From Nanobdellota archaeon (GTDB taxonomy: Archaea > Nanobdellota > Nanobdellia > Pacearchaeales > GW2011-AR1), in the NCBI GenBank assembly GCA_038045445.1, contig JBBSYC010000001.1, positions 35,140 to 99,139 on the forward strand: a stretch of 64,000 bases of DNA, in the 5' to 3' direction. Under the pieces are notes generated by a model. It was given only the letters and a program-made list of their open reading frames with translations, ran no database searches and was not told where the DNA came from. Within the stretch, counting starts at the first letter, position 1, and the number at the start of each line of letters is the position of its first letter. Positions 1-64,000 of the stretch are shown here, in pieces. A program made the position numbers and the translations under genes.

Positions 1-26
1 TTACAGACATAAAAACATTTTGCTTC

Positions 27-230
27 TTAATTCTTTAAATCAGAGATTCCTAGAAGGATGAATAATGCTCCAATCATAGTAATGAGCCAGAATAATCCGC
101 CTTTAAAGAATTCTCCTGCTGCATCCCAAAAGTTCCATGCTCCCCAATTTTGAGAATAGTATGCAACTAATATTGCTCCAACAACTAAAATAAGACCTAC
201 GAGAAGTTCTGACCATTTATTCATTCTCAA
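27..230 (-). CDS. small hypothetical membrane protein (2 hydrophobic helices)
   Basis: ORF track; hydrophobic stretches LLVGLILVVGAILVAYY and LFWLITMIGALFILLGI. Confidence 0.3.
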   Translation of the reverse strand: MRMNKWSELLVGLILVVGAILVAYYSQNWGAWNFWDAAGEFFKGGLFWLITMIGALFILLGISDLKN

Positions 231-433
231 TTCTAATGCTTGGGGTATTTAAAGATTTTTATGATTTGGAGTATGTGTAAAAATATATAAGTTGTCTAGT
301 TGTTTTACAGTCCTGTAGAAACTCCTTGCTTTTATTCTGTTGTATCTAGAGATATTAGAATGGAATAGATTACAGGTTCAAATAGACTTGAAGTTTTGTT
401 GAGATTTAAATAGGAGCATATTTTACATATTTC

Positions 434-994
434 ATGAATAACAGTTCAATAGTAATAGACTTGGATAATCCTAAAACCAATCTGGTTGCCGAAGCTTTGT
501 CAAACAAGACATGCATAAAGATACTTAGCTTGCTCGCTGAGAATGAACTTACTGCTACAGATGTATCTGGCAGGCTTAACATTCCATTAAACACTACTGG
601 TTATAATTTAGACAAATTAATTTCTTCAGGACTTGTAGAAAAGTCTTCAAACTTCTTTTGGAGTGTTAAGGGAAAGAAAACTCCTGTGTATAAAGTTGCA
701 AATAAAAGGATAATAATCTCTCCAAAAAGACAGATTAGAAGTGTTATTCCCGTTGTTATTATTTCTGGAATTTTTGCTTTAGTTTTAAAGACAGTTTTTG
801 TTGAATCTCCCACTTATGTTGCAAATAAGTTTGCTTCTGATTCTGGAGCTTCTGCTTTAGTTGCAGAGAGTGTTACTTTGGGTAGCACTGGTTTGTTAAG
901 TGCTGGATGGATATGGTTCTTTGTAGGAGCTTTGTTTTCTTTGGCTGTTGCTATCTTATGGGATTTAGCTTTAAGCAGGAGGTCATTGAGATGA
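434..994 (+). CDS. ArsR-like winged-HTH regulator fused to C-terminal transmembrane segments
   Basis: N-terminal region (LVAEALSNKTCIKILSLLAENELTATDVSGRLNIPLNTTGYNLDKLISSGLV) resembles ArsR/SmtB HTH. C-terminal half has two hydrophobic helices. Stop TGA overlaps the ATG of the next gene (ATGA at 991-994). Confidence 0.5.
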   Translation: MNNSSIVIDLDNPKTNLVAEALSNKTCIKILSLLAENELTATDVSGRLNIPLNTTGYNLDKLISSGLVEKSSNFFWSVKGKKTPVYKVANKRIIISPKRQIRSVIPVVIISGIFALVLKTVFVESPTYVANKFASDSGASALVAESVTLGSTGLLSAGWIWFFVGALFSLAVAILWDLALSRRSLR

Positions 995-3237
995 AAAGTA
1001 AGTTAATTTTAATTTTGGGAACTCTTTTGATTGTATCTATTGTTTTAGGGCTGTATTTCAATGAAAGTATCTCTATTGGTTCTAAGGATTTGAAGAGATT
1101 TAGTTCTTACGATGAATTAGCTTCTTATGTTAATGAATCTAACAAGGAGAATTATGGATTTAGGACAGATTCAGAAGAATCTGTTTTTACTCCCGAATCT
1201 GCTTCTGTAACAAGCACTTCTGGTGCAAAATCTGATTCTGTTGCTTTTGCTAATGATTATTCTGCAACAAATATTCAAGTTATAGGAGTTGACGAACCAG
1301 ATACTGTTAAAAATGATGGCAAATATATTTACAAGGTTAATGGGAACAAAGTTTATATAATTCAGGCTTATCCGGCAGATTCTGCTAAGATTATTTCGGA
1401 ACTAAAGTTTGATAATTATGTTAATGGCATCTTTGTTGATAAAAATAGATTAGTAGTCATTGAATCTTCTTACGGTTATTATGGTGGGTATACTGGTCCT
1501 GAAATAGCTGTTTCTAGTACTTATGAAAAAGCGGTTTCTCCCGAAGAAGGATTAGTTATTCCAGAACCTTCTCCGATGAATGACCCCCAGCCAGGAATTG
1601 GAAAACCTTCAGATTATGAAGAAGTTATTACTATTCCAGAGAATTATGGCTCTTCTGTAAAGATTCATGTTTATGATATAGAAGATAATCTTATTTTAAA
1701 CCCTGAACTACTCGATACATTTACTGTTGAAGGAAATTATTATACTGCAAGGCTTATTGAAGGGAATGTTTATGTTGTTTCTAATAAATATATAGGAAAC
1801 TCTGAACCTGTTGTTCCGTTTTTTGGAGTCGGAGAGGATGTTGAAATAGCTGATGCAAGCAGAATTTACTATCCTGGATATTATCAATCTGACTTGATGT
1901 TTACTTCTGTAATGGCAATAGATATTTCTTCTCTCAAATATGAGGGAGACGTTTTTCTTACAGGAACAAGCAATTCAATATACTTTTCTAAAGATTCTAT
2001 ATTTTTAACAAGTGCTAAACCTTATGATTATTCAAAGATTAATATTCAAGGAGAATTGGAGATTTATTCAAAAATTTTATCTGGAAGTGCTAAATCCGAA
2101 GCTGAAGAGATTCTTGATTCTGACACAGACTACTATTCTAAATCTCAGAAATTGAGCCTTGTTGTTCAAGAATACTTCAATGGACTTGATGATTACGAAA
2201 AGAAAGATTTTGAGGATTCTTATTCTGATGCTTCAAAAAGCTATTACTCTGAAATATCTAAAGAATATGAGAAGACTTTAATTCATAAAATAAGAATAGA
2301 TGGTCTTGATGTAGATTATGATGGTGTTGGAGAAGTTCCTGGCTATGTTTTAAACCAGTTTTCTATGGATGAATATGAGGGCAATTTTAGAATTGCAACA
2401 ACTACTGGAAATATATTTGGAAGCTTTCAGAACTCTTTGAATCACGTTTATATTCTTGATGATGGTCTTGAAATTGTTGGAAGTGTAGAGAATCTTGCTT
2501 CAGGAGAAAGAATTTATTCGGCTAGATTTTTAGGAGATAAAGCATATATGGTTACATTTAGACAGATTGATCCATTGTATGTTATTGATTTGTCTAATCC
2601 AAAATCTCCAGAAGTTCTTGGATATCTAAAGGTCACTGGATTTTCAAATTATCTTCATCCTATTGGAGATAATTTACTTATGGGGATCGGACGCGAGGTT
2701 ACATTAGATGGAAAACAGAAGGGCTTGAAGATTTCTATTTTTGATGTTTCTGATTTTGAGAATCCTAAAGAAATTGATAATTATGTTGTAGAATCAGATT
2801 CTTCATATTCAGAAGCCGAATATGAACATAAAGCTGTTTTGTTTGATGATGAGAAAGATTTGCTTGTAATTCCTGTTTCTTATAATAATAACATTAATGG
2901 AAGAGATTGGGAATATTGGCAAGGAGCATTTGTTTTCACAGTTACTGATGAAGATGTTTCTTTGAAAGGGAAGATAGACCATACTATTGAAGTAAACAAA
3001 GGCGATGGTGTTTTGGGAGCTGATGTTGAACCATCTTATTATGGAGTTACTCAAGGATATGTTTCAAGGTCATTGTTTATAGAGGATGTTCTTTATACTA
3101 TTTCAGATTATTTGATTAAGGCTAATAGCTTATTGGATTTGAAAGAAATAAAAAGTGTGAAGCTTGATTTTACAGAACCAATCTATACAATTTATGGGAC
3201 TGGAACTTCTGTTTCTTCTGTAGGGCTGTTGGATTGA
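991..3237 (+). CDS. large secreted protein with N-terminal signal/TM anchor, possibly beta-propeller-like (COG4880-like)
   Basis: Start moved to ATG 991, 8 nt after the SD-like AGGAGG at 977-982 (the track's 907 start overlaps the upstream gene). N-terminus MKSKLILILGTLLIVSIVLGLY is hydrophobic. 748 aa, no catalytic motif recognised. Confidence 0.45.
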   Translation: MKSKLILILGTLLIVSIVLGLYFNESISIGSKDLKRFSSYDELASYVNESNKENYGFRTDSEESVFTPESASVTSTSGAKSDSVAFANDYSATNIQVIGVDEPDTVKNDGKYIYKVNGNKVYIIQAYPADSAKIISELKFDNYVNGIFVDKNRLVVIESSYGYYGGYTGPEIAVSSTYEKAVSPEEGLVIPEPSPMNDPQPGIGKPSDYEEVITIPENYGSSVKIHVYDIEDNLILNPELLDTFTVEGNYYTARLIEGNVYVVSNKYIGNSEPVVPFFGVGEDVEIADASRIYYPGYYQSDLMFTSVMAIDISSLKYEGDVFLTGTSNSIYFSKDSIFLTSAKPYDYSKINIQGELEIYSKILSGSAKSEAEEILDSDTDYYSKSQKLSLVVQEYFNGLDDYEKKDFEDSYSDASKSYYSEISKEYEKTLIHKIRIDGLDVDYDGVGEVPGYVLNQFSMDEYEGNFRIATTTGNIFGSFQNSLNHVYILDDGLEIVGSVENLASGERIYSARFLGDKAYMVTFRQIDPLYVIDLSNPKSPEVLGYLKVTGFSNYLHPIGDNLLMGIGREVTLDGKQKGLKISIFDVSDFENPKEIDNYVVESDSSYSEAEYEHKAVLFDDEKDLLVIPVSYNNNINGRDWEYWQGAFVFTVTDEDVSLKGKIDHTIEVNKGDGVLGADVEPSYYGVTQGYVSRSLFIEDVLYTISDYLIKANSLLDLKEIKSVKLDFTEPIYTIYGTGTSVSSVGLLD

Positions 3238-3302
3238 GTTGGATTTTTATGCAATGAATAATTAAAACTAAACTTCTAAACTATTAAAAACCCTTAATTG
3301 TC

Positions 3303-4355
3303 TTGTTCATTAACATGCTTACTAAAAAACAACTTTCTGAAATACGCGAGCATCTTGAAATGGCACAGAATCCAATATTCCTTTATGATAATGATGTAGA
3401 TGGGCTTTGCAGTTATGTTCTATTGAGAAGATTTATTGGTCGTGGAAAAGGCATTGCAGTAAAATCGCACCCAAATGTAGATATTAATTATGTTAAGAGA
3501 GTTCAAGAGTTGAATGGCGATTGTATATTTGTTCTTGATAGGCACAGTCTTGGAAGAGAATTTGTTTCTGAAATTTCTATGCTTCAATTACCTATAGTTT
3601 GGATAGATCATCATGATGTTTCCGAGGAAAGACATGATTATCGTCTTCTTTACAGATTTAATCCCTCAAAAAATAAAAGAAAGAGCTATGAGTCTACAAC
3701 ATATCTTTGTTATAAGGCTACAAAACGTGCTGAGGATGTATGGCTTGTTTTAATGGGGTGCATAGCAGACCATTATATGCCCGATGTTGTTGAAGATTTT
3801 GTTAAAAATTATGCTCCTTTTTGGGGAAAGAATATAACTGAACCATTTCAGGCATTATATTCAACTGGAATAGGTCGTTTGGCAAGAGCACTTAGTTTTG
3901 GGTTGAAGGATTCTATTACCCATGTTGTTGAATTGCAGAATTTTTTAATTAATTGTAAAGACCCTTATGAATTGGAACATGAACTTGAAAGAGAAAGCGC
4001 TTTTGGAATAAAGTATAAAGAAATAATGAAAAAATATTCTTCTCTACTTAATGATGCTTCGAAGAGTGTTCCGGGAAAGTTACTTTTTTATAATTATGGA
4101 GGACAGATGAGCATAAGCGCAGACCTTTCTAATGAACTTTCTTATATTTTTCCTAAATCTTATATTTGTGTAGCTTATAGCGCTGGACCAATAACTAATA
4201 TTTCGTTGAGGGGAGATAATGTAAAAAAAATAATTTCTGAAATATTACCCTTATTTGATGGGGCTACTGGCGGAGGCCATAAGGATGCAGTGGGTTCTAG
4301 AATAAGGACTGAAGATATAGATAAATTTAGGATGGAGCTTGAGAAGAGAATTTAA
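3303..4355 (+). CDS. DHH/DHHA1 family phosphoesterase (NrnA/RecJ-like)
   Basis: DHH motifs DNDVDGLCS and WIDHHD; DHHA1 GGGH motif (ATGGGHKDAVG) near the C-terminus. Confidence 0.75.
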   Translation: MFINMLTKKQLSEIREHLEMAQNPIFLYDNDVDGLCSYVLLRRFIGRGKGIAVKSHPNVDINYVKRVQELNGDCIFVLDRHSLGREFVSEISMLQLPIVWIDHHDVSEERHDYRLLYRFNPSKNKRKSYESTTYLCYKATKRAEDVWLVLMGCIADHYMPDVVEDFVKNYAPFWGKNITEPFQALYSTGIGRLARALSFGLKDSITHVVELQNFLINCKDPYELEHELERESAFGIKYKEIMKKYSSLLNDASKSVPGKLLFYNYGGQMSISADLSNELSYIFPKSYICVAYSAGPITNISLRGDNVKKIISEILPLFDGATGGGHKDAVGSRIRTEDIDKFRMELEKRI

Positions 4356-4379
4356 AAACTAAATTTTTAACTCATTTGC

Positions 4380-5072
4380 ATGGCAGATAGAAAAATACCT
4401 ATTCATATTGGAATTATTCCAGATGGCAATCGTAGATGGGCTGTTTCTAAGGGTCTTGATAATCTTAAAGGGTATTCTAAAGTAGATTATAACCATTTGG
4501 AAAGTTTACTATTGGAAGCTAAAAAGTTAGGAGTTAAGTATGTTAGTTTATGGTTTTTTTCAACTGAAAATTGGAAAAGACCTAAAATAGAAGTTGATTT
4601 TCTTTTTAATCATTTTTTGAAAAATACTGATAAATTGTTGGAAGGGTGTTTGAAAAATAAAGTTAAAGTAAGGCATTTAGGCAGGAAAGATAGGTTGCCC
4701 AAAAAAGTTCTTGATGCTTTGGATAAACTTGAGTCTGAAACTTGCGGTTTTAAGGACTTTACTGTTCTTTTGTGCGTGGATTATGGGGGAAGAGATGAAA
4801 TATTGAGGGCAGTAAATAAAGTTTTAAGTTTAGGAGTCTCAAAGATTGACGAAGATAGTTTGAGGAATCTTTTGGATACGAAAGATATCCCAGACCCTGA
4901 TTTAATAATAAGGACATCTGGTGAAATGAGGCTTAGTGGATTCATGCCCTTTCAATCAGTTTATAGCGAATTTTATTTTCCAAGTATGCATTTTCCAGAT
5001 TTTAAACCTGAAAATTTGAAAGAGGCTGTTGAAGAATACTCTAAGCGTAAAAGAAATATGGGGGGGAATTGA
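4380..5072 (+). CDS. uppS: undecaprenyl/dehydrodolichyl diphosphate synthase (cis-prenyltransferase)
   Basis: IGIIPDGNRRWA signature near N-terminus, typical 230-aa length, ...RTSGE.RLSGF... C-terminal motif. Confidence 0.85.
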   Translation: MADRKIPIHIGIIPDGNRRWAVSKGLDNLKGYSKVDYNHLESLLLEAKKLGVKYVSLWFFSTENWKRPKIEVDFLFNHFLKNTDKLLEGCLKNKVKVRHLGRKDRLPKKVLDALDKLESETCGFKDFTVLLCVDYGGRDEILRAVNKVLSLGVSKIDEDSLRNLLDTKDIPDPDLIIRTSGEMRLSGFMPFQSVYSEFYFPSMHFPDFKPENLKEAVEEYSKRKRNMGGN

Positions 5073-5115
5073 TGTTCCTTAGAATAATTGTATTTTTATA
5101 GTTGGCAGTTTATTT

Positions 5116-5433
5116 TTGATTATGATTTATATTGTTAATTACGCTATTAGATGTGGTGTTTCTAATGGTCTTGGAACTAAGTTCTCCTCATCGTTAGATG
5201 AAGAATTGAGATTTTCCTCTATTTATGATATGCCTGAAGAATTAGTTGGTCATGCGAAAAATGAAATTAGACGCAGTATTTTATTGAGGGGTTATTTGAC
5301 TGATCCAGAGGATTCTTGTGTTACTGCAAGACTTGTTTCATTAAGAAGAGATGATGGGGTTAGAGTTCCATTTGAAGATGGAACAAATGTTAGAGTAAGC
5401 CAGGTAGAACTTTTACTTGCTCTCCTTGATTAA
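5116..5433 (+). CDS. hypothetical protein
   Basis: ORF track only; no recognisable motif. Confidence 0.25.
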   Translation: MIMIYIVNYAIRCGVSNGLGTKFSSSLDEELRFSSIYDMPEELVGHAKNEIRRSILLRGYLTDPEDSCVTARLVSLRRDDGVRVPFEDGTNVRVSQVELLLALLD

Positions 5434-5544
5434 TTTGATTTCTTGTTTTGTTTCTAAAGGAATATTGATTGGGAAATTTGACTGTATGATTGTATAAATC
5501 AATTATTCAATTAACTTAATATATCCCTGTTTTTTATTTGATAT

Positions 5545-6912
5545 ATGGGCAAACTAAAATGCGGACTTGAGATACATGCTTATCTTGTGACTGCTGAAAA
5601 GCTTTTCTGTCGTTGTAAGGCTTCTCGGGAAAGAGGGCTTGAGCCAAATACTTTAATTTGTCCGATATGCACCGGACAACCTGGAGCTAAACCAATGGCT
5701 CCAAATTCTAATGCTATAGAAAAGGCAGTGCAAATAGCTTTGCTTCTTGGATGCAAGGTTAATACAAATATTCCATGGATGCGTAAACATTATGATTGGC
5801 CAGACTTGCCTAAAGGATATCAGACTACTATGAGTGGACCCCATGCTACTCCCTTGGGGGTTTCTGGAAACTTTGAAGGGATTAGTATAGATAGTATGCA
5901 TGTTGAAGAAGATCCTGCATCTTGGGATCCAAAAAATGGAGCTGTAGATTATAACAGAAGCGGGTTACCCTTAGTAGAGATTGTAACTGCTCCAGATTTT
6001 AAGAATGCGGATGAAGTTTATGTTTGGGTCAATAAACTTGTTCATGCTTTGAATTATTTGAAGGCTATAGATACAAATGCTGGAATAAAGGCAGATGTAA
6101 ATGTCTCTCTTGTTGATGAAACTGGAAAGCAAAAGACAGAACGTGTTGAAATTAAAAATATTACATCTATCGAGGCTATGAAATCCGCTATTTTATTTGA
6201 GCATCAACGCCAAATTAATGAAGGAAGTGTTAGAGAGACTAGAAGATTTGATGAAGCTAAGGGAATTACTATGAGAATGAGGGGAAAAGAAGTTGCTGAT
6301 GATTATAGATTCATAGTTGACCCTGATTTGCAAATGGTTGTCTTACCTAGAAGTTTTGTAGAGAAACAAAAGAAACTTATTCCAGAGCTCCCTTCTGTAA
6401 AACTTGATAAGTTGATTAAGAAATATAAAATAGATGAAAAGAATGCTACTGTTCTTTCTAAAGATATTGATATAGTTTTATTTTTTGAAGATGTTTCAAA
6501 GCATATTGAGGGGAAATTTGCTTTGTCTTGGGTTACTGTTGAGCTCTTGAGAGTTTTAAATTATAACAATAAAAGATTAGGTGAAGTTTCTATTTCAGTT
6601 GAGCATTTTGTTAAATTACTTAAGATGGTTAGGGACAAGAAGATTACAGAATTGCAAGCTAAGCAGATATTGAATAAGTTTGTGCCTACGAGTTTTGACC
6701 CTTCTAATGTTGAAGGAAGAATAAGTGGTGAGAAGGAGCTTGAGCCAATTGTGAAGAAAGTAATTAATGATAACTCAAAAGCTGTGCTTGAATTTAGAAA
6801 TGGAGATATAAAAGCTTTTAATTTTTTGATTGGAGAGGTAATGAGAGCTACAAATAGAAGGGCTGATTCTGTTGCCGTTAGAAAATTGATTGATAAAATT
6901 ATTGGTAAATGA
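5545..6912 (+). CDS. gatB: aspartyl/glutamyl-tRNA amidotransferase subunit B
   Basis: GLEIHAYL plus KLFCRC...CPICTGQPGAKP zinc-Cys cluster typical of GatB; 455 aa. Confidence 0.85.
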   Translation: MGKLKCGLEIHAYLVTAEKLFCRCKASRERGLEPNTLICPICTGQPGAKPMAPNSNAIEKAVQIALLLGCKVNTNIPWMRKHYDWPDLPKGYQTTMSGPHATPLGVSGNFEGISIDSMHVEEDPASWDPKNGAVDYNRSGLPLVEIVTAPDFKNADEVYVWVNKLVHALNYLKAIDTNAGIKADVNVSLVDETGKQKTERVEIKNITSIEAMKSAILFEHQRQINEGSVRETRRFDEAKGITMRMRGKEVADDYRFIVDPDLQMVVLPRSFVEKQKKLIPELPSVKLDKLIKKYKIDEKNATVLSKDIDIVLFFEDVSKHIEGKFALSWVTVELLRVLNYNNKRLGEVSISVEHFVKLLKMVRDKKITELQAKQILNKFVPTSFDPSNVEGRISGEKELEPIVKKVINDNSKAVLEFRNGDIKAFNFLIGEVMRATNRRADSVAVRKLIDKIIGK

Positions 6913-6984
6913 CTCTCTTTTCTAACTCTGGCAGATTCATTAAATGGGTAGATTTAAAATACTCATTTTTACTTGGTTTAGTAA

Positions 6985-7056
6985 GGCCCTATAAGTTAAC
7001 GGATAGACTCTCCGGCTTCGGACCGGAAAACCGAGGTTCGATTCCTCGTGGGGCCG
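6985..7056 (+). tRNA. tRNA-Arg (anticodon TCG)
   Basis: Hand-folded cloverleaf. Acceptor stem GGCCCTA/TGGGGCC (7 bp, one G-U). D stem AGTT/GACT. Anticodon stem TCCGG/CCGGA with loop CTTCGGA (U33, anticodon UCG at 7018-7020). T stem CGAGG/CCTCG with TTCGATT loop. Discriminator G. No encoded CCA. Region is GC-richer than its surroundings. Confidence 0.85.
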
Positions 7057-7112
7057 TTATTTAATTTGAGGTTGGTACATACATTTTTATATTATTTAAT
7101 CTTAGAAATTGT

Positions 7113-7313
7113 ATGAAAAATAAAAAAGATGTTTGTTGCAAGAGTGGAAGTGGTGCTTGTGGTGGAGCAGTTTATGGATTAGGATTTATTGGTGCAGTTA
7201 TTTACTTTGTATCTGGGGCTGTTGGATTTTGGGCCGGAGTTCTTGGAGTTCTTAAGGCGCTTGTTTGGCCTGCTTTCTTAGTTTATGAGATATTGAAATT
7301 TTTAGGGATTTGA
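7113..7313 (+). CDS. small Cys-rich membrane protein
   Basis: CCKSGSGACGG N-terminus followed by two hydrophobic helices. Confidence 0.35.
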   Translation: MKNKKDVCCKSGSGACGGAVYGLGFIGAVIYFVSGAVGFWAGVLGVLKALVWPAFLVYEILKFLGI

Positions 7314-7387
7314 AATTAGTAGCTTTGTCGAATATAAAAATTAAAAAAATATCGATAGGTTTTTAAGCTAAATTTCTAGCTATTTTT

Positions 7388-7793
7388 ATGAAGAAAGGAA
7401 GACTAGTTGCTCAAGAAGAGGGTATGGGATGCGGATTGGCTTGTGTAGCTTCTGAATTAGGGATAAGTTATCAGGATGCAAGACAATTATCTGGAAAACC
7501 TCAAAATTCTAGTGGGACAGGTTATTCTTGTAAATGTTTAGTTGAAGTTTTAAATCGCAAAGGAAGAAACTATGTTTTTAGAAAAGCTGAAGATAGAAGT
7601 GAAAGGGAACTTGAAAAAGTTGGAACAATATTTTGTTAGGGATGGAAAAGATGACTCATGGGGGCATTATCTACTAAGAACTTCAAAAGGTTGGATGAAT
7701 CCTTGGATAAATTGGCCTTCAATTAATCCTGCAAGAGCAGGTTATGAAAAAGAATTTATTGGTGAAATTGAATGGATTATTTATGAAAAATAA
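7388..7793 (+). pseudogene. papain-like (C39-like) cysteine peptidase, apparently split by a frameshift into ORFs 7388-7639 and 7572-7793
   Basis: N-terminal GCGLACVASELG (Cys motif) and downstream SWGHYLL (His motif) lie in different frames. The two frames could be joined at the T4 run near 7631-7634. Confidence 0.35.
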
Positions 7794-7798
7794 ATAAT

Positions 7799-10303
7799 CT
7801 AATAATCTTTAAGAAACTCTTTGTTTTTTTCTATAAACTTTATGTTTTGTTCTGCTATTTCAAAAGCGTTTGCTTGCACAATTTTATAAGGGATCTTATT
7901 TTTTTCTAGAAAATCTTTTACTTCTTTTTTTCCAGACTCTGTTGTCTGCGATATTACTAAAGTATCTATGAAATCTCTCATTAAATATTTGTTATCTTTA
8001 TGTTTTTTCATGTTTTCCCAGTTTTTTTCAAACCAACTCATTATTATTTTTTGACATAAGGGATTAACGAATATGTTTCTGAATACAAATAATAGATCTT
8101 GAGGTCTTACTTTTTCAGTTAGTGCATAATCAAGTGCTCTAATTATAATTTTTTCTTGACTGAAATAGTATAATCCAGACAAGAGTTTTATTTTAGACTC
8201 TTGATTTGATTCTTTTTCATATTTCGAAATCATGTCTTTAAATGTATTTTCATTTCCGTTTTTGGAAACTATGCAATATATTGAGCCAGCTATGTCTAGT
8301 TCGAAGTTTCCTTTTAGGTATCTGCTTTTGGCCTCTGTTATTGTTTCTTCGTCATTAGCAAAGCCACAGAAATGTATACAGAGATTTCTCATCAATCTTT
8401 CATCTGAAGAATCTTCTTTTTTATTATCCCAACCAAGTTTTTTAAGAATCGATTTATAGGATGGAAGGAGTAATCTTATTATTTTTTCCTTTGTTTTGGG
8501 CCACCATTTTTCATTGCCAAACAATCTGTCCAATTTTTTTATGTTTGAAGATATTTCTGCTAAAGTGAAATAATTTGCTTCATCTAAATAATTGTTTAAG
8601 AAACGAAGATATTCTTCAAGACTTTCTTCACCTATGTTTGAGAGAGCCCATAAGTCGTTGTGTACCCCCCATCTGTCTTGTTCATTTAGCCTTTTTTCTT
8701 TTATCATTATCCCAAGGTTTTTCAACAGTTCTTTTGAATATTTTGTCCTGTAAAATCCTAGTTGTTCGTGATTTGATTTTAGATATTGTTCCTTAATTGG
8801 ATAAATTTCTTCTTTTTTCTCAAAAAGCTTGTAGTGGCATGTATCTTCTGTGCATATTGATAAAGGAATTGGCCATACTTGGTTTGTTGTTTTGTTGCAT
8901 CTTTTTTGAGAGATTTTTAATCCATATTTATTTTTTTCTATTGAAATTAAAGGGTATCCCGGCTCTGAAACCCAATATTTCATCATCTCTTTTATTTTCT
9001 TGCCTTTTGAGACTTCATTTAGGGACTCCCAGAGGTCGGTGGCTTTTGCGTTACTATAAGAATGTTTTTTTAGGTAATTTGAGACTCCTATTCTAAATGC
9101 TTCTTCTCCTATGTAAGATTCAAGCATTCTTAAGACGCTTCCTCCCTTTTGGTAACTTATTTCATCAAAAACTTCTTCTATTTCTTCAGGGCTTTTGACT
9201 TCAACTTCAATAGGGTGCGTTCCCTTTAAAGAATCCTTGAATAGTCCTAATGACAAATCGTTTGAAAGATAATCATTCCAGACATTCCATTCAGGATTGT
9301 AGTGGTCAACTGCCTTGAAAGCCATATAATTTGCAAAGCTTTCATTAAGCCACAAGTCATTCCACCATTTCATTGTAACTAGGTCTCCAGACCATTGGTG
9401 CCATAATTCATGAGAGATTACTTCCGCGGACACCTTTTTTCTTGCCATAGAGGTTTTTTCTTCGTTTACCAATAAGACTAGTTCTCTAAAAGTAATTGCT
9501 CCCCAGTTTTCCATACCAGATATTATAAAATCAGGGATGGCTATCAAGTCAAGTTTTTCTAGTGGGTATGGAATTTCTGAATAATTTTCAAAGTATTCTA
9601 AGTATTTTTTAGTCTGCTCTAAGGCAAAATCTGCATCTTTAGTTTTACCAGGAGTTGTTACAACTCTTAATTTAACAGATTTATAATTATCTTCTTTGAA
9701 TTCAAAGTTTCCTATTCCCAGATAAAATAAATAGGTTGACATTTTTGGAGTTCTTTTAAACTTAACTATTTTTTTGTTTTTTTCTATATTCTCTGATTGG
9801 ATTTGCATGTTGCTTATTGCTTCAAGGTCCTTGTTTATTATTGTGGTTACGTCAAATGTTGCTTTTTTATCTGGCTCATCAAAACACGGAAAGATTTTTC
9901 TTGCATGGGACGCTTCACATTGAGTCGTTATTAGATAGTAAGTTTTACTGTTATGCTCGTATTTGCTTCGGTATATTCCTGCTAAATCCTCCGTTATCTT
10001 CCCCGTGAATTCTATGTGGACTTCAATATCTCCAGCGATTTCTTTTTGAACTTCTAGAGAGATTGTTTCAGATTCTTTGTTTTCTTTTAATTTTGGTAAC
10101 AAACACTGGCTTCCAATGCATATTGTAGCTGTCTTAATCTGAGAGTTCTTTGAATGAAGAATTATTTCTTTTGAGGGTTTTGTTATTTCTGCTTTAATTG
10201 TTACCTTACCTTCATATGTTGACATATCTGTTGAAGGCTCTATTGAGATTTGATAGTTTGAAGGAGTTATGTGCTCTGATAGTCTTAAGATTTCTTTTTT
10301 CAT
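7799..10303 (-). CDS. M1-family zinc aminopeptidase (aminopeptidase N / tricorn-interacting factor-like)
   Basis: GMEN exopeptidase motif (ISGMENWG), HELWHQWSGDLVT...WLNESFANY zincin HExxH-x18-E, 834 aa. Confidence 0.85.
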   Translation of the reverse strand: MKKEILRLSEHITPSNYQISIEPSTDMSTYEGKVTIKAEITKPSKEIILHSKNSQIKTATICIGSQCLLPKLKENKESETISLEVQKEIAGDIEVHIEFTGKITEDLAGIYRSKYEHNSKTYYLITTQCEASHARKIFPCFDEPDKKATFDVTTIINKDLEAISNMQIQSENIEKNKKIVKFKRTPKMSTYLFYLGIGNFEFKEDNYKSVKLRVVTTPGKTKDADFALEQTKKYLEYFENYSEIPYPLEKLDLIAIPDFIISGMENWGAITFRELVLLVNEEKTSMARKKVSAEVISHELWHQWSGDLVTMKWWNDLWLNESFANYMAFKAVDHYNPEWNVWNDYLSNDLSLGLFKDSLKGTHPIEVEVKSPEEIEEVFDEISYQKGGSVLRMLESYIGEEAFRIGVSNYLKKHSYSNAKATDLWESLNEVSKGKKIKEMMKYWVSEPGYPLISIEKNKYGLKISQKRCNKTTNQVWPIPLSICTEDTCHYKLFEKKEEIYPIKEQYLKSNHEQLGFYRTKYSKELLKNLGIMIKEKRLNEQDRWGVHNDLWALSNIGEESLEEYLRFLNNYLDEANYFTLAEISSNIKKLDRLFGNEKWWPKTKEKIIRLLLPSYKSILKKLGWDNKKEDSSDERLMRNLCIHFCGFANDEETITEAKSRYLKGNFELDIAGSIYCIVSKNGNENTFKDMISKYEKESNQESKIKLLSGLYYFSQEKIIIRALDYALTEKVRPQDLLFVFRNIFVNPLCQKIIMSWFEKNWENMKKHKDNKYLMRDFIDTLVISQTTESGKKEVKDFLEKNKIPYKIVQANAFEIAEQNIKFIEKNKEFLKDY

Positions 10304-10332
10304 TGTCTGTTATTGAAGACAAGATTTAATAA

Positions 10333-11772
10333 GTGTTTTCATTCAATGGGATTATGGCTGATTCGAAAGGTTTGAGTGTTAAAAAGAATGAGAACTTTTC
10401 AGAATGGTATACTGAATTAATTCAAAAGGCAGAATTGGCAGATTATGCTCCTACTAGGGGTTTTATGATTGTTAGGCCGAGAGCTTATGCTTTGTGGGAA
10501 GCTATTCAGAAAGAATTTAATATGGTTTTAAAACAAAAAGGAGTGCAAAATGCTTATTTTCCTTTGCTGATTCCCGATTCTTTCTTTAAAAAAGAGGCAG
10601 AACATGCACAGGGGTTTGCTCCCGAATTAGCTTATATTGAACAAAAAGATGAAGGTGTTCGTTTAGCAATAAGACCTACTTCAGAGACAATTATGTATGA
10701 CTCCTATTCTAAATGGATTAGATCTCATAGAGATTTGCCTCTAAAATTGAATCAATGGTGTAATGTTTTGAGATGGGAAGTTAAACAGACTAAACCCTTT
10801 GTTAGAACTCGTGAATTTTTATGGCAAGAGGGCCATTGCGCCTTTGTAACCGATATTGAAGCTGAAGATAATATGAAAGAAATGATGTCTTCTTATCAAG
10901 AGCTTGTTGAAGGAATGCTTGCTATTCCAGTTATTGTTGGTAAAAAATCTAAAATGGAAAGATTTGCAGGCGCAGTTACTACTTTAACTATTGAAGCATT
11001 AATGCCTGATGGTAAGGCTTTGCAAATGGGAACTTCCCATAACTTGGGGCAAAATTTTGCTAAATCATTTAATATTATGTTTAAAGATAAAAATGAAAAG
11101 GATCAGTATGTCTGGCAGACTTCTTGGGGATTTTCTACTCGTTTAATAGGGGCTATTGCAATGGTTCATGGAGATGATAAGGGTTTAGTTATTCCTCCTA
11201 AAATTGCTTTGAATAAAGCTGTTATTGTGCCAATTTTATTTGAAGATTCTAAAGAAAATGTTTTAGTTCACTCTCGTAGTTTAGTTACTAAACTTTCAGA
11301 ATTTGGAGCTATTTTAGATGACCGAGAAGGTTACTCTGCTGGTTGGAAATTTAGTGAGTGGGAAATGAAGGGAATCCCATTAAGAATTGAAGTTGGACCA
11401 AAAGATTTAGATAAAAAGCAAGTTGTAATTGTTCGCCGAGATAATAACCATAAGGAAGTAGTTGCTGAGAAAGATATTGTAAAAAAAATTCAAATAATTT
11501 TAGAGGATATTCAAAAAGAACTATATCTAAATGCTCGTAAATTTTTAGACGGTAGAATTGATAACGCTAGAGATATAAAACAGTTAAATAAAAAACTTGA
11601 TGAGGGAAAAATGGTCAAGGTTTTTATGGTTGATGATAAAAAAATAGAGGAAAAATTGAAGGAAGAAACAGGCGCTAATTCAAGAATTGTTGAAGAAGAA
11701 AGTGCCGAAGGTGAATGTATTATCAGTGGTCAGAAAACAAAAACTGTAGCTTATGTGGCTAGGAATTATTAG
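10333..11772 (+). CDS. proS: prolyl-tRNA synthetase (archaeal/eukaryal type)
   Basis: Class II motifs and typical ProRS N-terminus (FSEWYTELIQKAELADYAPTRGFMIVRP). True start may be the internal ATG near 10354. Confidence 0.9.
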   Translation: MFSFNGIMADSKGLSVKKNENFSEWYTELIQKAELADYAPTRGFMIVRPRAYALWEAIQKEFNMVLKQKGVQNAYFPLLIPDSFFKKEAEHAQGFAPELAYIEQKDEGVRLAIRPTSETIMYDSYSKWIRSHRDLPLKLNQWCNVLRWEVKQTKPFVRTREFLWQEGHCAFVTDIEAEDNMKEMMSSYQELVEGMLAIPVIVGKKSKMERFAGAVTTLTIEALMPDGKALQMGTSHNLGQNFAKSFNIMFKDKNEKDQYVWQTSWGFSTRLIGAIAMVHGDDKGLVIPPKIALNKAVIVPILFEDSKENVLVHSRSLVTKLSEFGAILDDREGYSAGWKFSEWEMKGIPLRIEVGPKDLDKKQVVIVRRDNNHKEVVAEKDIVKKIQIILEDIQKELYLNARKFLDGRIDNARDIKQLNKKLDEGKMVKVFMVDDKKIEEKLKEETGANSRIVEEESAEGECIISGQKTKTVAYVARNY

Positions 11773-11808
11773 TGAGATTATAGTTATTATTAAATAGGCT
11801 TATTTTAT

Positions 11809-12411
11809 TTGAATTTTATGGATGATAAAGTTGCTTTGTTTGATATGGATGGGACTATTGCTGATTATACATTACAAATGCGTAGAGACTTAGCTAGATT
11901 GGGTTCTGAGCAAATTCCTGAAAGATTGCACGGGGAAGAAATTCCTGATTGGTTAGAAGCTAGAAAAAATATTGTCAGCTCTCAAATTGGATGGTGGAGG
12001 AATTTACCCGTTATTTCTAGTGGTATTGAAATTTTAACTCTTTGTAAAGAGATTGGATTTGGGATTCATATTCTGACACAAGGTCCAAGAAGTAAGCCAT
12101 CTGCATGGGGAGAAAAACTTCAATGGTGTGAAGATAAAGTTCTTCCAATTGACCCCAATTATGGAATAACTGTGACTAGAAATGGGAAAGGTTTACATTA
12201 TGGAAGAGTTTTAGTTGATGATTGGCCCCCATTTATGGAAGCCTGGCTTAAACACCGTCCTCGCGGTTTAGGGTTAATGCCTGTTAGTCCTGAAAACGAA
12301 GGTTTTTCTCACCATCAAGTTATTCGTTATAATCCTGAAAATTGGAGAACTTCACAATTAGAACATAGTTTAATGAGAGTCTATAATCGTAATCCAAGAG
12401 AATCTGTTTAA
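11809..12411 (+). CDS. HAD-superfamily 5'(3')-deoxyribonucleotidase-like protein
   Basis: FDMDGTIADY HAD motif I; size and layout resemble the NT5C family. Confidence 0.5.
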   Translation: MNFMDDKVALFDMDGTIADYTLQMRRDLARLGSEQIPERLHGEEIPDWLEARKNIVSSQIGWWRNLPVISSGIEILTLCKEIGFGIHILTQGPRSKPSAWGEKLQWCEDKVLPIDPNYGITVTRNGKGLHYGRVLVDDWPPFMEAWLKHRPRGLGLMPVSPENEGFSHHQVIRYNPENWRTSQLEHSLMRVYNRNPRESV

Positions 12412-12447
12412 TGATAGTTTTTTATATCTTATTTTATCTAGATAAAT

Positions 12448-13719
12448 ATGGCTGAATTGGATTTCAATTATGGAGATAGAGTAAAGATTAGACTTGCAAG
12501 AAATGAAATTGAAGGAATTGTTCTTGAAAGTTATGATAAAGATGTTATCCTTTTGAAGCTGGCTTCTGGATATAATATTGGAATACCTAAGGAAAATATT
12601 CTTGATTTTCTGGTTATTGAAAAATTTAAGGAGAATACTAAAAAAGATGAGATTGTTTTCAAGAATAAGGATAAACCTTCGATTGGACTTGTGATAACTG
12701 GAGGAACTATTGCCGCTAAACTTGATTCACGCACTGGAGGAGTATCTTGGTTGACTAATGTTAATGAATTTTCTAGATTTTATCCAAATATTTTTGAGAA
12801 AGCAAATGTAAAAAAAATATCTGTTCCTTTTATGACTTCTTCTGAAAATATGAATCATGAACATTGGATAACTATTGCTGAACATGTTAAACAGATGCTT
12901 GATGATCCTGAAATTAAAGGAGTTATAGTTACTCACGGGACAGATACTTTGCATTATACTTCTTCTGCTCTTAGTTTTTTTCTCAAGGATTTGAAAAAGC
13001 CTGTTGTTCTCACTTTTTCTCAAAGAAGTATTGACAGGGCTTCTTCTGACGCTGAACTTAATTTGGATTGTGCGGTTCAGATGGCTTTATCTAATTGTGC
13101 AGAAGTTATGATAGTGGGGCATGCTACTCAAAATGATGATTATTGCTTTGCCTTGCGTGGAACAAAGGTGCGCAAATTTCACACATCTAGAAGAGACACT
13201 TTTAAATCAGTTAATTGTGAACCAATTGCCAAAGTCTGGCCGAATAAAATAGAGTTTTTATCAAGTTATAATGCTCGTTCAGATGGATTGAGTAAGTTAG
13301 ATTCAGAATTCTCTGAAAAAGTTGGATTGGTATATTATTATCCAGGGCAGGACCCTTCAATTTTAGATTATTATTTAGTTCAAGGTTATAAAGGAATTGT
13401 TATTGTCGCCACTGGTTTTGGGCATGTTGCTACGGGAGATGTTGAGCATTCTTGGATTCCGACTTTAAAGAGGCTGATAAAACAAGGAGTTGCGGTTTGT
13501 TTTGCTCCTCAGACAATTTATGGGAGGCTGAATCCCAAGGTTTATTCTCCTGGAAGAGAACTTGAGAGTCTTGGAGTGATTTATTTGGAAGATATTCTGC
13601 CAGAGACTGCTTTCGTGAAACTTGGATATGTTTTAGGCCATAAACAGTGGAAGGGTCTTGTTCGTGAGAAGATGCTTGAGAATATTGCCGGAGAGTTTAA
13701 TCCTCTGCTGACAGAGTAG
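12448..13719 (+). CDS. gatD: Glu-tRNA(Gln) amidotransferase subunit D (asparaginase-like)
   Basis: N-terminal GatD-specific domain followed by an asparaginase fold (GLVITGGTIAAK, THGTDTLHYTSSALSF). Confidence 0.85.
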   Translation: MAELDFNYGDRVKIRLARNEIEGIVLESYDKDVILLKLASGYNIGIPKENILDFLVIEKFKENTKKDEIVFKNKDKPSIGLVITGGTIAAKLDSRTGGVSWLTNVNEFSRFYPNIFEKANVKKISVPFMTSSENMNHEHWITIAEHVKQMLDDPEIKGVIVTHGTDTLHYTSSALSFFLKDLKKPVVLTFSQRSIDRASSDAELNLDCAVQMALSNCAEVMIVGHATQNDDYCFALRGTKVRKFHTSRRDTFKSVNCEPIAKVWPNKIEFLSSYNARSDGLSKLDSEFSEKVGLVYYYPGQDPSILDYYLVQGYKGIVIVATGFGHVATGDVEHSWIPTLKRLIKQGVAVCFAPQTIYGRLNPKVYSPGRELESLGVIYLEDILPETAFVKLGYVLGHKQWKGLVREKMLENIAGEFNPLLTE

Positions 13720-13780
13720 TTGTAACTATAGGATGGTTACAGATAGAAAGGTTTAAAAGGGTAGTTTATGCATTTTTATT

Positions 13781-14692
13781 ATGGATGAACCACAAAAGAA
13801 GAAGGAACGTGCTGTAAAATGTGATGGTAGATTTGGATCTATTAGAGAGTTTCTTCATAGCGAAGCAGTTCCAATAGTATTAGAAGATAAACCTATGTTT
13901 TCTTGGAGAGATTTGCAAGATTTATGGAGTCTTATTTATCCAGAAATTTTGGCATATGAAGACTTTAGGGATCCGTACTTTGAGAATAGTAGAGATCCTT
14001 TACGCAGAACTCCTCCTGAATCTGGCTTAGCACTACTTCCTCTTTTTGATATAGCTATACGTCCTGATTTAGATGTAATGATTCGTTACGGGAATGCAAT
14101 GGGTTGTGATCCCAGGGTCTCAGGAAGACTATTTTACATGGGTATGAGATTGTCTAATGTTTTCAACGATTTATTCGGTAGAGGCTCTAAAGATATAAAA
14201 TTACCTAGTGGTGCGGATCTTAGGGGGTATAGTGTAGCCTCTAATTTTGGTATTGGTTCAATATCTCATGGAGGTACTAAAGGTGGAGGTGTTAGATCAG
14301 ATTCTCCTTTTCTTTTAGAAGTATATCAAGATTCTAGAGAAGGAGATACTCGTGGTGAAAGAAATCTAGCGGGAGTCATAGGTTTCTGGCCACAGGATAA
14401 TAATCTGCTGGTCTCTCAAATGCAGTCTTGTAGGAATGCTCAATATCCCGAGGGGGAAAAATTTGGAGTAGTCTCTCTTCGTATTGCAGAAGCATTTGCC
14501 AAACTTGCCGGATTTGATAATGTTTTGGCTTATTCTGCAAGAAACCATCCTCAATTTTTAGCTCACCCTGACAGTTTAGGGCAATTAGAGCAAACATTCA
14601 AATGTATGTGGGACTCCTCTGCACACAAATTAGATTATACAGGATCTAGCACTCAAAATTATTCAAAAAATGTTAAAAATGGAAGCAAGTAA
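13781..14692 (+). CDS. hypothetical protein inserted between gatD and gatE
   Basis: 303-aa ORF with no recognisable motifs. Locally GC-richer than neighbours by eye. Confidence 0.4.
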   Translation: MDEPQKKKERAVKCDGRFGSIREFLHSEAVPIVLEDKPMFSWRDLQDLWSLIYPEILAYEDFRDPYFENSRDPLRRTPPESGLALLPLFDIAIRPDLDVMIRYGNAMGCDPRVSGRLFYMGMRLSNVFNDLFGRGSKDIKLPSGADLRGYSVASNFGIGSISHGGTKGGGVRSDSPFLLEVYQDSREGDTRGERNLAGVIGFWPQDNNLLVSQMQSCRNAQYPEGEKFGVVSLRIAEAFAKLAGFDNVLAYSARNHPQFLAHPDSLGQLEQTFKCMWDSSAHKLDYTGSSTQNYSKNVKNGSK

Positions 14693-14723
14693 TCTTTAAT
14701 AACACCTTTAATTTTCTTTAGAT

Positions 14724-16172
14724 ATGCATGATTGCGCTAAGATTGGCTTCAAGGCTGGACTTGAAATACACCAACAAATTGATTCTCCTAAACTGTTTTC
14801 TGGAGCTCCATCTTTTTTGAGAAGCGACGAACCAGATTATACTATTTCTCGCAAGCTTCATGCTGTTGCAGGAGAAAGCGGGAAGATTGATACTGCAGTA
14901 GGTTATGAATCTGGTTTGGATAAAACATTTTTTTACGAGGGTTACAAAGATACTGTTTCACTTGTGGAGTTAGATGAAGAACCTGCTCATGCTGTCAATG
15001 ACGAAGCACTTAATACCGCTTTGACTGTTGCATTGCTTCTTAATTGCGAGATTTATCCAGTGACTCAAGTTATGCGTAAGACTGTAATTGATGGTTCAAA
15101 TACTTCTGGATTTCAAAGAACTGTTTTAATTGCTCATGATGGGAATATTGAAACTTCTTATGGCAATGTGAGTGTTGCTTCTGTTTGTCTTGAGGAAGAT
15201 TCTGCTCGCGTTATAACTCGCGATAAAAATAAAACTGTTTATCGCCTTGATAGATTGGGAATACCTCTTGTTGAAATTGCTACTTATCCTGATTTACACA
15301 ATTCGGAACAAGTTAAAGAATGTGCTCTTAAGATTGGAGAGATTTTGAGAGCTTGTAAAGTTAAAAGGGGAATTGGAACAATTAGACAAGATGTTAATAT
15401 CTCCATCTCTGGACACGATAGGGTTGAAATAAAAGGATTTCAAGATCCGAAGATGATGATTAAGACCATTGATGTTGAAATAGATAGACAACTGGAAAAT
15501 ATTAAGAATAAAAAATCTATTGGAGATGTTAGAAATGCTTTACCAGATGGTAAAAGTGAATTTCTAAGGCCAATGCCTGGAGCAGATAGGATGTATCCTG
15601 AGACTGACTTGGCTTTATTACGCATTGGAAGAGCTAGAATAGATTTTTTAAAGAAGAACTTGCCCAAACTAAAAACAGAATTGCGTGATGAATTGCGCAA
15701 GAAAGGAGTTAGTGAAGATTTAATTGAGTTAGTTCTTGATTCACAAGATACTTTTGGAGAGTTTGAAACCTTGACAAGAGTTTATCCTGCAGATGCGAAT
15801 CTTGTTGCTAAAATGATTACTTTATGGAGGCAAGAGTTTGCTTCTAAGAATAAAGTAGATTTTGAAAGAGTTAGAAGTGTTTTGAATGAAAGAGTTTATG
15901 AAAAAGTTTTAAGTGCGATTGCAGACTCTAAGCTAGCAATTTCTGATGTAAAATCTGTTCTTGCCAAGGTTATTAGTGGAATTGGTATAGGGGAAGCGCT
16001 TATATTTGATAAAGTGAGTGATGATGATATTGAAAAAGAAATTAGAGATTTAATAAAAGAAAAACCTGGAATGAGAGCTAATGCTTATATGGGAATGTTG
16101 ATGGCTAAGTTTAAGGGAAAGTTAGATGCCAAGAAGGCAATGGAGTTGATTGAGAGAGTTTTGAGAGATTAG
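14724..16172 (+). CDS. gatE: Glu-tRNA(Gln) amidotransferase subunit E
   Basis: GatB/E-family N-terminus GLEIHQQI, LVELDEEPAH, GIPLVEIATYPD, GTIRQDVNISI. Lacks the GatB Cys cluster. Adjacent to gatD. Shorter (482 aa) than typical GatE. Confidence 0.75.
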   Translation: MHDCAKIGFKAGLEIHQQIDSPKLFSGAPSFLRSDEPDYTISRKLHAVAGESGKIDTAVGYESGLDKTFFYEGYKDTVSLVELDEEPAHAVNDEALNTALTVALLLNCEIYPVTQVMRKTVIDGSNTSGFQRTVLIAHDGNIETSYGNVSVASVCLEEDSARVITRDKNKTVYRLDRLGIPLVEIATYPDLHNSEQVKECALKIGEILRACKVKRGIGTIRQDVNISISGHDRVEIKGFQDPKMMIKTIDVEIDRQLENIKNKKSIGDVRNALPDGKSEFLRPMPGADRMYPETDLALLRIGRARIDFLKKNLPKLKTELRDELRKKGVSEDLIELVLDSQDTFGEFETLTRVYPADANLVAKMITLWRQEFASKNKVDFERVRSVLNERVYEKVLSAIADSKLAISDVKSVLAKVISGIGIGEALIFDKVSDDDIEKEIRDLIKEKPGMRANAYMGMLMAKFKGKLDAKKAMELIERVLRD

Positions 16173-16261
16173 GTTTAGGTATTGGAATAATATCCTCTTT
16201 AGGGATGCTTGATTAATTTATTATAGATTAATTTTTAAAGAGGGTTTTAGTTGGTTTTAAT

Positions 16262-17317
16262 ATGGGCTCCATTATACAATCTGTAGGCACTTATTCTCCT
16301 GAAAGAATTTTGACTAATCAAGATTTAGAGAGAATTCTTGCTCTTAGTGGACAGGAAACAAGTGATTCTTGGATTATTGAAAGAACTGGAATTCATAGAA
16401 GAAGAGTAGCTTCTATTAGCGAAACTGTTGAAACAATGGCTCTAAGTGCTAGTTTAGATGCTGTTAAAAGACTTAGACAAAGTTCTCTCCCTATTCAACA
16501 CATTATTGTTGCTACAAATACTCATGAAAATAATTTCCCTAATGTTGCTGGTTATGTTGCAGAGGGTATAGTTGACTCTTATCCTCATTTAATTGAGAGA
16601 AGTGCTTCTGGAACTGATTTAAGTGCTGGTTGTGGGGGAGTTAATTTTGCTTTAATGTATGCAGATTCTTTGATAAAATCAAGAAAATTTGATAGTGTTT
16701 TAGTTTTAGGGACAGAGCATCTTTCAGATGTTACAGATTATAGAGATAGGACTACTTGTGTTTTATTTGGAGATGGAGCTTCAGCTTATGTTTTATGTCG
16801 TGGAGAAACATCTGGATTTTTAGGTGATTTTCCTAAAGGAGAAAGTTCTGGGCGTAGTCTTATTTATTGTGAGAATGATCAGGAAAAAGTTACTCTACAA
16901 GAGGCTTTATCTGCTTTAAAAGATGGGAGAAAACCATCTATTTCAAGAGGAAAAGTATTGAGGATGAATGGTAAAAAGGTTTTTAGATATGTGACTGAAT
17001 GTTGGAGGGATTTGCTTGAACATTTTTATGAACCGAGACTAAATCCTGATGGAATTGATTTTGGAGATGTTGGATGGATTGCCCCCCACTTGGCTAATCT
17101 TAGATGTCTCGAAAACGCGGGAAATGATATTCCTGGATTTTTGGATAAATGTGGTTTGATAGGAGAAGATTTGCTTGAATTTTGTAATACTTCTACTGCA
17201 TCTCAGGGGAGAAGAGTCAAACAATTTTTTGAAAACGCAAAACAAGGGGAGTATTTATTAATGCATGGTTATGGGGCAGGGCTTCAATCTTGCGCTAACT
17301 TATATCAGCAACCTTAA
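16262..17317 (+). CDS. 3-oxoacyl-ACP synthase III (FabH/KAS III)-like condensing enzyme
   Basis: TYSPERILTNQDLERI, WIIERTGIHRR, active-site Cys in DLSAGCGGVNFAL, FGDGASAYVL, APHLANLR (His) and CNTSTAS (Asn). Cys-His-Asn triad of FabH-type enzymes is intact. Confidence 0.75.
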   Translation: MGSIIQSVGTYSPERILTNQDLERILALSGQETSDSWIIERTGIHRRRVASISETVETMALSASLDAVKRLRQSSLPIQHIIVATNTHENNFPNVAGYVAEGIVDSYPHLIERSASGTDLSAGCGGVNFALMYADSLIKSRKFDSVLVLGTEHLSDVTDYRDRTTCVLFGDGASAYVLCRGETSGFLGDFPKGESSGRSLIYCENDQEKVTLQEALSALKDGRKPSISRGKVLRMNGKKVFRYVTECWRDLLEHFYEPRLNPDGIDFGDVGWIAPHLANLRCLENAGNDIPGFLDKCGLIGEDLLEFCNTSTASQGRRVKQFFENAKQGEYLLMHGYGAGLQSCANLYQQP

Positions 17318-17347
17318 GTCCATAATGCTTAAAAAAGGGGTTTCTTA

Positions 17348-18670
17348 ATGTTTGATATGGATTATTGGAAACTGCTTTCTGAAAGAAAGATGATTAATAC
17401 ACTAGAATCTAAAGAATCTAAGAATGTTGTTATTGCTGGATGGGTTTATGATCAGCGTGACTTGGGAAAGATTAGATTTCTTGTTTTGAGAGATTTTTCT
17501 GGAGAGATACAAGTAATTGCTCATAAAGATAAAGCTCCTAAGGAAGTTTTTGACTTAATGCAGAAAGCTTCTCGTGAAAGTGTGGTTCTTATTTCAGGGA
17601 AAATTCAAAAGAGTGAAAAAGCTTCTGGTGGAAGAGAGCTTGTTGCTGAACATTTTGAAATTCTTTCCGAGGCTGAACATCCCTTACCTATTGATGTATC
17701 TGACTTTTCAAAAACAGAATTGCCTAAGAGGCTTGATTATAGGTATGTTGATTTTCATAGAAGGAGAACACAAGCAATCTTCAAGATACAGAGCACCATT
17801 TCTACAGCATTCAAGGATTTTTTTGTTTCTAAGAGCTTTATCGAAATGCAACCTCCTTGTTTGATAGGTGTTGCTTCTGAAGGTGGAGCAGATGTTTTCA
17901 AAGTAAAATATTTTGAAAAGGAAGCTTGTCTTGCTCAAAGCCCCCAATTGTATAAGGAAATGGTTGCTTGTTCCATGGAAAAAACTTTTATGATTACACC
18001 TGTTTGGAGAGCTGAAAAACATAATACGGTCAGACATATAAATGAGATTCGCCAGATGGATATTGAATGTTCTTTCATGAGTCAGATGGATGTCATGAAG
18101 TTAGAAGAAGAATGTGTTAAGCATGTTGTTTCTGAAGTTATAAAGAAAAATAAAGCTGAAGTTGAACTTTTGGGTTTGAAATTAAAAGTGCCTACTGCTA
18201 AATATATTTCTTATGATGAAACTATTTCATTGTTAAAGAAGAATGGAATCAAAATTTCTATTGGAGATGATTTGAATCCTGAAGCTGAAAAGAAACTTGG
18301 GGAGTTATTTCCAGATACTTTGGTTTTTGTTCATTCGTGGCCTTCTTCGCTTAAACCATTTTATATTATGCCTAAAGGAGGGGATGCGAATTCTGATTAT
18401 TCGGAAGGTTTTGATTGTATATATAATGGTCTTGAGATAACATCTGGAGGGCAGAGAATTCATACGCCTGATTTGTTATTGAAAAGAATAAAACATAAAG
18501 GTATGAAAATAGATGGTTTAATGGATTACGTTAATTCCTTTAGATATGGTGCTGCTCCACACTCTGGATGGTCTATAGGTCTTGAAAGATTAACTATGCT
18601 TTTGTGTGAACTTGATAATGTCAGGGAAGCAACGATGTTCCCCAGAGATAGAGATAGACTTACGCCTTAA
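17348..18670 (+). CDS. aspS: aspartyl-tRNA synthetase (archaeal type, probably non-discriminating)
   Basis: OB-fold N-terminus, class II motifs (FRAE..HNTVRH, GGQRIH, GLERL). Confidence 0.9.
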   Translation: MFDMDYWKLLSERKMINTLESKESKNVVIAGWVYDQRDLGKIRFLVLRDFSGEIQVIAHKDKAPKEVFDLMQKASRESVVLISGKIQKSEKASGGRELVAEHFEILSEAEHPLPIDVSDFSKTELPKRLDYRYVDFHRRRTQAIFKIQSTISTAFKDFFVSKSFIEMQPPCLIGVASEGGADVFKVKYFEKEACLAQSPQLYKEMVACSMEKTFMITPVWRAEKHNTVRHINEIRQMDIECSFMSQMDVMKLEEECVKHVVSEVIKKNKAEVELLGLKLKVPTAKYISYDETISLLKKNGIKISIGDDLNPEAEKKLGELFPDTLVFVHSWPSSLKPFYIMPKGGDANSDYSEGFDCIYNGLEITSGGQRIHTPDLLLKRIKHKGMKIDGLMDYVNSFRYGAAPHSGWSIGLERLTMLLCELDNVREATMFPRDRDRLTP

Positions 18671-18700
18671 ATTTATAAACTGTTTTTAACTCTTGATATT

Positions 18701-19201
18701 ATGAGTCGACAGTTTTTTTCAAAAAACTTTTTTGTTTATTCTGCTTTGGCTTTATTAGGTATCATGTTTTTTGCAGGATATCTTAACTTTTCGTTTAAGG
18801 AAGATTTGTTTTTTGAACCTCCAATATATGAAGATTCTGTTTTAGACTGCAATGGATGTGTTTATGGAGTCAAATCTGAATCGGAGGTTTTTGATGGAAT
18901 TGGTTCTGAAGTCAAGGCAAAGGCGGATGCATTAATTAAATGTGAAATTGCAAAGTTATCTGTCAAGTCTTCGGATGGTTGCGAAAGATTAGATGGCACT
19001 ATTTCTGAACCTTGCATGTTAGATTATTGTATAAATTATGCTGAAGCAGATTCTTATGGTTTTGCAGATGTTTGCGTTGATAGGTATGGTCAAGATGGAA
19101 ATTATGTTAAAACTTTATGCAGAAAAGATAGAGATGTTAGTATATCTCCAGGATGGCGTTGTTATGCTGGTAATGTAATTGCTAGTCAAGATTCTTGTTG
19201 A
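18701..19201 (+). CDS. secreted/membrane-anchored Cys-rich hypothetical protein
   Basis: N-terminal hydrophobic helix followed by a 130-aa region with 12 Cys. Confidence 0.35.
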   Translation: MSRQFFSKNFFVYSALALLGIMFFAGYLNFSFKEDLFFEPPIYEDSVLDCNGCVYGVKSESEVFDGIGSEVKAKADALIKCEIAKLSVKSSDGCERLDGTISEPCMLDYCINYAEADSYGFADVCVDRYGQDGNYVKTLCRKDRDVSISPGWRCYAGNVIASQDSC

Positions 19202-19224
19202 TCAATGCATATTTTACATACATA

Positions 19225-19272
19225 GTCCACTCGAGAGATGAATTGTCCACTCAAAATAGGGTTTTGTCCACT
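19225..19272 (+). repeat. three direct GTCCACT iterons spaced 20-21 bp apart (left boundary of island)
   Basis: GTCCACT at 19225-19231, 19245-19251 and 19266-19272. Confidence 0.7.
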
Positions 19273-19314
19273 GAGTACATAAATGTTTAAGTAAACAAAA
19301 TTTGTCTCAGTTTT

Positions 19315-19644
19315 ATGGTAGACAATATGTTAAACATCGGAAGTCCAATAAAAGAGTTTATAGAACAAACTAAGAATCAAGCTTTAGCTGGACTCGGAGA
19401 CTGGGAGTTTAAAGCTCCTATTGAATTAGAACTCAATGCTATTGTTTCTGGAAAAGTTGGCGGAGGAATTGACATCAAAGTCATTAATTTTGGAGCTAAA
19501 GTTGAGGCCGAACAACAGCAGAAAATTAAGATATCTATAGGTCCAAAAGACGAAGCAGAACAAGAAGAAAAGAAAGCAAGAGTGGCAGTAGCAAAGAAGA
19601 TACAATGGAATCCTAGCCACGGAATACCTAACGCTAATAAGTAA
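19315..19644 (+). CDS. hypothetical protein (island cargo)
   Basis: ORF track; Lys/Glu-rich C-terminus; no motif recognised. Confidence 0.3.
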   Translation: MVDNMLNIGSPIKEFIEQTKNQALAGLGDWEFKAPIELELNAIVSGKVGGGIDIKVINFGAKVEAEQQQKIKISIGPKDEAEQEEKKARVAVAKKIQWNPSHGIPNANK

Positions 19645-19714
19645 AATTCTATTTATGTGCAAAGCCTGTTGTCTTAAAAGAAAGAATTTTAAACACCAAT
19701 ATTCTCGATTTTAG

Positions 19715-20023
19715 ATGGAAAGACCATTAACAGCTCAAGAAAAAAGAATGACTCAGAATGTAGGTGGAGCTATTTTCATATTTGCAGGAATTTATCTTTT
19801 CATCAAAGGTCAAATGGACGGATTATCCTTAGGAGTTCTTTTGATAATGGGTTTTGGAATCAGCCAAGATGCTAGAAATATTGGCTTATTTGCTTTGAAG
19901 TATATTTTTGCAAAAGTTACAAGGTCCCAAGTTCCAACTTATGACTTGTCAAAAGGTAAGATAACTCAGACATCTGGAAGAGATTCTATAGTTAATCATG
20001 GAACTATAATATATCATAAATAA
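19715..20023 (+). CDS. small membrane protein (2 TM)
   Basis: Hydrophobic helices AIFIFAGIYLFI and LSLGVLLIMGFGI. Confidence 0.3.
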   Translation: MERPLTAQEKRMTQNVGGAIFIFAGIYLFIKGQMDGLSLGVLLIMGFGISQDARNIGLFALKYIFAKVTRSQVPTYDLSKGKITQTSGRDSIVNHGTIIYHK

Positions 20024-20183
20024 TTATTATTAAGTTCAATAATGTTTATAAACAAGAGATGTATAATTATATCATGATGAGTGTTGATTTTAATTCTAGT
20101 TGTTTTCGTCGCTTATATGATAATTCTTCTCTATGGTTAGGTTTAAAAACTGAAAGGTTGCTGTCATTATAGGATTAAGACAC

Positions 20184-20342
20184 ATGACCAACAAAAAACC
20201 GAATAAAATACAAAAATTAAGAAATAAGCTTAGAGAGCAAGGCAAAGTTATAGAAATGCTCTCTAACAAGAAAGCTGTAAAAGGCCTAATTTCAGCATTG
20301 GATGATGTTAAGAATGGTGACTACATTATTCTAACAAACTAA
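20184..20342 (+). CDS. small hypothetical protein (52 aa), possibly antitoxin-like
   Basis: Hand-translated MTNKKPNKIQKLRNKLREQGKVIEMLSNKKAVKGLISALDDVKNGDYIILTN. Not in the track (under 60 aa). Converges on the RelE-like gene. Confidence 0.25.
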   Translation: MTNKKPNKIQKLRNKLREQGKVIEMLSNKKAVKGLISALDDVKNGDYIILTN

Positions 20343-20346
20343 ATTT

Positions 20347-20688
20347 TTAAATTTTATCTTTAAATTCTTCTTTTATTTTTTCAAGTCTCTCAAATAACTT
20401 TTTGTATTCTTTTGATTTAGTATAATTTTCATCATGATCTAAAACTGGACCCAAGACGAATGCTACAACTAAAGAGTTTTCTATTCTAATACAATACACT
20501 CTATACTTTGAACCTACTTTTATTTCACAAAATCCACCATGTTGATAAGACATTGGTTTTGCTATATCTTGGTTGGTAATCAAGCTATTTACTTTCTTTT
20601 CAACGGCGATACGCCAAGTATTTCCAAGATCGTTTAAACTATCCAAATAAGTCTTAGTCTGATATATTTTGATTTTTTTGTTTGTCAT
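20347..20688 (-). CDS. RelE/ParE-family toxin
   Basis: C-terminal GFCEIKVGSKYRVYCIRIENSLVVAFVLGPVLDHDENY fits the RelE/ParE pattern. 4-bp overlap with the upstream RHH gene. Confidence 0.6.
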   Translation of the reverse strand: MTNKKIKIYQTKTYLDSLNDLGNTWRIAVEKKVNSLITNQDIAKPMSYQHGGFCEIKVGSKYRVYCIRIENSLVVAFVLGPVLDHDENYTKSKEYKKLFERLEKIKEEFKDKI

Positions 20689-21230
20689 TTTATCTCCTTT
20701 TTTAAATAAGAAATAAATAAAAGAATTCTATCGTCTTCTGCACCTTCTAATGCGACAGCTTTTACTTTTATCAGCTCAGATTTAATAGTTCCAACAATAT
20801 TTTTCATAATTTCACTAATTTTGCTAATATCTGTTTTTTTCATTGCAAAATGAATATAAATTCCATTTACAGCGGTACGATCTAAATTGTTAATTCTATT
20901 CTCTATATTTTCTAGACTTTCTTCAAACATAAAGGTCTCATTCTTATCAATTACATTAATAATATCGCGATAAACATAACTTGGAGCATTCCCTAAATAT
21001 TTCTTTATTGTTTCTAGATGAATCTTAAGAGAGGGCATATGTTCTATAACTTTTTCTAAATCTTTAAACTCCCATTCATGAAGATCAATAAACTGTTCAA
21101 TAGCCATGTTTGTCAAGGCAGTAATAGTTTTACTCTTTTTCTCTGCGAGTGTTGAAAGACGAGTATGTAAATCTTTTTTCAAACGAATTACTACGGATTC
21201 TTCATCAGTCTTTTTTAAGTCTTCTATCAT
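20685..21230 (-). CDS. ribbon-helix-helix (CopG-like) antitoxin with a long uncharacterised C-terminal extension
   Basis: N-terminal VVIRLKKDLHTRLSTLAEKKSKTITALTNMAIEQFI is a classic RHH. 181 aa total. ATGA overlap with the toxin. Confidence 0.5.
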   Translation of the reverse strand: MIEDLKKTDEESVVIRLKKDLHTRLSTLAEKKSKTITALTNMAIEQFIDLHEWEFKDLEKVIEHMPSLKIHLETIKKYLGNAPSYVYRDIINVIDKNETFMFEESLENIENRINNLDRTAVNGIYIHFAMKKTDISKISEIMKNIVGTIKSELIKVKAVALEGAEDDRILLFISYLKKEIK

Positions 21231-21284
21231 GTTAGTAACACGTTGTATACAACTTGATACTACTTATAAATCTTTTGATTTTCG

Positions 21285-22214
21285 TTATGATTTTCCAATA
21301 ATCACTAAGTTGTGAATTAAAGCTTTCAACATCAACTCATTATCTCTTGCAACATCATTTCTAGTTCTCAGCCAGTTCATTGAACGCCTTTTTATTGTAG
21401 ATATTACTCCTTCTACTCCCCATCTGTATCTATAAGCATCTCTAAATCTTTCATGATTCTTTTTGTATAAGTTGAAAGCAGTGTTCCAAGCCTTACTTCC
21501 ACCTCCAAATTTGCTGTTTGATCTAAAGTTGATGAAAGCATTTTGAATTCCTAATTCCTCAGTTAATTCATAATGCCTTTTGCTTAGATAACCTGCGTCT
21601 GCTAATACTGTGTTCAAATCAAATCCATTGAATTTAACTGCAGTTACAATCTCCTCAAAGAATTTAGCATCATGTTCCGTTCCTTGAGAAGTTCTAGCAT
21701 AGGCTATTACCTTACTATCTCTAATTATTCCAATATGTAATTTTCTAGTCTTTCTAAGTGATGGAATCCCACTATGTCTTTTGCTTGCAGGTTTGTTAGT
21801 AAAACCTCCAACATACATTTTCAAGCCCATCCAAGTGCTATCTAAAATAAGAGTTTGATTGCTTCTGATAAATTGCCTTGCAGATTCTTGAATGAGTAAC
21901 CCTAGAAGTTTGTAAGTCTCTATACTATTCATATATTTACAGACAGCACTTCTTTTTATCGGGTGAGAGATAATACCTTGTCTTTGTGCAAATAGCATTT
22001 CACTATACCCTTTTCTGTAAGAATTACTTGGATAAGCCATTAATAACAAACATTTCAAAGCATTTTTGTAATGTGGTCTTATTTGTTCATCAGAAAATTT
22101 ATCAAAGAAATTTGCAAGAGTTGATGAATAATTGTATTTTTCTAATTCAAGAGCTTCATCTTTTATTATAGGAACTATGATTTTTCTTTCTAGCAATGGA
22201 GTTTGTTGTATCAT
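21285..22214 (-). mobile_element. DDE transposase (IS4/IS5-superfamily-like) of an insertion sequence
   Basis: Candidate DDE residues in LDSTW, VLADAGY and YRYRWGVEGVISTIKRR; 309 aa. Terminal inverted repeats not confidently identified. Confidence 0.6.
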
Positions 22215-22215
22215 G

Positions 22216-22575
22216 TTAATACCTCAACTCTCTAAACTCAACTTTTCCTTCTTCTACCATTTTCTTAATTCTTTCTTGTTTTGGAGACAGTTTTGAGCCC
22301 CCAGTTTTTATTTCAATAAACTTGATAGTATCTTCATCAAAACAAAGTCCATCTATAGGCATTCCTAAATGTATGAATGTTTCTTTAGAACCCGGAAAGT
22401 CTTTTGTAAATGGTGCAAAATGTTCAAAGGTCTTTCCGAACTTTACATATGCAGAACGTAAATCGTGTTTGCATTTATCTAATTCTGTTTGGATAGTCTT
22501 ATTTTGTCTTACAGTTCTAGAGATAAAATAGACTGCTATGCCTATGATTGTTAAAGCCGTTATTTCGGTTATCAT
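22216..22575 (-). CDS. membrane-anchored PD-(D/E)xK-like nuclease-fold protein
   Basis: N-terminal TM (ITALTIIGIAVYFI), then GMPIDGLCFDEDTIKFIEIKTG matching a D...E.K restriction-endonuclease-like core. Abuts the transposase start. Confidence 0.4.
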   Translation of the reverse strand: MITEITALTIIGIAVYFISRTVRQNKTIQTELDKCKHDLRSAYVKFGKTFEHFAPFTKDFPGSKETFIHLGMPIDGLCFDEDTIKFIEIKTGGSKLSPKQERIKKMVEEGKVEFRELRY

Positions 22576-22702
22576 TTTTGTTCATATCATAACCTCTTAC
22601 ACTTTAATAGTGTATTATTACCTAAATAACAGTTGTAATAGGCCTATTTAAATATTTCCCGTCAAATTAATACTTAATCAGAGTAATAACACACTAGTTA
22701 GT

Positions 22703-22712
22703 TTTATATATA
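22703..22712 (+). promoter_or_regulatory. TATA-box-like element about 24 bp upstream of the AbrB-like gene start (possible leaderless transcript)
   Basis: TTTTATATAT in the divergent intergenic region. Confidence 0.25.
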
Positions 22713-22730
22713 TGTAAAATTTATAATTTT

Positions 22731-22940
22731 ATGGAACGTGGAGACTTCGTAGAAACAATAGAAAAAGAAGTTACATTACAATACTCAAAACCTAAAAATA
22801 GAACTCAAGGTCATTTTTTTATGCAAATACCAAAAGAAATAGCTAGAAATTTGAATTTAAAAAAAGGAGATAAAGTAATAATGCGAAGTCCTATAAAAAA
22901 TAAATCTGAATACTCCATCAGATTCAAAAAACTACCATGA
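22731..22940 (+). CDS. AbrB/MazE (SpoVT-AbrB) fold small DNA-binding protein
   Basis: HFFMQIPKEIARNLNLKKGDKV resembles the swapped-hairpin motif. ATGA overlap with the next gene. Confidence 0.45.
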   Translation: MERGDFVETIEKEVTLQYSKPKNRTQGHFFMQIPKEIARNLNLKKGDKVIMRSPIKNKSEYSIRFKKLP

Positions 22941-23170
22941 CATTCTACAAAAAAAAGAAAAGGTTTCACCCTTATGATGAAGCAATCCTTCAAGTTTTTG
23001 CTAATACAGACAAGATTGTGACTCCGGGGGAAGTTGCGGATTATCTGGGAATACCCCCTGCAACTGTTAAAAGAAGAATTCTAAAATTGATGAGAAAAAG
23101 ATATATTAGTTGTAAATTAGAAGGAAAAAGATTGTATTGTCAAAAAGGTTCTAAAGAAATTGAGATCTAA
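22937..23170 (+). CDS. winged-HTH transcriptional regulator
   Basis: TPGEVADYLGIPPATVKRRILKLMRKRYI HTH region. Confidence 0.5.
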   Translation: MTFYKKKKRFHPYDEAILQVFANTDKIVTPGEVADYLGIPPATVKRRILKLMRKRYISCKLEGKRLYCQKGSKEIEI

Positions 23171-24157
23171 TCATGCTAAGTCGATTATGATTGCACTAAT
23201 ATTTTGAAATTGAAGAGGTATTTGACCAAACTGCCAACCTCTAGCAGTCATTTCAATATAATAATATTTTTTACCATTGTTTTCAAAGTAAGGAGCATTA
23301 ACATTTTCACCTAATACCCCTATAGCCATATGTCCTGGAAATAATAACAATTTGACATCAAAACCTAATTTATTTAGTAGTGCTGCTGCTAAAATTGAGA
23401 CATCTTCACAATCACCAGTTCCATCACTGAATGTTTGCATTGGATATTTAGTGTAATCGTTATAACCAACTAAAATATCACTAGTATAATGTAGGCTTTG
23501 TACAAATGTTGCAACAAACATAACCTTATCATAATAATCCCAATTTAATTGTGTAGAATTGTCCATAGTAATCTTTAATGTTTGTGCAAATCTATTAACT
23601 CCTAAGTCTTCTGAATTAATAAATGATGGATAATATATTTCATCATCTATTCTATTTGGCCTGACAATTTTCTCATAATATGAAATCACATCAGATGGAA
23701 TTGTTACATCTCCACTCCACGTTCTGCTATCAAACACCCATTCAATGTGTTTTACGATATTTCTATCTCCACCAATGGGATGATCATCGTACTTGTCTGG
23801 GACTCCATCTCTATCAGTATCCGAATCTAAATCTGAAGTGCCTAAACTATTTTCTTGTCTTAAAGTCAATCCATCACGATCTTTATCTGAATTTAAGTTT
23901 GCTTCTTGTTGTTTTTGTGCTTCAATAGCATTCCTTTGTGAGTCTGCAACATCCTGTGCTATTTTTCTTTGGAGTTCCTCTTCAGTTAAAGCACTCTGTA
24001 GATTATTATTTTCTTGCTGTTGTTGTAATAAATCATTTTCTGTTTGATTTATTCTTTCATTCATTAAATAGAACTGATAAACTCCATAAAATAATAAAAA
24101 AAGAAAGACAAACATCGTTAAACTCTTTGAAAGTCGTCTGAAAACACTATCTTTCAT
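23171..24157 (-). CDS. membrane-anchored transglutaminase-like cysteine protease-fold protein with TSP3-like Ca-binding Asp repeats
   Basis: N-terminal TM, Gln-rich coiled coil, DKDRDGL / DSDTDRDGVPDKYDDHP Asp-rich repeats, and GDCEDVSILAAALLNKLGF...PGHMAIGV (Cys/His core of the transglutaminase-like superfamily). Confidence 0.55.
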   Translation of the reverse strand: MKDSVFRRLSKSLTMFVFLFLLFYGVYQFYLMNERINQTENDLLQQQQENNNLQSALTEEELQRKIAQDVADSQRNAIEAQKQQEANLNSDKDRDGLTLRQENSLGTSDLDSDTDRDGVPDKYDDHPIGGDRNIVKHIEWVFDSRTWSGDVTIPSDVISYYEKIVRPNRIDDEIYYPSFINSEDLGVNRFAQTLKITMDNSTQLNWDYYDKVMFVATFVQSLHYTSDILVGYNDYTKYPMQTFSDGTGDCEDVSILAAALLNKLGFDVKLLLFPGHMAIGVLGENVNAPYFENNGKKYYYIEMTARGWQFGQIPLQFQNISAIIIDLA

Positions 24158-24213
24158 GTATGTGTGCGTGAAAACCCATTAATAAAGATTATGTTATAGG
24201 TGGTGGAGGCATA

Positions 24214-24370
24214 CATGAGAGTCAGATATGTTAATATTTCTATTCCAGAAGAATTAGTAAAAGAGGTAGATGAATTTATTAAAAAATCAAAAAGTGGTTA
24301 CAGATCAAGAGCAGAGTTTTTGTCAGAGGCAATTAGATTTAGGTTAGGGTTGTTGGAACCTAAAAAATAA
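24214..24370 (+). pseudogene. ribbon-helix-helix (CopG/NikR-like) gene interrupted by a +1 frameshift
   Basis: SD GGAGGC 6 nt upstream. Frame 1 gives MRVRYVNISIPEELVKEVDEFIKKSKSGY then stops at 24334. The +1 frame continues RSRAEFLSEAIRFRLGLLEPKK (classic GY-RSRAE..AIR helix 2). An extra C at the TAC-CAG junction (about 24300-24301) separates them. Confidence 0.5.
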
Positions 24371-24378
24371 GAGTTCTC

Positions 24379-24427
24379 AGTGGACACTTGGTGGACAGTC
24401 AGTGGACAAAAGATGGTACAGTGGACT
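24379..24427 (+). repeat. tandem AGTGGACA iterons (4-5 copies, 11-bp spacing), inverted relative to the left-hand GTCCACT array
   Basis: AGTGGACA at 24379-24386, 24390-24397 (GGTGGACA), 24401-24408, a degenerate copy near 24412-24419, and AGTGGACT at 24420-24427. Confidence 0.7.
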
Positions 24428-24476
24428 GTGTATATTTTACAATAATGTTTAAATAGACTCTTTATTAATTTTTTTT

Positions 24477-24887
24477 ATGGTAAAAATAGGAAATGTTGGC
24501 ATAGGATTATTAGCATCAGTTCTTTCTTCTTGTCAGGTTCCCAAGGTTGAAAAACCTAGTTATGATGACTTTGGTTTAAGGGTGAGGGCTTTGGTTTTAG
24601 GGGAAGGAGTTCTTTCACCGAGAGGTTATCTTGAAGGGTATGGGGGAATGCCTTCTTATTTTTTATGGGTTCGCCCAGAGGGTCAGGATTCTATTTACGG
24701 AGTTGTAATCTCTGAAGGTTCAAAATCCATAGAAGCGCTCGACAAGTCTATTTCTCCTGGAGATTTTATTCATTTTGATGCCGAAACATTTCGGAATAAT
24801 ACTGGTTCTAATAATTTGGTAAGACTAACAAGCTCGGATGTTTTTCCTGTTGAAAGGATACATATTCCTATACATATTCCTAAGTGA
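24477..24887 (+). CDS. secreted or lipoprotein-like hypothetical protein
   Basis: N-terminal GIGLLASVLSSC signal/lipobox-like segment. Confidence 0.3.
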   Translation: MVKIGNVGIGLLASVLSSCQVPKVEKPSYDDFGLRVRALVLGEGVLSPRGYLEGYGGMPSYFLWVRPEGQDSIYGVVISEGSKSIEALDKSISPGDFIHFDAETFRNNTGSNNLVRLTSSDVFPVERIHIPIHIPK

Positions 24888-25158
24888 GGCTAATACAGAT
24901 ATTTTTATTAAGCTGAATTATTGTTTTGTTTTATGGATAATGAAGAAATAAAAAAAGAAGCAAGAGAATTACTTGACAAATTTGGAAAAGATTTGACTGG
25001 TTTTAAGATTGAATCTAAGCTTAATTTTAAAGGTGGGGAATTACGTAAGGAAAAACCTGGAGAGGATTGTGATATTGATTTTAAGACAATAATGTTTAAA
25101 AATGCTCCTCGCAAAAATGAGGAGTGCCTTATTTTAGAAAAAGCACATTGGAATTAAG

Positions 25159-25764
25159 ATGCAACAAAACACAAACAGTACTATTAATTTTGGAACTTTG
25201 GTTGGAAAGAGAGCTCCTGACTTTGTGACTCACTCTTTTCACCAGAATAAGTTTAAAGACATAAATCTTAGCTCTCTGAAGGGGAAGTGGGTTGTGCTGG
25301 TATTTTATCCTGGAGACTTTACTTTTGTTTGTCCTACTGAACTTTCTCGTTTTGCTGATTTATATTCTGATTTTAAAAAGTCCAATGCTGAAATCTTAAG
25401 TGTAAGTACCGATAGTGAACATGTGCACAAGGCTTGGTGGGATCAGTCTGAATCTATAAAGAAAATACAATATCCTATGCTTGCAGATAGTTCTGGGAAG
25501 ATTTCTAAGTTATACGGCGTTTATATTGAACAGGGAATTGATGAAGGGAGGGCTTTGCGTGCTACCTTCATAATTGACCCTGATGGAATTGTTCGCAGTG
25601 CAGATATTCATGATAATTCAATTGGAAGAAGTGTTAAAGAGGTTCTGCGCAAATTGCAGGCTGCCAAATATGTTAGAGAACATGGCGGAGAAGTTTGCCC
25701 TGTTGAGTGGGAAGCAGGGAGCAAGACTTTGAGACCTGGAATTGGATTAGTTGGGAAGATTTAA
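25159..25764 (+). CDS. peroxiredoxin (AhpC/TSA family, typical 2-Cys)
   Basis: FTFVCPTEL peroxidatic Cys motif and resolving EVCP Cys near the C-terminus. Confidence 0.85.
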   Translation: MQQNTNSTINFGTLVGKRAPDFVTHSFHQNKFKDINLSSLKGKWVVLVFYPGDFTFVCPTELSRFADLYSDFKKSNAEILSVSTDSEHVHKAWWDQSESIKKIQYPMLADSSGKISKLYGVYIEQGIDEGRALRATFIIDPDGIVRSADIHDNSIGRSVKEVLRKLQAAKYVREHGGEVCPVEWEAGSKTLRPGIGLVGKI

Positions 25765-25770
25765 TTTAGA

Positions 25771-26520
25771 ATGAAAAGAGTTTTAATTACAGGATTAACT
25801 GGTAGGATTGGAAAAAGTTTTCTTTATGAATACGATGAGAAATACAAAGATAAATATAATTTGACTGTTGGAATAAATAGAACTCCACTTTCTGGATATA
25901 AAACTGTTAAAATAGATTTGACTAATTTAGACTATTTGACTAAAGTCTTCTCTGATTTTGATGTTGTGATTAATTTGGCTGGAAATTCTGACCCTATTGC
26001 TTCATTTGATAGTTTGATTGAGCCTAATTTAATTGGAACCTACAATGTTCTAGAGGCTGCTAAGCGTGCAGGGATAAAACGCGTAGTTCTTGCGAGCAGT
26101 GTTCATGCTGTTAGAGGATATACTCTTGGAGAAAGTTTTGAGATGAACTTAATGGTAAAACCTCTTAATTATTATGGAGCTACTAAGGCATTCGTTGAAG
26201 CAATGTGTCACGTTTATGCTTATTCTTATGGTGTGAGCTGTTTTGCCATTAGAATTGGCGCTTATATCTCCGATGAAGCTCTAAAGGTTGCTTGTCCTAC
26301 TCGCAGTAACTTTGATTATATAATATCTCAAAGAGATTTTGCACAATTAATTTATAGATGTATTGTTGCTCCAGACAGCGTTAAATTTGGAATTTTAGCT
26401 GGAACTTCTAATAATAAGAATCTGTATATGGATTTAGAGGAAACTAAAAAACTTGTTGGATACGAGCCTATTGATGATGGTTATGAAATGTGTAAGCTCC
26501 ATATTGTTGGCAAGATTTAA
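25771..26520 (+). CDS. NAD(P)-binding epimerase/dehydratase-family protein (short-chain Rossmann fold)
   Basis: ITGLTGRIG glycine-rich N-terminus; 249 aa. Confidence 0.55.
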   Translation: MKRVLITGLTGRIGKSFLYEYDEKYKDKYNLTVGINRTPLSGYKTVKIDLTNLDYLTKVFSDFDVVINLAGNSDPIASFDSLIEPNLIGTYNVLEAAKRAGIKRVVLASSVHAVRGYTLGESFEMNLMVKPLNYYGATKAFVEAMCHVYAYSYGVSCFAIRIGAYISDEALKVACPTRSNFDYIISQRDFAQLIYRCIVAPDSVKFGILAGTSNNKNLYMDLEETKKLVGYEPIDDGYEMCKLHIVGKI

Positions 26521-26544
26521 ATACTAGTTATACAATGTATAACT

Positions 26545-26775
26545 ATGGCTTCAATACAAGTAAAAGTAAGAAAATGGGGGAATTCATTAGGAGTTATTTT
26601 GCCTAGTGATACTGTCGAAAATGAAAAAATAAAAGAGAGCGATAACATCAATGTAATAATTGTCAAGGACTCGAGGAAAGCTTTTAGAGAAACTTTTGGG
26701 ATGCTTAAAGGAAAACTTAAGGGAACTGCACAAGAGTTTAAGGATGAGACAAGAAGGGAACTCTATAATCGTTGA
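26545..26775 (+). CDS. vapB: VapB-like antitoxin (SpoVT/AbrB domain)
   Basis: VRKWGNSLGVILPSD swapped-hairpin motif; overlaps the downstream PIN gene. Confidence 0.6.
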   Translation: MASIQVKVRKWGNSLGVILPSDTVENEKIKESDNINVIIVKDSRKAFRETFGMLKGKLKGTAQEFKDETRRELYNR

Positions 26776-27151
26776 TGAATCTGAGCAGGAAGAATTCTTT
26801 TTTGATTCCTACGCTATCTTTGAAATTCTTAATGGAAATGTTAATTATAAAAGATATGAATATTCTAAAATTATAATTACACAGTTAAATCTTTTTGAGG
26901 TTTATTTAAAAGTACTTAGAGATTCTAGTGAAAAAAATGCAGATGAAGTAATAGCTAAGTATTGCATATTTAGCATAGATTTTGATGAAGAAGTTATAAA
27001 AGAAGCAGCAAAACTTAAAATTTTATTAAATAAAAGAGATATCTCCATGACTGATTGTATTGGATACTGTTTGGCTAAACAATTAGATATAAAATTCTTA
27101 ACAGGAGATAATGCTTTTGAAAAACTTGACAATGTTGAGTTTGTTAAGTAA
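26744..27151 (+). CDS. vapC: VapC PIN-domain toxin
   Basis: PIN acidic residues in FFFDSYAIFEIL, SMTDCIGYCLA and FLTGDNAF. Start placed at ATG 26744, overlapping vapB by 32 nt (the track's 26660 start is in another frame of vapB). Confidence 0.65.
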   Translation: MRQEGNSIIVDESEQEEFFFDSYAIFEILNGNVNYKRYEYSKIIITQLNLFEVYLKVLRDSSEKNADEVIAKYCIFSIDFDEEVIKEAAKLKILLNKRDISMTDCIGYCLAKQLDIKFLTGDNAFEKLDNVEFVK

Positions 27152-27182
27152 GATTTAAAAACAACTTTTTGTTTTTGTTTTT

Positions 27183-27452
27183 ATGAATATTGTAAAACAA
27201 TCTAAACCATTGACATCTGTTAAAAAAGGAGATTTTATAACGGTTAATGGCAAGAAACTTGAGGTTGATGCGCATTATGTTTTTGAAGATTATAAGACTA
27301 CTAAGGAGATGTTAATTGAGCTTTTTGATTCAAAGACAGATAAAGATTATCAGATAAGGTATTTTGATGACCAAGTTAATGAGACGCTGAAGTTTTATGA
27401 ACTTAAAGAGATAGTTTATGAAGAAGTTGATATCGAGAAGATTGAGTGGTGA
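27183..27452 (+). CDS. hypothetical protein
   Basis: ORF track only. Confidence 0.25.
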   Translation: MNIVKQSKPLTSVKKGDFITVNGKKLEVDAHYVFEDYKTTKEMLIELFDSKTDKDYQIRYFDDQVNETLKFYELKEIVYEEVDIEKIEW

Positions 27453-27453
27453 G

Positions 27454-28086
27454 TTAGAATCTATCTGATTTTCTTCTTTCTTCCTGTAATTCTTTTAAGA
27501 TCTCATCTGATTTTACTTTAGTTTTTTGATCATATTTTTTATTTTTGAAGCAATCTTCGCTATGGTCGTTGACTAAACCAGATGCTTGCATAAATGCATA
27601 ACATATTGTTGAGCCTACGAATTTGAAGCCTTTTTCTTTGAGGGCTTTTGACATTGAATCTGACTCGGGGCTTTTTGATTGATAGTCTTTTATTGTTTTT
27701 ATTTTATTTTTTATAGTTTTATGATTTACAAATTGCCAAATGTAATTGCTAAATGTTTGTGTTTCTTTTAATTTTAGAAATGCTTTAGCGTTAATTATTG
27801 TGCTATCTATTTTTAGTCTGTTTCTTATTATTCCTGCATCTTGCATTAATCTTTGTTTATCTTCTTCTGTGTAATTTGATATAATCTTTGGGTTAAAATT
27901 ATCAAATGCTTTTCTAAAATTTTCTCTTTTGTTTATTATTGTATTCCAACTTAATCCTGCTTGAAAGGCATCTAGTACAAGGTATTCAAATAGTTTCTGG
28001 TCGTCTTTTAGAGGAGTTCCCCATTCTTTATCATGATATTCAATCATTAAAGGGTTCTCATTTACCCAAGGACATCTTTTTAGCAT
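27454..28086 (-). CDS. tag: DNA-3-methyladenine glycosylase I
   Basis: EYHDKEWGTPLKDDQKLFEYLVLDAFQAGLSWNTII matches the Tag signature. Confidence 0.85.
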   Translation of the reverse strand: MLKRCPWVNENPLMIEYHDKEWGTPLKDDQKLFEYLVLDAFQAGLSWNTIINKRENFRKAFDNFNPKIISNYTEEDKQRLMQDAGIIRNRLKIDSTIINAKAFLKLKETQTFSNYIWQFVNHKTIKNKIKTIKDYQSKSPESDSMSKALKEKGFKFVGSTICYAFMQASGLVNDHSEDCFKNKKYDQKTKVKSDEILKELQEERRKSDRF

Positions 28087-28155
28087 TTTAATAAGAAATT
28101 TCTTTTGATTTAAATCCTTCGGAAAGTATTTAACCTGTTTTTTTAATTAATTGGA

Positions 28156-29463
28156 ATGGGTATTGTGGAAGATAAGGTGAAGGTTTACTTATCTAGGATA
28201 AAAGAATATAATAAATTGGTTAATGCTTTTATTGAATTGAGTAATGAAAATGAAATTCTTTCTGAAGCTAGAATGCTTGACTCTAAAACTAAGAAAGGAA
28301 GACTTTATGGTTATGTTATCGGAGTAAAGAGCAATATTTGCGTAAAGGGGTTACATGCTTCTTGCGCTTCTAAAACTCTTGAGGATTATAAAGCACCTTA
28401 TGATGCTACTGCAGTTAAAAGAATTAAAGAAGAGGATGGCCTCATTATAGGAATGCTTAATTGTGATGAATTTGCATGTGGTTGGACTGGAGAAACAAGC
28501 GCTTTTGGAAAATCTCATAACCCTGCGGTTCCAGACCATATATCAGGAGGGTCTTCTTCTGGTGCGGCGGTTGCTGTTGCTGCAGGTTTTTGTGATGTTG
28601 CTTTGGGAAGCGATACTGGGGGGAGCATAAGAGTTCCTTCTTCATTTTGCGGTGTTGTTGGTGTAAAGCCCAGCTATGGTTGCGTTTCCAGATATGGGTT
28701 GATTGATTTGTCAATGTCTCTTGATCAAATAGGACCTATTTCTAAGAATGTTTCTGATTCTGTTTTGTTGTTAGATGTAATAAAAGGTTTGGATGAAAGA
28801 GACACTACTACTTTTAATTCTAAACCTATTAAGATTGAGAAAATTAGCAAAATCAAATATGGAATTGTTAGAGTTTCAGAAGTTGATTCAAGAATATTAG
28901 ATTTGATTGACTCTTTTTTGGCAAAAATCTCAAGTAAATTAAAATGGTCTGAGAAAAAGGTTAATTTGAAATATATTAATTTTGGGATTCAGACTTATCA
29001 TCCTTTGGTATGGACAGAGTTCTTTTCTGCTACTCGCAGAATGGATGGAAGACGATTTGGTAAAAAAATAGAAGAATCCGCAGGTCCTGAAGTTTTAAGG
29101 AGAATTTTAGGGGGAAGCGAAATTTCAAGAGCGGAATTTAAGGGCCAATATTATCAGAAGGCACTTGCCGCCAAGGATTTAATCAAGAGAGAGTTTGATA
29201 ATGTCTTTAAGGAAGTTGATTGCTTAATAATGCCTACTGTTCCGATGTTGCCTTGGAAGTTTGGTACAGAGGTTTCTATGAACAAGTTATATGCTATAGA
29301 TGCTTTAACTATTCCCGGAAACCTTGCGGGTGTTTGTGCTATTTCTATCCCTATTGGAAAAATAGAGAGTAAACCTGTTGGATTGCAGGTTGTTTGTGCT
29401 AAAGGGGATGAGAGCAGGATGTTTAGTATTGCTAAGGAGATAGAAAACATTGTGAAAGAGTAA
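28156..29463 (+). CDS. gatA: aspartyl/glutamyl-tRNA amidotransferase subunit A (amidase)
   Basis: Amidase signature GGSSSGAAVAVAAGF...GSDTGGSIRVPS. Confidence 0.8.
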   Translation: MGIVEDKVKVYLSRIKEYNKLVNAFIELSNENEILSEARMLDSKTKKGRLYGYVIGVKSNICVKGLHASCASKTLEDYKAPYDATAVKRIKEEDGLIIGMLNCDEFACGWTGETSAFGKSHNPAVPDHISGGSSSGAAVAVAAGFCDVALGSDTGGSIRVPSSFCGVVGVKPSYGCVSRYGLIDLSMSLDQIGPISKNVSDSVLLLDVIKGLDERDTTTFNSKPIKIEKISKIKYGIVRVSEVDSRILDLIDSFLAKISSKLKWSEKKVNLKYINFGIQTYHPLVWTEFFSATRRMDGRRFGKKIEESAGPEVLRRILGGSEISRAEFKGQYYQKALAAKDLIKREFDNVFKEVDCLIMPTVPMLPWKFGTEVSMNKLYAIDALTIPGNLAGVCAISIPIGKIESKPVGLQVVCAKGDESRMFSIAKEIENIVKE

Positions 29464-29499
29464 CGGCTATTTTAAAAAGTTTTTATTCTTTAGAACGTC

Positions 29500-30165
29500 A
29501 TGAAATTTGGAGATTTGGATATAGAATTTTTAGGACATTCAGGTTTTCTTTTGAGATTTAAGAACAAAAATATTTTTGTTGACCCTTATAGAGTTTCTGA
29601 TTCTCTTCTTAAAGCCGATGTAATTTTGATTACTCATAGCCATAGCGACCATTGTAGCATAAGAGACATACAAAAAATTTCGGATAAGAAGACGGTGGTT
29701 TTGTGTCCTGTTGATTGTCATAGCACTTTGATGAAGGTCAAGAATGTTGAGGTGCATATTGTAGAAGGGGAAGATATCTTAGACTTTAGAACATTTAAGA
29801 TAGAATGTGTTCCTGCATACACCTTCAATAAACATCATCCTCAAAATGAGGGGTGGTTGGGATATGTTTTGAAATTTGGAAATAGTATAGTCTATTTTGC
29901 GGGAGATACAGATTTGACTCCTGAATTAAAGAATCTTAGCGGTTATGGAAAAAAAAGTAATAATTTTATTGTTGCTCTCCCAATTTCAGGCAATGTTGTT
30001 ATGAATTACATAACTGCTGTAAATGCAGCTTCTTTATTAAATCCAAATTTAGCAATCCCCCATGGGTATGGGGCGGGGGTTTATGGAACTACTGAAGATG
30101 CAAGGAAATTTGTCGAGCTTTGTTCACTTAAGGGTATAAGGGCAGAGATTTTGAATAAAAAGTAA
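29500..30165 (+). CDS. MBL-fold metallo-hydrolase
   Basis: HSHSDH (HxHxDH) motif. Confidence 0.65.
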   Translation: MKFGDLDIEFLGHSGFLLRFKNKNIFVDPYRVSDSLLKADVILITHSHSDHCSIRDIQKISDKKTVVLCPVDCHSTLMKVKNVEVHIVEGEDILDFRTFKIECVPAYTFNKHHPQNEGWLGYVLKFGNSIVYFAGDTDLTPELKNLSGYGKKSNNFIVALPISGNVVMNYITAVNAASLLNPNLAIPHGYGAGVYGTTEDARKFVELCSLKGIRAEILNKK

Positions 30166-30191
30166 TTAGATAATCTTAAAAAGGATTTTAT

Positions 30192-31187
30192 TTGATTTTT
30201 AATATGGATAATGAAAAGGTTGCACGTGAGAATCTGCTTCGGAGTAGCGAGGAGTTTTTTGGTGAAAGTGTTGAAGGATACAATTTTGACTACGGAGTCG
30301 ATTATAATAAATTAATTTCTTTTTTTGGTTCTAGTGGATTTCAGGCGACTAACTTGTCAAGAGCTATTGAAATAACAAATAATATGATTCGTGATAATTC
30401 TTTTGTTTTTCTGGGATATACTTCTAACATGGTATCTTCAGGGCTTAGAGGTATTATTCGTTTTCTTGTTGAGCATAAAAAAGTAAATGTTCTCGTGACT
30501 ACCTGCGGGGGAATAGAAGAGGATATAATAAAATGTCTCGGGGACTTTAAAATTGGACGGTTTAATGCTGATGGTACTTTGCTTCGCAAAAAAGGAATTA
30601 ATAGAATAGGCAATATTTTTGTTCCAAATTCAAGGTATGTTGCATTTGAGAAGTTTGTTCAGCCGATTCTTGAGGAAATTTATCAAGAAAGCAAGAAGAC
30701 TGGAAAACCTGTTTGCGGAAATGAATTGATATGGAAACTTGGAGAAAAAATTGATGACAAGAATAGTATTTATTATTGGGCTTATAAAAATAAAATTCCT
30801 GTTTATTGCCCTGCTCTTCTTGACGGAGCACTAGGAGATAATATTTATTTCTTTAAATTTAAAAGACCTGATTTTATTATTGATTGCACAGGGGATGTTG
30901 TTTGGTTTAATAATGCTACAATTGGTTTGAAGAAATCTGGAGCAATAATTCTTGGAGCTGGAGTTATCAAACATGCTATTCTTAATGCGAATATGTTGCG
31001 CAATGGTCTTGACTATTGTGTTTACATTAATACCTCTCAAGAATATGATGGTTCTGATGCGGGAGCTATGCCTGATGAAGCTGTTTCATGGGGAAAGATA
31101 TTGCCTAATGCTCAAAGTGTGAAGGTTTTTGCTGATGCCACTATTGTTTTTCCTTTAATTGTTGCTGGGAGTTTTGCCAAAATCTAG
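30192..31187 (+). CDS. dys: deoxyhypusine synthase
   Basis: LGYTSNMVSSGLRGIIRFLVEHKKVNVLVTTCGGIEEDIIKC and overall DHS-like layout, 331 aa. Confidence 0.85.
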   Translation: MIFNMDNEKVARENLLRSSEEFFGESVEGYNFDYGVDYNKLISFFGSSGFQATNLSRAIEITNNMIRDNSFVFLGYTSNMVSSGLRGIIRFLVEHKKVNVLVTTCGGIEEDIIKCLGDFKIGRFNADGTLLRKKGINRIGNIFVPNSRYVAFEKFVQPILEEIYQESKKTGKPVCGNELIWKLGEKIDDKNSIYYWAYKNKIPVYCPALLDGALGDNIYFFKFKRPDFIIDCTGDVVWFNNATIGLKKSGAIILGAGVIKHAILNANMLRNGLDYCVYINTSQEYDGSDAGAMPDEAVSWGKILPNAQSVKVFADATIVFPLIVAGSFAKI

Positions 31188-31268
31188 TATTTTATGTATT
31201 TAAGATAATCAAAATTGATTATTATGTGGTATGAAAATATTTAAATACTACTAATCTTTTTATTATAT

Positions 31269-31970
31269 ATGAAAAAAATAGAATTGTTAAGAGTACTTGA
31301 GAAATATCCATTGTTTACATTTAACGAGTTTGTTAAAATTACTGGAAAGAGCATTAAATATTCTAGGACTTACATATATAGATTAAAAAAAGATAAACTA
31401 ATATTTGAAATTGAGAAGGGTAAATATACTCTTAAAGATAACCCTCTGATATTTGCCTCTTTTATAACTGCTCCTTCTTATATTAGTTTTTGGACTGCTT
31501 TGAGATTTTATAATGTTACTGATCAGCTTCCAAATGAGATAATGGTAGCTTCTAAAAGATCTAAAAAAGAGATAACTTTTCTGAATGCTAAAATAAAATT
31601 CTATAAAGTGAAATATTTATGGGGATATCGAAAAATTAGATACAATAATTTTGATATATTCATTGCAGAATTAGAGAAGAGCATTATTGATTCTGTTGCA
31701 TCTGGTCTGGTTCCTTTGAGCGAGATTGTAGATGTATTGATAAATGAAGAGATTAATACTCTAAAACTTAAGGAATTTGCGATTAAAACTGGAAGTAAAT
31801 CATTAATAAAAAGAATTGGATTCTTACTGGATAAAATCAAAGTTGATGCTGATGAAATGCTTAAGTATATTGACTATAATTATATAATATTAGATATTAA
31901 TAATAAAAGTAAAGGTGATAAAAATAAAAAATGGAGGATAATTGATAATTTGAGCTATGATTTCACTTGA
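31269..31970 (+). CDS. AbiEi-like antitoxin/transcriptional regulator (type IV TA / abortive infection)
   Basis: N-terminal wHTH (LEKYPLFTFNEFVKITGKSIKYSRTYIYRLKKDKLIFEIEKGKYTL). Overlaps the downstream nucleotidyltransferase gene by 14 nt. Confidence 0.55.
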   Translation: MKKIELLRVLEKYPLFTFNEFVKITGKSIKYSRTYIYRLKKDKLIFEIEKGKYTLKDNPLIFASFITAPSYISFWTALRFYNVTDQLPNEIMVASKRSKKEITFLNAKIKFYKVKYLWGYRKIRYNNFDIFIAELEKSIIDSVASGLVPLSEIVDVLINEEINTLKLKEFAIKTGSKSLIKRIGFLLDKIKVDADEMLKYIDYNYIILDINNKSKGDKNKKWRIIDNLSYDFT

Positions 31971-32727
31971 AGATTTAAGGAATATTGCTAGAGTAAAAAG
32001 CATTAGTAATATTGGGTATGCTGAGAAGGATTATTTGCTTGATTTGATACTTTTTTCAATCTCTAAGAATACAAAAGATGAACTTGTTTTCAAAGGAGGT
32101 ACTTGTCTTTACAAAATTTATAAAATTAACCGGTTTAGCGAAGATATAGATTTTAGTGCTGTTAAAGAGATTGATTTTAGAAGTTTAATTAACAAGATAA
32201 TTATTGATTTGCGTTTGTTTGGTATTGAGGCAACTACTAAAGAGAAAAAAGAGAGATATAATACTACCCTAATAGCTTTGCATGCTAAAGGTCCGCTTTA
32301 TAATGGAAATTCAAATTCTTTGTGCAATATAAGAATAGATATAAACACTAAGTCGGAGGTTAATTTTAAACCTGTTTTGCATAGATATAACTCTTTATAT
32401 TCAGAAATCTCTGAATATTCTCTTCTTGTTATGTCTAAAGAGGAGATTTTAGCTGAAAAGATAAGAGCAATTATTAACAGAGATAAAGCAAGAGATGTTT
32501 ATGATTTATGGTTTTTACTTGAAAATGGAGTAAAGATTGATAAGTCTCTGATTGAAAAGAAACTGGAATATTATGAAAAGATGTTTGATTATAGTGAGTT
32601 TATAAAAAGAATTAAAGATAAGAAAAAATTGTGGGGTGTTGAGATTGGACGGTTGATAATGGGACAAGTTCCTGATTTTAAGGTTGTAGAAGAAACTATT
32701 ATTAAGAAGACTATGGGATTGAAGTAA
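31957..32727 (+). CDS. AbiEii/AbiGii-family nucleotidyltransferase toxin (DUF1814)
   Basis: VFKGGTCLYKIY...RFSEDIDFS motif characteristic of AbiEii nucleotidyltransferases. Confidence 0.65.
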   Translation: MISLEDLRNIARVKSISNIGYAEKDYLLDLILFSISKNTKDELVFKGGTCLYKIYKINRFSEDIDFSAVKEIDFRSLINKIIIDLRLFGIEATTKEKKERYNTTLIALHAKGPLYNGNSNSLCNIRIDINTKSEVNFKPVLHRYNSLYSEISEYSLLVMSKEEILAEKIRAIINRDKARDVYDLWFLLENGVKIDKSLIEKKLEYYEKMFDYSEFIKRIKDKKKLWGVEIGRLIMGQVPDFKVVEETIIKKTMGLK

Positions 32728-32940
32728 TTTGAATACTAGTTGAAATCTCAGATCTTTAAGTTTGATTTACAGTTTGCTGAGATTCTCAACGGTAATCACA
32801 AAACACAAACAAACTAGGGCAGAGTTTTGTGATCTTTTCTGTCAGATAAGTATATCTTTTTGTATACTTGACTGGATAAAAGGTTTAATCTTTGAATGTT
32901 TTTGCTGATTTTTGTTGGTTGTGTGGTGTAGGGAGTTTTG

Positions 32941-33354
32941 CTAAGAACCAATATTCTTTAGAATAATATTCTTCATTTCTTCCATTTTTTCCTTAGGCTG
33001 TGCTTGCCTTTCTGGAACATCTTCTTGATCTGCAATTAACTTCCTTAGGTTTGATTTTGTCGGAACTATGTGTAAATGAAAATGTTCTTGACTTTTATGC
33101 TTTCCAGTATTGATATGAAATATTGGATCTTGATTTGATGATCTCTTTACTGCTTCTTTTAATTTTTCTACTAATTGAAAAAAGTTTTTGAGTTCTTTTC
33201 CAGATAATTCACTTATTTTTTCGACGTGTCTTTTAGGTAAAATCATTATATGACCTAACTTTAACGGGGATGTTGGAATAATACTAAATGTATCTTCATT
33301 TTCTTCAATGATCCTATAATTTTCTTGTTGTGCTTCACATAATCCACATTGCAT
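32941..33354 (-). CDS. HIT-family (histidine triad) hydrolase
   Basis: HFHLHIVP histidine-triad motif. Confidence 0.8.
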   Translation of the reverse strand: MQCGLCEAQQENYRIIEENEDTFSIIPTSPLKLGHIMILPKRHVEKISELSGKELKNFFQLVEKLKEAVKRSSNQDPIFHINTGKHKSQEHFHLHIVPTKSNLRKLIADQEDVPERQAQPKEKMEEMKNIILKNIGS

Positions 33355-33458
33355 CTTTCTTTTTTAATTGCTTACTTTATATTAGTTATTGTTTCCATTT
33401 TAGAACATAATAAAAATTAATACTAAGATTTAAATACTATCAAGTAGTATTAAGTAGT

Positions 33459-33686
33459 ATGGAAAACATTAGTTTGAAATTGGAGATTGGATTTCTTCAT
33501 GCAATAGAGAAAGTAATGAAGAGGCATAATTATACGACTAAGACTGAATTTATTCGCGAGTCTATTCGCGATAAAATACGCAGACTTGAGGAAAAGGAAA
33601 TACTAGAAGATAAGGATATGATGTCTCAAATTAGAAGAAGTGAAAGAAATAGGAAAAAAGGCAAGACTTGGGAATCTAAGTATTAA
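33459..33686 (+). CDS. ribbon-helix-helix (CopG-like) small regulator
   Basis: FLHAIEKVMKRHNYTTKTEFIRESIRDKI RHH pattern. C-terminus EILEDKDMMSQIRRSERNRKKG is shared with a remnant at 34441. Confidence 0.5.
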   Translation: MENISLKLEIGFLHAIEKVMKRHNYTTKTEFIRESIRDKIRRLEEKEILEDKDMMSQIRRSERNRKKGKTWESKY

Positions 33687-34036
33687 TGCGAAAGAATCAT
33701 ACTCTTATTATAAGGAGAGATTATGCTAGTATTAATTTGATTTTGCACTCCTGATGCTGAAACTTCAAATGTTATTTGAGCCCAATTTCTTCCATATTGG
33801 ACACTAAAATTTCCCTTTAGCATCTTTGGTTTTTTAATTTCTTTTAGAAAGGGAAAGTATTCTGAAGCATTAAAAAACTCAAGACCAACTACAGAACCAT
33901 CAAAGCCATAATCTATGACTACATCTCCTTTTGGAAGCTCTAGATCAAAGCTAAATTTTGATTTATTGCCTTCGCTATGTAATGAGATAATGTCCTCATC
34001 TGAATCATAGCTTACTTTGAAAGATTTTTTCTCCAT
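33683..34036 (-). CDS. DUF2283-family small protein (putative antitoxin partner of DUF4258)
   Basis: SYDSDEDIISLHSEG...VVIDYGFDGSVVGLEFFNASE matches the DUF2283 pattern. Confidence 0.55.
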   Translation of the reverse strand: MEKKSFKVSYDSDEDIISLHSEGNKSKFSFDLELPKGDVVIDYGFDGSVVGLEFFNASEYFPFLKEIKKPKMLKGNFSVQYGRNWAQITFEVSASGVQNQINTSIISPYNKSMILSH

Positions 34037-34365
34037 AGTTTTTCAGCCTTTTTACTTGTTTTAATTACGTTGATTATGTTTAAATCCTTTTCTGCGTAAG
34101 ATATTACTATAATTATTGAATATTTTGAACTTATCTTGTAAATTAACTTATAGCGAGTTTCTTCTTTTCCCTTTAATATAACTTTTTGTTTTTGTGCATA
34201 ATATGGTTGTTTTGTAAGAATTAAATCAATTACTAAATCTTGGTTTACTCCTCTATCTTCCATCTTTTCAAGAGAATAATCCGTAAAATTTAATCTATCT
34301 TTAAAATATTGCTGATTTGTTTCAGTTACTGTTTTGATTAATTCTAATAAGTCTTTATTTTCCAC
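34012..34365 (-). CDS. DUF4258-family protein (putative RNase-type toxin)
   Basis: FTDYSLEKMEDRGVNQDLVIDLI pattern. Overlaps the downstream DUF2283 gene. Confidence 0.5.
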   Translation of the reverse strand: MENKDLLELIKTVTETNQQYFKDRLNFTDYSLEKMEDRGVNQDLVIDLILTKQPYYAQKQKVILKGKEETRYKLIYKISSKYSIIIVISYAEKDLNIINVIKTSKKAEKLWRKNLSK

Positions 34366-34440
34366 AATATTAATTTGCTTTTTAGTATATATTTTTTACT
34401 AATTGCAAAAATTATTAAACTCTTAATTATTACTTGATTA

Positions 34441-34554
34441 ATGAAGAAAATGACTGAGGAAGAAGAGATACTTGCAGATAAGGATATGATGGAACAACTC
34501 AAAGAAAGCGAGAAAAATAGAAAAAAAGGTATTTCTTATAAGTTTGATTACTAA
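34441..34554 (+). pseudogene. C-terminal remnant of an RHH-gene paralogue
   Basis: 37-aa ORF MKKMTEEEEILADKDMMEQLKESEKNRKKGISYKFDY. It matches the tail of the 33459-33686 protein, shares a 16-nt identical core AGATAAGGATATGATG, and has no RHH N-terminal half. Confidence 0.3.
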
Positions 34555-34676
34555 TTTTTGTTTTTTGTTGCTTCTATTTCATTACTAAAACCTACTTTTT
34601 TATTACACACAATTATTTAAACTCAAACGAACTTTTCGTTTCAATTATTTGAAAGGAGGTATGAAAAAAAGAAAAA

Positions 34677-35765
34677 ATGGTTCTTGATTTTGCAAAAGAA
34701 GCAATTGCAAATGCTTCCACACACAGCATCAATTTTGATGAACTTCGTGCTGGAAAGGCTAACATAAAGGTTTTTGGGGCTGGAGGTGCTGGTTGCAACA
34801 CTATTACCTGGTTATTTAACAAAGGAATTAATGGGGCAAATATTTACGGCATTAACACAGACGCTCTGCATTTAAGCATCACAAAGGCTGATGAGAAAAT
34901 TTTGATAGGAAAAGAAATAACTCGAGGTCTTGGTTGCGGGGGATATCCTCAAAAGGGTAGAGAGGCTGCTAAAGAATCTGTCTCTGAGCTAAAGAAATCT
35001 GTCAGCGCTGCCGATATGGTTTTTATTTGTGCAGGGATGGGTGGTGGAACTGGTACTGGTGCTGCTCCTGTTGTTGGTCAACTTGCAAAGGAAGCTGGTG
35101 CGGTAGTTATTGCAGTTGTTACAATGCCATTCGAGTGTGAAAAGGCTAGAATTGATAAAGCAGAATTTGGATTACAGGAGCTAAGAGAGGTTGTGGATAC
35201 AGTTATAGTTATTGATAATAATAGACTTGTCGATATCGCAGGTAACTTGCCAATGGAACAAGCTTTCGCAGTTGCAAACGAGCTAGTAAGTACAATGATA
35301 AAAGGTATAGTGGAGACTATTACTTTGCCTTCATTGATTAACTTAGACTATGCTGACGTTTCAGCAATTATGAAAGGCGGTGATGTTGCAGTTATCGGGG
35401 TTGGCGAGTCTGATAGTTCTATGAGAGTCGAAGAAGCTGTTAGACAGGCTTTAACACATCCTTTATTGGATGTAGATTATCGTGGAGCTACTGGAGCTTT
35501 AATCCATATTACATGCGGTCCTGATTTCAAGCTTGATGAGTTCTCTGGCGTGGGAAACCTAGTCACTGAAAACTTAAGCGCTGAAGCTCAAGTTATTATT
35601 GGAGCTAGAATAAACAAAGAGTTTGGTTCTAAAGTCAGAGTTATAACTATAATGACTGGTGTCAAATCTCCTTATGTACTTGGAAAGGAATTGTCTTCAT
35701 CTGTAAACAACAATAGAAGTGGAAAATCTGAAATGTCTGATTTAGGCATAGAGATATTCCGCTGA
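34677..35765 (+). CDS. ftsZ: cell division GTPase FtsZ
   Basis: GAGGAGCN and GGGTGTGAAP tubulin signature motifs; AGGAGG upstream. Confidence 0.9.
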   Translation: MVLDFAKEAIANASTHSINFDELRAGKANIKVFGAGGAGCNTITWLFNKGINGANIYGINTDALHLSITKADEKILIGKEITRGLGCGGYPQKGREAAKESVSELKKSVSAADMVFICAGMGGGTGTGAAPVVGQLAKEAGAVVIAVVTMPFECEKARIDKAEFGLQELREVVDTVIVIDNNRLVDIAGNLPMEQAFAVANELVSTMIKGIVETITLPSLINLDYADVSAIMKGGDVAVIGVGESDSSMRVEEAVRQALTHPLLDVDYRGATGALIHITCGPDFKLDEFSGVGNLVTENLSAEAQVIIGARINKEFGSKVRVITIMTGVKSPYVLGKELSSSVNNNRSGKSEMSDLGIEIFR

Positions 35766-35798
35766 TTGAAAAAGATTTTATTTTTATTTTTTAATTTT

Positions 35799-36374
35799 TT
35801 ATTTATAGTCGAAAGTTGATGGATCTTGATGAGGATATTTTCTTGGTTTAGTTTTTTCATCCCATTTTTCCCAAAAGATTTTATTTTCTATGGCTATTTT
35901 TCTTTTCTTTGTTGTTTTTTCTTTTGAGTAACCTATAGGAATTATTGCTTCTATACTCCAGTCTTCTGGAATTTTGAACTTTGATTTTATTTCTTCTTCT
36001 GCAAACGCTCCAACCCAGCAGGCTCCTAATCCTTGGTCTGTTAGGCTAAGCAAGATATTCTCGATTGCTGCTCCTGCTTGTTGTCTTGAATATATTATGC
36101 CTTTGTCCTGATAAAGATTTTCAAGTTTATCTGTTTCAGAACATACAATAATTATCCATTGAGAATCTGATATCCAGTATTGTTGTGAAAATTCAGATAC
36201 TAGTGCTTTATTCTCTTTCTTTTCTATTATCAAGAATTTTAAGTTATTTATGTTTCCTGCAAAGGGAGCATGGTTTGCAGATTCTATTGCTTCAAGTACT
36301 ATGTCTATTTTGACTGGTTTATTTGAGAACTTTCTCACAGATATTCTTTTCTTTATTGCTTCTTCTGTTTTCAT
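35799..36374 (-). CDS. nitroreductase-family flavoprotein
   Basis: N-terminal AIKKRISVRKF and overall nitroreductase fold pattern. Confidence 0.7.
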   Translation of the reverse strand: MKTEEAIKKRISVRKFSNKPVKIDIVLEAIESANHAPFAGNINNLKFLIIEKKENKALVSEFSQQYWISDSQWIIIVCSETDKLENLYQDKGIIYSRQQAGAAIENILLSLTDQGLGACWVGAFAEEEIKSKFKIPEDWSIEAIIPIGYSKEKTTKKRKIAIENKIFWEKWDEKTKPRKYPHQDPSTFDYK

Positions 36375-36402
36375 GGTTTTTTTAGTTAATTGATAGTTAA
36401 AA

Positions 36403-36771
36403 ATGTGTCGTTACAATATTTATATAATCCTTAATCTAAGAATGATTATGAGTAGAGATATCTATCACCTTATTAATAGACTGAGAACTTTTAATATTGA
36501 AAGAAATTGGGATAAGGATCATAATCCTAAAGACCTTATTTTGGCTTTGGTAGGAGAAGTTGGAGAACTTGCCGAGTGTTATCAATGGATGAATAATTCT
36601 CAAATTGATTTATTAAATAAGGATTCATATAAAAAGAAAAAGATTGAAGATGAAATTGCCGATGTTATAATTTATTTAATGATTCTTGCATATAAGAGCG
36701 ATATTGATTTATTAAAAGTTGTGGAAGAAAAGATTGAAAAAAATGAGAAAAGGTTTCCTGTTGAGAAATAA
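36403..36771 (+). CDS. MazG-like nucleoside triphosphate pyrophosphohydrolase (dCTPase-like)
   Basis: LALVGEVGELAE and EDEIADVIIYLMILA EExxE/D motifs. Likely start at internal MSRDIYHL. Confidence 0.65.
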   Translation: MCRYNIYIILNLRMIMSRDIYHLINRLRTFNIERNWDKDHNPKDLILALVGEVGELAECYQWMNNSQIDLLNKDSYKKKKIEDEIADVIIYLMILAYKSDIDLLKVVEEKIEKNEKRFPVEK

Positions 36772-36807
36772 ATATATCATATAACAACTTTTTGAAGTAA
36801 TTTAAGG

Positions 36808-37878
36808 TTAATCACTAATCTCTCCGCCACCCAACATGATTCTTGATTTTGAGTAAAATACTGCTGACTGACCAAGAGCTATGCCTTCAATTGGTTGATT
36901 TAAATGTATTTTATTGCCTTTCATTGACGCTTTATGTAATTTCCCTAAGTGCCTTATTCTTACTAAAATGTTTTCTGACTTTGGCTTGCCTGAAATCCAA
37001 TTGATATTTTTTATTCTGAATTCCTTTATTTTTAATAATGGATTGTTTTTTGGGGCTACAATTAGTTCATTTTTTTTAATGTCTTTTTTTGCAATGTACA
37101 ATTTTGATTTTATTTTATTTCTATAATCTTTATCTATTTCCATATCTTCATTTTCTCTTAAACGCTCTCCAATTGTGTAAAACATTATTCCATTATGTTT
37201 TCCAACTATTTCACCTTCAGGGTTTCTTATTATTCCTTGTTTGTTTTTTATTTTCTGCTTTAGAAAGGATTTCATATCTATATTTCCTACAAAACATAAT
37301 CCTCTTGTTCCATGTTTGTTCCAATTTTGAAAATTGTTTATTCTCGCTATTCTTCGGACTTCTGATTTTGTGTAATCTCCAATCGGAAAAAGTGTACGAC
37401 TTAAATCTTTTTGAGTTAATTGATATAAAAAGTAAGATTGGTCTTTATTTTTATCTTTTGGAATCTTTAAGGTGTAGACATTTTTGTTTTTTAATTTAGT
37501 TATGTAATGCCCTGTTGCTATGAAATTACATTTATTTTTTGTTGCTTCTTTCCATAAATATGGGAATTTTATTGTCTTGTTACATAGGGAATCAGGATTT
37601 GGAGTTATTCCCTTTGAATAGGATTTAAACATTGGTTTGATTACTTTGTTTTTGTATTCCTTTTCATAGTCTAATTCTATTAATGGAAGATTTAATTTAG
37701 ATGCTATTTTTTGGGCTTCTTTTTTATCTTCTAAATAGCTACACTGACCTTTTATTTTTGAATCTGAAAAACATTTTAGAAAAGCGCAGATTACCTCATA
37801 TCCTTGTTTTTTTAATAACCATGCCGTGACTGCTGAATCTACTCCCCCAGATAGTCCAAGCATTACTCTTTGTTTCAT
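36808..37878 (-). CDS. mnmA: tRNA-specific 2-thiouridylase (MnmA/TrmU-like)
   Basis: PP-loop LGLSGGVDSAV, ITPNPDSLCNKTIKF motif, catalytic Cys region CFVG. Confidence 0.75.
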   Translation of the reverse strand: MKQRVMLGLSGGVDSAVTAWLLKKQGYEVICAFLKCFSDSKIKGQCSYLEDKKEAQKIASKLNLPLIELDYEKEYKNKVIKPMFKSYSKGITPNPDSLCNKTIKFPYLWKEATKNKCNFIATGHYITKLKNKNVYTLKIPKDKNKDQSYFLYQLTQKDLSRTLFPIGDYTKSEVRRIARINNFQNWNKHGTRGLCFVGNIDMKSFLKQKIKNKQGIIRNPEGEIVGKHNGIMFYTIGERLRENEDMEIDKDYRNKIKSKLYIAKKDIKKNELIVAPKNNPLLKIKEFRIKNINWISGKPKSENILVRIRHLGKLHKASMKGNKIHLNQPIEGIALGQSAVFYSKSRIMLGGGEISD

Positions 37879-37930
37879 TAGACTATTTTAATGACAAACT
37901 TTATAAATAAATTGAGTATTAGGTATTGCT

Positions 37931-40105
37931 ATGAAAAGAGGATTTTTTTTAGTTGTATCTGTTGCTTTTGCTATTTTAGCTCTTTTTGTTTTATATCTTG
38001 ATGTTGCCAGAGATTGCGGTTCTCTTAGGTGTGTTGCGCGTTATGTTTCTACCGGAGAGAGTTTATCAGACTCTCAATTCCCTCCTAAAAAAATTCAGTT
38101 TTTTGACTCCAGTTCAGATTCTAATATTCTTAGTTTTGCTTTGAAGAAGACTATTTCTAAGATTATTTATCCTTTTGTGGAACATGAAGAGGTTTTGCTT
38201 CAGGCAGGTCTTGAGCCACCGGTTATAACTGGAATAGCTCCTCCTTCCTTTTCTAGTTCTTCCGATACAGATGTTTCAGTAATAGGACAGAATTTTGACC
38301 TTGATGCTTTGCTTTTAATCGGAGGAGATGTTATTGAGAGCTCTAGGCTGACTATAACCCCAACAGAAATATTATTTAGTTATATTGCCAATGAACTTCC
38401 TGCAGGAACTCATCAGGTCTCTGTTACAAACCCTTCTTCAGGACTTGTTTCGAATTCCTTTGGATTAACATTGACTACTAGCCCAGTTATAACTTCTCTA
38501 AGTCCACAAACTATAGTAAATAATGATAGTTATATTGTAAATATAAATGGAAACGACTTTAATCCTTTTGCAGTAGTTTTTGAAGGAATTATATTAGATA
38601 GTTCTTCTGGATTGTGGCAATATGTAAGCCCTAATTTGATTAGACTAAATATTCCTTCCGGTTTATCTGCGGGAGATTTTGATATTCAGATATATAATTT
38701 GGATGGTGCTCTGTCTAATATTATGGTTCTTAGGTCCAATTATCCATTTGTTTATTTCTTGAGTTCTTCTCCTTCTCCTGGAGATGTTTTGCCAGGTAGC
38801 TCTTTTGTTTTGGATGTTTCAATAAATAGTGTTGTTTTCACAGAACATGAAGAAGTTGTTTTAAGTTTGCAGACTCCTTTAGGAATTACTTCTAGTTTTG
38901 TTGGTTCAGACAGGTGTATTCCTAATATTCCTTCTACTGTCGTTCAAGGTATTGCTTATTGTAACCTTGCTGTTAATTTTGATGTTGGTTCTATTCCAAG
39001 TGGAAACTATAATCTCTCTATTAATTCGGTTTCTGCTTTGAATTCCGTGAAGGGTCAGATTAACTTTTCTTTGAATGTTATTCCTTTAGGTCAACCTGAT
39101 GGGGATTTGGATGAAGTCCCAGATTCTATTGATTTGTGTCCTAACACTCCTGCAAATGTAAAGACGACTTACGGAATTAATGTATTCAATGGATGTCCTA
39201 TTCCTAATATTTATCCAATGACTGCTTCGCTCACAACTGACTTCTCAAATGTTCCTAATCTATTTGCTGTCGAGAATTTGAGAATGGGCATTGCTGGAAA
39301 CTCTAGCGTTACTTTTAGGGCTCCCATTAGCATGTTATGGGTGAATACTACTGCAGTTCCTTCTCATCATTTGCCTATAGGTCTTGGAGAATGGGCAATT
39401 AACTTATCAGAGAATTATGTTTTCATTAATTCTACAAAGAGACCTATCTTTAATGTTTCTGCTGAAGTAACTTTCTTTGATACTGGACTTACTAATCCTG
39501 TTTTGTATAGAGATGGAGTTATTTGTGATTCAAGTAAATGTCATATTCTTTCTTTCGATACAATATCTGGAGATGTTGTAGCAAATGTTTCTGGGTTCTC
39601 TAGCTACTCTGTCTCTCAAGGTTCTTGTGGAGACTCTATGTGTTCTATTGCAGAGACTTGCTCTAGCTGTTCTGCTGATTGTGGTTCATGTCTAAATAAC
39701 GGTCCCCCTCCTAGTGGTTCTTCTGGTGGCGGTGGAGGCGGTGGGGGATCTAAGGGTAGTAAGGGTTCTTCTTCGATAGTTTATCGTGCAACTCCTCAGT
39801 GTAGCGATGGAGTGGATAATGATTTAGACTCTTTAGTTGACTATCCTAACGATTTAGGTTGTCTTAATACTAGTGATGATACTGAAGTGGATTCTAGTCC
39901 TCTTGTTGGAGATTCAGAGGGACAAGGAGAATCTTTAGATTCGTCTTCTTCTATAAAAGACAAAGATTATAGTATGGGGGTTGTATTTTGGATAGTCCTT
40001 GTTGTGCTTCTAGGAGGCATAACTCTTGTAATAGTAAGGATATTAAAGTATTCTCGTAATCGCAAAAAGTTTTCAGATCTTGCCGAGATGACTTCTAAAT
40101 CATAA
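37931..40105 (+). CDS. giant surface protein 1 (724 aa)
   Basis: N-terminal TM/signal, IPT/TIG-like domains, the shared cassette, then the C-terminal module described in the summary. Tail KYSRNRKK. Many N-x-S/T sequons. Confidence 0.7.
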   Translation: MKRGFFLVVSVAFAILALFVLYLDVARDCGSLRCVARYVSTGESLSDSQFPPKKIQFFDSSSDSNILSFALKKTISKIIYPFVEHEEVLLQAGLEPPVITGIAPPSFSSSSDTDVSVIGQNFDLDALLLIGGDVIESSRLTITPTEILFSYIANELPAGTHQVSVTNPSSGLVSNSFGLTLTTSPVITSLSPQTIVNNDSYIVNINGNDFNPFAVVFEGIILDSSSGLWQYVSPNLIRLNIPSGLSAGDFDIQIYNLDGALSNIMVLRSNYPFVYFLSSSPSPGDVLPGSSFVLDVSINSVVFTEHEEVVLSLQTPLGITSSFVGSDRCIPNIPSTVVQGIAYCNLAVNFDVGSIPSGNYNLSINSVSALNSVKGQINFSLNVIPLGQPDGDLDEVPDSIDLCPNTPANVKTTYGINVFNGCPIPNIYPMTASLTTDFSNVPNLFAVENLRMGIAGNSSVTFRAPISMLWVNTTAVPSHHLPIGLGEWAINLSENYVFINSTKRPIFNVSAEVTFFDTGLTNPVLYRDGVICDSSKCHILSFDTISGDVVANVSGFSSYSVSQGSCGDSMCSIAETCSSCSADCGSCLNNGPPPSGSSGGGGGGGGSKGSKGSSSIVYRATPQCSDGVDNDLDSLVDYPNDLGCLNTSDDTEVDSSPLVGDSEGQGESLDSSSSIKDKDYSMGVVFWIVLVVLLGGITLVIVRILKYSRNRKKFSDLAEMTSKS
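39121..39681 (+). repeat. copy A of a 561-bp near-identical cassette shared by giant genes 1 and 2
   Basis: Read directly; about 3 mismatches over 561 bp against 46345-46905. Encodes DSIDLCPNTPANV...SADCGSC. Confidence 0.85.
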
Positions 40106-40123
40106 ATCTTTATAAAGTCCTCT

Positions 40124-43100
40124 TTGCATTTTAGGACGATGAAAAGAGGTTTTTCTATTTTTGTTTTATTTGTTTCTCTCATTCTAATTCTTTCATTTTA
40201 TTTTGGAAATTTTTATGATTCTAATGAGACTATTAGCTCTGATTATTCTTGGCCTGCTTCAGTTTATCTGTTTCATGATTTAAATTTATTAAAATCTCCT
40301 AATATGGAGACTTTTTCTGGTTCCTCTTGCACCATTCTAGGTCTTTCTTGGGATAGGCAGAAGGCTAGGGCAGGAGATGATGTTAAATTACTTGTAAATA
40401 GCAAAGGTTGTGATGAGGGAACACATGTTCTTCTAACAATATCTGATTCTGATTTATTATCTGATGACACTCTTTCGTCTTATCGTTTACCTTTAGTTTA
40501 TGATGTTACTTCTGCAATATGGACAGTTCCTTCTTTTCCAGATGCATTTTCTGAATTTATGGAAGGAAAAGACATTGAGTTATATATTTCTGCAACTTTG
40601 GATACAGAGGATGTTTTTTCTACACTTGTTTATTCTCCTTCTAATTCATTAGATGTTAATGACCTTAATTTAGAAGATTATTCAATTCCTCTTCTTATTC
40701 CTCTTCAGGAATCTGATGGTATAGGAGATCCTATAACTGGAGATTTGTTGTCTCCAATTCTTTCTGTATCTGCTTCTGATTTAGAGGAAGACCCTCAAGT
40801 TCAATTGTCTGCAGTTTCTCTTGGGGAAAATCAAGTTTTCATAAAAAATGAAAATGTTTTTGCTGTGACTAATCATTTAGCTAGTGTTCCTATTTCTTTT
40901 CAACCTTGTGAATATTTTGATGGAGATAATAACATAAGGCTTAGAGATACTACGACCAATAATATTCTTACTACTCAAATTCAGTCTACGGGATATCATC
41001 AGAAAGATAGTGCCTCATGCACTAAAGGTTCTGTGATGTTTGCAGTTGCACATGTTAAAGTTAGTCTTGCTCCAGGAGAGGAAAGAATTTATGATATTAT
41101 TGAGTCTACTCAAGCAAACTCTCCGTTTGTTTATGCTCCAGAAGTTGATGATTTTGTTATAAGAGGAGCCATTCGGTCTGTTTCAACAGATATTTATGGA
41201 AGAGATTACGTTGCAGATATACCCTTTGCTGGTTTAGAGTGGGTCGTTAATGGAGATGTTGTTCGTATAGGAAAGTACACAAAAATGCATAGAATTGCGA
41301 ACCCTTCTTCATGCAACACTAATCAGCCTTGTTTGAGCTATTTGTTCTCTGTTGTTACTTATTTGACTTTTGTTAGCAATGAACCCATTGTTAGAACACA
41401 GGTTCTTGTTGTAAATGCGATGAACTTTGATGAACTTCAAACTCCGGACTGCTCTCAAACTCCTTGCGTTTATAGAAGGCTTGATAACAATCAACCTGAA
41501 TGGCAGAATGGAAATTTGAAGTATGGTTCTCTGCGATTTAATATAGATGGTTTTGCTAATCCGTTTTCATTTTATTTTCCAGATATGGATATAAGACAAC
41601 CTACTACAATATCCCAAGTAGATAATACTCATGCTACTGTTTGGACAATGCCTTCTGATGGGCAGTATACTTTAGGATGTATCTTAGGAAATACTGGAGG
41701 TTATTGTCCTCCAGAATTTGATAGAGAGAATAAGAATTATCTTGGAGAGGGTCAGAGTTTGCTTGTGGATGGAATTGTTAAGTTTGGGAGTTATAATACC
41801 CCTACATATACGACGCATAATTATTTTGCAGAGAATAAAATAGGTTCTGGACAATCACTTAAAAGATGGACTAAAGTAGACAGATTATTTGAATCTATGA
41901 TTCCAGATACTTCTAAATTAGGTGATTTGAGTAGATGGATATCTCCTGCAGATGCACAGAGCGAGTATGATTCTATTAGACCTTCTGCTTCAAATCAGAG
42001 GACTCATTTTGGGAATGCTCCTATTTATCAAACTAGGCTTACTGAAGCGAGCGAGAGTTTTCCGAGAGACTTTAGAGTGGATATGTATAGTAACCTTTGG
42101 GTAAAATATTTACTATCTTGTGCGGATAGATGTAATCCCAAATATCTTTATGCTCTTAGTTTTAAAAATAAACAGAGCACAATGTTTGTTGGACATCTTG
42201 TAGGTTATGAGCCTTGGGAACATCCCCTTGCTAACCCTTTAATTGATGATGGTACTGGGGGGATACCATTTAGTAGTTCTGCTGGTGCTGAAAGACTTTG
42301 TTATTCACAAAACCCATTTAGAACGACTTACAGAGATACTCTTGGTTTTTGTAATGTTCAGACTCCAAATGCTCACTTATATGATTATGGTGATTTGGGA
42401 ATTGGAGAGGGAAGAGCCCCCCATCATGAATGGAGTGCTTATGGAAGAACTCATTGGGGAACTAGCGAAGCAGAATATGTTTATGCTTCAGGAGACTTGA
42501 TGTTAAGAGATGTTTTCATGAGCACTGCAAAACTTCATGCTAATGTAATTCATCACTCTCCTGACTTGACTCTTACGAAACCAGCAAGTGGTCCTGCAAG
42601 GGGTATTGGGAGAGTTGCTGTCGGCGTTGAAAAAGCTGCGTTCATGACTAATCCATTGATTCAAAGTTATTATTCAGATTCTCTCAAGAGATGGCTTTCG
42701 AGAATTGATGAGAGATTAAATAAGCAGAATCCTGGAGATAGAGGATATAATCCTGTGACTGGAGATCCTTATGCGGTGGGACATTTGGGAATTGATGCTT
42801 GTAATGATGTCGTTTTCGGAAATGGAGAGCTTTGCGGAGAGCAGGTTTGGATGGAGGCTCTTGCTGCTCAAGGTTTAATGGAGATAAGACAGAATATTCT
42901 TGAAACAGGGACACAATATATTCAACTTATGGATACTATACTCTTTCATTTATCAAGATATCTTTTTGATTTCGGATATAAAGATCCTTCACAAGTCAAA
43001 AATAATTTTGTTATTTCCCATCCTATTACCGGACAGTCAATAACTGTTAATGAGGGTCTTGGATATCTGGCTTATTGGACTGCTCATGGGCCATCTCCAG

Positions 43101-46100
43101 GAGTGTCCGTTGTTACAACATATCCTCGATATAATTATGGCCCTGAAACTACAGACCATTGGCACATACCTAATGCTCTTTGTTTGCTTGCCAAGTTCTA
43201 TTCTCCAGATACTACGCGCCAGAACATAGCATTGAAATCTTTTGAGGCTTCATTTGGGTATAGAGGTTATACTTTGAAAGCTGAAAGCGGATCTCATAGG
43301 CTTAAGGATATTTTGCCTCCATCTCTTTCAGTAATCTCTGCGGACTTTTTATGCTCTTTGACACAGTTAAAAAATATTCCGACACCTAATGTAGTTAATC
43401 CTCCTGCGTGTCCTGACGCTGATGCTGACGGATATTCTACTTGTTTAGGAGATTGCAATGATGCAAATCCAAATATTCATCCTAATGTTCTTGAGAGTAG
43501 TGGTCTTTGCAGTGATTCAGTGGATAATAATTGCAATGGTCTACGAGATTGTGAGGATACGGGATGTTTTCTTTGTGGAGATAATACTGCTTGTTATTCT
43601 TCTCTTTATTGTAACTCTAATTCTATAGCTTATTGTGGAAATCTTGTAGTTAATAATCCAAATGCTGTTGGTCTTCAGGAAACTTGCGATGTCAATCCTG
43701 CTCCGCCTCAACTTATCTCTGTAAGAGGTAGTGGACAGAATTCTCTTGGTGACGGAAGATGTATCCCTCCAGGAACTTTACCTGCGCATGGACAAGCTTG
43801 TACTTATGCAATTGCGGCTACATGCGGAGATAATATGGTAAATCGACAATCAGAAGAATGTGATGGAACAGCTGTTGGGATATGCGGGCCTGCAACGTCA
43901 TGTTCTGCATCTTGTTTATGTAATGGTCCTGTATTGAATAGTATTTCTCCGAATAGTATAACTAACCCTACTCAAAATGTAGTTGTTACTGCTAGCGGAA
44001 GAGGTTTTGTTGCTACTCCCACTGTAAAGATTAATAATATTCCCCAGAGCAGTGTTCCTGTTTCTTTTGTTAATCAAAATTCTATTTCCTTGACTTTTAC
44101 GCCCGATTTTTTACAGATTCTTGGTTCTGGAACTCATCAATTAAGTCTTGTAAATCCAAATACTCAAGAGACAAGGAGTCTTTCTTTGACTACTACTATG
44201 AGCGGAGGATTATGTACTAACGCTTTGATGGTTGGTTCAGGAAAACCTTATGCTAAGCCAAGTGATGCTTTGGCAGTTGCTCAAGATGGAGATACAATAC
44301 TTATATTCCCTGGAACTTATCTTGATTATGCAACAATTACTCAAGATAATTTAATTATTAGAGGAGTAAGAGATGCCTCTGGAAACAGACCTAAAATTAC
44401 ATGGAATGGAAATGTGCCTAATGGAAAGGCTCTTTTTGTTTTAAGATCTCCACACATAGTTATAGATAATTTAGAGATGTATGGCGCCGAATCTTCAAGT
44501 GCTAACGGTGCTGCTTTGCGTGTTGAAAGTCCTGTTACTCAATTAACTGTAAGAAATAGTTATTTCCATGATAGTCAGATGCAAATTCTCCAAGATGAAG
44601 GAAACTTAGCATTTACGGCGCTTTTAGAGTATAATGAGTTCGATCATCAAGGAAGTTGTACTAATAATGATTTGAATCTTTGTTCACATTTGGTTTATAT
44701 TAATGGAGGAGCATCCGTGACTGTTCAGAATAATTATTTCCATCATGCGCGGAGAATGCATCATTTTAAGAGCAGAGCTGCACAAAACTTTGTTTTGTAT
44801 AATAGATTTACAGATGAAGAGACGGGACAATCTAATTACCATATAGACTTTCCACAAGGGGGAGATAATTATGTAATTGGAAACTTATTTCATCAAAACA
44901 TAAACACGAGAAATTCTAATATAATTGTAGTTAATACAGAGATTAATGATCCTTTGAAACCAGCACATACACTTCAGAACTTATATGTTGTCGCAAATAC
45001 TTTTGTAGATGATTTTGCAGGAGTTATGGTTTCTTCAGATTATAATACAAACATACGCACTCTAAATAACTTCGTTATAAGAAATAATATATTTATTACT
45101 TCTGCTTTGCAACAAAATGCTTTTGGAGGAAATCCTACTTTCGATTCAAACCTTTTGAGTACCATTGGTTCATTTACGTGGTTTAGAAATGTTTTAGGTT
45201 ATGATTATTCTCTTACAGGGGGTTTGTTAAACACCGGTTCTCCTTATGGTTCTAGTGTTACTGGTTATTCTTTGACTCCTTCTTATCAATATGTTCATAA
45301 TGCCAAACGTGAGACAAGGTCTGCTTCTGGGGCTCCAGATGTTGGAGCTTATGAGTTTTCAGGGGGAGGAGGAAATACTTGCTTCTCTTCTACTGAATTA
45401 TGCGACGGAATAGATAATAATTGTAATAGTCAGATTGATGAAGGAATAGTATGTACTTCTTGCAGTGGCGGACCTTCTGGACCAAGTATTGTTTCAGTTC
45501 AGCCTTATAACTTTTCTATAGCAAACAATACCTTAGTTGTAGTTACGGGGCAAAACTTTGCAAGTAACTCTGATATAAGAATAAATGGTCTTCCAGTTAG
45601 CACTATTAGAACATCTCTGACAGAATTACGTTGGAATTACATTGCTAATTCTTTGTTGGCTGGATTGAATACTTTAACAGTTTATAATCCTCCTACTGGT
45701 TTATCTTCAGGACCATTTTATCTGAATCTCACTTCTCCTCCTAATGCTCCTTCTAACTTTGTTGCAATTCCTCAGTCTTCTACAGTTATTTTGTTAACAT
45801 GGATAGATAATGCAAACAATGAAGATTATTTTGAAATGGAAAGAAGACCTCTTCCTTCAGGTACTTTTGCTATAATGCCTGGAGCTAGTCGTTTGAATCC
45901 AAATAGCAGAACTTATAACAACACTGGCCTTTCCGTTGGAGCAAGTTATGAATATCATGTTCGTGCAGTTAACTCTGCAGGAACTTCGGCTTGGTCTAAT
46001 TTGGCAAATGCGACAACTGCATCTAATCTTGTCCTTACTTCGTTGAATCCCAACTCAACAGTTAATGGTGCCTCTACAAATGTTCAGATGATAGGGACTG

Positions 46101-47356
46101 GATTCTCGACTATTAATTGTGGTATAGAGATTAACAGAATTCTTGCTAATTCTTCTCTTTATGGAATTAATTGTGTAAGTTCTACCAGAACGGACTTTGT
46201 TGTTCCCCCTGGATTATCTTTAGGGAATTATAGCTTGGTTGAAGTTACCTTGAATAATCTCGGAGGAGTTATTGCACGAAGCAATTCTTTAAACCTTACA
46301 GTAGTTAGTGGAAATGTTCCTGATGGAGATGGAGATGGAGTTCCAGATTCTATTGATTTGTGTCCTAATACTCCTGCAAATGTAAGGACGACTTATGGAA
46401 TTAATGTATTCAATGGATGTCCTATTCCTAATATTTATCCAATGACTGCTTCGCTCACAACTGACTTCTCAAATGTTCCTAATCTATTTGCTGTCGAGAA
46501 TTTGAGAATGGGCATTGCTGGAAACTCTAGCGTTACTTTTAGGGCTCCCATTAGCATGTTATGGGTGAATACTACTGCAGTTCCTTCTCATCATTTGCCT
46601 ATAGGTCTTGGAGAATGGGCAATTAACTTATCAGAGAATTATGTTTTCATTAATTCTACAAAGAGACCTATCTTTAATGTTTCTGCTGAAGTAACTTTCT
46701 TTGATACTGGACTTACTAATCCTGTTTTGTATAGAGATGGAGTTATTTGTGATTCAAGTAAATGTCATATTCTTTCTTTCGATACAATATCTGGAGATGT
46801 TGTAGCAAATGTTTCTGGGTTCTCTAGCTACTCTGTCTCTCAAGGTTCTTGTGGAGACTCTATGTGTTCTATTGCAGAGACTTGCTCTAGCTGTTCTGCT
46901 GATTGCGGCTCTTGTGGAGGAAGTAGTGGGGGTGGTTCTTCTGGAGGAGGTTCCGGTGGAGGTGGAGGAGGCGGAGGTTCTAGTGGTGGAGGTGGAAGAA
47001 CAAGTTCTGGACCAGTTATTAATCGTGTTGTTACTCAATGTAGTGATGGTCTTGACAATGATGGAGATGAATTAATAGATTATCCTAGAGATAGAGGGTG
47101 TTTGAATAACGAAGATGATGTTGAACTTGACTCAAGCAATCTTGTTACCGACTCTGAAGATAAAGAAAGGTTAGGAAATTCCGAAGAGAGTTTGGATAAA
47201 AATATAAGATTGGTGTTTTGGATTGTTCTTGCTACTCTTTTGATTGGAATCTCTATTGTTTTGATATTGATATTAAAATATTCGAGAAATCATAAAAGGA
47301 TTAATGCTCTTGCAAAAATGGTGTCTGCTAATGCTTTTGATTTAAAACATAGTTGA
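40124..47356 (+). CDS. giant surface protein 2 (2410 aa)
   Basis: N-terminal TM/signal. Cys-rich MopE/TSP3-like CxDxDxDG motifs (CPDADADGYSTCLGDCNDANP..., CDGIDNNCNSQIDEG). IPT domains. Right-handed beta-helix repeats (NSYFHDS..., VQNNYFHH...). An FN3-like domain. The shared cassette. Gly linker, QCSDGLDNDGDELIDYPRDRGC, TM, KYSRNHKR. Confidence 0.7.
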   Translation: MHFRTMKRGFSIFVLFVSLILILSFYFGNFYDSNETISSDYSWPASVYLFHDLNLLKSPNMETFSGSSCTILGLSWDRQKARAGDDVKLLVNSKGCDEGTHVLLTISDSDLLSDDTLSSYRLPLVYDVTSAIWTVPSFPDAFSEFMEGKDIELYISATLDTEDVFSTLVYSPSNSLDVNDLNLEDYSIPLLIPLQESDGIGDPITGDLLSPILSVSASDLEEDPQVQLSAVSLGENQVFIKNENVFAVTNHLASVPISFQPCEYFDGDNNIRLRDTTTNNILTTQIQSTGYHQKDSASCTKGSVMFAVAHVKVSLAPGEERIYDIIESTQANSPFVYAPEVDDFVIRGAIRSVSTDIYGRDYVADIPFAGLEWVVNGDVVRIGKYTKMHRIANPSSCNTNQPCLSYLFSVVTYLTFVSNEPIVRTQVLVVNAMNFDELQTPDCSQTPCVYRRLDNNQPEWQNGNLKYGSLRFNIDGFANPFSFYFPDMDIRQPTTISQVDNTHATVWTMPSDGQYTLGCILGNTGGYCPPEFDRENKNYLGEGQSLLVDGIVKFGSYNTPTYTTHNYFAENKIGSGQSLKRWTKVDRLFESMIPDTSKLGDLSRWISPADAQSEYDSIRPSASNQRTHFGNAPIYQTRLTEASESFPRDFRVDMYSNLWVKYLLSCADRCNPKYLYALSFKNKQSTMFVGHLVGYEPWEHPLANPLIDDGTGGIPFSSSAGAERLCYSQNPFRTTYRDTLGFCNVQTPNAHLYDYGDLGIGEGRAPHHEWSAYGRTHWGTSEAEYVYASGDLMLRDVFMSTAKLHANVIHHSPDLTLTKPASGPARGIGRVAVGVEKAAFMTNPLIQSYYSDSLKRWLSRIDERLNKQNPGDRGYNPVTGDPYAVGHLGIDACNDVVFGNGELCGEQVWMEALAAQGLMEIRQNILETGTQYIQLMDTILFHLSRYLFDFGYKDPSQVKNNFVISHPITGQSITVNEGLGYLAYWTAHGPSPGVSVVTTYPRYNYGPETTDHWHIPNALCLLAKFYSPDTTRQNIALKSFEASFGYRGYTLKAESGSHRLKDILPPSLSVISADFLCSLTQLKNIPTPNVVNPPACPDADADGYSTCLGDCNDANPNIHPNVLESSGLCSDSVDNNCNGLRDCEDTGCFLCGDNTACYSSLYCNSNSIAYCGNLVVNNPNAVGLQETCDVNPAPPQLISVRGSGQNSLGDGRCIPPGTLPAHGQACTYAIAATCGDNMVNRQSEECDGTAVGICGPATSCSASCLCNGPVLNSISPNSITNPTQNVVVTASGRGFVATPTVKINNIPQSSVPVSFVNQNSISLTFTPDFLQILGSGTHQLSLVNPNTQETRSLSLTTTMSGGLCTNALMVGSGKPYAKPSDALAVAQDGDTILIFPGTYLDYATITQDNLIIRGVRDASGNRPKITWNGNVPNGKALFVLRSPHIVIDNLEMYGAESSSANGAALRVESPVTQLTVRNSYFHDSQMQILQDEGNLAFTALLEYNEFDHQGSCTNNDLNLCSHLVYINGGASVTVQNNYFHHARRMHHFKSRAAQNFVLYNRFTDEETGQSNYHIDFPQGGDNYVIGNLFHQNINTRNSNIIVVNTEINDPLKPAHTLQNLYVVANTFVDDFAGVMVSSDYNTNIRTLNNFVIRNNIFITSALQQNAFGGNPTFDSNLLSTIGSFTWFRNVLGYDYSLTGGLLNTGSPYGSSVTGYSLTPSYQYVHNAKRETRSASGAPDVGAYEFSGGGGNTCFSSTELCDGIDNNCNSQIDEGIVCTSCSGGPSGPSIVSVQPYNFSIANNTLVVVTGQNFASNSDIRINGLPVSTIRTSLTELRWNYIANSLLAGLNTLTVYNPPTGLSSGPFYLNLTSPPNAPSNFVAIPQSSTVILLTWIDNANNEDYFEMERRPLPSGTFAIMPGASRLNPNSRTYNNTGLSVGASYEYHVRAVNSAGTSAWSNLANATTASNLVLTSLNPNSTVNGASTNVQMIGTGFSTINCGIEINRILANSSLYGINCVSSTRTDFVVPPGLSLGNYSLVEVTLNNLGGVIARSNSLNLTVVSGNVPDGDGDGVPDSIDLCPNTPANVRTTYGINVFNGCPIPNIYPMTASLTTDFSNVPNLFAVENLRMGIAGNSSVTFRAPISMLWVNTTAVPSHHLPIGLGEWAINLSENYVFINSTKRPIFNVSAEVTFFDTGLTNPVLYRDGVICDSSKCHILSFDTISGDVVANVSGFSSYSVSQGSCGDSMCSIAETCSSCSADCGSCGGSSGGGSSGGGSGGGGGGGGSSGGGGRTSSGPVINRVVTQCSDGLDNDGDELIDYPRDRGCLNNEDDVELDSSNLVTDSEDKERLGNSEESLDKNIRLVFWIVLATLLIGISIVLILILKYSRNHKRINALAKMVSANAFDLKHS
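46345..46905 (+). repeat. copy B of the 561-bp cassette (direct repeat, offset 7224 bp)
   Basis: Read directly; see copy A. Confidence 0.85.
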
Positions 47357-47380
47357 GGGATAATTTATATATCTTAAAGC

Positions 47381-50300
47381 TTGTTTTTGTTTATGAGAGT
47401 TAATTATTTTTGGTATTTGTTTTTTGTTTTAATTTTATCAATTATATTAATTACTTATTTTGTTAAGGTTAATAATCTTGAAGGCTCTTTTTCTACTCCT
47501 AGAGACGACGGAATCCTTGGATCTCTTGAAGATTCTGAAGGTCAGCTTTCTCCTCTTGGAGGTGATGAATCCTTTATAATCGAGAATACCTTAGCTCCTG
47601 CAGGTGCTTCTTTAGAGGGGACTAATGCTGTGGGTTTTGATTCTTCTAAAGGAGTTTACTATTTTGAATTTAGGGATTTTAATGATATTCTTTTAGATAG
47701 ATATGAAATAAATATTAGTAACTCCGAAGTTCAAAAAGGGATTTTAAAAATTAGGGAATCTCGAAGAAATTTCTTTCCAGTGGTTGATGGGGGGACTCTT
47801 TATAGGACCCCTTCAGGACAAATACTTCAACCAATTGATCTCGCATTAAAATCCCAGATTAACTCTTTTAATCATCAACAGACTTCTTTAAATAGTGTTC
47901 AATTTCAATATGATGAAACTGTTAGTTCTGAGACCGAAACCGTTTTACTTACAAAGCAGTATACGTTTTCCATTAAAGGGGGAACACTCATTATAGAGGT
48001 TAAACAAATTGATTCTCCTCTTACTCCTACATCGAATTATGCAGGATTTACTTTTGGTCAGGCGAATAATGTTGAGAATCCTCGAAATATATCAATACCT
48101 TATATGGAAATAGCACCCATAACTGTTGTAAATAACAGCTTCTTTTCTTCAACATATATTGATTGGTCTTTAAGCAATTCAAATTATTATCCTCAATTAG
48201 TTTGGTCTAATTCTAATTCTCCTGGAAATTTTAAAAATTCTTACTCTTCAAAATATGTTGCTCGTCAAAGTAATACATACAATAATATTGAAGAAACGGG
48301 ATATGTTTCAGTTAGTAATAATGTTGAGGATCTTATGATGGTTCCTCACAGACAGCCATCCCCTTATCGCAATCAATTGGACTCGAGACCAGTAATTTCT
48401 GTTTGGAATCTTTGGGGAAATTTTCAAACTTCGGAAGGAGTTCTTTCCTATTTTCATGATTCTCTAGGTATTGATAATCTGACTGTGATTTACAATAGAT
48501 GGAGTCAGAATTTCTGTGCTCCTCCCCATGATCTTCCTGCAGCAATGAATCTCGGCGGAAATGAGGCACTACTTAGGTTAGTAAATAAAGCTAAATCTTA
48601 TGGTTATTTATTTGCACTTTATGAAGTTTATTCAGATTTAAATCCTAGTAGTCCATTTTGGGAAAAAAATCAAGATAAAATCTCGCTTAATTCAAGTGGT
48701 GCGAGGCGTTTAGGGTGGTTTGCAGAAAGTTGCCCTTTTCCCCAAAACTATGATCTTTCGAGTGATAAGAGTTTGTTCTTTGCTCAAAATATTTCTCCTC
48801 AAATTAAAGAAACTTTTAATCCTAATGCGGTTTATACAGATGTAATTCCAAAACAATATATGACTAATGGTGGAATAGATTATTCTGCAACTAATTTAAA
48901 TTCTAGTTCTATTGGTGCTACTATGCAAAATGCTATGCATTTGTTTGATTTTCTTCATTCTAATTATAACTCTCCTCTTTTTGGAGAGGGTGGTCAAGTT
49001 CCAATTTCTCCAAGAGTAATGTATGGAGGTTTGGTTGATTCAATTGGAGGTGAAATTGTTGGTAGGGAATTTGCCCCCATATTACCAGATTATGAACTTA
49101 AAATTATAAAACCTTTAATGGCAAATCAGGGAATGGGTATGCCTCAAAGATGGGTTGGAGATGGGACAATACACCATGTCGGAGATTTGGACATAGCTAA
49201 TTTAGATTTGGATAAGTATAATTCAATGGCTATCTCTTATGGTCATACTGGGTATATAGACGAATTGTTGAGTCAAACAAATCCCCTTTATTATCTGTCC
49301 AAATATTATGTAACTGAATATTATTTATTTAGGGAAATTCAAGAGAGATATCTTTCTTCTCCAGTAATATCAGTTTTATATGAAAATTCTTCTGGAAATA
49401 TGATTGATCTTAATGAAGCTTTGCGCCAGAATCTAGATTTTAGTAAGACTAAATTAAGAACTTCTTATTCTAATGGTCTCGTGGTATATGTTAATCACGG
49501 TTCTTCTATTTGGGTAGTTACCCAAAGTGGGAAAACTTATTATCTACCATTAAATGGTTGGTTGGCTATTGCCCCAGATTTTATAGAGTATTCTGCTTTA
49601 GTAGACCAAAATGGTAATCCTTCGATTAGTGGACATAGGGCAGATTATATTTATTCCCCCAATTATCTTTTCGTGAATGGCCGCGGAGTTGAAACCTCGT
49701 TTGGAAATGATTATTTCAATAATCCTATAATTGCAACTAATATTTTAGTAATTAAACCTACTGGTTGGATAGTTCTTGAAACTTTAGACCCTAATATAGG
49801 GGGACAATTTGTTCCTTCGGTTTTTCATTTAGTTCCATCAATAAATAGGATAAATCCAGATAATGTTATTAATAATAAGGATAATTTAATTAGAGTTCAA
49901 GGACTTAATTTTACGTTTACTAATTTTTTAATGCTTAATGATATTCTCTTAGATGATAGCATTTATCAAGTTAATATTGTTAATTCTACAGATATAACTT
50001 TTGTTCTTCCATCTGGATTTTCGACCGGAGATTATAATTTAACTGTTATTCATCCAATTGGTCAAACTGGTAGTCTGACTAGTAATTCCTTAATTTTAAG
50101 GGTTGAATCTCCAAGTGGTACTGGCGGAAGCTCATCCGGTGGTGGTTCTTCCGGTGGTGGAGGCGGAGGAGGCTCTGGAGGTCCTGCAGTCGGAGGAGGT
50201 TTAATAACTCAATGTAACGATGGAGTCGATAACGACGGAGATTTGTTAATAGATTATCCAAATGATTTGGGGTGCAGTAGTTCTAATGACAATAGTGAAA

Positions 50301-50527
50301 TTGATTCTGAATTGATAATAGGATCTACTTCTGGTTCAAATTATACCTCTGGCAACTCAGGGGCTGTCGGAGGAAGGGATTCTGGAGAGAATATGAGCTT
50401 AATCTTTTGGGTTCTTCTTGTATCTCTTTCAATTGCTATAATTATTGTATTTGTTTTAATTATAAGACATTATAGGGCGCGTAAAAGAATAGATTCACTA
50501 ACAAGATTTTCTAATTACTCTAAGTAA
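47381..50527 (+). CDS. giant surface protein 3 (1048 aa)
   Basis: N-terminal TM, large uncharacterised ectodomain, IPT-like domain, the same C-terminal module. Tail RHYRARKR. Confidence 0.65.
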   Translation: MFLFMRVNYFWYLFFVLILSIILITYFVKVNNLEGSFSTPRDDGILGSLEDSEGQLSPLGGDESFIIENTLAPAGASLEGTNAVGFDSSKGVYYFEFRDFNDILLDRYEINISNSEVQKGILKIRESRRNFFPVVDGGTLYRTPSGQILQPIDLALKSQINSFNHQQTSLNSVQFQYDETVSSETETVLLTKQYTFSIKGGTLIIEVKQIDSPLTPTSNYAGFTFGQANNVENPRNISIPYMEIAPITVVNNSFFSSTYIDWSLSNSNYYPQLVWSNSNSPGNFKNSYSSKYVARQSNTYNNIEETGYVSVSNNVEDLMMVPHRQPSPYRNQLDSRPVISVWNLWGNFQTSEGVLSYFHDSLGIDNLTVIYNRWSQNFCAPPHDLPAAMNLGGNEALLRLVNKAKSYGYLFALYEVYSDLNPSSPFWEKNQDKISLNSSGARRLGWFAESCPFPQNYDLSSDKSLFFAQNISPQIKETFNPNAVYTDVIPKQYMTNGGIDYSATNLNSSSIGATMQNAMHLFDFLHSNYNSPLFGEGGQVPISPRVMYGGLVDSIGGEIVGREFAPILPDYELKIIKPLMANQGMGMPQRWVGDGTIHHVGDLDIANLDLDKYNSMAISYGHTGYIDELLSQTNPLYYLSKYYVTEYYLFREIQERYLSSPVISVLYENSSGNMIDLNEALRQNLDFSKTKLRTSYSNGLVVYVNHGSSIWVVTQSGKTYYLPLNGWLAIAPDFIEYSALVDQNGNPSISGHRADYIYSPNYLFVNGRGVETSFGNDYFNNPIIATNILVIKPTGWIVLETLDPNIGGQFVPSVFHLVPSINRINPDNVINNKDNLIRVQGLNFTFTNFLMLNDILLDDSIYQVNIVNSTDITFVLPSGFSTGDYNLTVIHPIGQTGSLTSNSLILRVESPSGTGGSSSGGGSSGGGGGGGSGGPAVGGGLITQCNDGVDNDGDLLIDYPNDLGCSSSNDNSEIDSELIIGSTSGSNYTSGNSGAVGGRDSGENMSLIFWVLLVSLSIAIIIVFVLIIRHYRARKRIDSLTRFSNYSK

Positions 50528-50540
50528 TAATGTAATATAT

Positions 50541-51635
50541 TTATTCTATTTGAAATCTTAATATTGCCCCTGCGCCCTTTGTGATATTGTAGAATTGTTC
50601 GCCTTCTTGCGTTTCATCTGAAATCATTATAACTTCAGAACCCATATCTATTGCCAATCTTTCTAGTTCTGCTACTTGCTTCTTCTCTAATTTTTCAGAT
50701 ATTAACAATTTGTGGACTGCTCCCCTTTCTAAAGCTACTTTTGTTTTTTCAATACCATATGCTGCTTTTTCAGGATATTTTCCCAAGGTCATGAAAAACT
50801 CTTCTATTATCTTTTTTTCCTTTATTATTTCTTGCTCTGCAATATCGCTTTGTGAGGCTTCTACTAAAAGTTTTAGTCCATGTTCATCTACATATCCTAT
50901 GTCTTTAACTGCTATGACTTTCTCTTTTAATTTTGTTACTAATTGACCTTCTTCTAAGAACTCTTCTTTTGTAGGTATTGGTCCACCTACAAGAATTCCT
51001 TTTAATCTAGGTAATTCAAAGAATAATTCTTTCATTGCTTCTGCAGTTCTTCTGAAAAATTCTTTTGCCAAACCTTCTGTTATTCTGTGAAAACGCTGAG
51101 AACTTTGACCTCCTGCCCTCACTTTGCTTGGAACTCCCGAAGTTAAATGTCTTAGAACTTTGATTTGTTTTCCTTCTAATAATCCTAGAGTTGCTTCCTG
51201 TCTATCTATTACTACAAGAGCATACACTTCGTCTGTTTGAAGCATGTCTTTTAATGGTTCCGTTACAAAAACTTGATCGCACCTATACATTCTGACTCTT
51301 AGGGGTTTTGGAGGTTCTATTGCCCATAATTTTATATCAGATACTCCTTCTTTTTCAGATATATTTCCAGCATATAAAGCAAGACCATTTTTTGGAGTTG
51401 CCTTCGTATTCTTTAGCGTTCTGATTATCATATCTATTGCATCGGTAACTGCACTTCTTGTTGCTTTAGATTTAATGTTATCTGCTGTTGAACGCTCTGA
51501 CTCTAATTGTTTTGTTACACTGTGAATATTGAAATCTACTGGAATGAGCACTGTGACTAATTCAGTATGTCTTCCTCTGACACTTTCCAATTCTTCAATT
51601 TGTTCTTCTAGTTGAAGTTTTTGTTTGTCGTTCAT
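50541..51635 (-). CDS. prf1: peptide chain release factor aRF1
   Basis: NIKS motif (TADNIKSK) and GGQ motif (RAGGQSSQRF). Confidence 0.9.
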   Translation of the reverse strand: MNDKQKLQLEEQIEELESVRGRHTELVTVLIPVDFNIHSVTKQLESERSTADNIKSKATRSAVTDAIDMIIRTLKNTKATPKNGLALYAGNISEKEGVSDIKLWAIEPPKPLRVRMYRCDQVFVTEPLKDMLQTDEVYALVVIDRQEATLGLLEGKQIKVLRHLTSGVPSKVRAGGQSSQRFHRITEGLAKEFFRRTAEAMKELFFELPRLKGILVGGPIPTKEEFLEEGQLVTKLKEKVIAVKDIGYVDEHGLKLLVEASQSDIAEQEIIKEKKIIEEFFMTLGKYPEKAAYGIEKTKVALERGAVHKLLISEKLEKKQVAELERLAIDMGSEVIMISDETQEGEQFYNITKGAGAILRFQIE

Positions 51636-52027
51636 GATGGTTTTATTCTCCTATACTTTCCTAGTTCGAGGATAGTTATAGAATTTATTAGATTATCTGG
51701 TTCTATTTCGTCTATAAGGCTTTTTAAGGTATTTGTTATTTGGATTCCAGTAAAAGAGTAAGGAAGCCTTATAATTATTAGACCATAATGGCTACTCTTG
51801 GAGTATCTTAATGGGTTGCCAAAATTCTTATCTTTTGTTATTAGTATAGCTTTTTTATTTTTAGCATATTCTGCAATCTTGCCATCTTCCTCTCCTTGTA
51901 ACTCTGTTAAACTAATATGTTCTACTTCAAAACCTTTGCTTTTTAGCATTTCTACCGAGGATTTAGGAACATTTTCATCTAAAACAAATTTACATTTATT
52001 TTTGTAGTTCTCTAACTTCTTCACCAT
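51632..52027 (-). CDS. DUF5615-family PIN-like putative toxin
   Basis: N-terminal KFVLDENVP...GFEV and KAILITKDKNFG match the DUF5615 pattern. Stop overlaps the aRF1 start (ATGA). Confidence 0.65.
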   Translation of the reverse strand: MVKKLENYKNKCKFVLDENVPKSSVEMLKSKGFEVEHISLTELQGEEDGKIAEYAKNKKAILITKDKNFGNPLRYSKSSHYGLIIIRLPYSFTGIQITNTLKSLIDEIEPDNLINSITILELGKYRRIKPS

Positions 52028-52214
52028 GTATTAAAGAAGCAATATATCTCAATACTATAAGAATATCTTCTTTTCTTAAATTATATTCTTTTTCTATTTC
52101 TTCATAAGTCATTCCTGAAGTAAGCATTCCAAGAACCTCTTCAACAGATATTCTTGTTCCTTCTATTATAGGTATTCCATGTCTTACTCTTTGATCTATT
52201 ATTATTTTTCTCAT
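51996..52214 (-). CDS. DUF433-family putative antitoxin
   Basis: GIPIIEGTRISVEEVLGMLTSGMTYEEIEKEY...EDILIVLRYIA matches DUF433. 32-nt overlap with DUF5615. Confidence 0.65.
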   Translation of the reverse strand: MRKIIIDQRVRHGIPIIEGTRISVEEVLGMLTSGMTYEEIEKEYNLRKEDILIVLRYIASLIHGEEVRELQK

Positions 52215-52264
52215 ATATCTTAATGAATTGAAGAGTTAATAAAAGTTGGGTTTCTTTAATTGCG

Positions 52265-52400
52265 TTTTAAACCTTATGAATTGATGTCGAAGTGTTTGGA
52301 AACCACTTACTTTAGTGCGTGGAACACTTCGAGCATCCAAAAATCGAGCACCATTCAAATCGTATGCTAAAGCATGCGGTGGTGCATCGATTTTTTGATA
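52265..52400 (+). ncRNA. candidate structured small RNA (two long nested hairpins ending in a T6 run); identity unknown, strand uncertain
   Basis: Two long imperfect hairpins ending in TTTTTT at 52391-52396 (details in the ncRNA finding). GC-richer than flanks. The overlapping minus-strand 67-aa ORF has no recognisable features. Confidence 0.25.
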
Positions 52401-52676
52401 TTCATAGGCCTTCGCTTGTAGAGGACAAGCTTCAGACATTGCTAATTGAGATTAGAAGGCTTAAAATTATAATCTGAGATAATTTTAAGGGTTGCGGGTT
52501 AAAAAACTAATCTAATTGACCTATTGCTCTGTCTTTTTCTCTAACAAACGGTCCAATCCCCTTAAATATCCCAAAGTAGCTTTTTATCTTCTTATTTTTT
52601 GTTTTTTTATTATATTTTATTTTCATCTTAACCAAAGTATTATAATAAAACACCATTGGAAACTATTAAATGTTTT

Positions 52677-55046
52677 CTATTGCAAATTGTGACAAGCTAC
52701 TAAATCTTTCTCAAAATTCTTTAGTGATGTTGGGATTCTTATGTTTTTTATTGCTTCTTTCAAGGAAATTCCATTTTCCTTTTTTTGTTTCCATACTTCG
52801 CCGTTGAACTGCATGATACTTTCTATTATTTTTTCTGCTTCTTTGTTTTCTTTTCCCTTTGGAAATGTCGTTTTATGTAAGATTATATCTAGCCCATTAC
52901 CTATTACAGAAGTTACTTGGGGGAGTATAGGGTATAGTAGAGTTATCATTCTTTCTAATAGATAGTATAGGGTATACTTTGCTGATTCGCTTTCTTCCTT
53001 GCTGAAATTATTTGATTCGTTGTATGCTCTGCTTTTTATCATCTCAATGTAATGTGAAGCAAAAATGTCCCAGAGAAATTTTCTTAATGTTTCTGCTGGG
53101 GTATGAAAGTCATAGTGTTCGTAAGATATATCTATTCTTGATGTTTGTGTGTCAATATAACTTATGAATAATTTATCTAACTCTGTTAACTTTGATTTTT
53201 TTGGTTTTTTGAACTGGCAAACAAACCTTGATACATTAACTAGCTTGTTTATGGTTTTTGTTTCTGCGCCTATTCTATCCATTGAACATTTTAGGTCCTG
53301 TTCTGCTAAATTTCCTTCTAATGCTGCCCAAAATCTAAATGCTTCTGCTCCATGTGTTTTTAGTATGTCTTGTGGGTCGATTCCATTTCCCAAAGACTTT
53401 GACATTTTTCTTCCTTGGCTGTCCACTATATGCTGATGTATCCAGACATCTTTGAACGGTGGTTCTCCCATCTCTAAATATCCTCTAAGCATTGTGTAAT
53501 ATAACCATGTTCTAACTATTTCCTTGCCTTGAGGTCTTAATGAAATAGGGTATGCTTTTTTTGCAAATTCTGAGGGATATTTAATCATATTCAACTCTGA
53601 AATAGAGGAGTCAAACCATGTATCAAATACTTTTTCTTCACCAACCCATGTTTTTTCTTTAAAGTCAGATATTTTTCCTACTTTTTTTCCATTTTCAAAT
53701 ATTATTGATTCTTTTGGAGCATTTTCTTTTGTTGGTTCATAATATTTTCCTTTAGGAGGCACTGCAATAAGATTTTCAGAACGCCATAAAGGAATAGGAG
53801 TTGCATAAAATCTTCTTCTTGATATTGGCCAGTCTATTGAAATAGAATCTAACCATCTAATTAAGATTTCTTTTGATTCCTTTGGATAAAACTCTATTTT
53901 TTCCATAACTTTTTTTAATTTTGGAATAAATTCTAACTGTTTAAGATAATATTCTGGCATCTGTATAAATTCTATTTCTGCTCCGGATCTTTCCGATGTT
54001 GGGGTTCTATGAACTATACTTTCTTGTTTTATGATTAGATTTTGTTTTTGCAAATCTTCTATTATTTTTTCTCTTGCTTCTTTTACTTTTAATCCTTGAT
54101 ATGATTTTGCTATTTCATTCATTCTACCTTCTTTTGTTATCGCTATTTTTGGTTTTAGATTCATTTCCCTGAAGAACTGAATATCTGTAACATCTCCTGC
54201 TGAACACATCATCATTAATCCTGTTCCTTTGTCAATTTGCGCAAATGGATGCTCTTGTATTGGAACTTCATAATTGAAGATAGGGACAATTGCTTTTTTT
54301 CCTTTTAGGTGTTTGTATCTCTTATCTTCTGGATTATATACAACCATTGCACAAGTACATAATAGCTCAGGTCTTGTTGTTGCTATAACTATTTTTTCTT
54401 TAGAATCTTTTATTTTCCATTCAATATGGTTGAATTTTGATGGAATTTCTTTATATTCTATTTCAGAATCTGCAACTGTTGTTCTTAGTTTGGTATCCCA
54501 GTTATTTATTCTGTTATCTTCGTAAACCAGATTTTTATGAAACAAGTCAATAAATGTATCTTGAGTTATTTTTCTGTATTCTGGAGAATCTGTGTGATAG
54601 ATATCTCCTATTTTATTCCCTTTTTTATATGAAGAATATGAGTGACCTAGTCTTGCAAATGAGTCAACTGATTCTTCAGATGCAGATTCTAATAATTTTT
54701 TACAATGCTCTATAAATTGTTCTCTACCTACTTTAAAGGGAGATATGTTAAACTTCTTCTCTGTTGCTAATTCTATAGGGAGACCGTTTCTATCTAGACC
54801 TAAAGGAAATAAGACTTCGAAGCCTTTCATTCTTTTGTATCTTGCAAAGAAGTCCATGTAAGTGTATGTTGTTGCATGGCCCATATGTATGGGGGTGTTA
54901 ACATAAGGAGGGGGAGTATCAATAGAGTAAATTTCCTTTTTTGTATTTGGATTAAATGGGAAAAGGTTGTTTTCTTTCCAGAAGGTTGTTATCTGCTTTT
55001 CTATCTCAATATTCCAGTTTTTAATTTCTGATAGTTTTGGTTCCAT
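52677..55046 (-). CDS. valS: valyl-tRNA synthetase
   Basis: HMGH (HIGH) and KMSKS motifs. ValRS-specific TTRPELL...NPEDKRY...KGTG and DWPISRRRFYATPIPLW. 789 aa. Confidence 0.8.
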   Translation of the reverse strand: MEPKLSEIKNWNIEIEKQITTFWKENNLFPFNPNTKKEIYSIDTPPPYVNTPIHMGHATTYTYMDFFARYKRMKGFEVLFPLGLDRNGLPIELATEKKFNISPFKVGREQFIEHCKKLLESASEESVDSFARLGHSYSSYKKGNKIGDIYHTDSPEYRKITQDTFIDLFHKNLVYEDNRINNWDTKLRTTVADSEIEYKEIPSKFNHIEWKIKDSKEKIVIATTRPELLCTCAMVVYNPEDKRYKHLKGKKAIVPIFNYEVPIQEHPFAQIDKGTGLMMMCSAGDVTDIQFFREMNLKPKIAITKEGRMNEIAKSYQGLKVKEAREKIIEDLQKQNLIIKQESIVHRTPTSERSGAEIEFIQMPEYYLKQLEFIPKLKKVMEKIEFYPKESKEILIRWLDSISIDWPISRRRFYATPIPLWRSENLIAVPPKGKYYEPTKENAPKESIIFENGKKVGKISDFKEKTWVGEEKVFDTWFDSSISELNMIKYPSEFAKKAYPISLRPQGKEIVRTWLYYTMLRGYLEMGEPPFKDVWIHQHIVDSQGRKMSKSLGNGIDPQDILKTHGAEAFRFWAALEGNLAEQDLKCSMDRIGAETKTINKLVNVSRFVCQFKKPKKSKLTELDKLFISYIDTQTSRIDISYEHYDFHTPAETLRKFLWDIFASHYIEMIKSRAYNESNNFSKEESESAKYTLYYLLERMITLLYPILPQVTSVIGNGLDIILHKTTFPKGKENKEAEKIIESIMQFNGEVWKQKKENGISLKEAIKNIRIPTSLKNFEKDLVACHNLQ

Positions 55047-55095
55047 GTTTAAAGCACGTGGAAACGTATTTTAAGACTTTTCTTTTAGGATTTAT

Positions 55096-55707
55096 ATGGA
55101 TTTGAAGAAGGCCTTGAAACAACTTTCAGAACTTAAGAGGCTTGGGGGTAAGATGCGTTTAGCTGCTGAATCTTGGGGTGCTGAATGGAAGTGTCTTATT
55201 GCAACAATAATGTCTGCGCAATCTAGGGATGAGACAACTATAATTGTTGCTGAAAGGTTGTTTGATGAATATAATTCTCTTGATAAATTGGCTAATGCTT
55301 CTTATAATGATGTCTTGAAAGTCTTTAGAAGTTTGAATTATAATAAGACTAAAGCTAAAAATGTTATTTCTTGTGCTTCGGAGTTAATTGAGAGATATAA
55401 TGGTAAAATTCCTCACGACTTGGATAAATTGATTGAGCTTTCTGGAGTTGGGCGCAAAACCGCTAATGTGTTTTTATCTGAACATGGTCACGATGGTTTG
55501 GCCGTAGACACTCACGTATTTCAGATTGCTAGAAAACTTGATTGGTCTAAGGAAAAGAATCCTCATAAAGTAGAGGCTGATTTGAAGAAATTGTTTCCCT
55601 CTAAGTATTGGGCTTCTGTGAATCCAGTTCTTGTTAGGTTTGGAAAGAGATATACTTCTCGTAAAAAGAAGAATGAGTTGCTTGAGGGGGTAAGTAGGAT
55701 TAAATAA
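55096..55707 (+). CDS. endonuclease III-like HhH-GPD DNA glycosylase
   Basis: HhH-GPD motif LIELSGVGRKTANVFL...D. Confidence 0.7.
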   Translation: MDLKKALKQLSELKRLGGKMRLAAESWGAEWKCLIATIMSAQSRDETTIIVAERLFDEYNSLDKLANASYNDVLKVFRSLNYNKTKAKNVISCASELIERYNGKIPHDLDKLIELSGVGRKTANVFLSEHGHDGLAVDTHVFQIARKLDWSKEKNPHKVEADLKKLFPSKYWASVNPVLVRFGKRYTSRKKKNELLEGVSRIK

Positions 55708-55727
55708 CTCTTCTTTATTCTTGTTTT

Positions 55728-56369
55728 ATGATAAAAGGAATTATTTTTGATAAAGATGGCGTTATATTTGACTCTGAGCCAGTTTACGCTATGGCAACTA
55801 TAAAAACTCTTGAGAAATTTGGGCATTTTTTAACAGAAAAAGATTATTTTGAATATTGGACAAGAAAAGGTTGGGGAATTAAGGAGTTTTTGGAGCATAA
55901 GAAAATTAAGATTGATCTTGAGGAATTCAAAAGGATGAGGCATGAAATAATTGATTTTGAAATTAAAAGAAAACTTCCCTTAATTGATGGTGCTGAAAAA
56001 GTTTTATCTTCTTTTAAGGGCATTTATCCTCTTGCTCTTGTTACTTCTTCTGATACAAGGGTGACTAATTTGAAACTTGAGATTTCTGGGTTTTACAGGT
56101 TTTTTGATTTTGTTATAACTAAAGAAGATGTTACAAATCACAAACCTCACCCCGAAGGGTTTTTGCTCGCTGCTGATAAACTTAATATTAATCCAGAGAA
56201 TATTGTTGTGATAGAAGATGCCGAAAAAGGAGTAATTGCTGCTCACAATGCAGGAATGAAATGCATTGCGATACCAAATAAATATACTAAATTTAATGAT
56301 TTTTCCTTGGCGGATGTTGTTCTTAGAGATATAGGGGAGATTACTCCTGAACTGATTAAGACCTTGTAA
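55728..56369 (+). CDS. HAD-superfamily hydrolase (beta-phosphoglucomutase-like subfamily)
   Basis: IIFDKDGVIFDSE motif I, VTSS motif II, IEDAEKGVIAAHNAGM motif IV. Confidence 0.7.
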   Translation: MIKGIIFDKDGVIFDSEPVYAMATIKTLEKFGHFLTEKDYFEYWTRKGWGIKEFLEHKKIKIDLEEFKRMRHEIIDFEIKRKLPLIDGAEKVLSSFKGIYPLALVTSSDTRVTNLKLEISGFYRFFDFVITKEDVTNHKPHPEGFLLAADKLNINPENIVVIEDAEKGVIAAHNAGMKCIAIPNKYTKFNDFSLADVVLRDIGEITPELIKTL

Positions 56370-56401
56370 AGATTTTTATACTAACCTTTATTGTGTCTTT
56401 C

Positions 56402-56572
56402 ATGGCTCACCAACAACAATCTCTTCAGATGCCTGGTGCATTTGGTGGAATTATGCGTTATGATTCAGAGTATCAAAGCAAGGTTATGCTTTCTCCAAAG
56501 GCAGTTGTTGCGTTTTTGGTTGCGGTTATAGCCTTTGTTATTGTTTTGAAAGTTTTCTGGCCTGTTGTTTAA
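56402..56572 (+). CDS. preprotein translocase subunit Sec61-beta (SecG), 56 aa
   Basis: Hand-translated MAHQQQSLQMPGAFGGIMRYDSEYQSKVMLSPKAVVAFLVAVIAFVIVLKVFWPVV. G-[GL]-MRY motif plus a single C-terminal TM is the archaeal Sec-beta signature. Below the track's 60-aa cutoff. Confidence 0.65.
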   Translation: MAHQQQSLQMPGAFGGIMRYDSEYQSKVMLSPKAVVAFLVAVIAFVIVLKVFWPVV

Positions 56573-56641
56573 TTGTTCAAATTGAGTTTATTCATAGTTT
56601 TGAATAAAGTTTAAATAGAATAAAATTATTTTGTCATACTG

Positions 56642-56854
56642 GTGATTGAAATGTCAAGCAATAGAGACTTAAGAGATCAGATGAATAGTGATTCTGTTGC
56701 CGAGGCTTTTGGTTTTCTTTTATCTGGAAAGAAGGGATATAAAACAGTTATTGAAAGAAAGGTTGAGCCACTTCGTTGTTCTGGGTGTAATGTTGTTTTG
56801 CAAGATGGTGTTAAGTTTTGTTCTGAGTGTGGGACTAGAGTTGTTAAGAAATAG
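56642..56854 (+). CDS. zinc-ribbon small protein
   Basis: CSGC...CSEC double CxxC near the C-terminus. Confidence 0.45.
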   Translation: MIEMSSNRDLRDQMNSDSVAEAFGFLLSGKKGYKTVIERKVEPLRCSGCNVVLQDGVKFCSECGTRVVKK

Positions 56855-57060
56855 GCTTACCTTCTTTAATAAATTCTAACTTTGTTATCTTGTTGTCTTT
56901 GATTTCTAGAATGGTGTTTACATGAGAGCCAAAGCCTGCGTTTACTATTGTTGTTTGATTTATTGTGTCTTTTTCTAAGTTCTATTCTTAGTAAAATGGT
57001 TATAATAAAATTAATTCTTTCTTTAATTAAACTTAAATAATCTGGCTTCGTTTAAAAAAA

Positions 57061-57843
57061 ATGGAGACAAAAGAGATAAGAAAAATCCTAAAATCTAGTT
57101 TCGAGAGTTGTTCTTTTTATAACCATATTAAGGGGGTGACAATTGTTGGATCATTCTCTGAAGATAGATCTTTGTATTGCAATGACGAGGCTGATATTTT
57201 ATTGGTTGTAGATACTATTGATGTAGTCTTATTAAAAAAAATTCATGATTGGGCAAAAGATATATATAAAAAAAATACAAATAAAAGGAAATGGAAGTAC
57301 ACATTTAAAAATGGACCCTACAAAGAGGTAGCTTACAAACCAAATTTATTACTTCAAATTTTGTTGGACCCCTTAAGTGAGTTAGGGAATTATCCCCCAA
57401 CTTTCCTAAAATCTTTTGAAAAAAAACATAAAGTTCTATTGGGAAAATTTCTTTACCCTAAGGTTAAACAACCCACACTTAAGAGTATCTGTTATCAAAA
57501 AAGGAATCTCATTTGGTGGATTGATAAGATAAAAAATAATAAAACCTTTTATTTTGAATGGATTCAGGCAGGGAATAAGGTAAAATTAGATTTCAAAATT
57601 ATTAAAATTCCATTAGAACAAACATGTGAAATGGCTCTTTCAGTGTTAAAGAAGGAATTTAATAATCTGATTTTGGCAGGGTACAAACCAACCAAAGAGA
57701 TTAGTAAAGAAGTTGAAGGGTTATTGATTTATGACAGTACAATCAAATCATGTAAAAAATTTAAAAAGACAAAAGAAATAATTAACAAAATAGTTTCTTT
57801 ATTCAAAAGATTACATAAAAACTCGCTAAAACAGTGTGAATAA
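57061..57843 (+). CDS. hypothetical protein with possible Pol-beta-type nucleotidyltransferase core
   Basis: VGSFSEDRSLYCNDEADILLVVD loosely fits the NTase fold pattern GS-x(9-13)-[DE]h[DE]h. Weak. Confidence 0.3.
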   Translation: METKEIRKILKSSFESCSFYNHIKGVTIVGSFSEDRSLYCNDEADILLVVDTIDVVLLKKIHDWAKDIYKKNTNKRKWKYTFKNGPYKEVAYKPNLLLQILLDPLSELGNYPPTFLKSFEKKHKVLLGKFLYPKVKQPTLKSICYQKRNLIWWIDKIKNNKTFYFEWIQAGNKVKLDFKIIKIPLEQTCEMALSVLKKEFNNLILAGYKPTKEISKEVEGLLIYDSTIKSCKKFKKTKEIINKIVSLFKRLHKNSLKQCE

Positions 57844-57948
57844 TTTTGAGTATGAGCTAATTCTTGGGGCTATGATTGCATCAAAATCATTACTATAAAT
57901 CTCTGGCTTGTTTTCATGAAGGTCTCCTATTATTAGAAATTTTGTCAT
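57826..57948 (-). pseudogene. 40-aa N-terminal remnant of a metallophosphoesterase-like gene
   Basis: Hand-translated MTKFLIIGDLHENKPEIYSNDFDAIIAPRISSYSKLFTLF, with a GDxH-type motif I. Terminates inside the 3' end of the convergent 57061-57843 ORF. Confidence 0.25.
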
Positions 57949-57986
57949 TTTAATAGAGGTTTAGAAAGCTATAAATAATCTCGTTT

Positions 57987-58334
57987 TTGATTTGTTTTAT
58001 GTTTGGAGGAATAGACCCTAAGAAGATGCAGGCAATGATGAAACAGATGGGAATCAAACAAGATGAGGTCGAGGCTGTTCGGGTTGTTATTGAAAAGGTG
58101 GATGGTGGCAAAATAGTCATAGAGGAACCTTCTGTTGTTAAGGTGACTATGCAGGGCCAGCAATCTTGGCAGATATCTGGAAACGCTCATGAGGAATCTG
58201 GAGATTCTGAAAATACTAAAGATGAAGATGTTCGTTTAATTATGGATAAGACAGGTAAGAGTTTTGAAGAATGCTCTCAAGTTCTTGAAAAGAACAATGG
58301 GGATATTGCTCAGAGTATAATGGATTTGTCGTGA
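57987..58334 (+). CDS. nac: nascent polypeptide-associated complex protein (archaeal NAC-alpha)
   Basis: NAC domain (KKMQAMMKQMGIKQDEVEAVRVVIEKVDGGKIVIEEPSVVKV) plus C-terminal UBA-like domain (FEECSQVLEKNNGDIAQSIMDL). Start probably the internal MFGG. Confidence 0.8.
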   Translation: MICFMFGGIDPKKMQAMMKQMGIKQDEVEAVRVVIEKVDGGKIVIEEPSVVKVTMQGQQSWQISGNAHEESGDSENTKDEDVRLIMDKTGKSFEECSQVLEKNNGDIAQSIMDLS

Positions 58335-58428
58335 AATTGAGTGTTTGTATATCTCTTTATAAATTTAGGCTTTTCGAAAGGTATAAAAAGAACTTTTTGT
58401 TTATTATGCTCCTTTAGGACAGGTATTT

Positions 58429-58854
58429 ATGTTAATTGATGAGATTATAAAGGAAAAGATTAGTGCAGACCATTTACTTTATGTGAGTCTGAAGTACACT
58501 AAGACTTGTGATGTTATATTAAATTTGCTTTCTCGTTGGAAGATAATGATTGATACTTCTTTTGCTTTTTTAATTAAAAAGTCTGGGAAAAGTTGGAAGC
58601 CTGTTTTTGATGCTCCAAGAGCAAGGTTTTTACAATTAAGAAAAGTCTATGCTAATGTACCTGAGGTTGCAGAGACTTTGGAGCTTTATGAATTTTTTAG
58701 AGATATCGAAGGTCTTGAGAAGGCAAGAGAAAATGAATTTAGAAAAGGAGTTAATTTAAAAGTTAATTATAAGGGAAAAGTTATCGATATAAATCTTGAA
58801 AGGCTTGCAATATATTCGCAAATTCTAGAAAGGTTTATAAGCTATCTCAAGTAA
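58429..58854 (+). CDS. hypothetical protein
   Basis: ORF track only. Confidence 0.25.
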   Translation: MLIDEIIKEKISADHLLYVSLKYTKTCDVILNLLSRWKIMIDTSFAFLIKKSGKSWKPVFDAPRARFLQLRKVYANVPEVAETLELYEFFRDIEGLEKARENEFRKGVNLKVNYKGKVIDINLERLAIYSQILERFISYLK

Positions 58855-58884
58855 TTGAATATATTGAGGCTATTTTAAATTCAC

Positions 58885-59628
58885 ATGACAGTAATAACGG
58901 TTACATCTGGAAAAGGTGGAGTTGGTAAAACTACTACTACTATTAATCTTGGCGCTGCTTTAAACTCTTTCAATAAAGAGGTTATAATTGTCGATGCTAA
59001 CTTGACTACCCCTAATGTGGGATTGCATCTTGGGGCTCCTATTGTACCTGTTAATTTGAATCATGTTATGCAAGGTAAGGCTAAAGTTGCGGATGCTATT
59101 TATGAACATGATTCAGGTACAAAGGTAATTCCTTCTTCTCTTTCAGTTAAGGAACTTAGGAGAATAAATCATGATAAACTAAAAGATGTTGCTAAGAAGT
59201 TGAGAAGTATGGCAGATTTTATTTTGTTTGACTCTGCGGCGGGGCTTGGAGATGAAGCTTGTAGTTCTATAGAGGCTGCTGATGAACTTATAATTGTGAC
59301 TAATCCTGAGATAACTGCTGTTACAGATGCCTTGAAGACGGTTAAATTGGCTCAAGAGTTGGGAAAGAAAGTTAGGGGAGTAATTATTACTCGTGTTTCA
59401 GGAAACACCCACGAGATGTCTATTTCTAATATAAAAGAAATGTTGGACTTGCCTGTTTTGGGCGTTGTTCCTGAAGACAAGAAAATTTTAGCTTCTTTAA
59501 GACATAAGGATGCTGTTATACATATGTATCCATACACAAAGTCTGCTTTAGCTTATAAGAGAATTGCTGCTAAGATTGCCGGAGTGAATTATAAAGAGCC
59601 TGGTTTTTGGAAGAAAATGATAGGTTAA
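58885..59628 (+). CDS. minD: MinD/ParA-family cell-division ATPase
   Basis: Deviant Walker A TSGKGGVGKTTT, switch regions, 247 aa. Confidence 0.85.
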   Translation: MTVITVTSGKGGVGKTTTTINLGAALNSFNKEVIIVDANLTTPNVGLHLGAPIVPVNLNHVMQGKAKVADAIYEHDSGTKVIPSSLSVKELRRINHDKLKDVAKKLRSMADFILFDSAAGLGDEACSSIEAADELIIVTNPEITAVTDALKTVKLAQELGKKVRGVIITRVSGNTHEMSISNIKEMLDLPVLGVVPEDKKILASLRHKDAVIHMYPYTKSALAYKRIAAKIAGVNYKEPGFWKKMIG

Positions 59629-59690
59629 TTTGTAACTTTTGAATAGTTATAATTAAATAGATTTATATATGATTCTTTTTTTGGTTTTTT

Positions 59691-61208
59691 ATGTCAAGTA
59701 CTCAAATAGACAAGAATTATGGAAATGATTGGGCTAAATCAAAATCTCGTGATTTAGTTAGAAGTATGATTCAAAGGAATTTAGGTTATAGAAGACCTCA
59801 AGATTTAAGAGTTTTATGTTTTCCTGGAAATGAAGCTACCGAAGTCAAGGAAGTTTATGATCTCCTTGGAATTCCAAGAGGAAATATTGTTGGGGTTGAA
59901 AGAGATCCTAAGGTTGCTGAGATGATTAAGTCTCAAGGACTTGGAATTCAAGTTGTTAATCAAACTTTGGAAGATTATGTTGCTTCGCAAGATTCTTTGG
60001 GTTTTGATGTTGTTAGTTTGGACTATACGGGTCCTTTGAATGGAGGACAGCTTGAAAGTTTGAGAACAATTTCTTTAATGAATTCTAGAGAAGATTTTAT
60101 TCTTAATCAATCTAATTTGGCTAAAAGGGACGGATCTAATAAAGATTTGTATGTTGCTGGGGCGATTGGTAGAAAGTTAAGAGATCCTTCTAATCCTCAA
60201 ATGCTTATGTCCTCGCAAATTTCTTCGGTAAATCCTTTTGGAGACGGTAGTTCTTTGGATATAGTTATTTCTGGGGAAAAACAATTTGAAGATGCAGATA
60301 TTGGGTCTGCTAGAACTTATGGTTATTCTCGTCTTTTAAGTGCCTCTTTACAATCTCCCGATGAGTCCCAACAAGAGTTTCTTAAAAAATTAGTATTTTT
60401 TCTAGGTTTAGACGAGGGGCTAATTAAAGAATTAGAGAGCAATTTTTCAGCTAAATCTCAAATTCAGATTAGTAGTTTGGCTCTTCATTCTATAAAAAAA
60501 TCTCTTCTTGCTCGCGGAATTAATGATTCTTTTAGTGCCCAAGGAATTCTTGGCGCTTTATGGCATGCTAGTCTTCCTAAATCTTACGAGCCCTGTGATG
60601 CGGAGGCATATTCTTATATCTCTGAATCTGGAGCTCCTATGATAGGAGCAGTTCATTATCTTAAATCTATCTCTCGTTCCCAACCAGAAGCGAGAGAATT
60701 ATCCCGGCTGGTAACTTTTCAGGGAAAATTTAAAGTGATTGATAGGGGCAGATTAGCCCAGGCGATATCAAGATTTGGTAGATCTTATAAAAGAGGCATG
60801 AATATTGGAAGAATTGTTGAGGGTAGAATAAAGGCGGAGAACCCTGTTTTTCTAGGCTCATCTGCCCGACCTGTTTTAACTAAGCAGAGAGCTATTGAAG
60901 AATTTAGGGCTGGTGCTTCTGTGGATGAAGTTAGAGAAAAATATAGGGGTGTGAATGGAAAGCCTCTTGCACAATGGAAAGCACATGTGACTATGGGGAC
61001 CTACAATGATTCTCTTAGAAGTGAAGAAGTGATTGTTGAAGATGTTGAGGATTCAGATGTTGAGAAAATAACAAAAGAACAGGCACTTGATTTGCTTTCT
61101 AATGGGGTTCCTCCCAAAGAAATTGCAGACGCATATCCTACTTCATTTACTCAACCTCAATTAATAGCTTTTAACTATTGGTTAGGTAAAGGCAAATATA
61201 CTGGTTAG
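59691..61208 (+). CDS. hypothetical 505-aa protein, possibly with an N-terminal Rossmann-like domain
   Basis: VLCFPGNEATEV...VGVERDP...FDVVSLDYTG weakly resembles SAM-methyltransferase motifs I/II; otherwise unknown. Confidence 0.3.
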   Translation: MSSTQIDKNYGNDWAKSKSRDLVRSMIQRNLGYRRPQDLRVLCFPGNEATEVKEVYDLLGIPRGNIVGVERDPKVAEMIKSQGLGIQVVNQTLEDYVASQDSLGFDVVSLDYTGPLNGGQLESLRTISLMNSREDFILNQSNLAKRDGSNKDLYVAGAIGRKLRDPSNPQMLMSSQISSVNPFGDGSSLDIVISGEKQFEDADIGSARTYGYSRLLSASLQSPDESQQEFLKKLVFFLGLDEGLIKELESNFSAKSQIQISSLALHSIKKSLLARGINDSFSAQGILGALWHASLPKSYEPCDAEAYSYISESGAPMIGAVHYLKSISRSQPEARELSRLVTFQGKFKVIDRGRLAQAISRFGRSYKRGMNIGRIVEGRIKAENPVFLGSSARPVLTKQRAIEEFRAGASVDEVREKYRGVNGKPLAQWKAHVTMGTYNDSLRSEEVIVEDVEDSDVEKITKEQALDLLSNGVPPKEIADAYPTSFTQPQLIAFNYWLGKGKYTG

Positions 61209-61540
61209 TGTATTTTACTTCCCGGAGATATTTGTTTTTCTGGTTTTATAAAAAAGACGTTCGTTTTTTCTTCATTGCTCGCTGCTAGAATCATTCCATT
61301 GCTTTCTACTCCTCTTAACACTACTGGTTCTAAATTTGCCACGAATATGGCTTGTTTACCTTTAAGGTCTTCATGAGTATAGTATGTTCTTAGGCCTGCT
61401 ACTATTGTTCTTGCTATTGGTTCTCCTAAATCTACTTTTAAGATGTAGAGTTTGTCTGCTTTAGGATGATTTTCAACTTCTAGAATTGTTCCGACTCTTA
61501 AGTCTATTTTTTGGAAATCTGTGAATGGGATTTTTGTCAT
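61205..61540 (-). CDS. stand-alone tRNA-binding domain protein (Trbp111/CsaA/EMAP-like)
   Basis: DLRVGTILEVENHPKADKLYILKVDLGE...IVAG and LEPVVLRGVESNGMIL are characteristic of the OB-fold tRNA-binding domain usually appended to MetRS. Confidence 0.7.
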   Translation of the reverse strand: MTKIPFTDFQKIDLRVGTILEVENHPKADKLYILKVDLGEPIARTIVAGLRTYYTHEDLKGKQAIFVANLEPVVLRGVESNGMILAASNEEKTNVFFIKPEKQISPGSKIH

Positions 61541-61577
61541 GTTAGTACCTCTTCTAATGTTAGTCCTGCATCTTTCA

Positions 61578-61755
61578 CTATGTGATGAAGAGTTCCCTTT
61601 TTAAATTAGGATGTTTTGGAACAGTCAGTTTTATTATTTTAAAAGGAGTGTTCTTTTCTAATCTAATATGCGAACCTCTTTGCCTTACAACCACAAATCC
61701 AAATCTTTGCAACCTTTTTATTAATTCAATTCCAGAGATCTGTGGAATTTTCATA
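61578..61755 (-). pseudogene. hicA: hicA toxin gene with a 1-nt insertion (frameshift) after codon 5
   Basis: Minus strand reads ATG AAA ATT CCA CAG G ATC TCT GGA... Frame 0 stops after MKIPQDLWN. The +1 frame encodes SGIELIKRLQRFGFVVVRQRGSHIRLEKNTPFKIIKLTVPKHPNLKKGTLHHI, a complete HicA body. The ATG overlaps the hicB stop (ATGA). Confidence 0.55.
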
Positions 61756-61957
61756 CAATTATTTTTTCGCTTATTCCTTTATCAAGATAAACCATTATTT
61801 CGTTTTGATCAGGTTCTAAATATAATTGTATTGCTTCCTTAATATTCTCTATAGCTTCTTCTTTTGTTTCTCCTTGAGATACACAGCCTTGTAATGATGG
61901 GACATATACGGTATATCCACCTTCTTCTTGAGGCTCAAGTATGATATATAATTCCAT
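61751..61957 (-). CDS. hicB: HicB-family antitoxin
   Basis: MELYIILEPQEEGGYTVYVPSLQGCVSQGETKEEAIENIKEAIQLYLE is the HicB/UPF0150 pattern. Confidence 0.7.
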   Translation of the reverse strand: MELYIILEPQEEGGYTVYVPSLQGCVSQGETKEEAIENIKEAIQLYLEPDQNEIMVYLDKGISEKIIV

Positions 61958-61997
61958 ATATTTTTACGTTTAGTAGAGATTATAAGTTTTTTGGTGC

Positions 61998-62696
61998 TTA
62001 TATTGTAGCTCCGCCATCTACTGCTAAGATTGTGCCCGTTGTAAAATCATTTTCTGCTAAAAAAATGGTTGCATGAGCAATTTCTTCAGGTTTTCCCGCT
62101 CTTTTCATCGGATGTCTGGTAGCACTTCTTTTAAGATTACTTAATCCCTCTTCTTTTGATGTCTCTGATTTCAACCATATAGGGGTGTCAATTACTCCAG
62201 GGTTAATACAATTAACTCTAATTTCATTTTCAATTAATTCCAATGCTAAACTCTTTGTTAAATTTATAATTGCTGCTTTTGATAAGCTATATATTGAATT
62301 TCCAGGTCTCGGAGTTATTCCACTTATTGAACCTATATTTATGATGCATCCGCCCTTGCTGATTTTATAAATTGAATATTTACACATCCAAAAAACTCCT
62401 TTAATATTTGTATCAATAACTTTATTGATTTCTTCTGTTGTTGTTTTTTCTATTGTGTCTCCTGCGAAAATTCCTGCATTATTTACTAGAATATCTATTG
62501 ACTTTACTTTGTTTATTGCTGATTTTATCTGTTCTTCTTTACTTACATCAACTTTATGGAATTCGCATTCATAATCTGGTTTGTTTTTTCCAAAGATAAT
62601 TATTTTTGCTCCTTTTTGCATAAACTCTTTTGCTATTGCTTTTCCGATGCCCGTACTTCCGCCAGTTATTAGGGAGGTTTTGTTTTTTAGATTCAT
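61998..62696 (-). CDS. short-chain dehydrogenase/reductase (FabG-like 3-oxoacyl reductase family)
   Basis: TGGSTGIGKAIA cofactor motif, NNAG, catalytic S...YSLSKAA (YxxxK). Confidence 0.8.
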   Translation of the reverse strand: MNLKNKTSLITGGSTGIGKAIAKEFMQKGAKIIIFGKNKPDYECEFHKVDVSKEEQIKSAINKVKSIDILVNNAGIFAGDTIEKTTTEEINKVIDTNIKGVFWMCKYSIYKISKGGCIINIGSISGITPRPGNSIYSLSKAAIINLTKSLALELIENEIRVNCINPGVIDTPIWLKSETSKEEGLSNLKRSATRHPMKRAGKPEEIAHATIFLAENDFTTGTILAVDGGATI

Positions 62697-62714
62697 TTTT
62701 AGATATTATAACTT

Positions 62715-62918
62715 TTAAATAAGATTTTTAACATTAATTTGAGAGAGTGATTTTAGAGGTATTCTTTTACTTACATTTAATAGTTCTATCCCTAAAATAT
62801 TTGAATCTTTATCTAAATCAATTATTGTGAAGTCATCTATTTTCTTATTTTTTGCGAATTCTCCACTACGAAACTCTATATAAATTGCATCTGCTTCTTT
62901 ATCGTAAGTTATTTCCAT
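62715..62918 (-). CDS. DUF2283-family small protein (second copy)
   Basis: TYDKEADAIYIEF...IIDLDKDSNILGIELLNVS. Confidence 0.55.
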   Translation of the reverse strand: MEITYDKEADAIYIEFRSGEFAKNKKIDDFTIIDLDKDSNILGIELLNVSKRIPLKSLSQINVKNLI

Positions 62919-63133
62919 TTTGTTATATCCAGTAAATTGTTATTACCTTTATGTGTTTCTGTTTTTTCACAACATATTTCAATTGTTCCATAGGGTAATT
63001 TTTTGCTAAAATAATATTGTTCGTGTTTCTTATCTATTTTTTCAGGATAATTAATAATATCCATTACTTCTTGTTCTGTAATTTTTCTTTTTATAATTCT
63101 TGCTTTAGCATGTTCTGTAAATATTATTTTCAT
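62909..63133 (-). CDS. DUF4258-family putative toxin (second copy)
   Basis: IIFTEHAKARIIKRKITEQEVMDII pattern. Overlaps the DUF2283 gene by 10 nt. Its stop overlaps the MetRS end region. Confidence 0.5.
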   Translation of the reverse strand: MKIIFTEHAKARIIKRKITEQEVMDIINYPEKIDKKHEQYYFSKKLPYGTIEICCEKTETHKGNNNLLDITKWK

Positions 63134-64000
63134 TGTATTTTTTGAAATAAGATTTCTGATTTAACTATTTTGCTTTCTTTTAGAGGTTTATCTAATTCGT
63201 CTAAGGATATTTTAAAATTGAACGTTTTTGATATTTTTTCTGCTGTTTCTGGCATGAATGGGAATAAGAGTATTGCAATGTTTTTTATTGCAGTTGCTAA
63301 TTCGTATAAAACTTTTCTTGAGTTCGATTCACTCTTGCTGCGAGCTTCCTCGCCTTGCTGTGGAGCTTCTCGCTGCGGTGAACAAACTTCCCAAGGTTTC
63401 TTTTCTTGAATATACTCATTAGTTTTGTCTACATAGTGAAATATAATTTCTAAAACTTTATGCAATTCATAGTTATTGAAATGTTCGTTTACTTGTTTTA
63501 ATGTTTCTTCTATTTCTAAAGTATTTTTTGTTTTTTCAATTCCATATTTTTCTGCTAGAGTTGAGACTCTGCTTACTAGATTGCCTAGTTTGTTTGCTAA
63601 TTCATTGTTGTGACGTTCTATTAGCATTTCTTGAGAGAAATCTCCATCATCCCCTAAAGGTGTTTCTCTCAATAGGAAGTATCTTGCACTGTCTACTCCT
63701 GCAATTTTTACTAAATCATTTATTTTTATTGCATTACCTGCAGATTTACCCATTTTTTTATTATTTACAGTCCACCATCCGTGAGCGAATACTGTTTTTG
63801 GCAAGGGTAGTTTTACTGCTTCTAATAATGCTGGCCAGTAAACTGTGTGAAACCATAAAATGTCTTTACCTATTAAATGAAGATCTGTTGGCCAGAATTT
63901 GTTTAGTTTCTTATTTTCTTGAGTTGCACTGTAATAGTTGAATAACGCGTCAACCCAAACGAAAGCAACGTGTTTTTTATCAAATGGAAAGGGAATTCCC
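63130..64000 (-). CDS. metG: methionyl-tRNA synthetase, C-terminal portion (gene continues beyond the window end)
   Basis: HGWWTVNNKKMGKSAGNAI (KMSKS-type), anticodon-binding region RHNNELANKLGNLVSR...EKKPW...FPFMPETAEKI. Reading frame stays open upstream of the track's 63804 start. Confidence 0.8.
   Translation of the reverse strand, partial: GIPFPFDKKHVAFVWVDALFNYYSATQENKKLNKFWPTDLHLIGKDILWFHTVYWPALLEAVKLPLPKTVFAHGWWTVNNKKMGKSAGNAIKINDLVKIAGVDSARYFLLRETPLGDDGDFSQEMLIERHNNELANKLGNLVSRVSTLAEKYGIEKTKNTLEIEETLKQVNEHFNNYELHKVLEIIFHYVDKTNEYIQEKKPWEVCSPQREAPQQGEEARSKSESNSRKVLYELATAIKNIAILLFPFMPETAEKISKTFNFKISLDELDKPLKESKIVKSEILFQKIQ

Follow-up and report, generated by a model that had tools for sequence, protein, structure and literature searches.

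Modules that pair a PIN-type toxin with a COG2442 (DUF433) antitoxin were predicted to be type II toxin-antitoxin (TA) systems by Makarova et al. 2009 (PMC2701414), and the COG4634/PIN_10 toxins were placed in the Mut7-C group of PIN-like domains by Matelska et al. 2017 (PMC5499597). Experimental validation comes from Synechocystis VapBC10 (Ning et al. 2013, PMC3834315): growth arrest and its neutralisation by the antitoxin have been shown only for this cyanobacterial module, and in the one case studied the DUF433 antitoxin activates its own operon (PMC3834315). Another point of reference is the ATGA stop/start overlap: of 14 gene pairs with it that were tested, from archaea and bacteria, 13 were strictly coupled in translation (PMC6728339); an overlap or a very short distance is required for such coupling (PMC10666635). 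In the window, as we call the whole 64,000-nt stretch of Nanobdellota DNA that was analysed, a DUF433/DUF5615 pair and an ATGA overlap meet directly before prf1, the gene for release factor aRF1. We consider it rather probable that a type II TA cassette of this known family lies before prf1 in a groundwater Pacearchaeota, that prf1 has become its third cistron, and that the link between them is accidental. This is not a new kind of system, but a local oddity: a known TA family in a probably accidental operon context.

Features of the valS-prf1 interval and its flanking genes, in window positions
Feature	Positions	Strand	Basis or remark
prf1 (aRF1)	50541-51635	(-)	364 aa; Pfam eRF1_1/2/3; NIKS and GGQ motifs
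ATGA stop/start overlap of DUF5615 and prf1	51632-51635	(-)	read in the sequence
DUF5615 (COG4634, Mut7-C-group PIN-like), toxin-like gene	51632-52027	(-)	131 aa; Pfam PF18480
Cassette specific to the window (own promoter, DUF433, DUF5615)	51638-52257	(-)	~620 nt
GGAG, weak and distant Shine-Dalgarno-like motif	51648-51651	(-)	-16 to -13 of prf1
Lost canonical toxin start	51992-51995	(-)	junction and protein alignments
DUF433 (COG2442), antitoxin-like gene	51996-52214	(-)	72 aa; Pfam PF04255
Cassette TATA box TTTTATTAA	52236-52244	(-)	PWM 5.6 bits
Displaced former prf1 core promoter GTTTAAAACGCAATT (TATA box and 6 nt)	52258-52272	(-)	blastn, PWM
Double-hairpin palindromic repeat, core	52270-52412	(-)	covariance model bounds
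Insertion relative to L005/L008/L017	52273-52436	(-)	164 nt; empty site caatg/tttaaaac
Spacer	52437-52500	(-)	like the sequence just upstream of the prf1 TATA in L005, L008 and L017
T6 run, terminator-like for the valS unit	52501-52506	(-)	directly after the 49-aa remnant ORF
49-aa ORF, remnant with VapB antitoxin C-terminal tail	52507-52656	(-)	protein identity, DNA homology
valS (valyl-tRNA synthetase)	52677-55046	(-)	789 aa; tRNA-synt_1/Anticodon_1 matches

The identities of the genes are well defined. The DUF433 protein matches its Pfam profile with an E-value of 2.4e-16 (59.7 bits; cut-off 23.6) and PDB entry 5af3 with an E-value of 5.8e-4, and the DUF5615 protein matches PF18480 with an E-value of 5.7e-22, PIN_10 falling narrowly under the cut-off. 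The three eRF1 domains of aRF1 are matched with E-values of 4e-14 to 4e-31, the NIKS and GGQ motifs are seen in its translation, and its homologues in the closest Pacearchaeota/Nanoarchaeota MAGs are 85-93% identical to it along the whole length, beginning at residue 1. A preliminary description of this DNA had given the minus-strand order as DUF433, DUF5615, prf1, with a 32-nt overlap between the first two genes and a DUF5615 stop on the prf1 start; all of this agrees with the coordinates, the DUF5615 TGA (51634-51632) sharing bases with the prf1 ATG (51635-51633), and the profile searches back its DUF433 and DUF5615 assignments as well as the eRF1 domains.

Because the organism is an archaeon, a sigma-70 promoter/terminator scanner was left aside, and a TATA position weight matrix (PWM) was trained instead on the window's own genes, 56 of 59 being used. 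In 21 of these 56 genes the best TATA-like 9-mer begins at -30, and in 38 it begins between -28 and -32; most genes of the window lack a Shine-Dalgarno (SD) motif, and a TATA box at -30 without a leader is the genome norm. The synteny of valS and prf1 is kept in the related DPANN genomes that were fetched: in 18 of 20 related loci valS shares the strand of prf1 and lies upstream of it. In thirteen relatives a TATA box (4.8-6.8 bits) stands exactly 30 nt before the prf1 ATG, independent of whether the neighbour is valS (at a gap of ~40 nt, L004 and L006) or vapC, and in L178/L179 the -30 box of prf1 scores 8.4 bits and overlaps the DUF5615 stop. In contrast, no TATA-like 9-mer was found 28-32 nt before the prf1 ATG of the window, where the best score, -4.5 bits, is among the lowest of all window genes. 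The comparison of prf1 upstream regions thus favors a shared transcript, and a promoter between the pair and prf1, which would have spoken against it, was not found: the TATA-like matches inside the cassette occur only at the background rate.

The leaderless geometry seen in the relatives is missing because the cassette sits between the former prf1 TATA box and the start codon, a placement that, in the sequences compared, is peculiar to this population. The cassette stands in place of a TATA-to-ATG spacer of ~13-15 nt; homology to the relatives ends at 52436 and restarts at 51635-51638, and no DNA or protein match to the cassette was obtained among 20 related loci. The former prf1 TATA box (6.0 bits) now lies 58 nt upstream of the DUF433 ATG, and the displaced promoter matches by blastn the prf1 TATA regions of L017, L008, L005 and L001, with TTTAAAACGCAATT identical to the prf1 promoter of L001. 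Farther upstream, the spacer abutting the end of homology is 85% identical by blastn, over 62-68 nt, to its counterpart in L005, L008 and L017. The cassette's own TATA box starts exactly 30 nt before the DUF433 ATG, a spacing that fits a leaderless DUF433 mRNA. A search for operators near this promoter gave only two 9-nt repeats of borderline significance, one inverted and AT-rich, the other direct (TCAATTCAT, at 52284-52276 and 52231-52223).

Just upstream of the cassette we also observed a widespread and apparently undescribed double-hairpin repeat of DPANN archaea, which is ~125-145 nt long and consists of two long hairpins in direct orientation (folding z-scores of -5.8 and -7.1). Ten compensatory pairs were found among four copies; in 98 copies taken together, pairing holds for 96.5% of cells and double changes are seen at 37 of 45 pairs, values matched by 0 of 500 shuffles, and the sequence of the closing stem varies between copies. 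At least 120 metagenome stretches share a 20-mer with the element, and it is sometimes read through in frame inside genes (archease). A 67-aa ORF at 52236-52439 was rejected as a real protein and is a spurious read-through of the element: an exhaustive HMMER search returned only a stretch of ~40 aa at arbitrary positions in unrelated proteins, and this scatter points to the translation of a repeated DNA element. In the GC-richer gap at 52215-52676, Rfam at the gathering threshold (run on the whole window) gave no known RNA and ARAGORN found nothing, and Rfam at E <= 10 over 52150-52750 returned only chance miRNA-like matches. The element showed no consistent association with TA cassettes when a TA panel was compared by tblastn with 80 element-bearing loci. 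It resembles the bacterial REP/REPIN-type palindromic repeats (PMC3337134, PMC3733652) in being short, multi-copy and non-coding, in hairpins maintained by compensatory changes and in lacking a target-site duplication at the single empty site compared; it differs in its DPANN host, its length, its two long hairpins in the same orientation and its in-frame read-through. A literature search found neither this element nor a TA-prf1 operon described.

TA genes beside prf1 are in themselves common in this lineage. A vapBC module occupies the valS-prf1 interval of seven relatives (L001, L005, L007, L008, L015, L017 and L020), and the more distant lineages L033 and L178 carry both vapBC and DUF433-DUF5615 in it. 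The latter pair recurs with the antitoxin first in at least five neighbourhoods (L033, L035-L038, L040-L045, L176-L178), which suggests a mobile unit, conserved as a pair in unrelated contexts on further archaeal contigs. The window itself keeps a trace of the other family: the C-terminus KSYFGIFKGIGPFVREKDRAIGQLD of the 49-aa ORF, for which Pfam gave no match, is 75% identical to the VapB tail of L020 and 74% identical to the tail of o124 of L017, and its region has DNA homology to positions 1586-1759 of L017. On these comparisons, the stretch between valS and prf1 is a hotspot of TA modules across Pacearchaeota, in which at least two TA families have been exchanged, lost or stacked. The earlier claim of an unusual operon architecture therefore survives only in part: the unusual feature is solely that prf1 has lost the position of its own promoter, and this in a single population.

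The toxin gene has also departed from its family. Its homologues are 117-120 aa long, begin with MKF(V/I)LDEN and start 1-3 nt after the DUF433 stop or overlap it by 4 nt, and by this comparison an overlap of 32 nt is not the family's normal arrangement. The canonical start beside the antitoxin stop is absent in the window: the codon at the homologous position is TGT (Cys12, 51994-51992), and one base upstream lies an out-of-frame ATG (51995-51993) followed directly by TAA, the junction aligning as TAA-A-ATG-AAA-TTT in the homologues and TAA-ATG-T-AAA-TTT in the window. The ORF is kept open solely by an in-frame ATG at 52027, 33 nt upstream of the homologous start, before which neither an SD motif nor a TATA box was found. 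Relative to its homologues the protein is longer by 12 aa at the N-terminus and by one residue at the C-terminus, ending in ..RIKPS in place of ..RIREP and similar; its native stop would have been lost at the junction, with TGA supplied by the overlap with the prf1 ATG. The mutated canonical start probably lowers toxin output.

How is aRF1 then made? Transcription in archaea is terminated by oligo-T, and the sense strand from 52338 to 51272 holds no run of T5 or more (window average ~4 per kb per strand). Since the cassette has no such terminator, we infer with good support that prf1 is co-transcribed with the pair, probably as the third gene of the TA operon transcript. A single DUF433-DUF5615-prf1 mRNA would begin at the cassette's own TATA box, leaderless at the DUF433 ATG, or possibly at the displaced old TATA box 28 nt further upstream. 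As the third cistron, prf1 would then be translated by termination-reinitiation at ATGA, by de novo initiation helped by GGAG, or by both. Among window genes without a -30 TATA box, examples of SD motifs are GAGGT, which ends at -7 in two genes, and GGAG, which ends at -6 in one; the GGAG of prf1 lies ~6-7 nt farther from its ATG than such well-placed motifs, and it could still allow independent initiation. Translational coupling is less secure than co-transcription, because it needs DUF5615 to be translated and the canonical start of this gene is lost; if DUF5615 is translated poorly, as may be the case, reinitiation would serve an essential protein badly. Thus, of two proposals in the preliminary description, that the TA promoter drives prf1 gains comparative sequence support from the lost TATA box and the missing T5+ run, as an inference, whereas translational coupling keeps the ATGA overlap in its favor but is not established, given the lost toxin start and the possible independent initiation at GGAG.

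These observations admit other explanations. A cryptic promoter in the 3' part of DUF5615 might transcribe prf1 independently, giving a short leadered mRNA translated via GGAG and leaving the TA adjacency without regulatory consequence. Candidates are a TATA-like CTTAAAAAG at 51728-51720 (-93 of prf1, 6.5 bits) and an AT-rich TAATAAATTCTATAA inside the cassette, at about -56 to -41, and leadered prf1 mRNAs do exist in the clade, to judge by the more distant relatives L010 and L012, whose prf1 has SD motifs and no -30 TATA box. However, TATA-like 9-mers of at least 6 bits occur at a background of 3 per kb per strand in this AT-rich genome, no candidate lies at the canonical spacing, and the norm of a leaderless start from -30 goes against a leader; we regard an independent promoter as quite unlikely. 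It is also conceivable, though on the whole doubtful, that the pair is a neutralised or decaying remnant whose toxin is no longer made, so that the cassette would be only a long 5' leader and an antitoxin gene before prf1, a state compatible with co-transcription and incompatible with translational coupling. The TGT and out-of-frame ATG-TAA at the canonical start, a replacement ATG without SD motif or TATA box and the loss of the native stop all point this way. Against decay, however, a DUF5615 ORF of 131 codons is intact in a 30%-GC genome, and an alignment of 11 sequences shows every invariant residue in place (D17, N19, D48, T64-K65-D66, H80-Y81-G82), the acidic D17, D48 and D66 among them, together with the nearly invariant E18. 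Furthermore, the AF2 model of DUF5615 is confident (mean pLDDT 83.5, low over residues 1-10), and DUF433 is intact, with 70% identity to its L033 homologue.

With regard to origin, an assembly chimera or sequencing error at the junction is scarcely conceivable. At least 17 contigs share the proteins and the gene order exactly; they come from several samples of Hainich groundwater and from Logan runs, and represent different samples, assemblers and projects (one contig is 145 kb long at 39x coverage). Because these sources agree the junction is not an assembly artefact; the chimera is ruled out. All 13 contigs bearing the identical aRF1 contain the cassette, and no presence/absence polymorphism was found among them. 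As to direction, the cassette may have been inserted downstream of the TATA box, and its association with aRF1 most likely came about as a side effect when sequence was inserted or rearranged locally, rather than as a designed regulatory circuit. The TA family occurs, however, in the valS/prf1 neighbourhood of four lineages and could be ancestral and lost elsewhere. If an ancestor already had the pair in this interval, where L178 and L033 carry it, close relatives would have lost it, and local deletions and rearrangement in the window would have taken away vapBC and the prf1 TATA box. In support of this idea, DUF433-DUF5615 lies in the valS/prf1 neighbourhood of L033, L178/L179 and L176/L177, the two proteins resemble those of the window about as closely (identities of 66-70% and 53-56%) as aRF1 and ValRS do (63%), and the vapB tail indicates that deletions did happen at this locus. 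Yet the window nests in a neighbor-joining tree, itself weak, among ~10 close relatives that all lack the pair, the gene order of L033 differs, and the cassette is preceded by the former prf1 TATA box and the spacer upstream of it, the order expected if an insertion took place downstream of that box. Ancestral residence is therefore possible but rather improbable in our judgment.

It would be tempting to go further and see the cassette as holding an essential gene hostage. By sitting between the aRF1 promoter and start codon it would guarantee its own transcription, and it would be nearly undeletable, because only deletions that restore the TATA-to-ATG spacing would be viable; the supply of aRF1 would come under DUF433 control, a persistence strategy for TA systems in the deletion-prone ultra-small genomes of DPANN archaea. 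This idea draws also on the recurrent occupancy of the valS-prf1 slot by vapBC and DUF433-DUF5615, and under it the mutated toxin start would have served as compensation, allowing the operon to be expressed at the level of a housekeeping gene. We regard it as improbable. Returning to the accidental operon that we favor, if it is real, expression of aRF1, presumed to be the sole release factor in this tiny genome, depends on the promoter of a selfish element and perhaps on termination at the toxin stop, which itself needs aRF1. It would then offer a natural case for the persistence of TA systems in streamlined genomes and for the way in which leaderless archaea express a gene without a promoter. 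Moreover, the genome-wide rule of a TATA box at -30 allows promoter loss to be scored easily in these uncultured archaea. In practical terms the finding is of modest weight, since a single population shows the event and the TA family was known before.

Compared with the ATGA-coupled pairs of Huber et al. 2019 (PMC6728339) and 2023 (PMC10666635), the DUF5615-prf1 junction has the same 4-nt overlap, co-directional genes and an intragenic SD-like motif. However, those pairs typically encode subunits of one complex, whereas here the two proteins have unrelated functions and initiation of the upstream gene itself looks impaired. With the PIN-COG2442 modules the pair shares a small DUF433 gene in first place, a PIN-like gene of ~120 aa in second, tight spacing, an own promoter, conserved acidic residues and recurrence as a unit in many genomes; it departs from them in the lost canonical start of the toxin and its 32-nt overlap with the antitoxin gene, in the replacement of the native stop by a TGA that overlaps the ATG of the following gene, and in an essential third gene that follows without its own promoter. 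The vapBC modules at the same site (L001, L005, L007, L008, L015, L017, L020, L033 and L178), which combine an AbrB/MazE-type VapB with a PIN VapC, resemble the cassette in slot, orientation and element class, a DNA-binding antitoxin with a PIN-type nuclease directly upstream of prf1. In these relatives, though, TA and prf1 are 38 nt apart in L001 and no closer elsewhere, with a -30 TATA box in the spacer, so that prf1 keeps its own promoter, while of vapBC only the vapB tail remains in the window. In relA-mazEF of E. coli, for example, TA genes likewise share a transcript with a housekeeping gene that has to do with translation or stress, and they follow that gene. In the window the order is reversed: the essential gene is downstream, and it has lost its own promoter.

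The three-gene array read on the minus strand (Table) agrees with the preliminary description in its gene order and at both junctions, where the DUF433 and DUF5615 reading frames overlap by 32 nt and the TGA of DUF5615 shares the sequence ATGA (51632-51635) with the ATG of prf1, the gene for release factor aRF1. Profile searches likewise bear out its naming of an antitoxin-like DUF433 gene and a PIN-like, toxin-like DUF5615 gene, and NIKS and GGQ are seen in the aRF1 translation. We regard the array as real, since at least 17 contigs share it without change, among them one of 145 kb at 39x coverage; they derive from independent Logan assemblies and several samples of Hainich groundwater. The host is a DPANN archaeon, as its aRF1 is 85-93% identical to the proteins of about ten Pacearchaeota, Woesearchaeota and Nanoarchaeota MAGs.

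Table. Features of the window and of the related loci compared with it (L entries; their positions refer to those loci)
Feature	Locus	Position	Strand	Description
DUF433	window	51996-52214	minus	72 aa; Pfam E 2.4e-16
DUF5615	window	51632-52027	minus	131 aa; Pfam E 5.7e-22, PIN_10 just under cut-off
prf1 (aRF1)	window	50541-51635	minus	364 aa; Pfam eRF1 domains 1-3
Extra segment 1	window	52273-52436		164 nt; between '...caattagcaatg' and TATA box
Extra segment 2 (cassette)	window	51638-52257		~620 nt; between TATA+6 and prf1 'tc ATG'
Repeat core	window	52270-52412	minus as modelled	~125-145 nt
VapB remnant ORF	window	52507-52656		49 aa
Second vapBC	window	26545-27151	plus	VapB MazE/AbrB type 76 aa, PIN VapC 135 aa
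DUF2283 pair	window	33683-34263	minus	DUF2283 117 aa behind 83-aa ORF, 25-nt overlap
DUF4258, toxin-like	window	62909-63133	minus	4-nt overlap with end of methionyl-tRNA synthetase fragment
Methionyl-tRNA synthetase fragment	window	63130-63753	minus	207-aa ORF, match to C-terminal part only
Two large ORFs	window	40124-50527	plus	~2405 and 1044 aa, convergent with prf1
valS-prf1 gap	L004, L006			~40 nt
valS-prf1 gap	L001, L005, L007, L008, L020			~680-800 nt
valS-prf1 gap	L017			~1200 nt
valS-prf1 gap	L015			1500 nt
o124	L017	1310-1684		small ORF
o102	L033	5016-5324		small ORF
aRF1 split	L017	2321-2739		417 nt
aRF1 split	L018	4480-5768		~1287 nt
aRF1 split	L019	1866-3151		~1284 nt
Gene order	L033			valS - 115-aa gene (opposite strand) - TrmB - DUF433 - DUF5615 - VapB - VapC - o102 - prf1
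Gene order	L178/L179			VapB - VapC - DUF433 - DUF5615 - 24 nt - prf1
Gene order	L176/L177			DUF433 - DUF5615 - 39 nt - ValRS-like synthetase

None of 20 related loci encodes a DUF433 or DUF5615 homologue, and in 18 of them valS, the valyl-tRNA synthetase (ValRS) gene, precedes prf1 in the same orientation. The longer valS-prf1 gaps (L001, L005, L007, L008, L015, L017 and L020) are filled by vapBC, a different toxin-antitoxin (TA) pair, with an AbrB/MazE-type VapB of 69-72 aa (E 1.9e-7 in L001) and a PIN-domain VapC of 126-127 aa (E 4e-18 in L001). In the window this interval keeps just a trace of the pair, a 49-aa ORF ending in the VapB C-terminal tail, 75% identical to L020 VapB across 24 residues. 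A conserved small ORF without a Pfam match (o124 and o102, 61% identical) lies between vapC and prf1 in L017 and L033; o124 finishes in a further copy of the VapB tail, and it is this end that the 49-aa remnant resembles. The ValRS of L009, L010, L011, L013 and L016 is just 34-38% identical to the window's while their aRF1 is 57-85% identical (85% in L009), which suggests that part of the clade has swapped valS for a distant homologue. Three related MAGs have an aRF1 match interrupted at residues 177/178, adjoining GGQ, probably by one mini-intein and two full-length inteins.

Homology to these relatives (blastn) runs across valS and returns at 52610-52436, the counterpart of L017 sequence just upstream of the prf1 TATA, and is then absent after 52436 until 51635-51638, at the prf1 ATG. 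Inside this gap, a short match, GTTTAAAACGCAATT at 52272-52258, includes TTTAAAACGCAATT, identical to the L001 prf1 promoter (TTTAAAACGCAATTctcacaatcacagtcATG), and on this sequence match we place the former prf1 promoter there. The breakpoints and the old TATA thus define two extra segments relative to L005, L008 and L017. The second is a window-specific cassette of DUF433, DUF5615 and their own promoter, standing in place of the 13-15-nt prf1 spacer. At its downstream end, DUF5615 carries one more residue than its homologues (..RIKPS*; homologues ..RIREP* and ..RIRKL*) and 'tcATG' agrees with the native prf1 upstream sequence of L001, L015 and L020; the toxin has thus lost its native stop and ends on the TGA of ATGA, which the junction supplies. 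A 9-nt direct repeat, TCAATTCAT (minus strand, 52223-52231 and 52276-52284, 53 nt apart), has one copy closely preceding the DUF433 ATG and the other closely preceding the old prf1 TATA, and is borderline versus chance.

The first extra segment, GC-richer and upstream of the old TATA, contains a repeat whose DNA folds as a pair of long hairpins (z -5.8 and -7.1). A 20-mer from it is matched exactly by at least 120 stretches of groundwater metagenome, often where a contig ends. In a set of 98 copies, pairing holds for 96.5% of pair cells, double compensatory changes affect 37 of the 45 pairs, and G-U pairs are almost absent. Such a pattern suggests a palindromic mobile repeat at the level of DNA more than a structured RNA. 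The repeat has no Rfam match, no description of it was found in the literature searched, and no steady association with TA genes was seen; it seems to be a mobile palindromic element of Pacearchaeota that is so far undescribed. Its 67-aa ORF was rejected as a gene, as it matches only a stretch of about 40 aa inside unrelated Pacearchaeota proteins, in which gene callers render the repeat as QKIDAPP..GARFLDARSVP..GFQTLRH. One such protein, P0026 (Logan contig, 180 aa), is an archease interrupted in frame, with its Pfam Archease match in two stretches; P0017, without a Pfam match, looks like a small toxin likewise interrupted.

Three further loci of the window hold TA-like genes near housekeeping genes. 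In the second vapBC, the called ORFs overlap by 32 nt, and the true vapC start may lie downstream of the called one, since the PIN match begins at residue 20. DUF2283 and the 83-aa ORF before it, which has no Pfam match, may form another TA-like pair, and with DUF4258 a further TA-like gene borders a translation gene. Judging by sequence features, the two large ORFs probably encode surface proteins: the longer has weak fn3/TIG/MopE-like matches, and the 1044-aa ORF (1036, 1044 and 1048 aa among strains) has a Gly/Ser-rich end and a transmembrane-like tail.

A matrix for TATA-like boxes was trained on 56 genes out of the window's 59; in 21 of these the best 9-mer (NTTTAWAWA) has its start at -30 relative to the ATG, and in 38 at -28 to -32. 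Shine-Dalgarno (SD) motifs are absent from most window genes, and among those of box-less genes are GAGGT in two genes, its end at -7, and GGAG in one, its end at -6; the window norm fits leaderless mRNAs that each have a promoter of their own. In the comparison of prf1 upstream regions proposed earlier, 13 relatives have a prf1 TATA exactly at -30 (4.8-6.8 bits), whether behind valS or vapC, and it is missing in the window, where that position scores -4.5 bits, among the window's lowest. DUF433 has TTTTATTAA exactly at -30 (5.6 bits). From 52338 to 51272 the sense strand is free of T5+ runs, which average about 4 per kb per strand in the window; a T6 run (52501-52506) comes after the VapB remnant ORF.

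The toxin itself is altered at its start. Its ten closest homologues outside the population (117-120 aa, 49-56% identical) start with MKF(V/I)LDEN, and the junction that reads TAA-A-ATG-AAA-TTT in homologues is TAA-ATG-T-AAA-TTT in the window; the homologous start codon is therefore TGT (Cys12), and the nearby ATG is out of frame with TAA next. The ORF is maintained by an in-frame ATG at 52027, before which neither an SD motif nor a TATA was found, and initiation of the toxin looks impaired. The family's invariant residues are all kept, and the AF2 model is confident (pLDDT 83.5) save for the first ~10 residues. Fold searches were uninformative, in agreement with the lack of a solved structure in the PIN-like group containing COG4634 (PMC5499597).

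In the best-supported reading, prf1 would be the third cistron of an mRNA beginning at the DUF433 ATG, and the displaced old TATA might give a second start some 28 nt farther upstream. We lean towards such co-transcription, which the missing -30 TATA and the lack of T5+ runs favour. That a cryptic internal promoter drives prf1 instead seems improbable: TATA-like matches within the cassette occur at background rate (3 per kb per strand at ≥6 bits), the best being CTTAAAAAG at -93 of prf1. aRF1 could be translated by termination-reinitiation at ATGA, a process that requires short overlaps and showed strict coupling in 13 of 14 pairs tested (PMC6728339, PMC10666635), or from GGAG at -16 to -13 of prf1. 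SD-led prf1 has precedent in the clade, as the more distant L010 and L012 have GGAGGT or AGGTG and no -30 TATA. Of the operon earlier proposed, shared transcription is favoured, but strict translational coupling appears less probable than co-transcription because the toxin's own initiation looks impaired. It is doubtful, though compatible with co-transcription, that the pair is a neutralised TA remnant serving as a leader alone; the impaired start would suit this, and the invariant residues are intact.

Similarly doubtful is an ancestral residence of the pair between valS and prf1. It does occur there in L033, whose aRF1 and ValRS are 63% identical to the window's, and beside prf1 in L178/L179 from the same aquifer (64% aRF1 identity in L178, across the 148 residues that its contig includes). 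In a simple NJ tree the window falls among close relatives without the pair, which weakly favours gain by insertion. Other homologues adjoin rpS10/EF-1alpha or a dCMP deaminase. From these contexts, DUF433-DUF5615 and vapBC are both recurrent residents of the neighbourhood, and valS-prf1 is a lineage-wide TA hotspot. The arrangement is therefore less unusual than first described, as TA pairs recur here, but the window alone among TA-bearing valS/prf1 loci lacks a normally spaced prf1 promoter; in L178/L179, the prf1 TATA CTTTAAAAG at -30 (8.4 bits) shares bases with the stop codon of DUF5615.

PIN-COG2442 is an already predicted TA type (PMC2701414), and COG4634 belongs to the Mut7-C group of PIN-like domains (PMC5499597). 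The sole validated case is cyanobacterial, its DUF433 antitoxin acting as an activator of the operon that encodes it (PMC3834315). The window thus holds a known TA family whose unusual operon context probably arose by accident.
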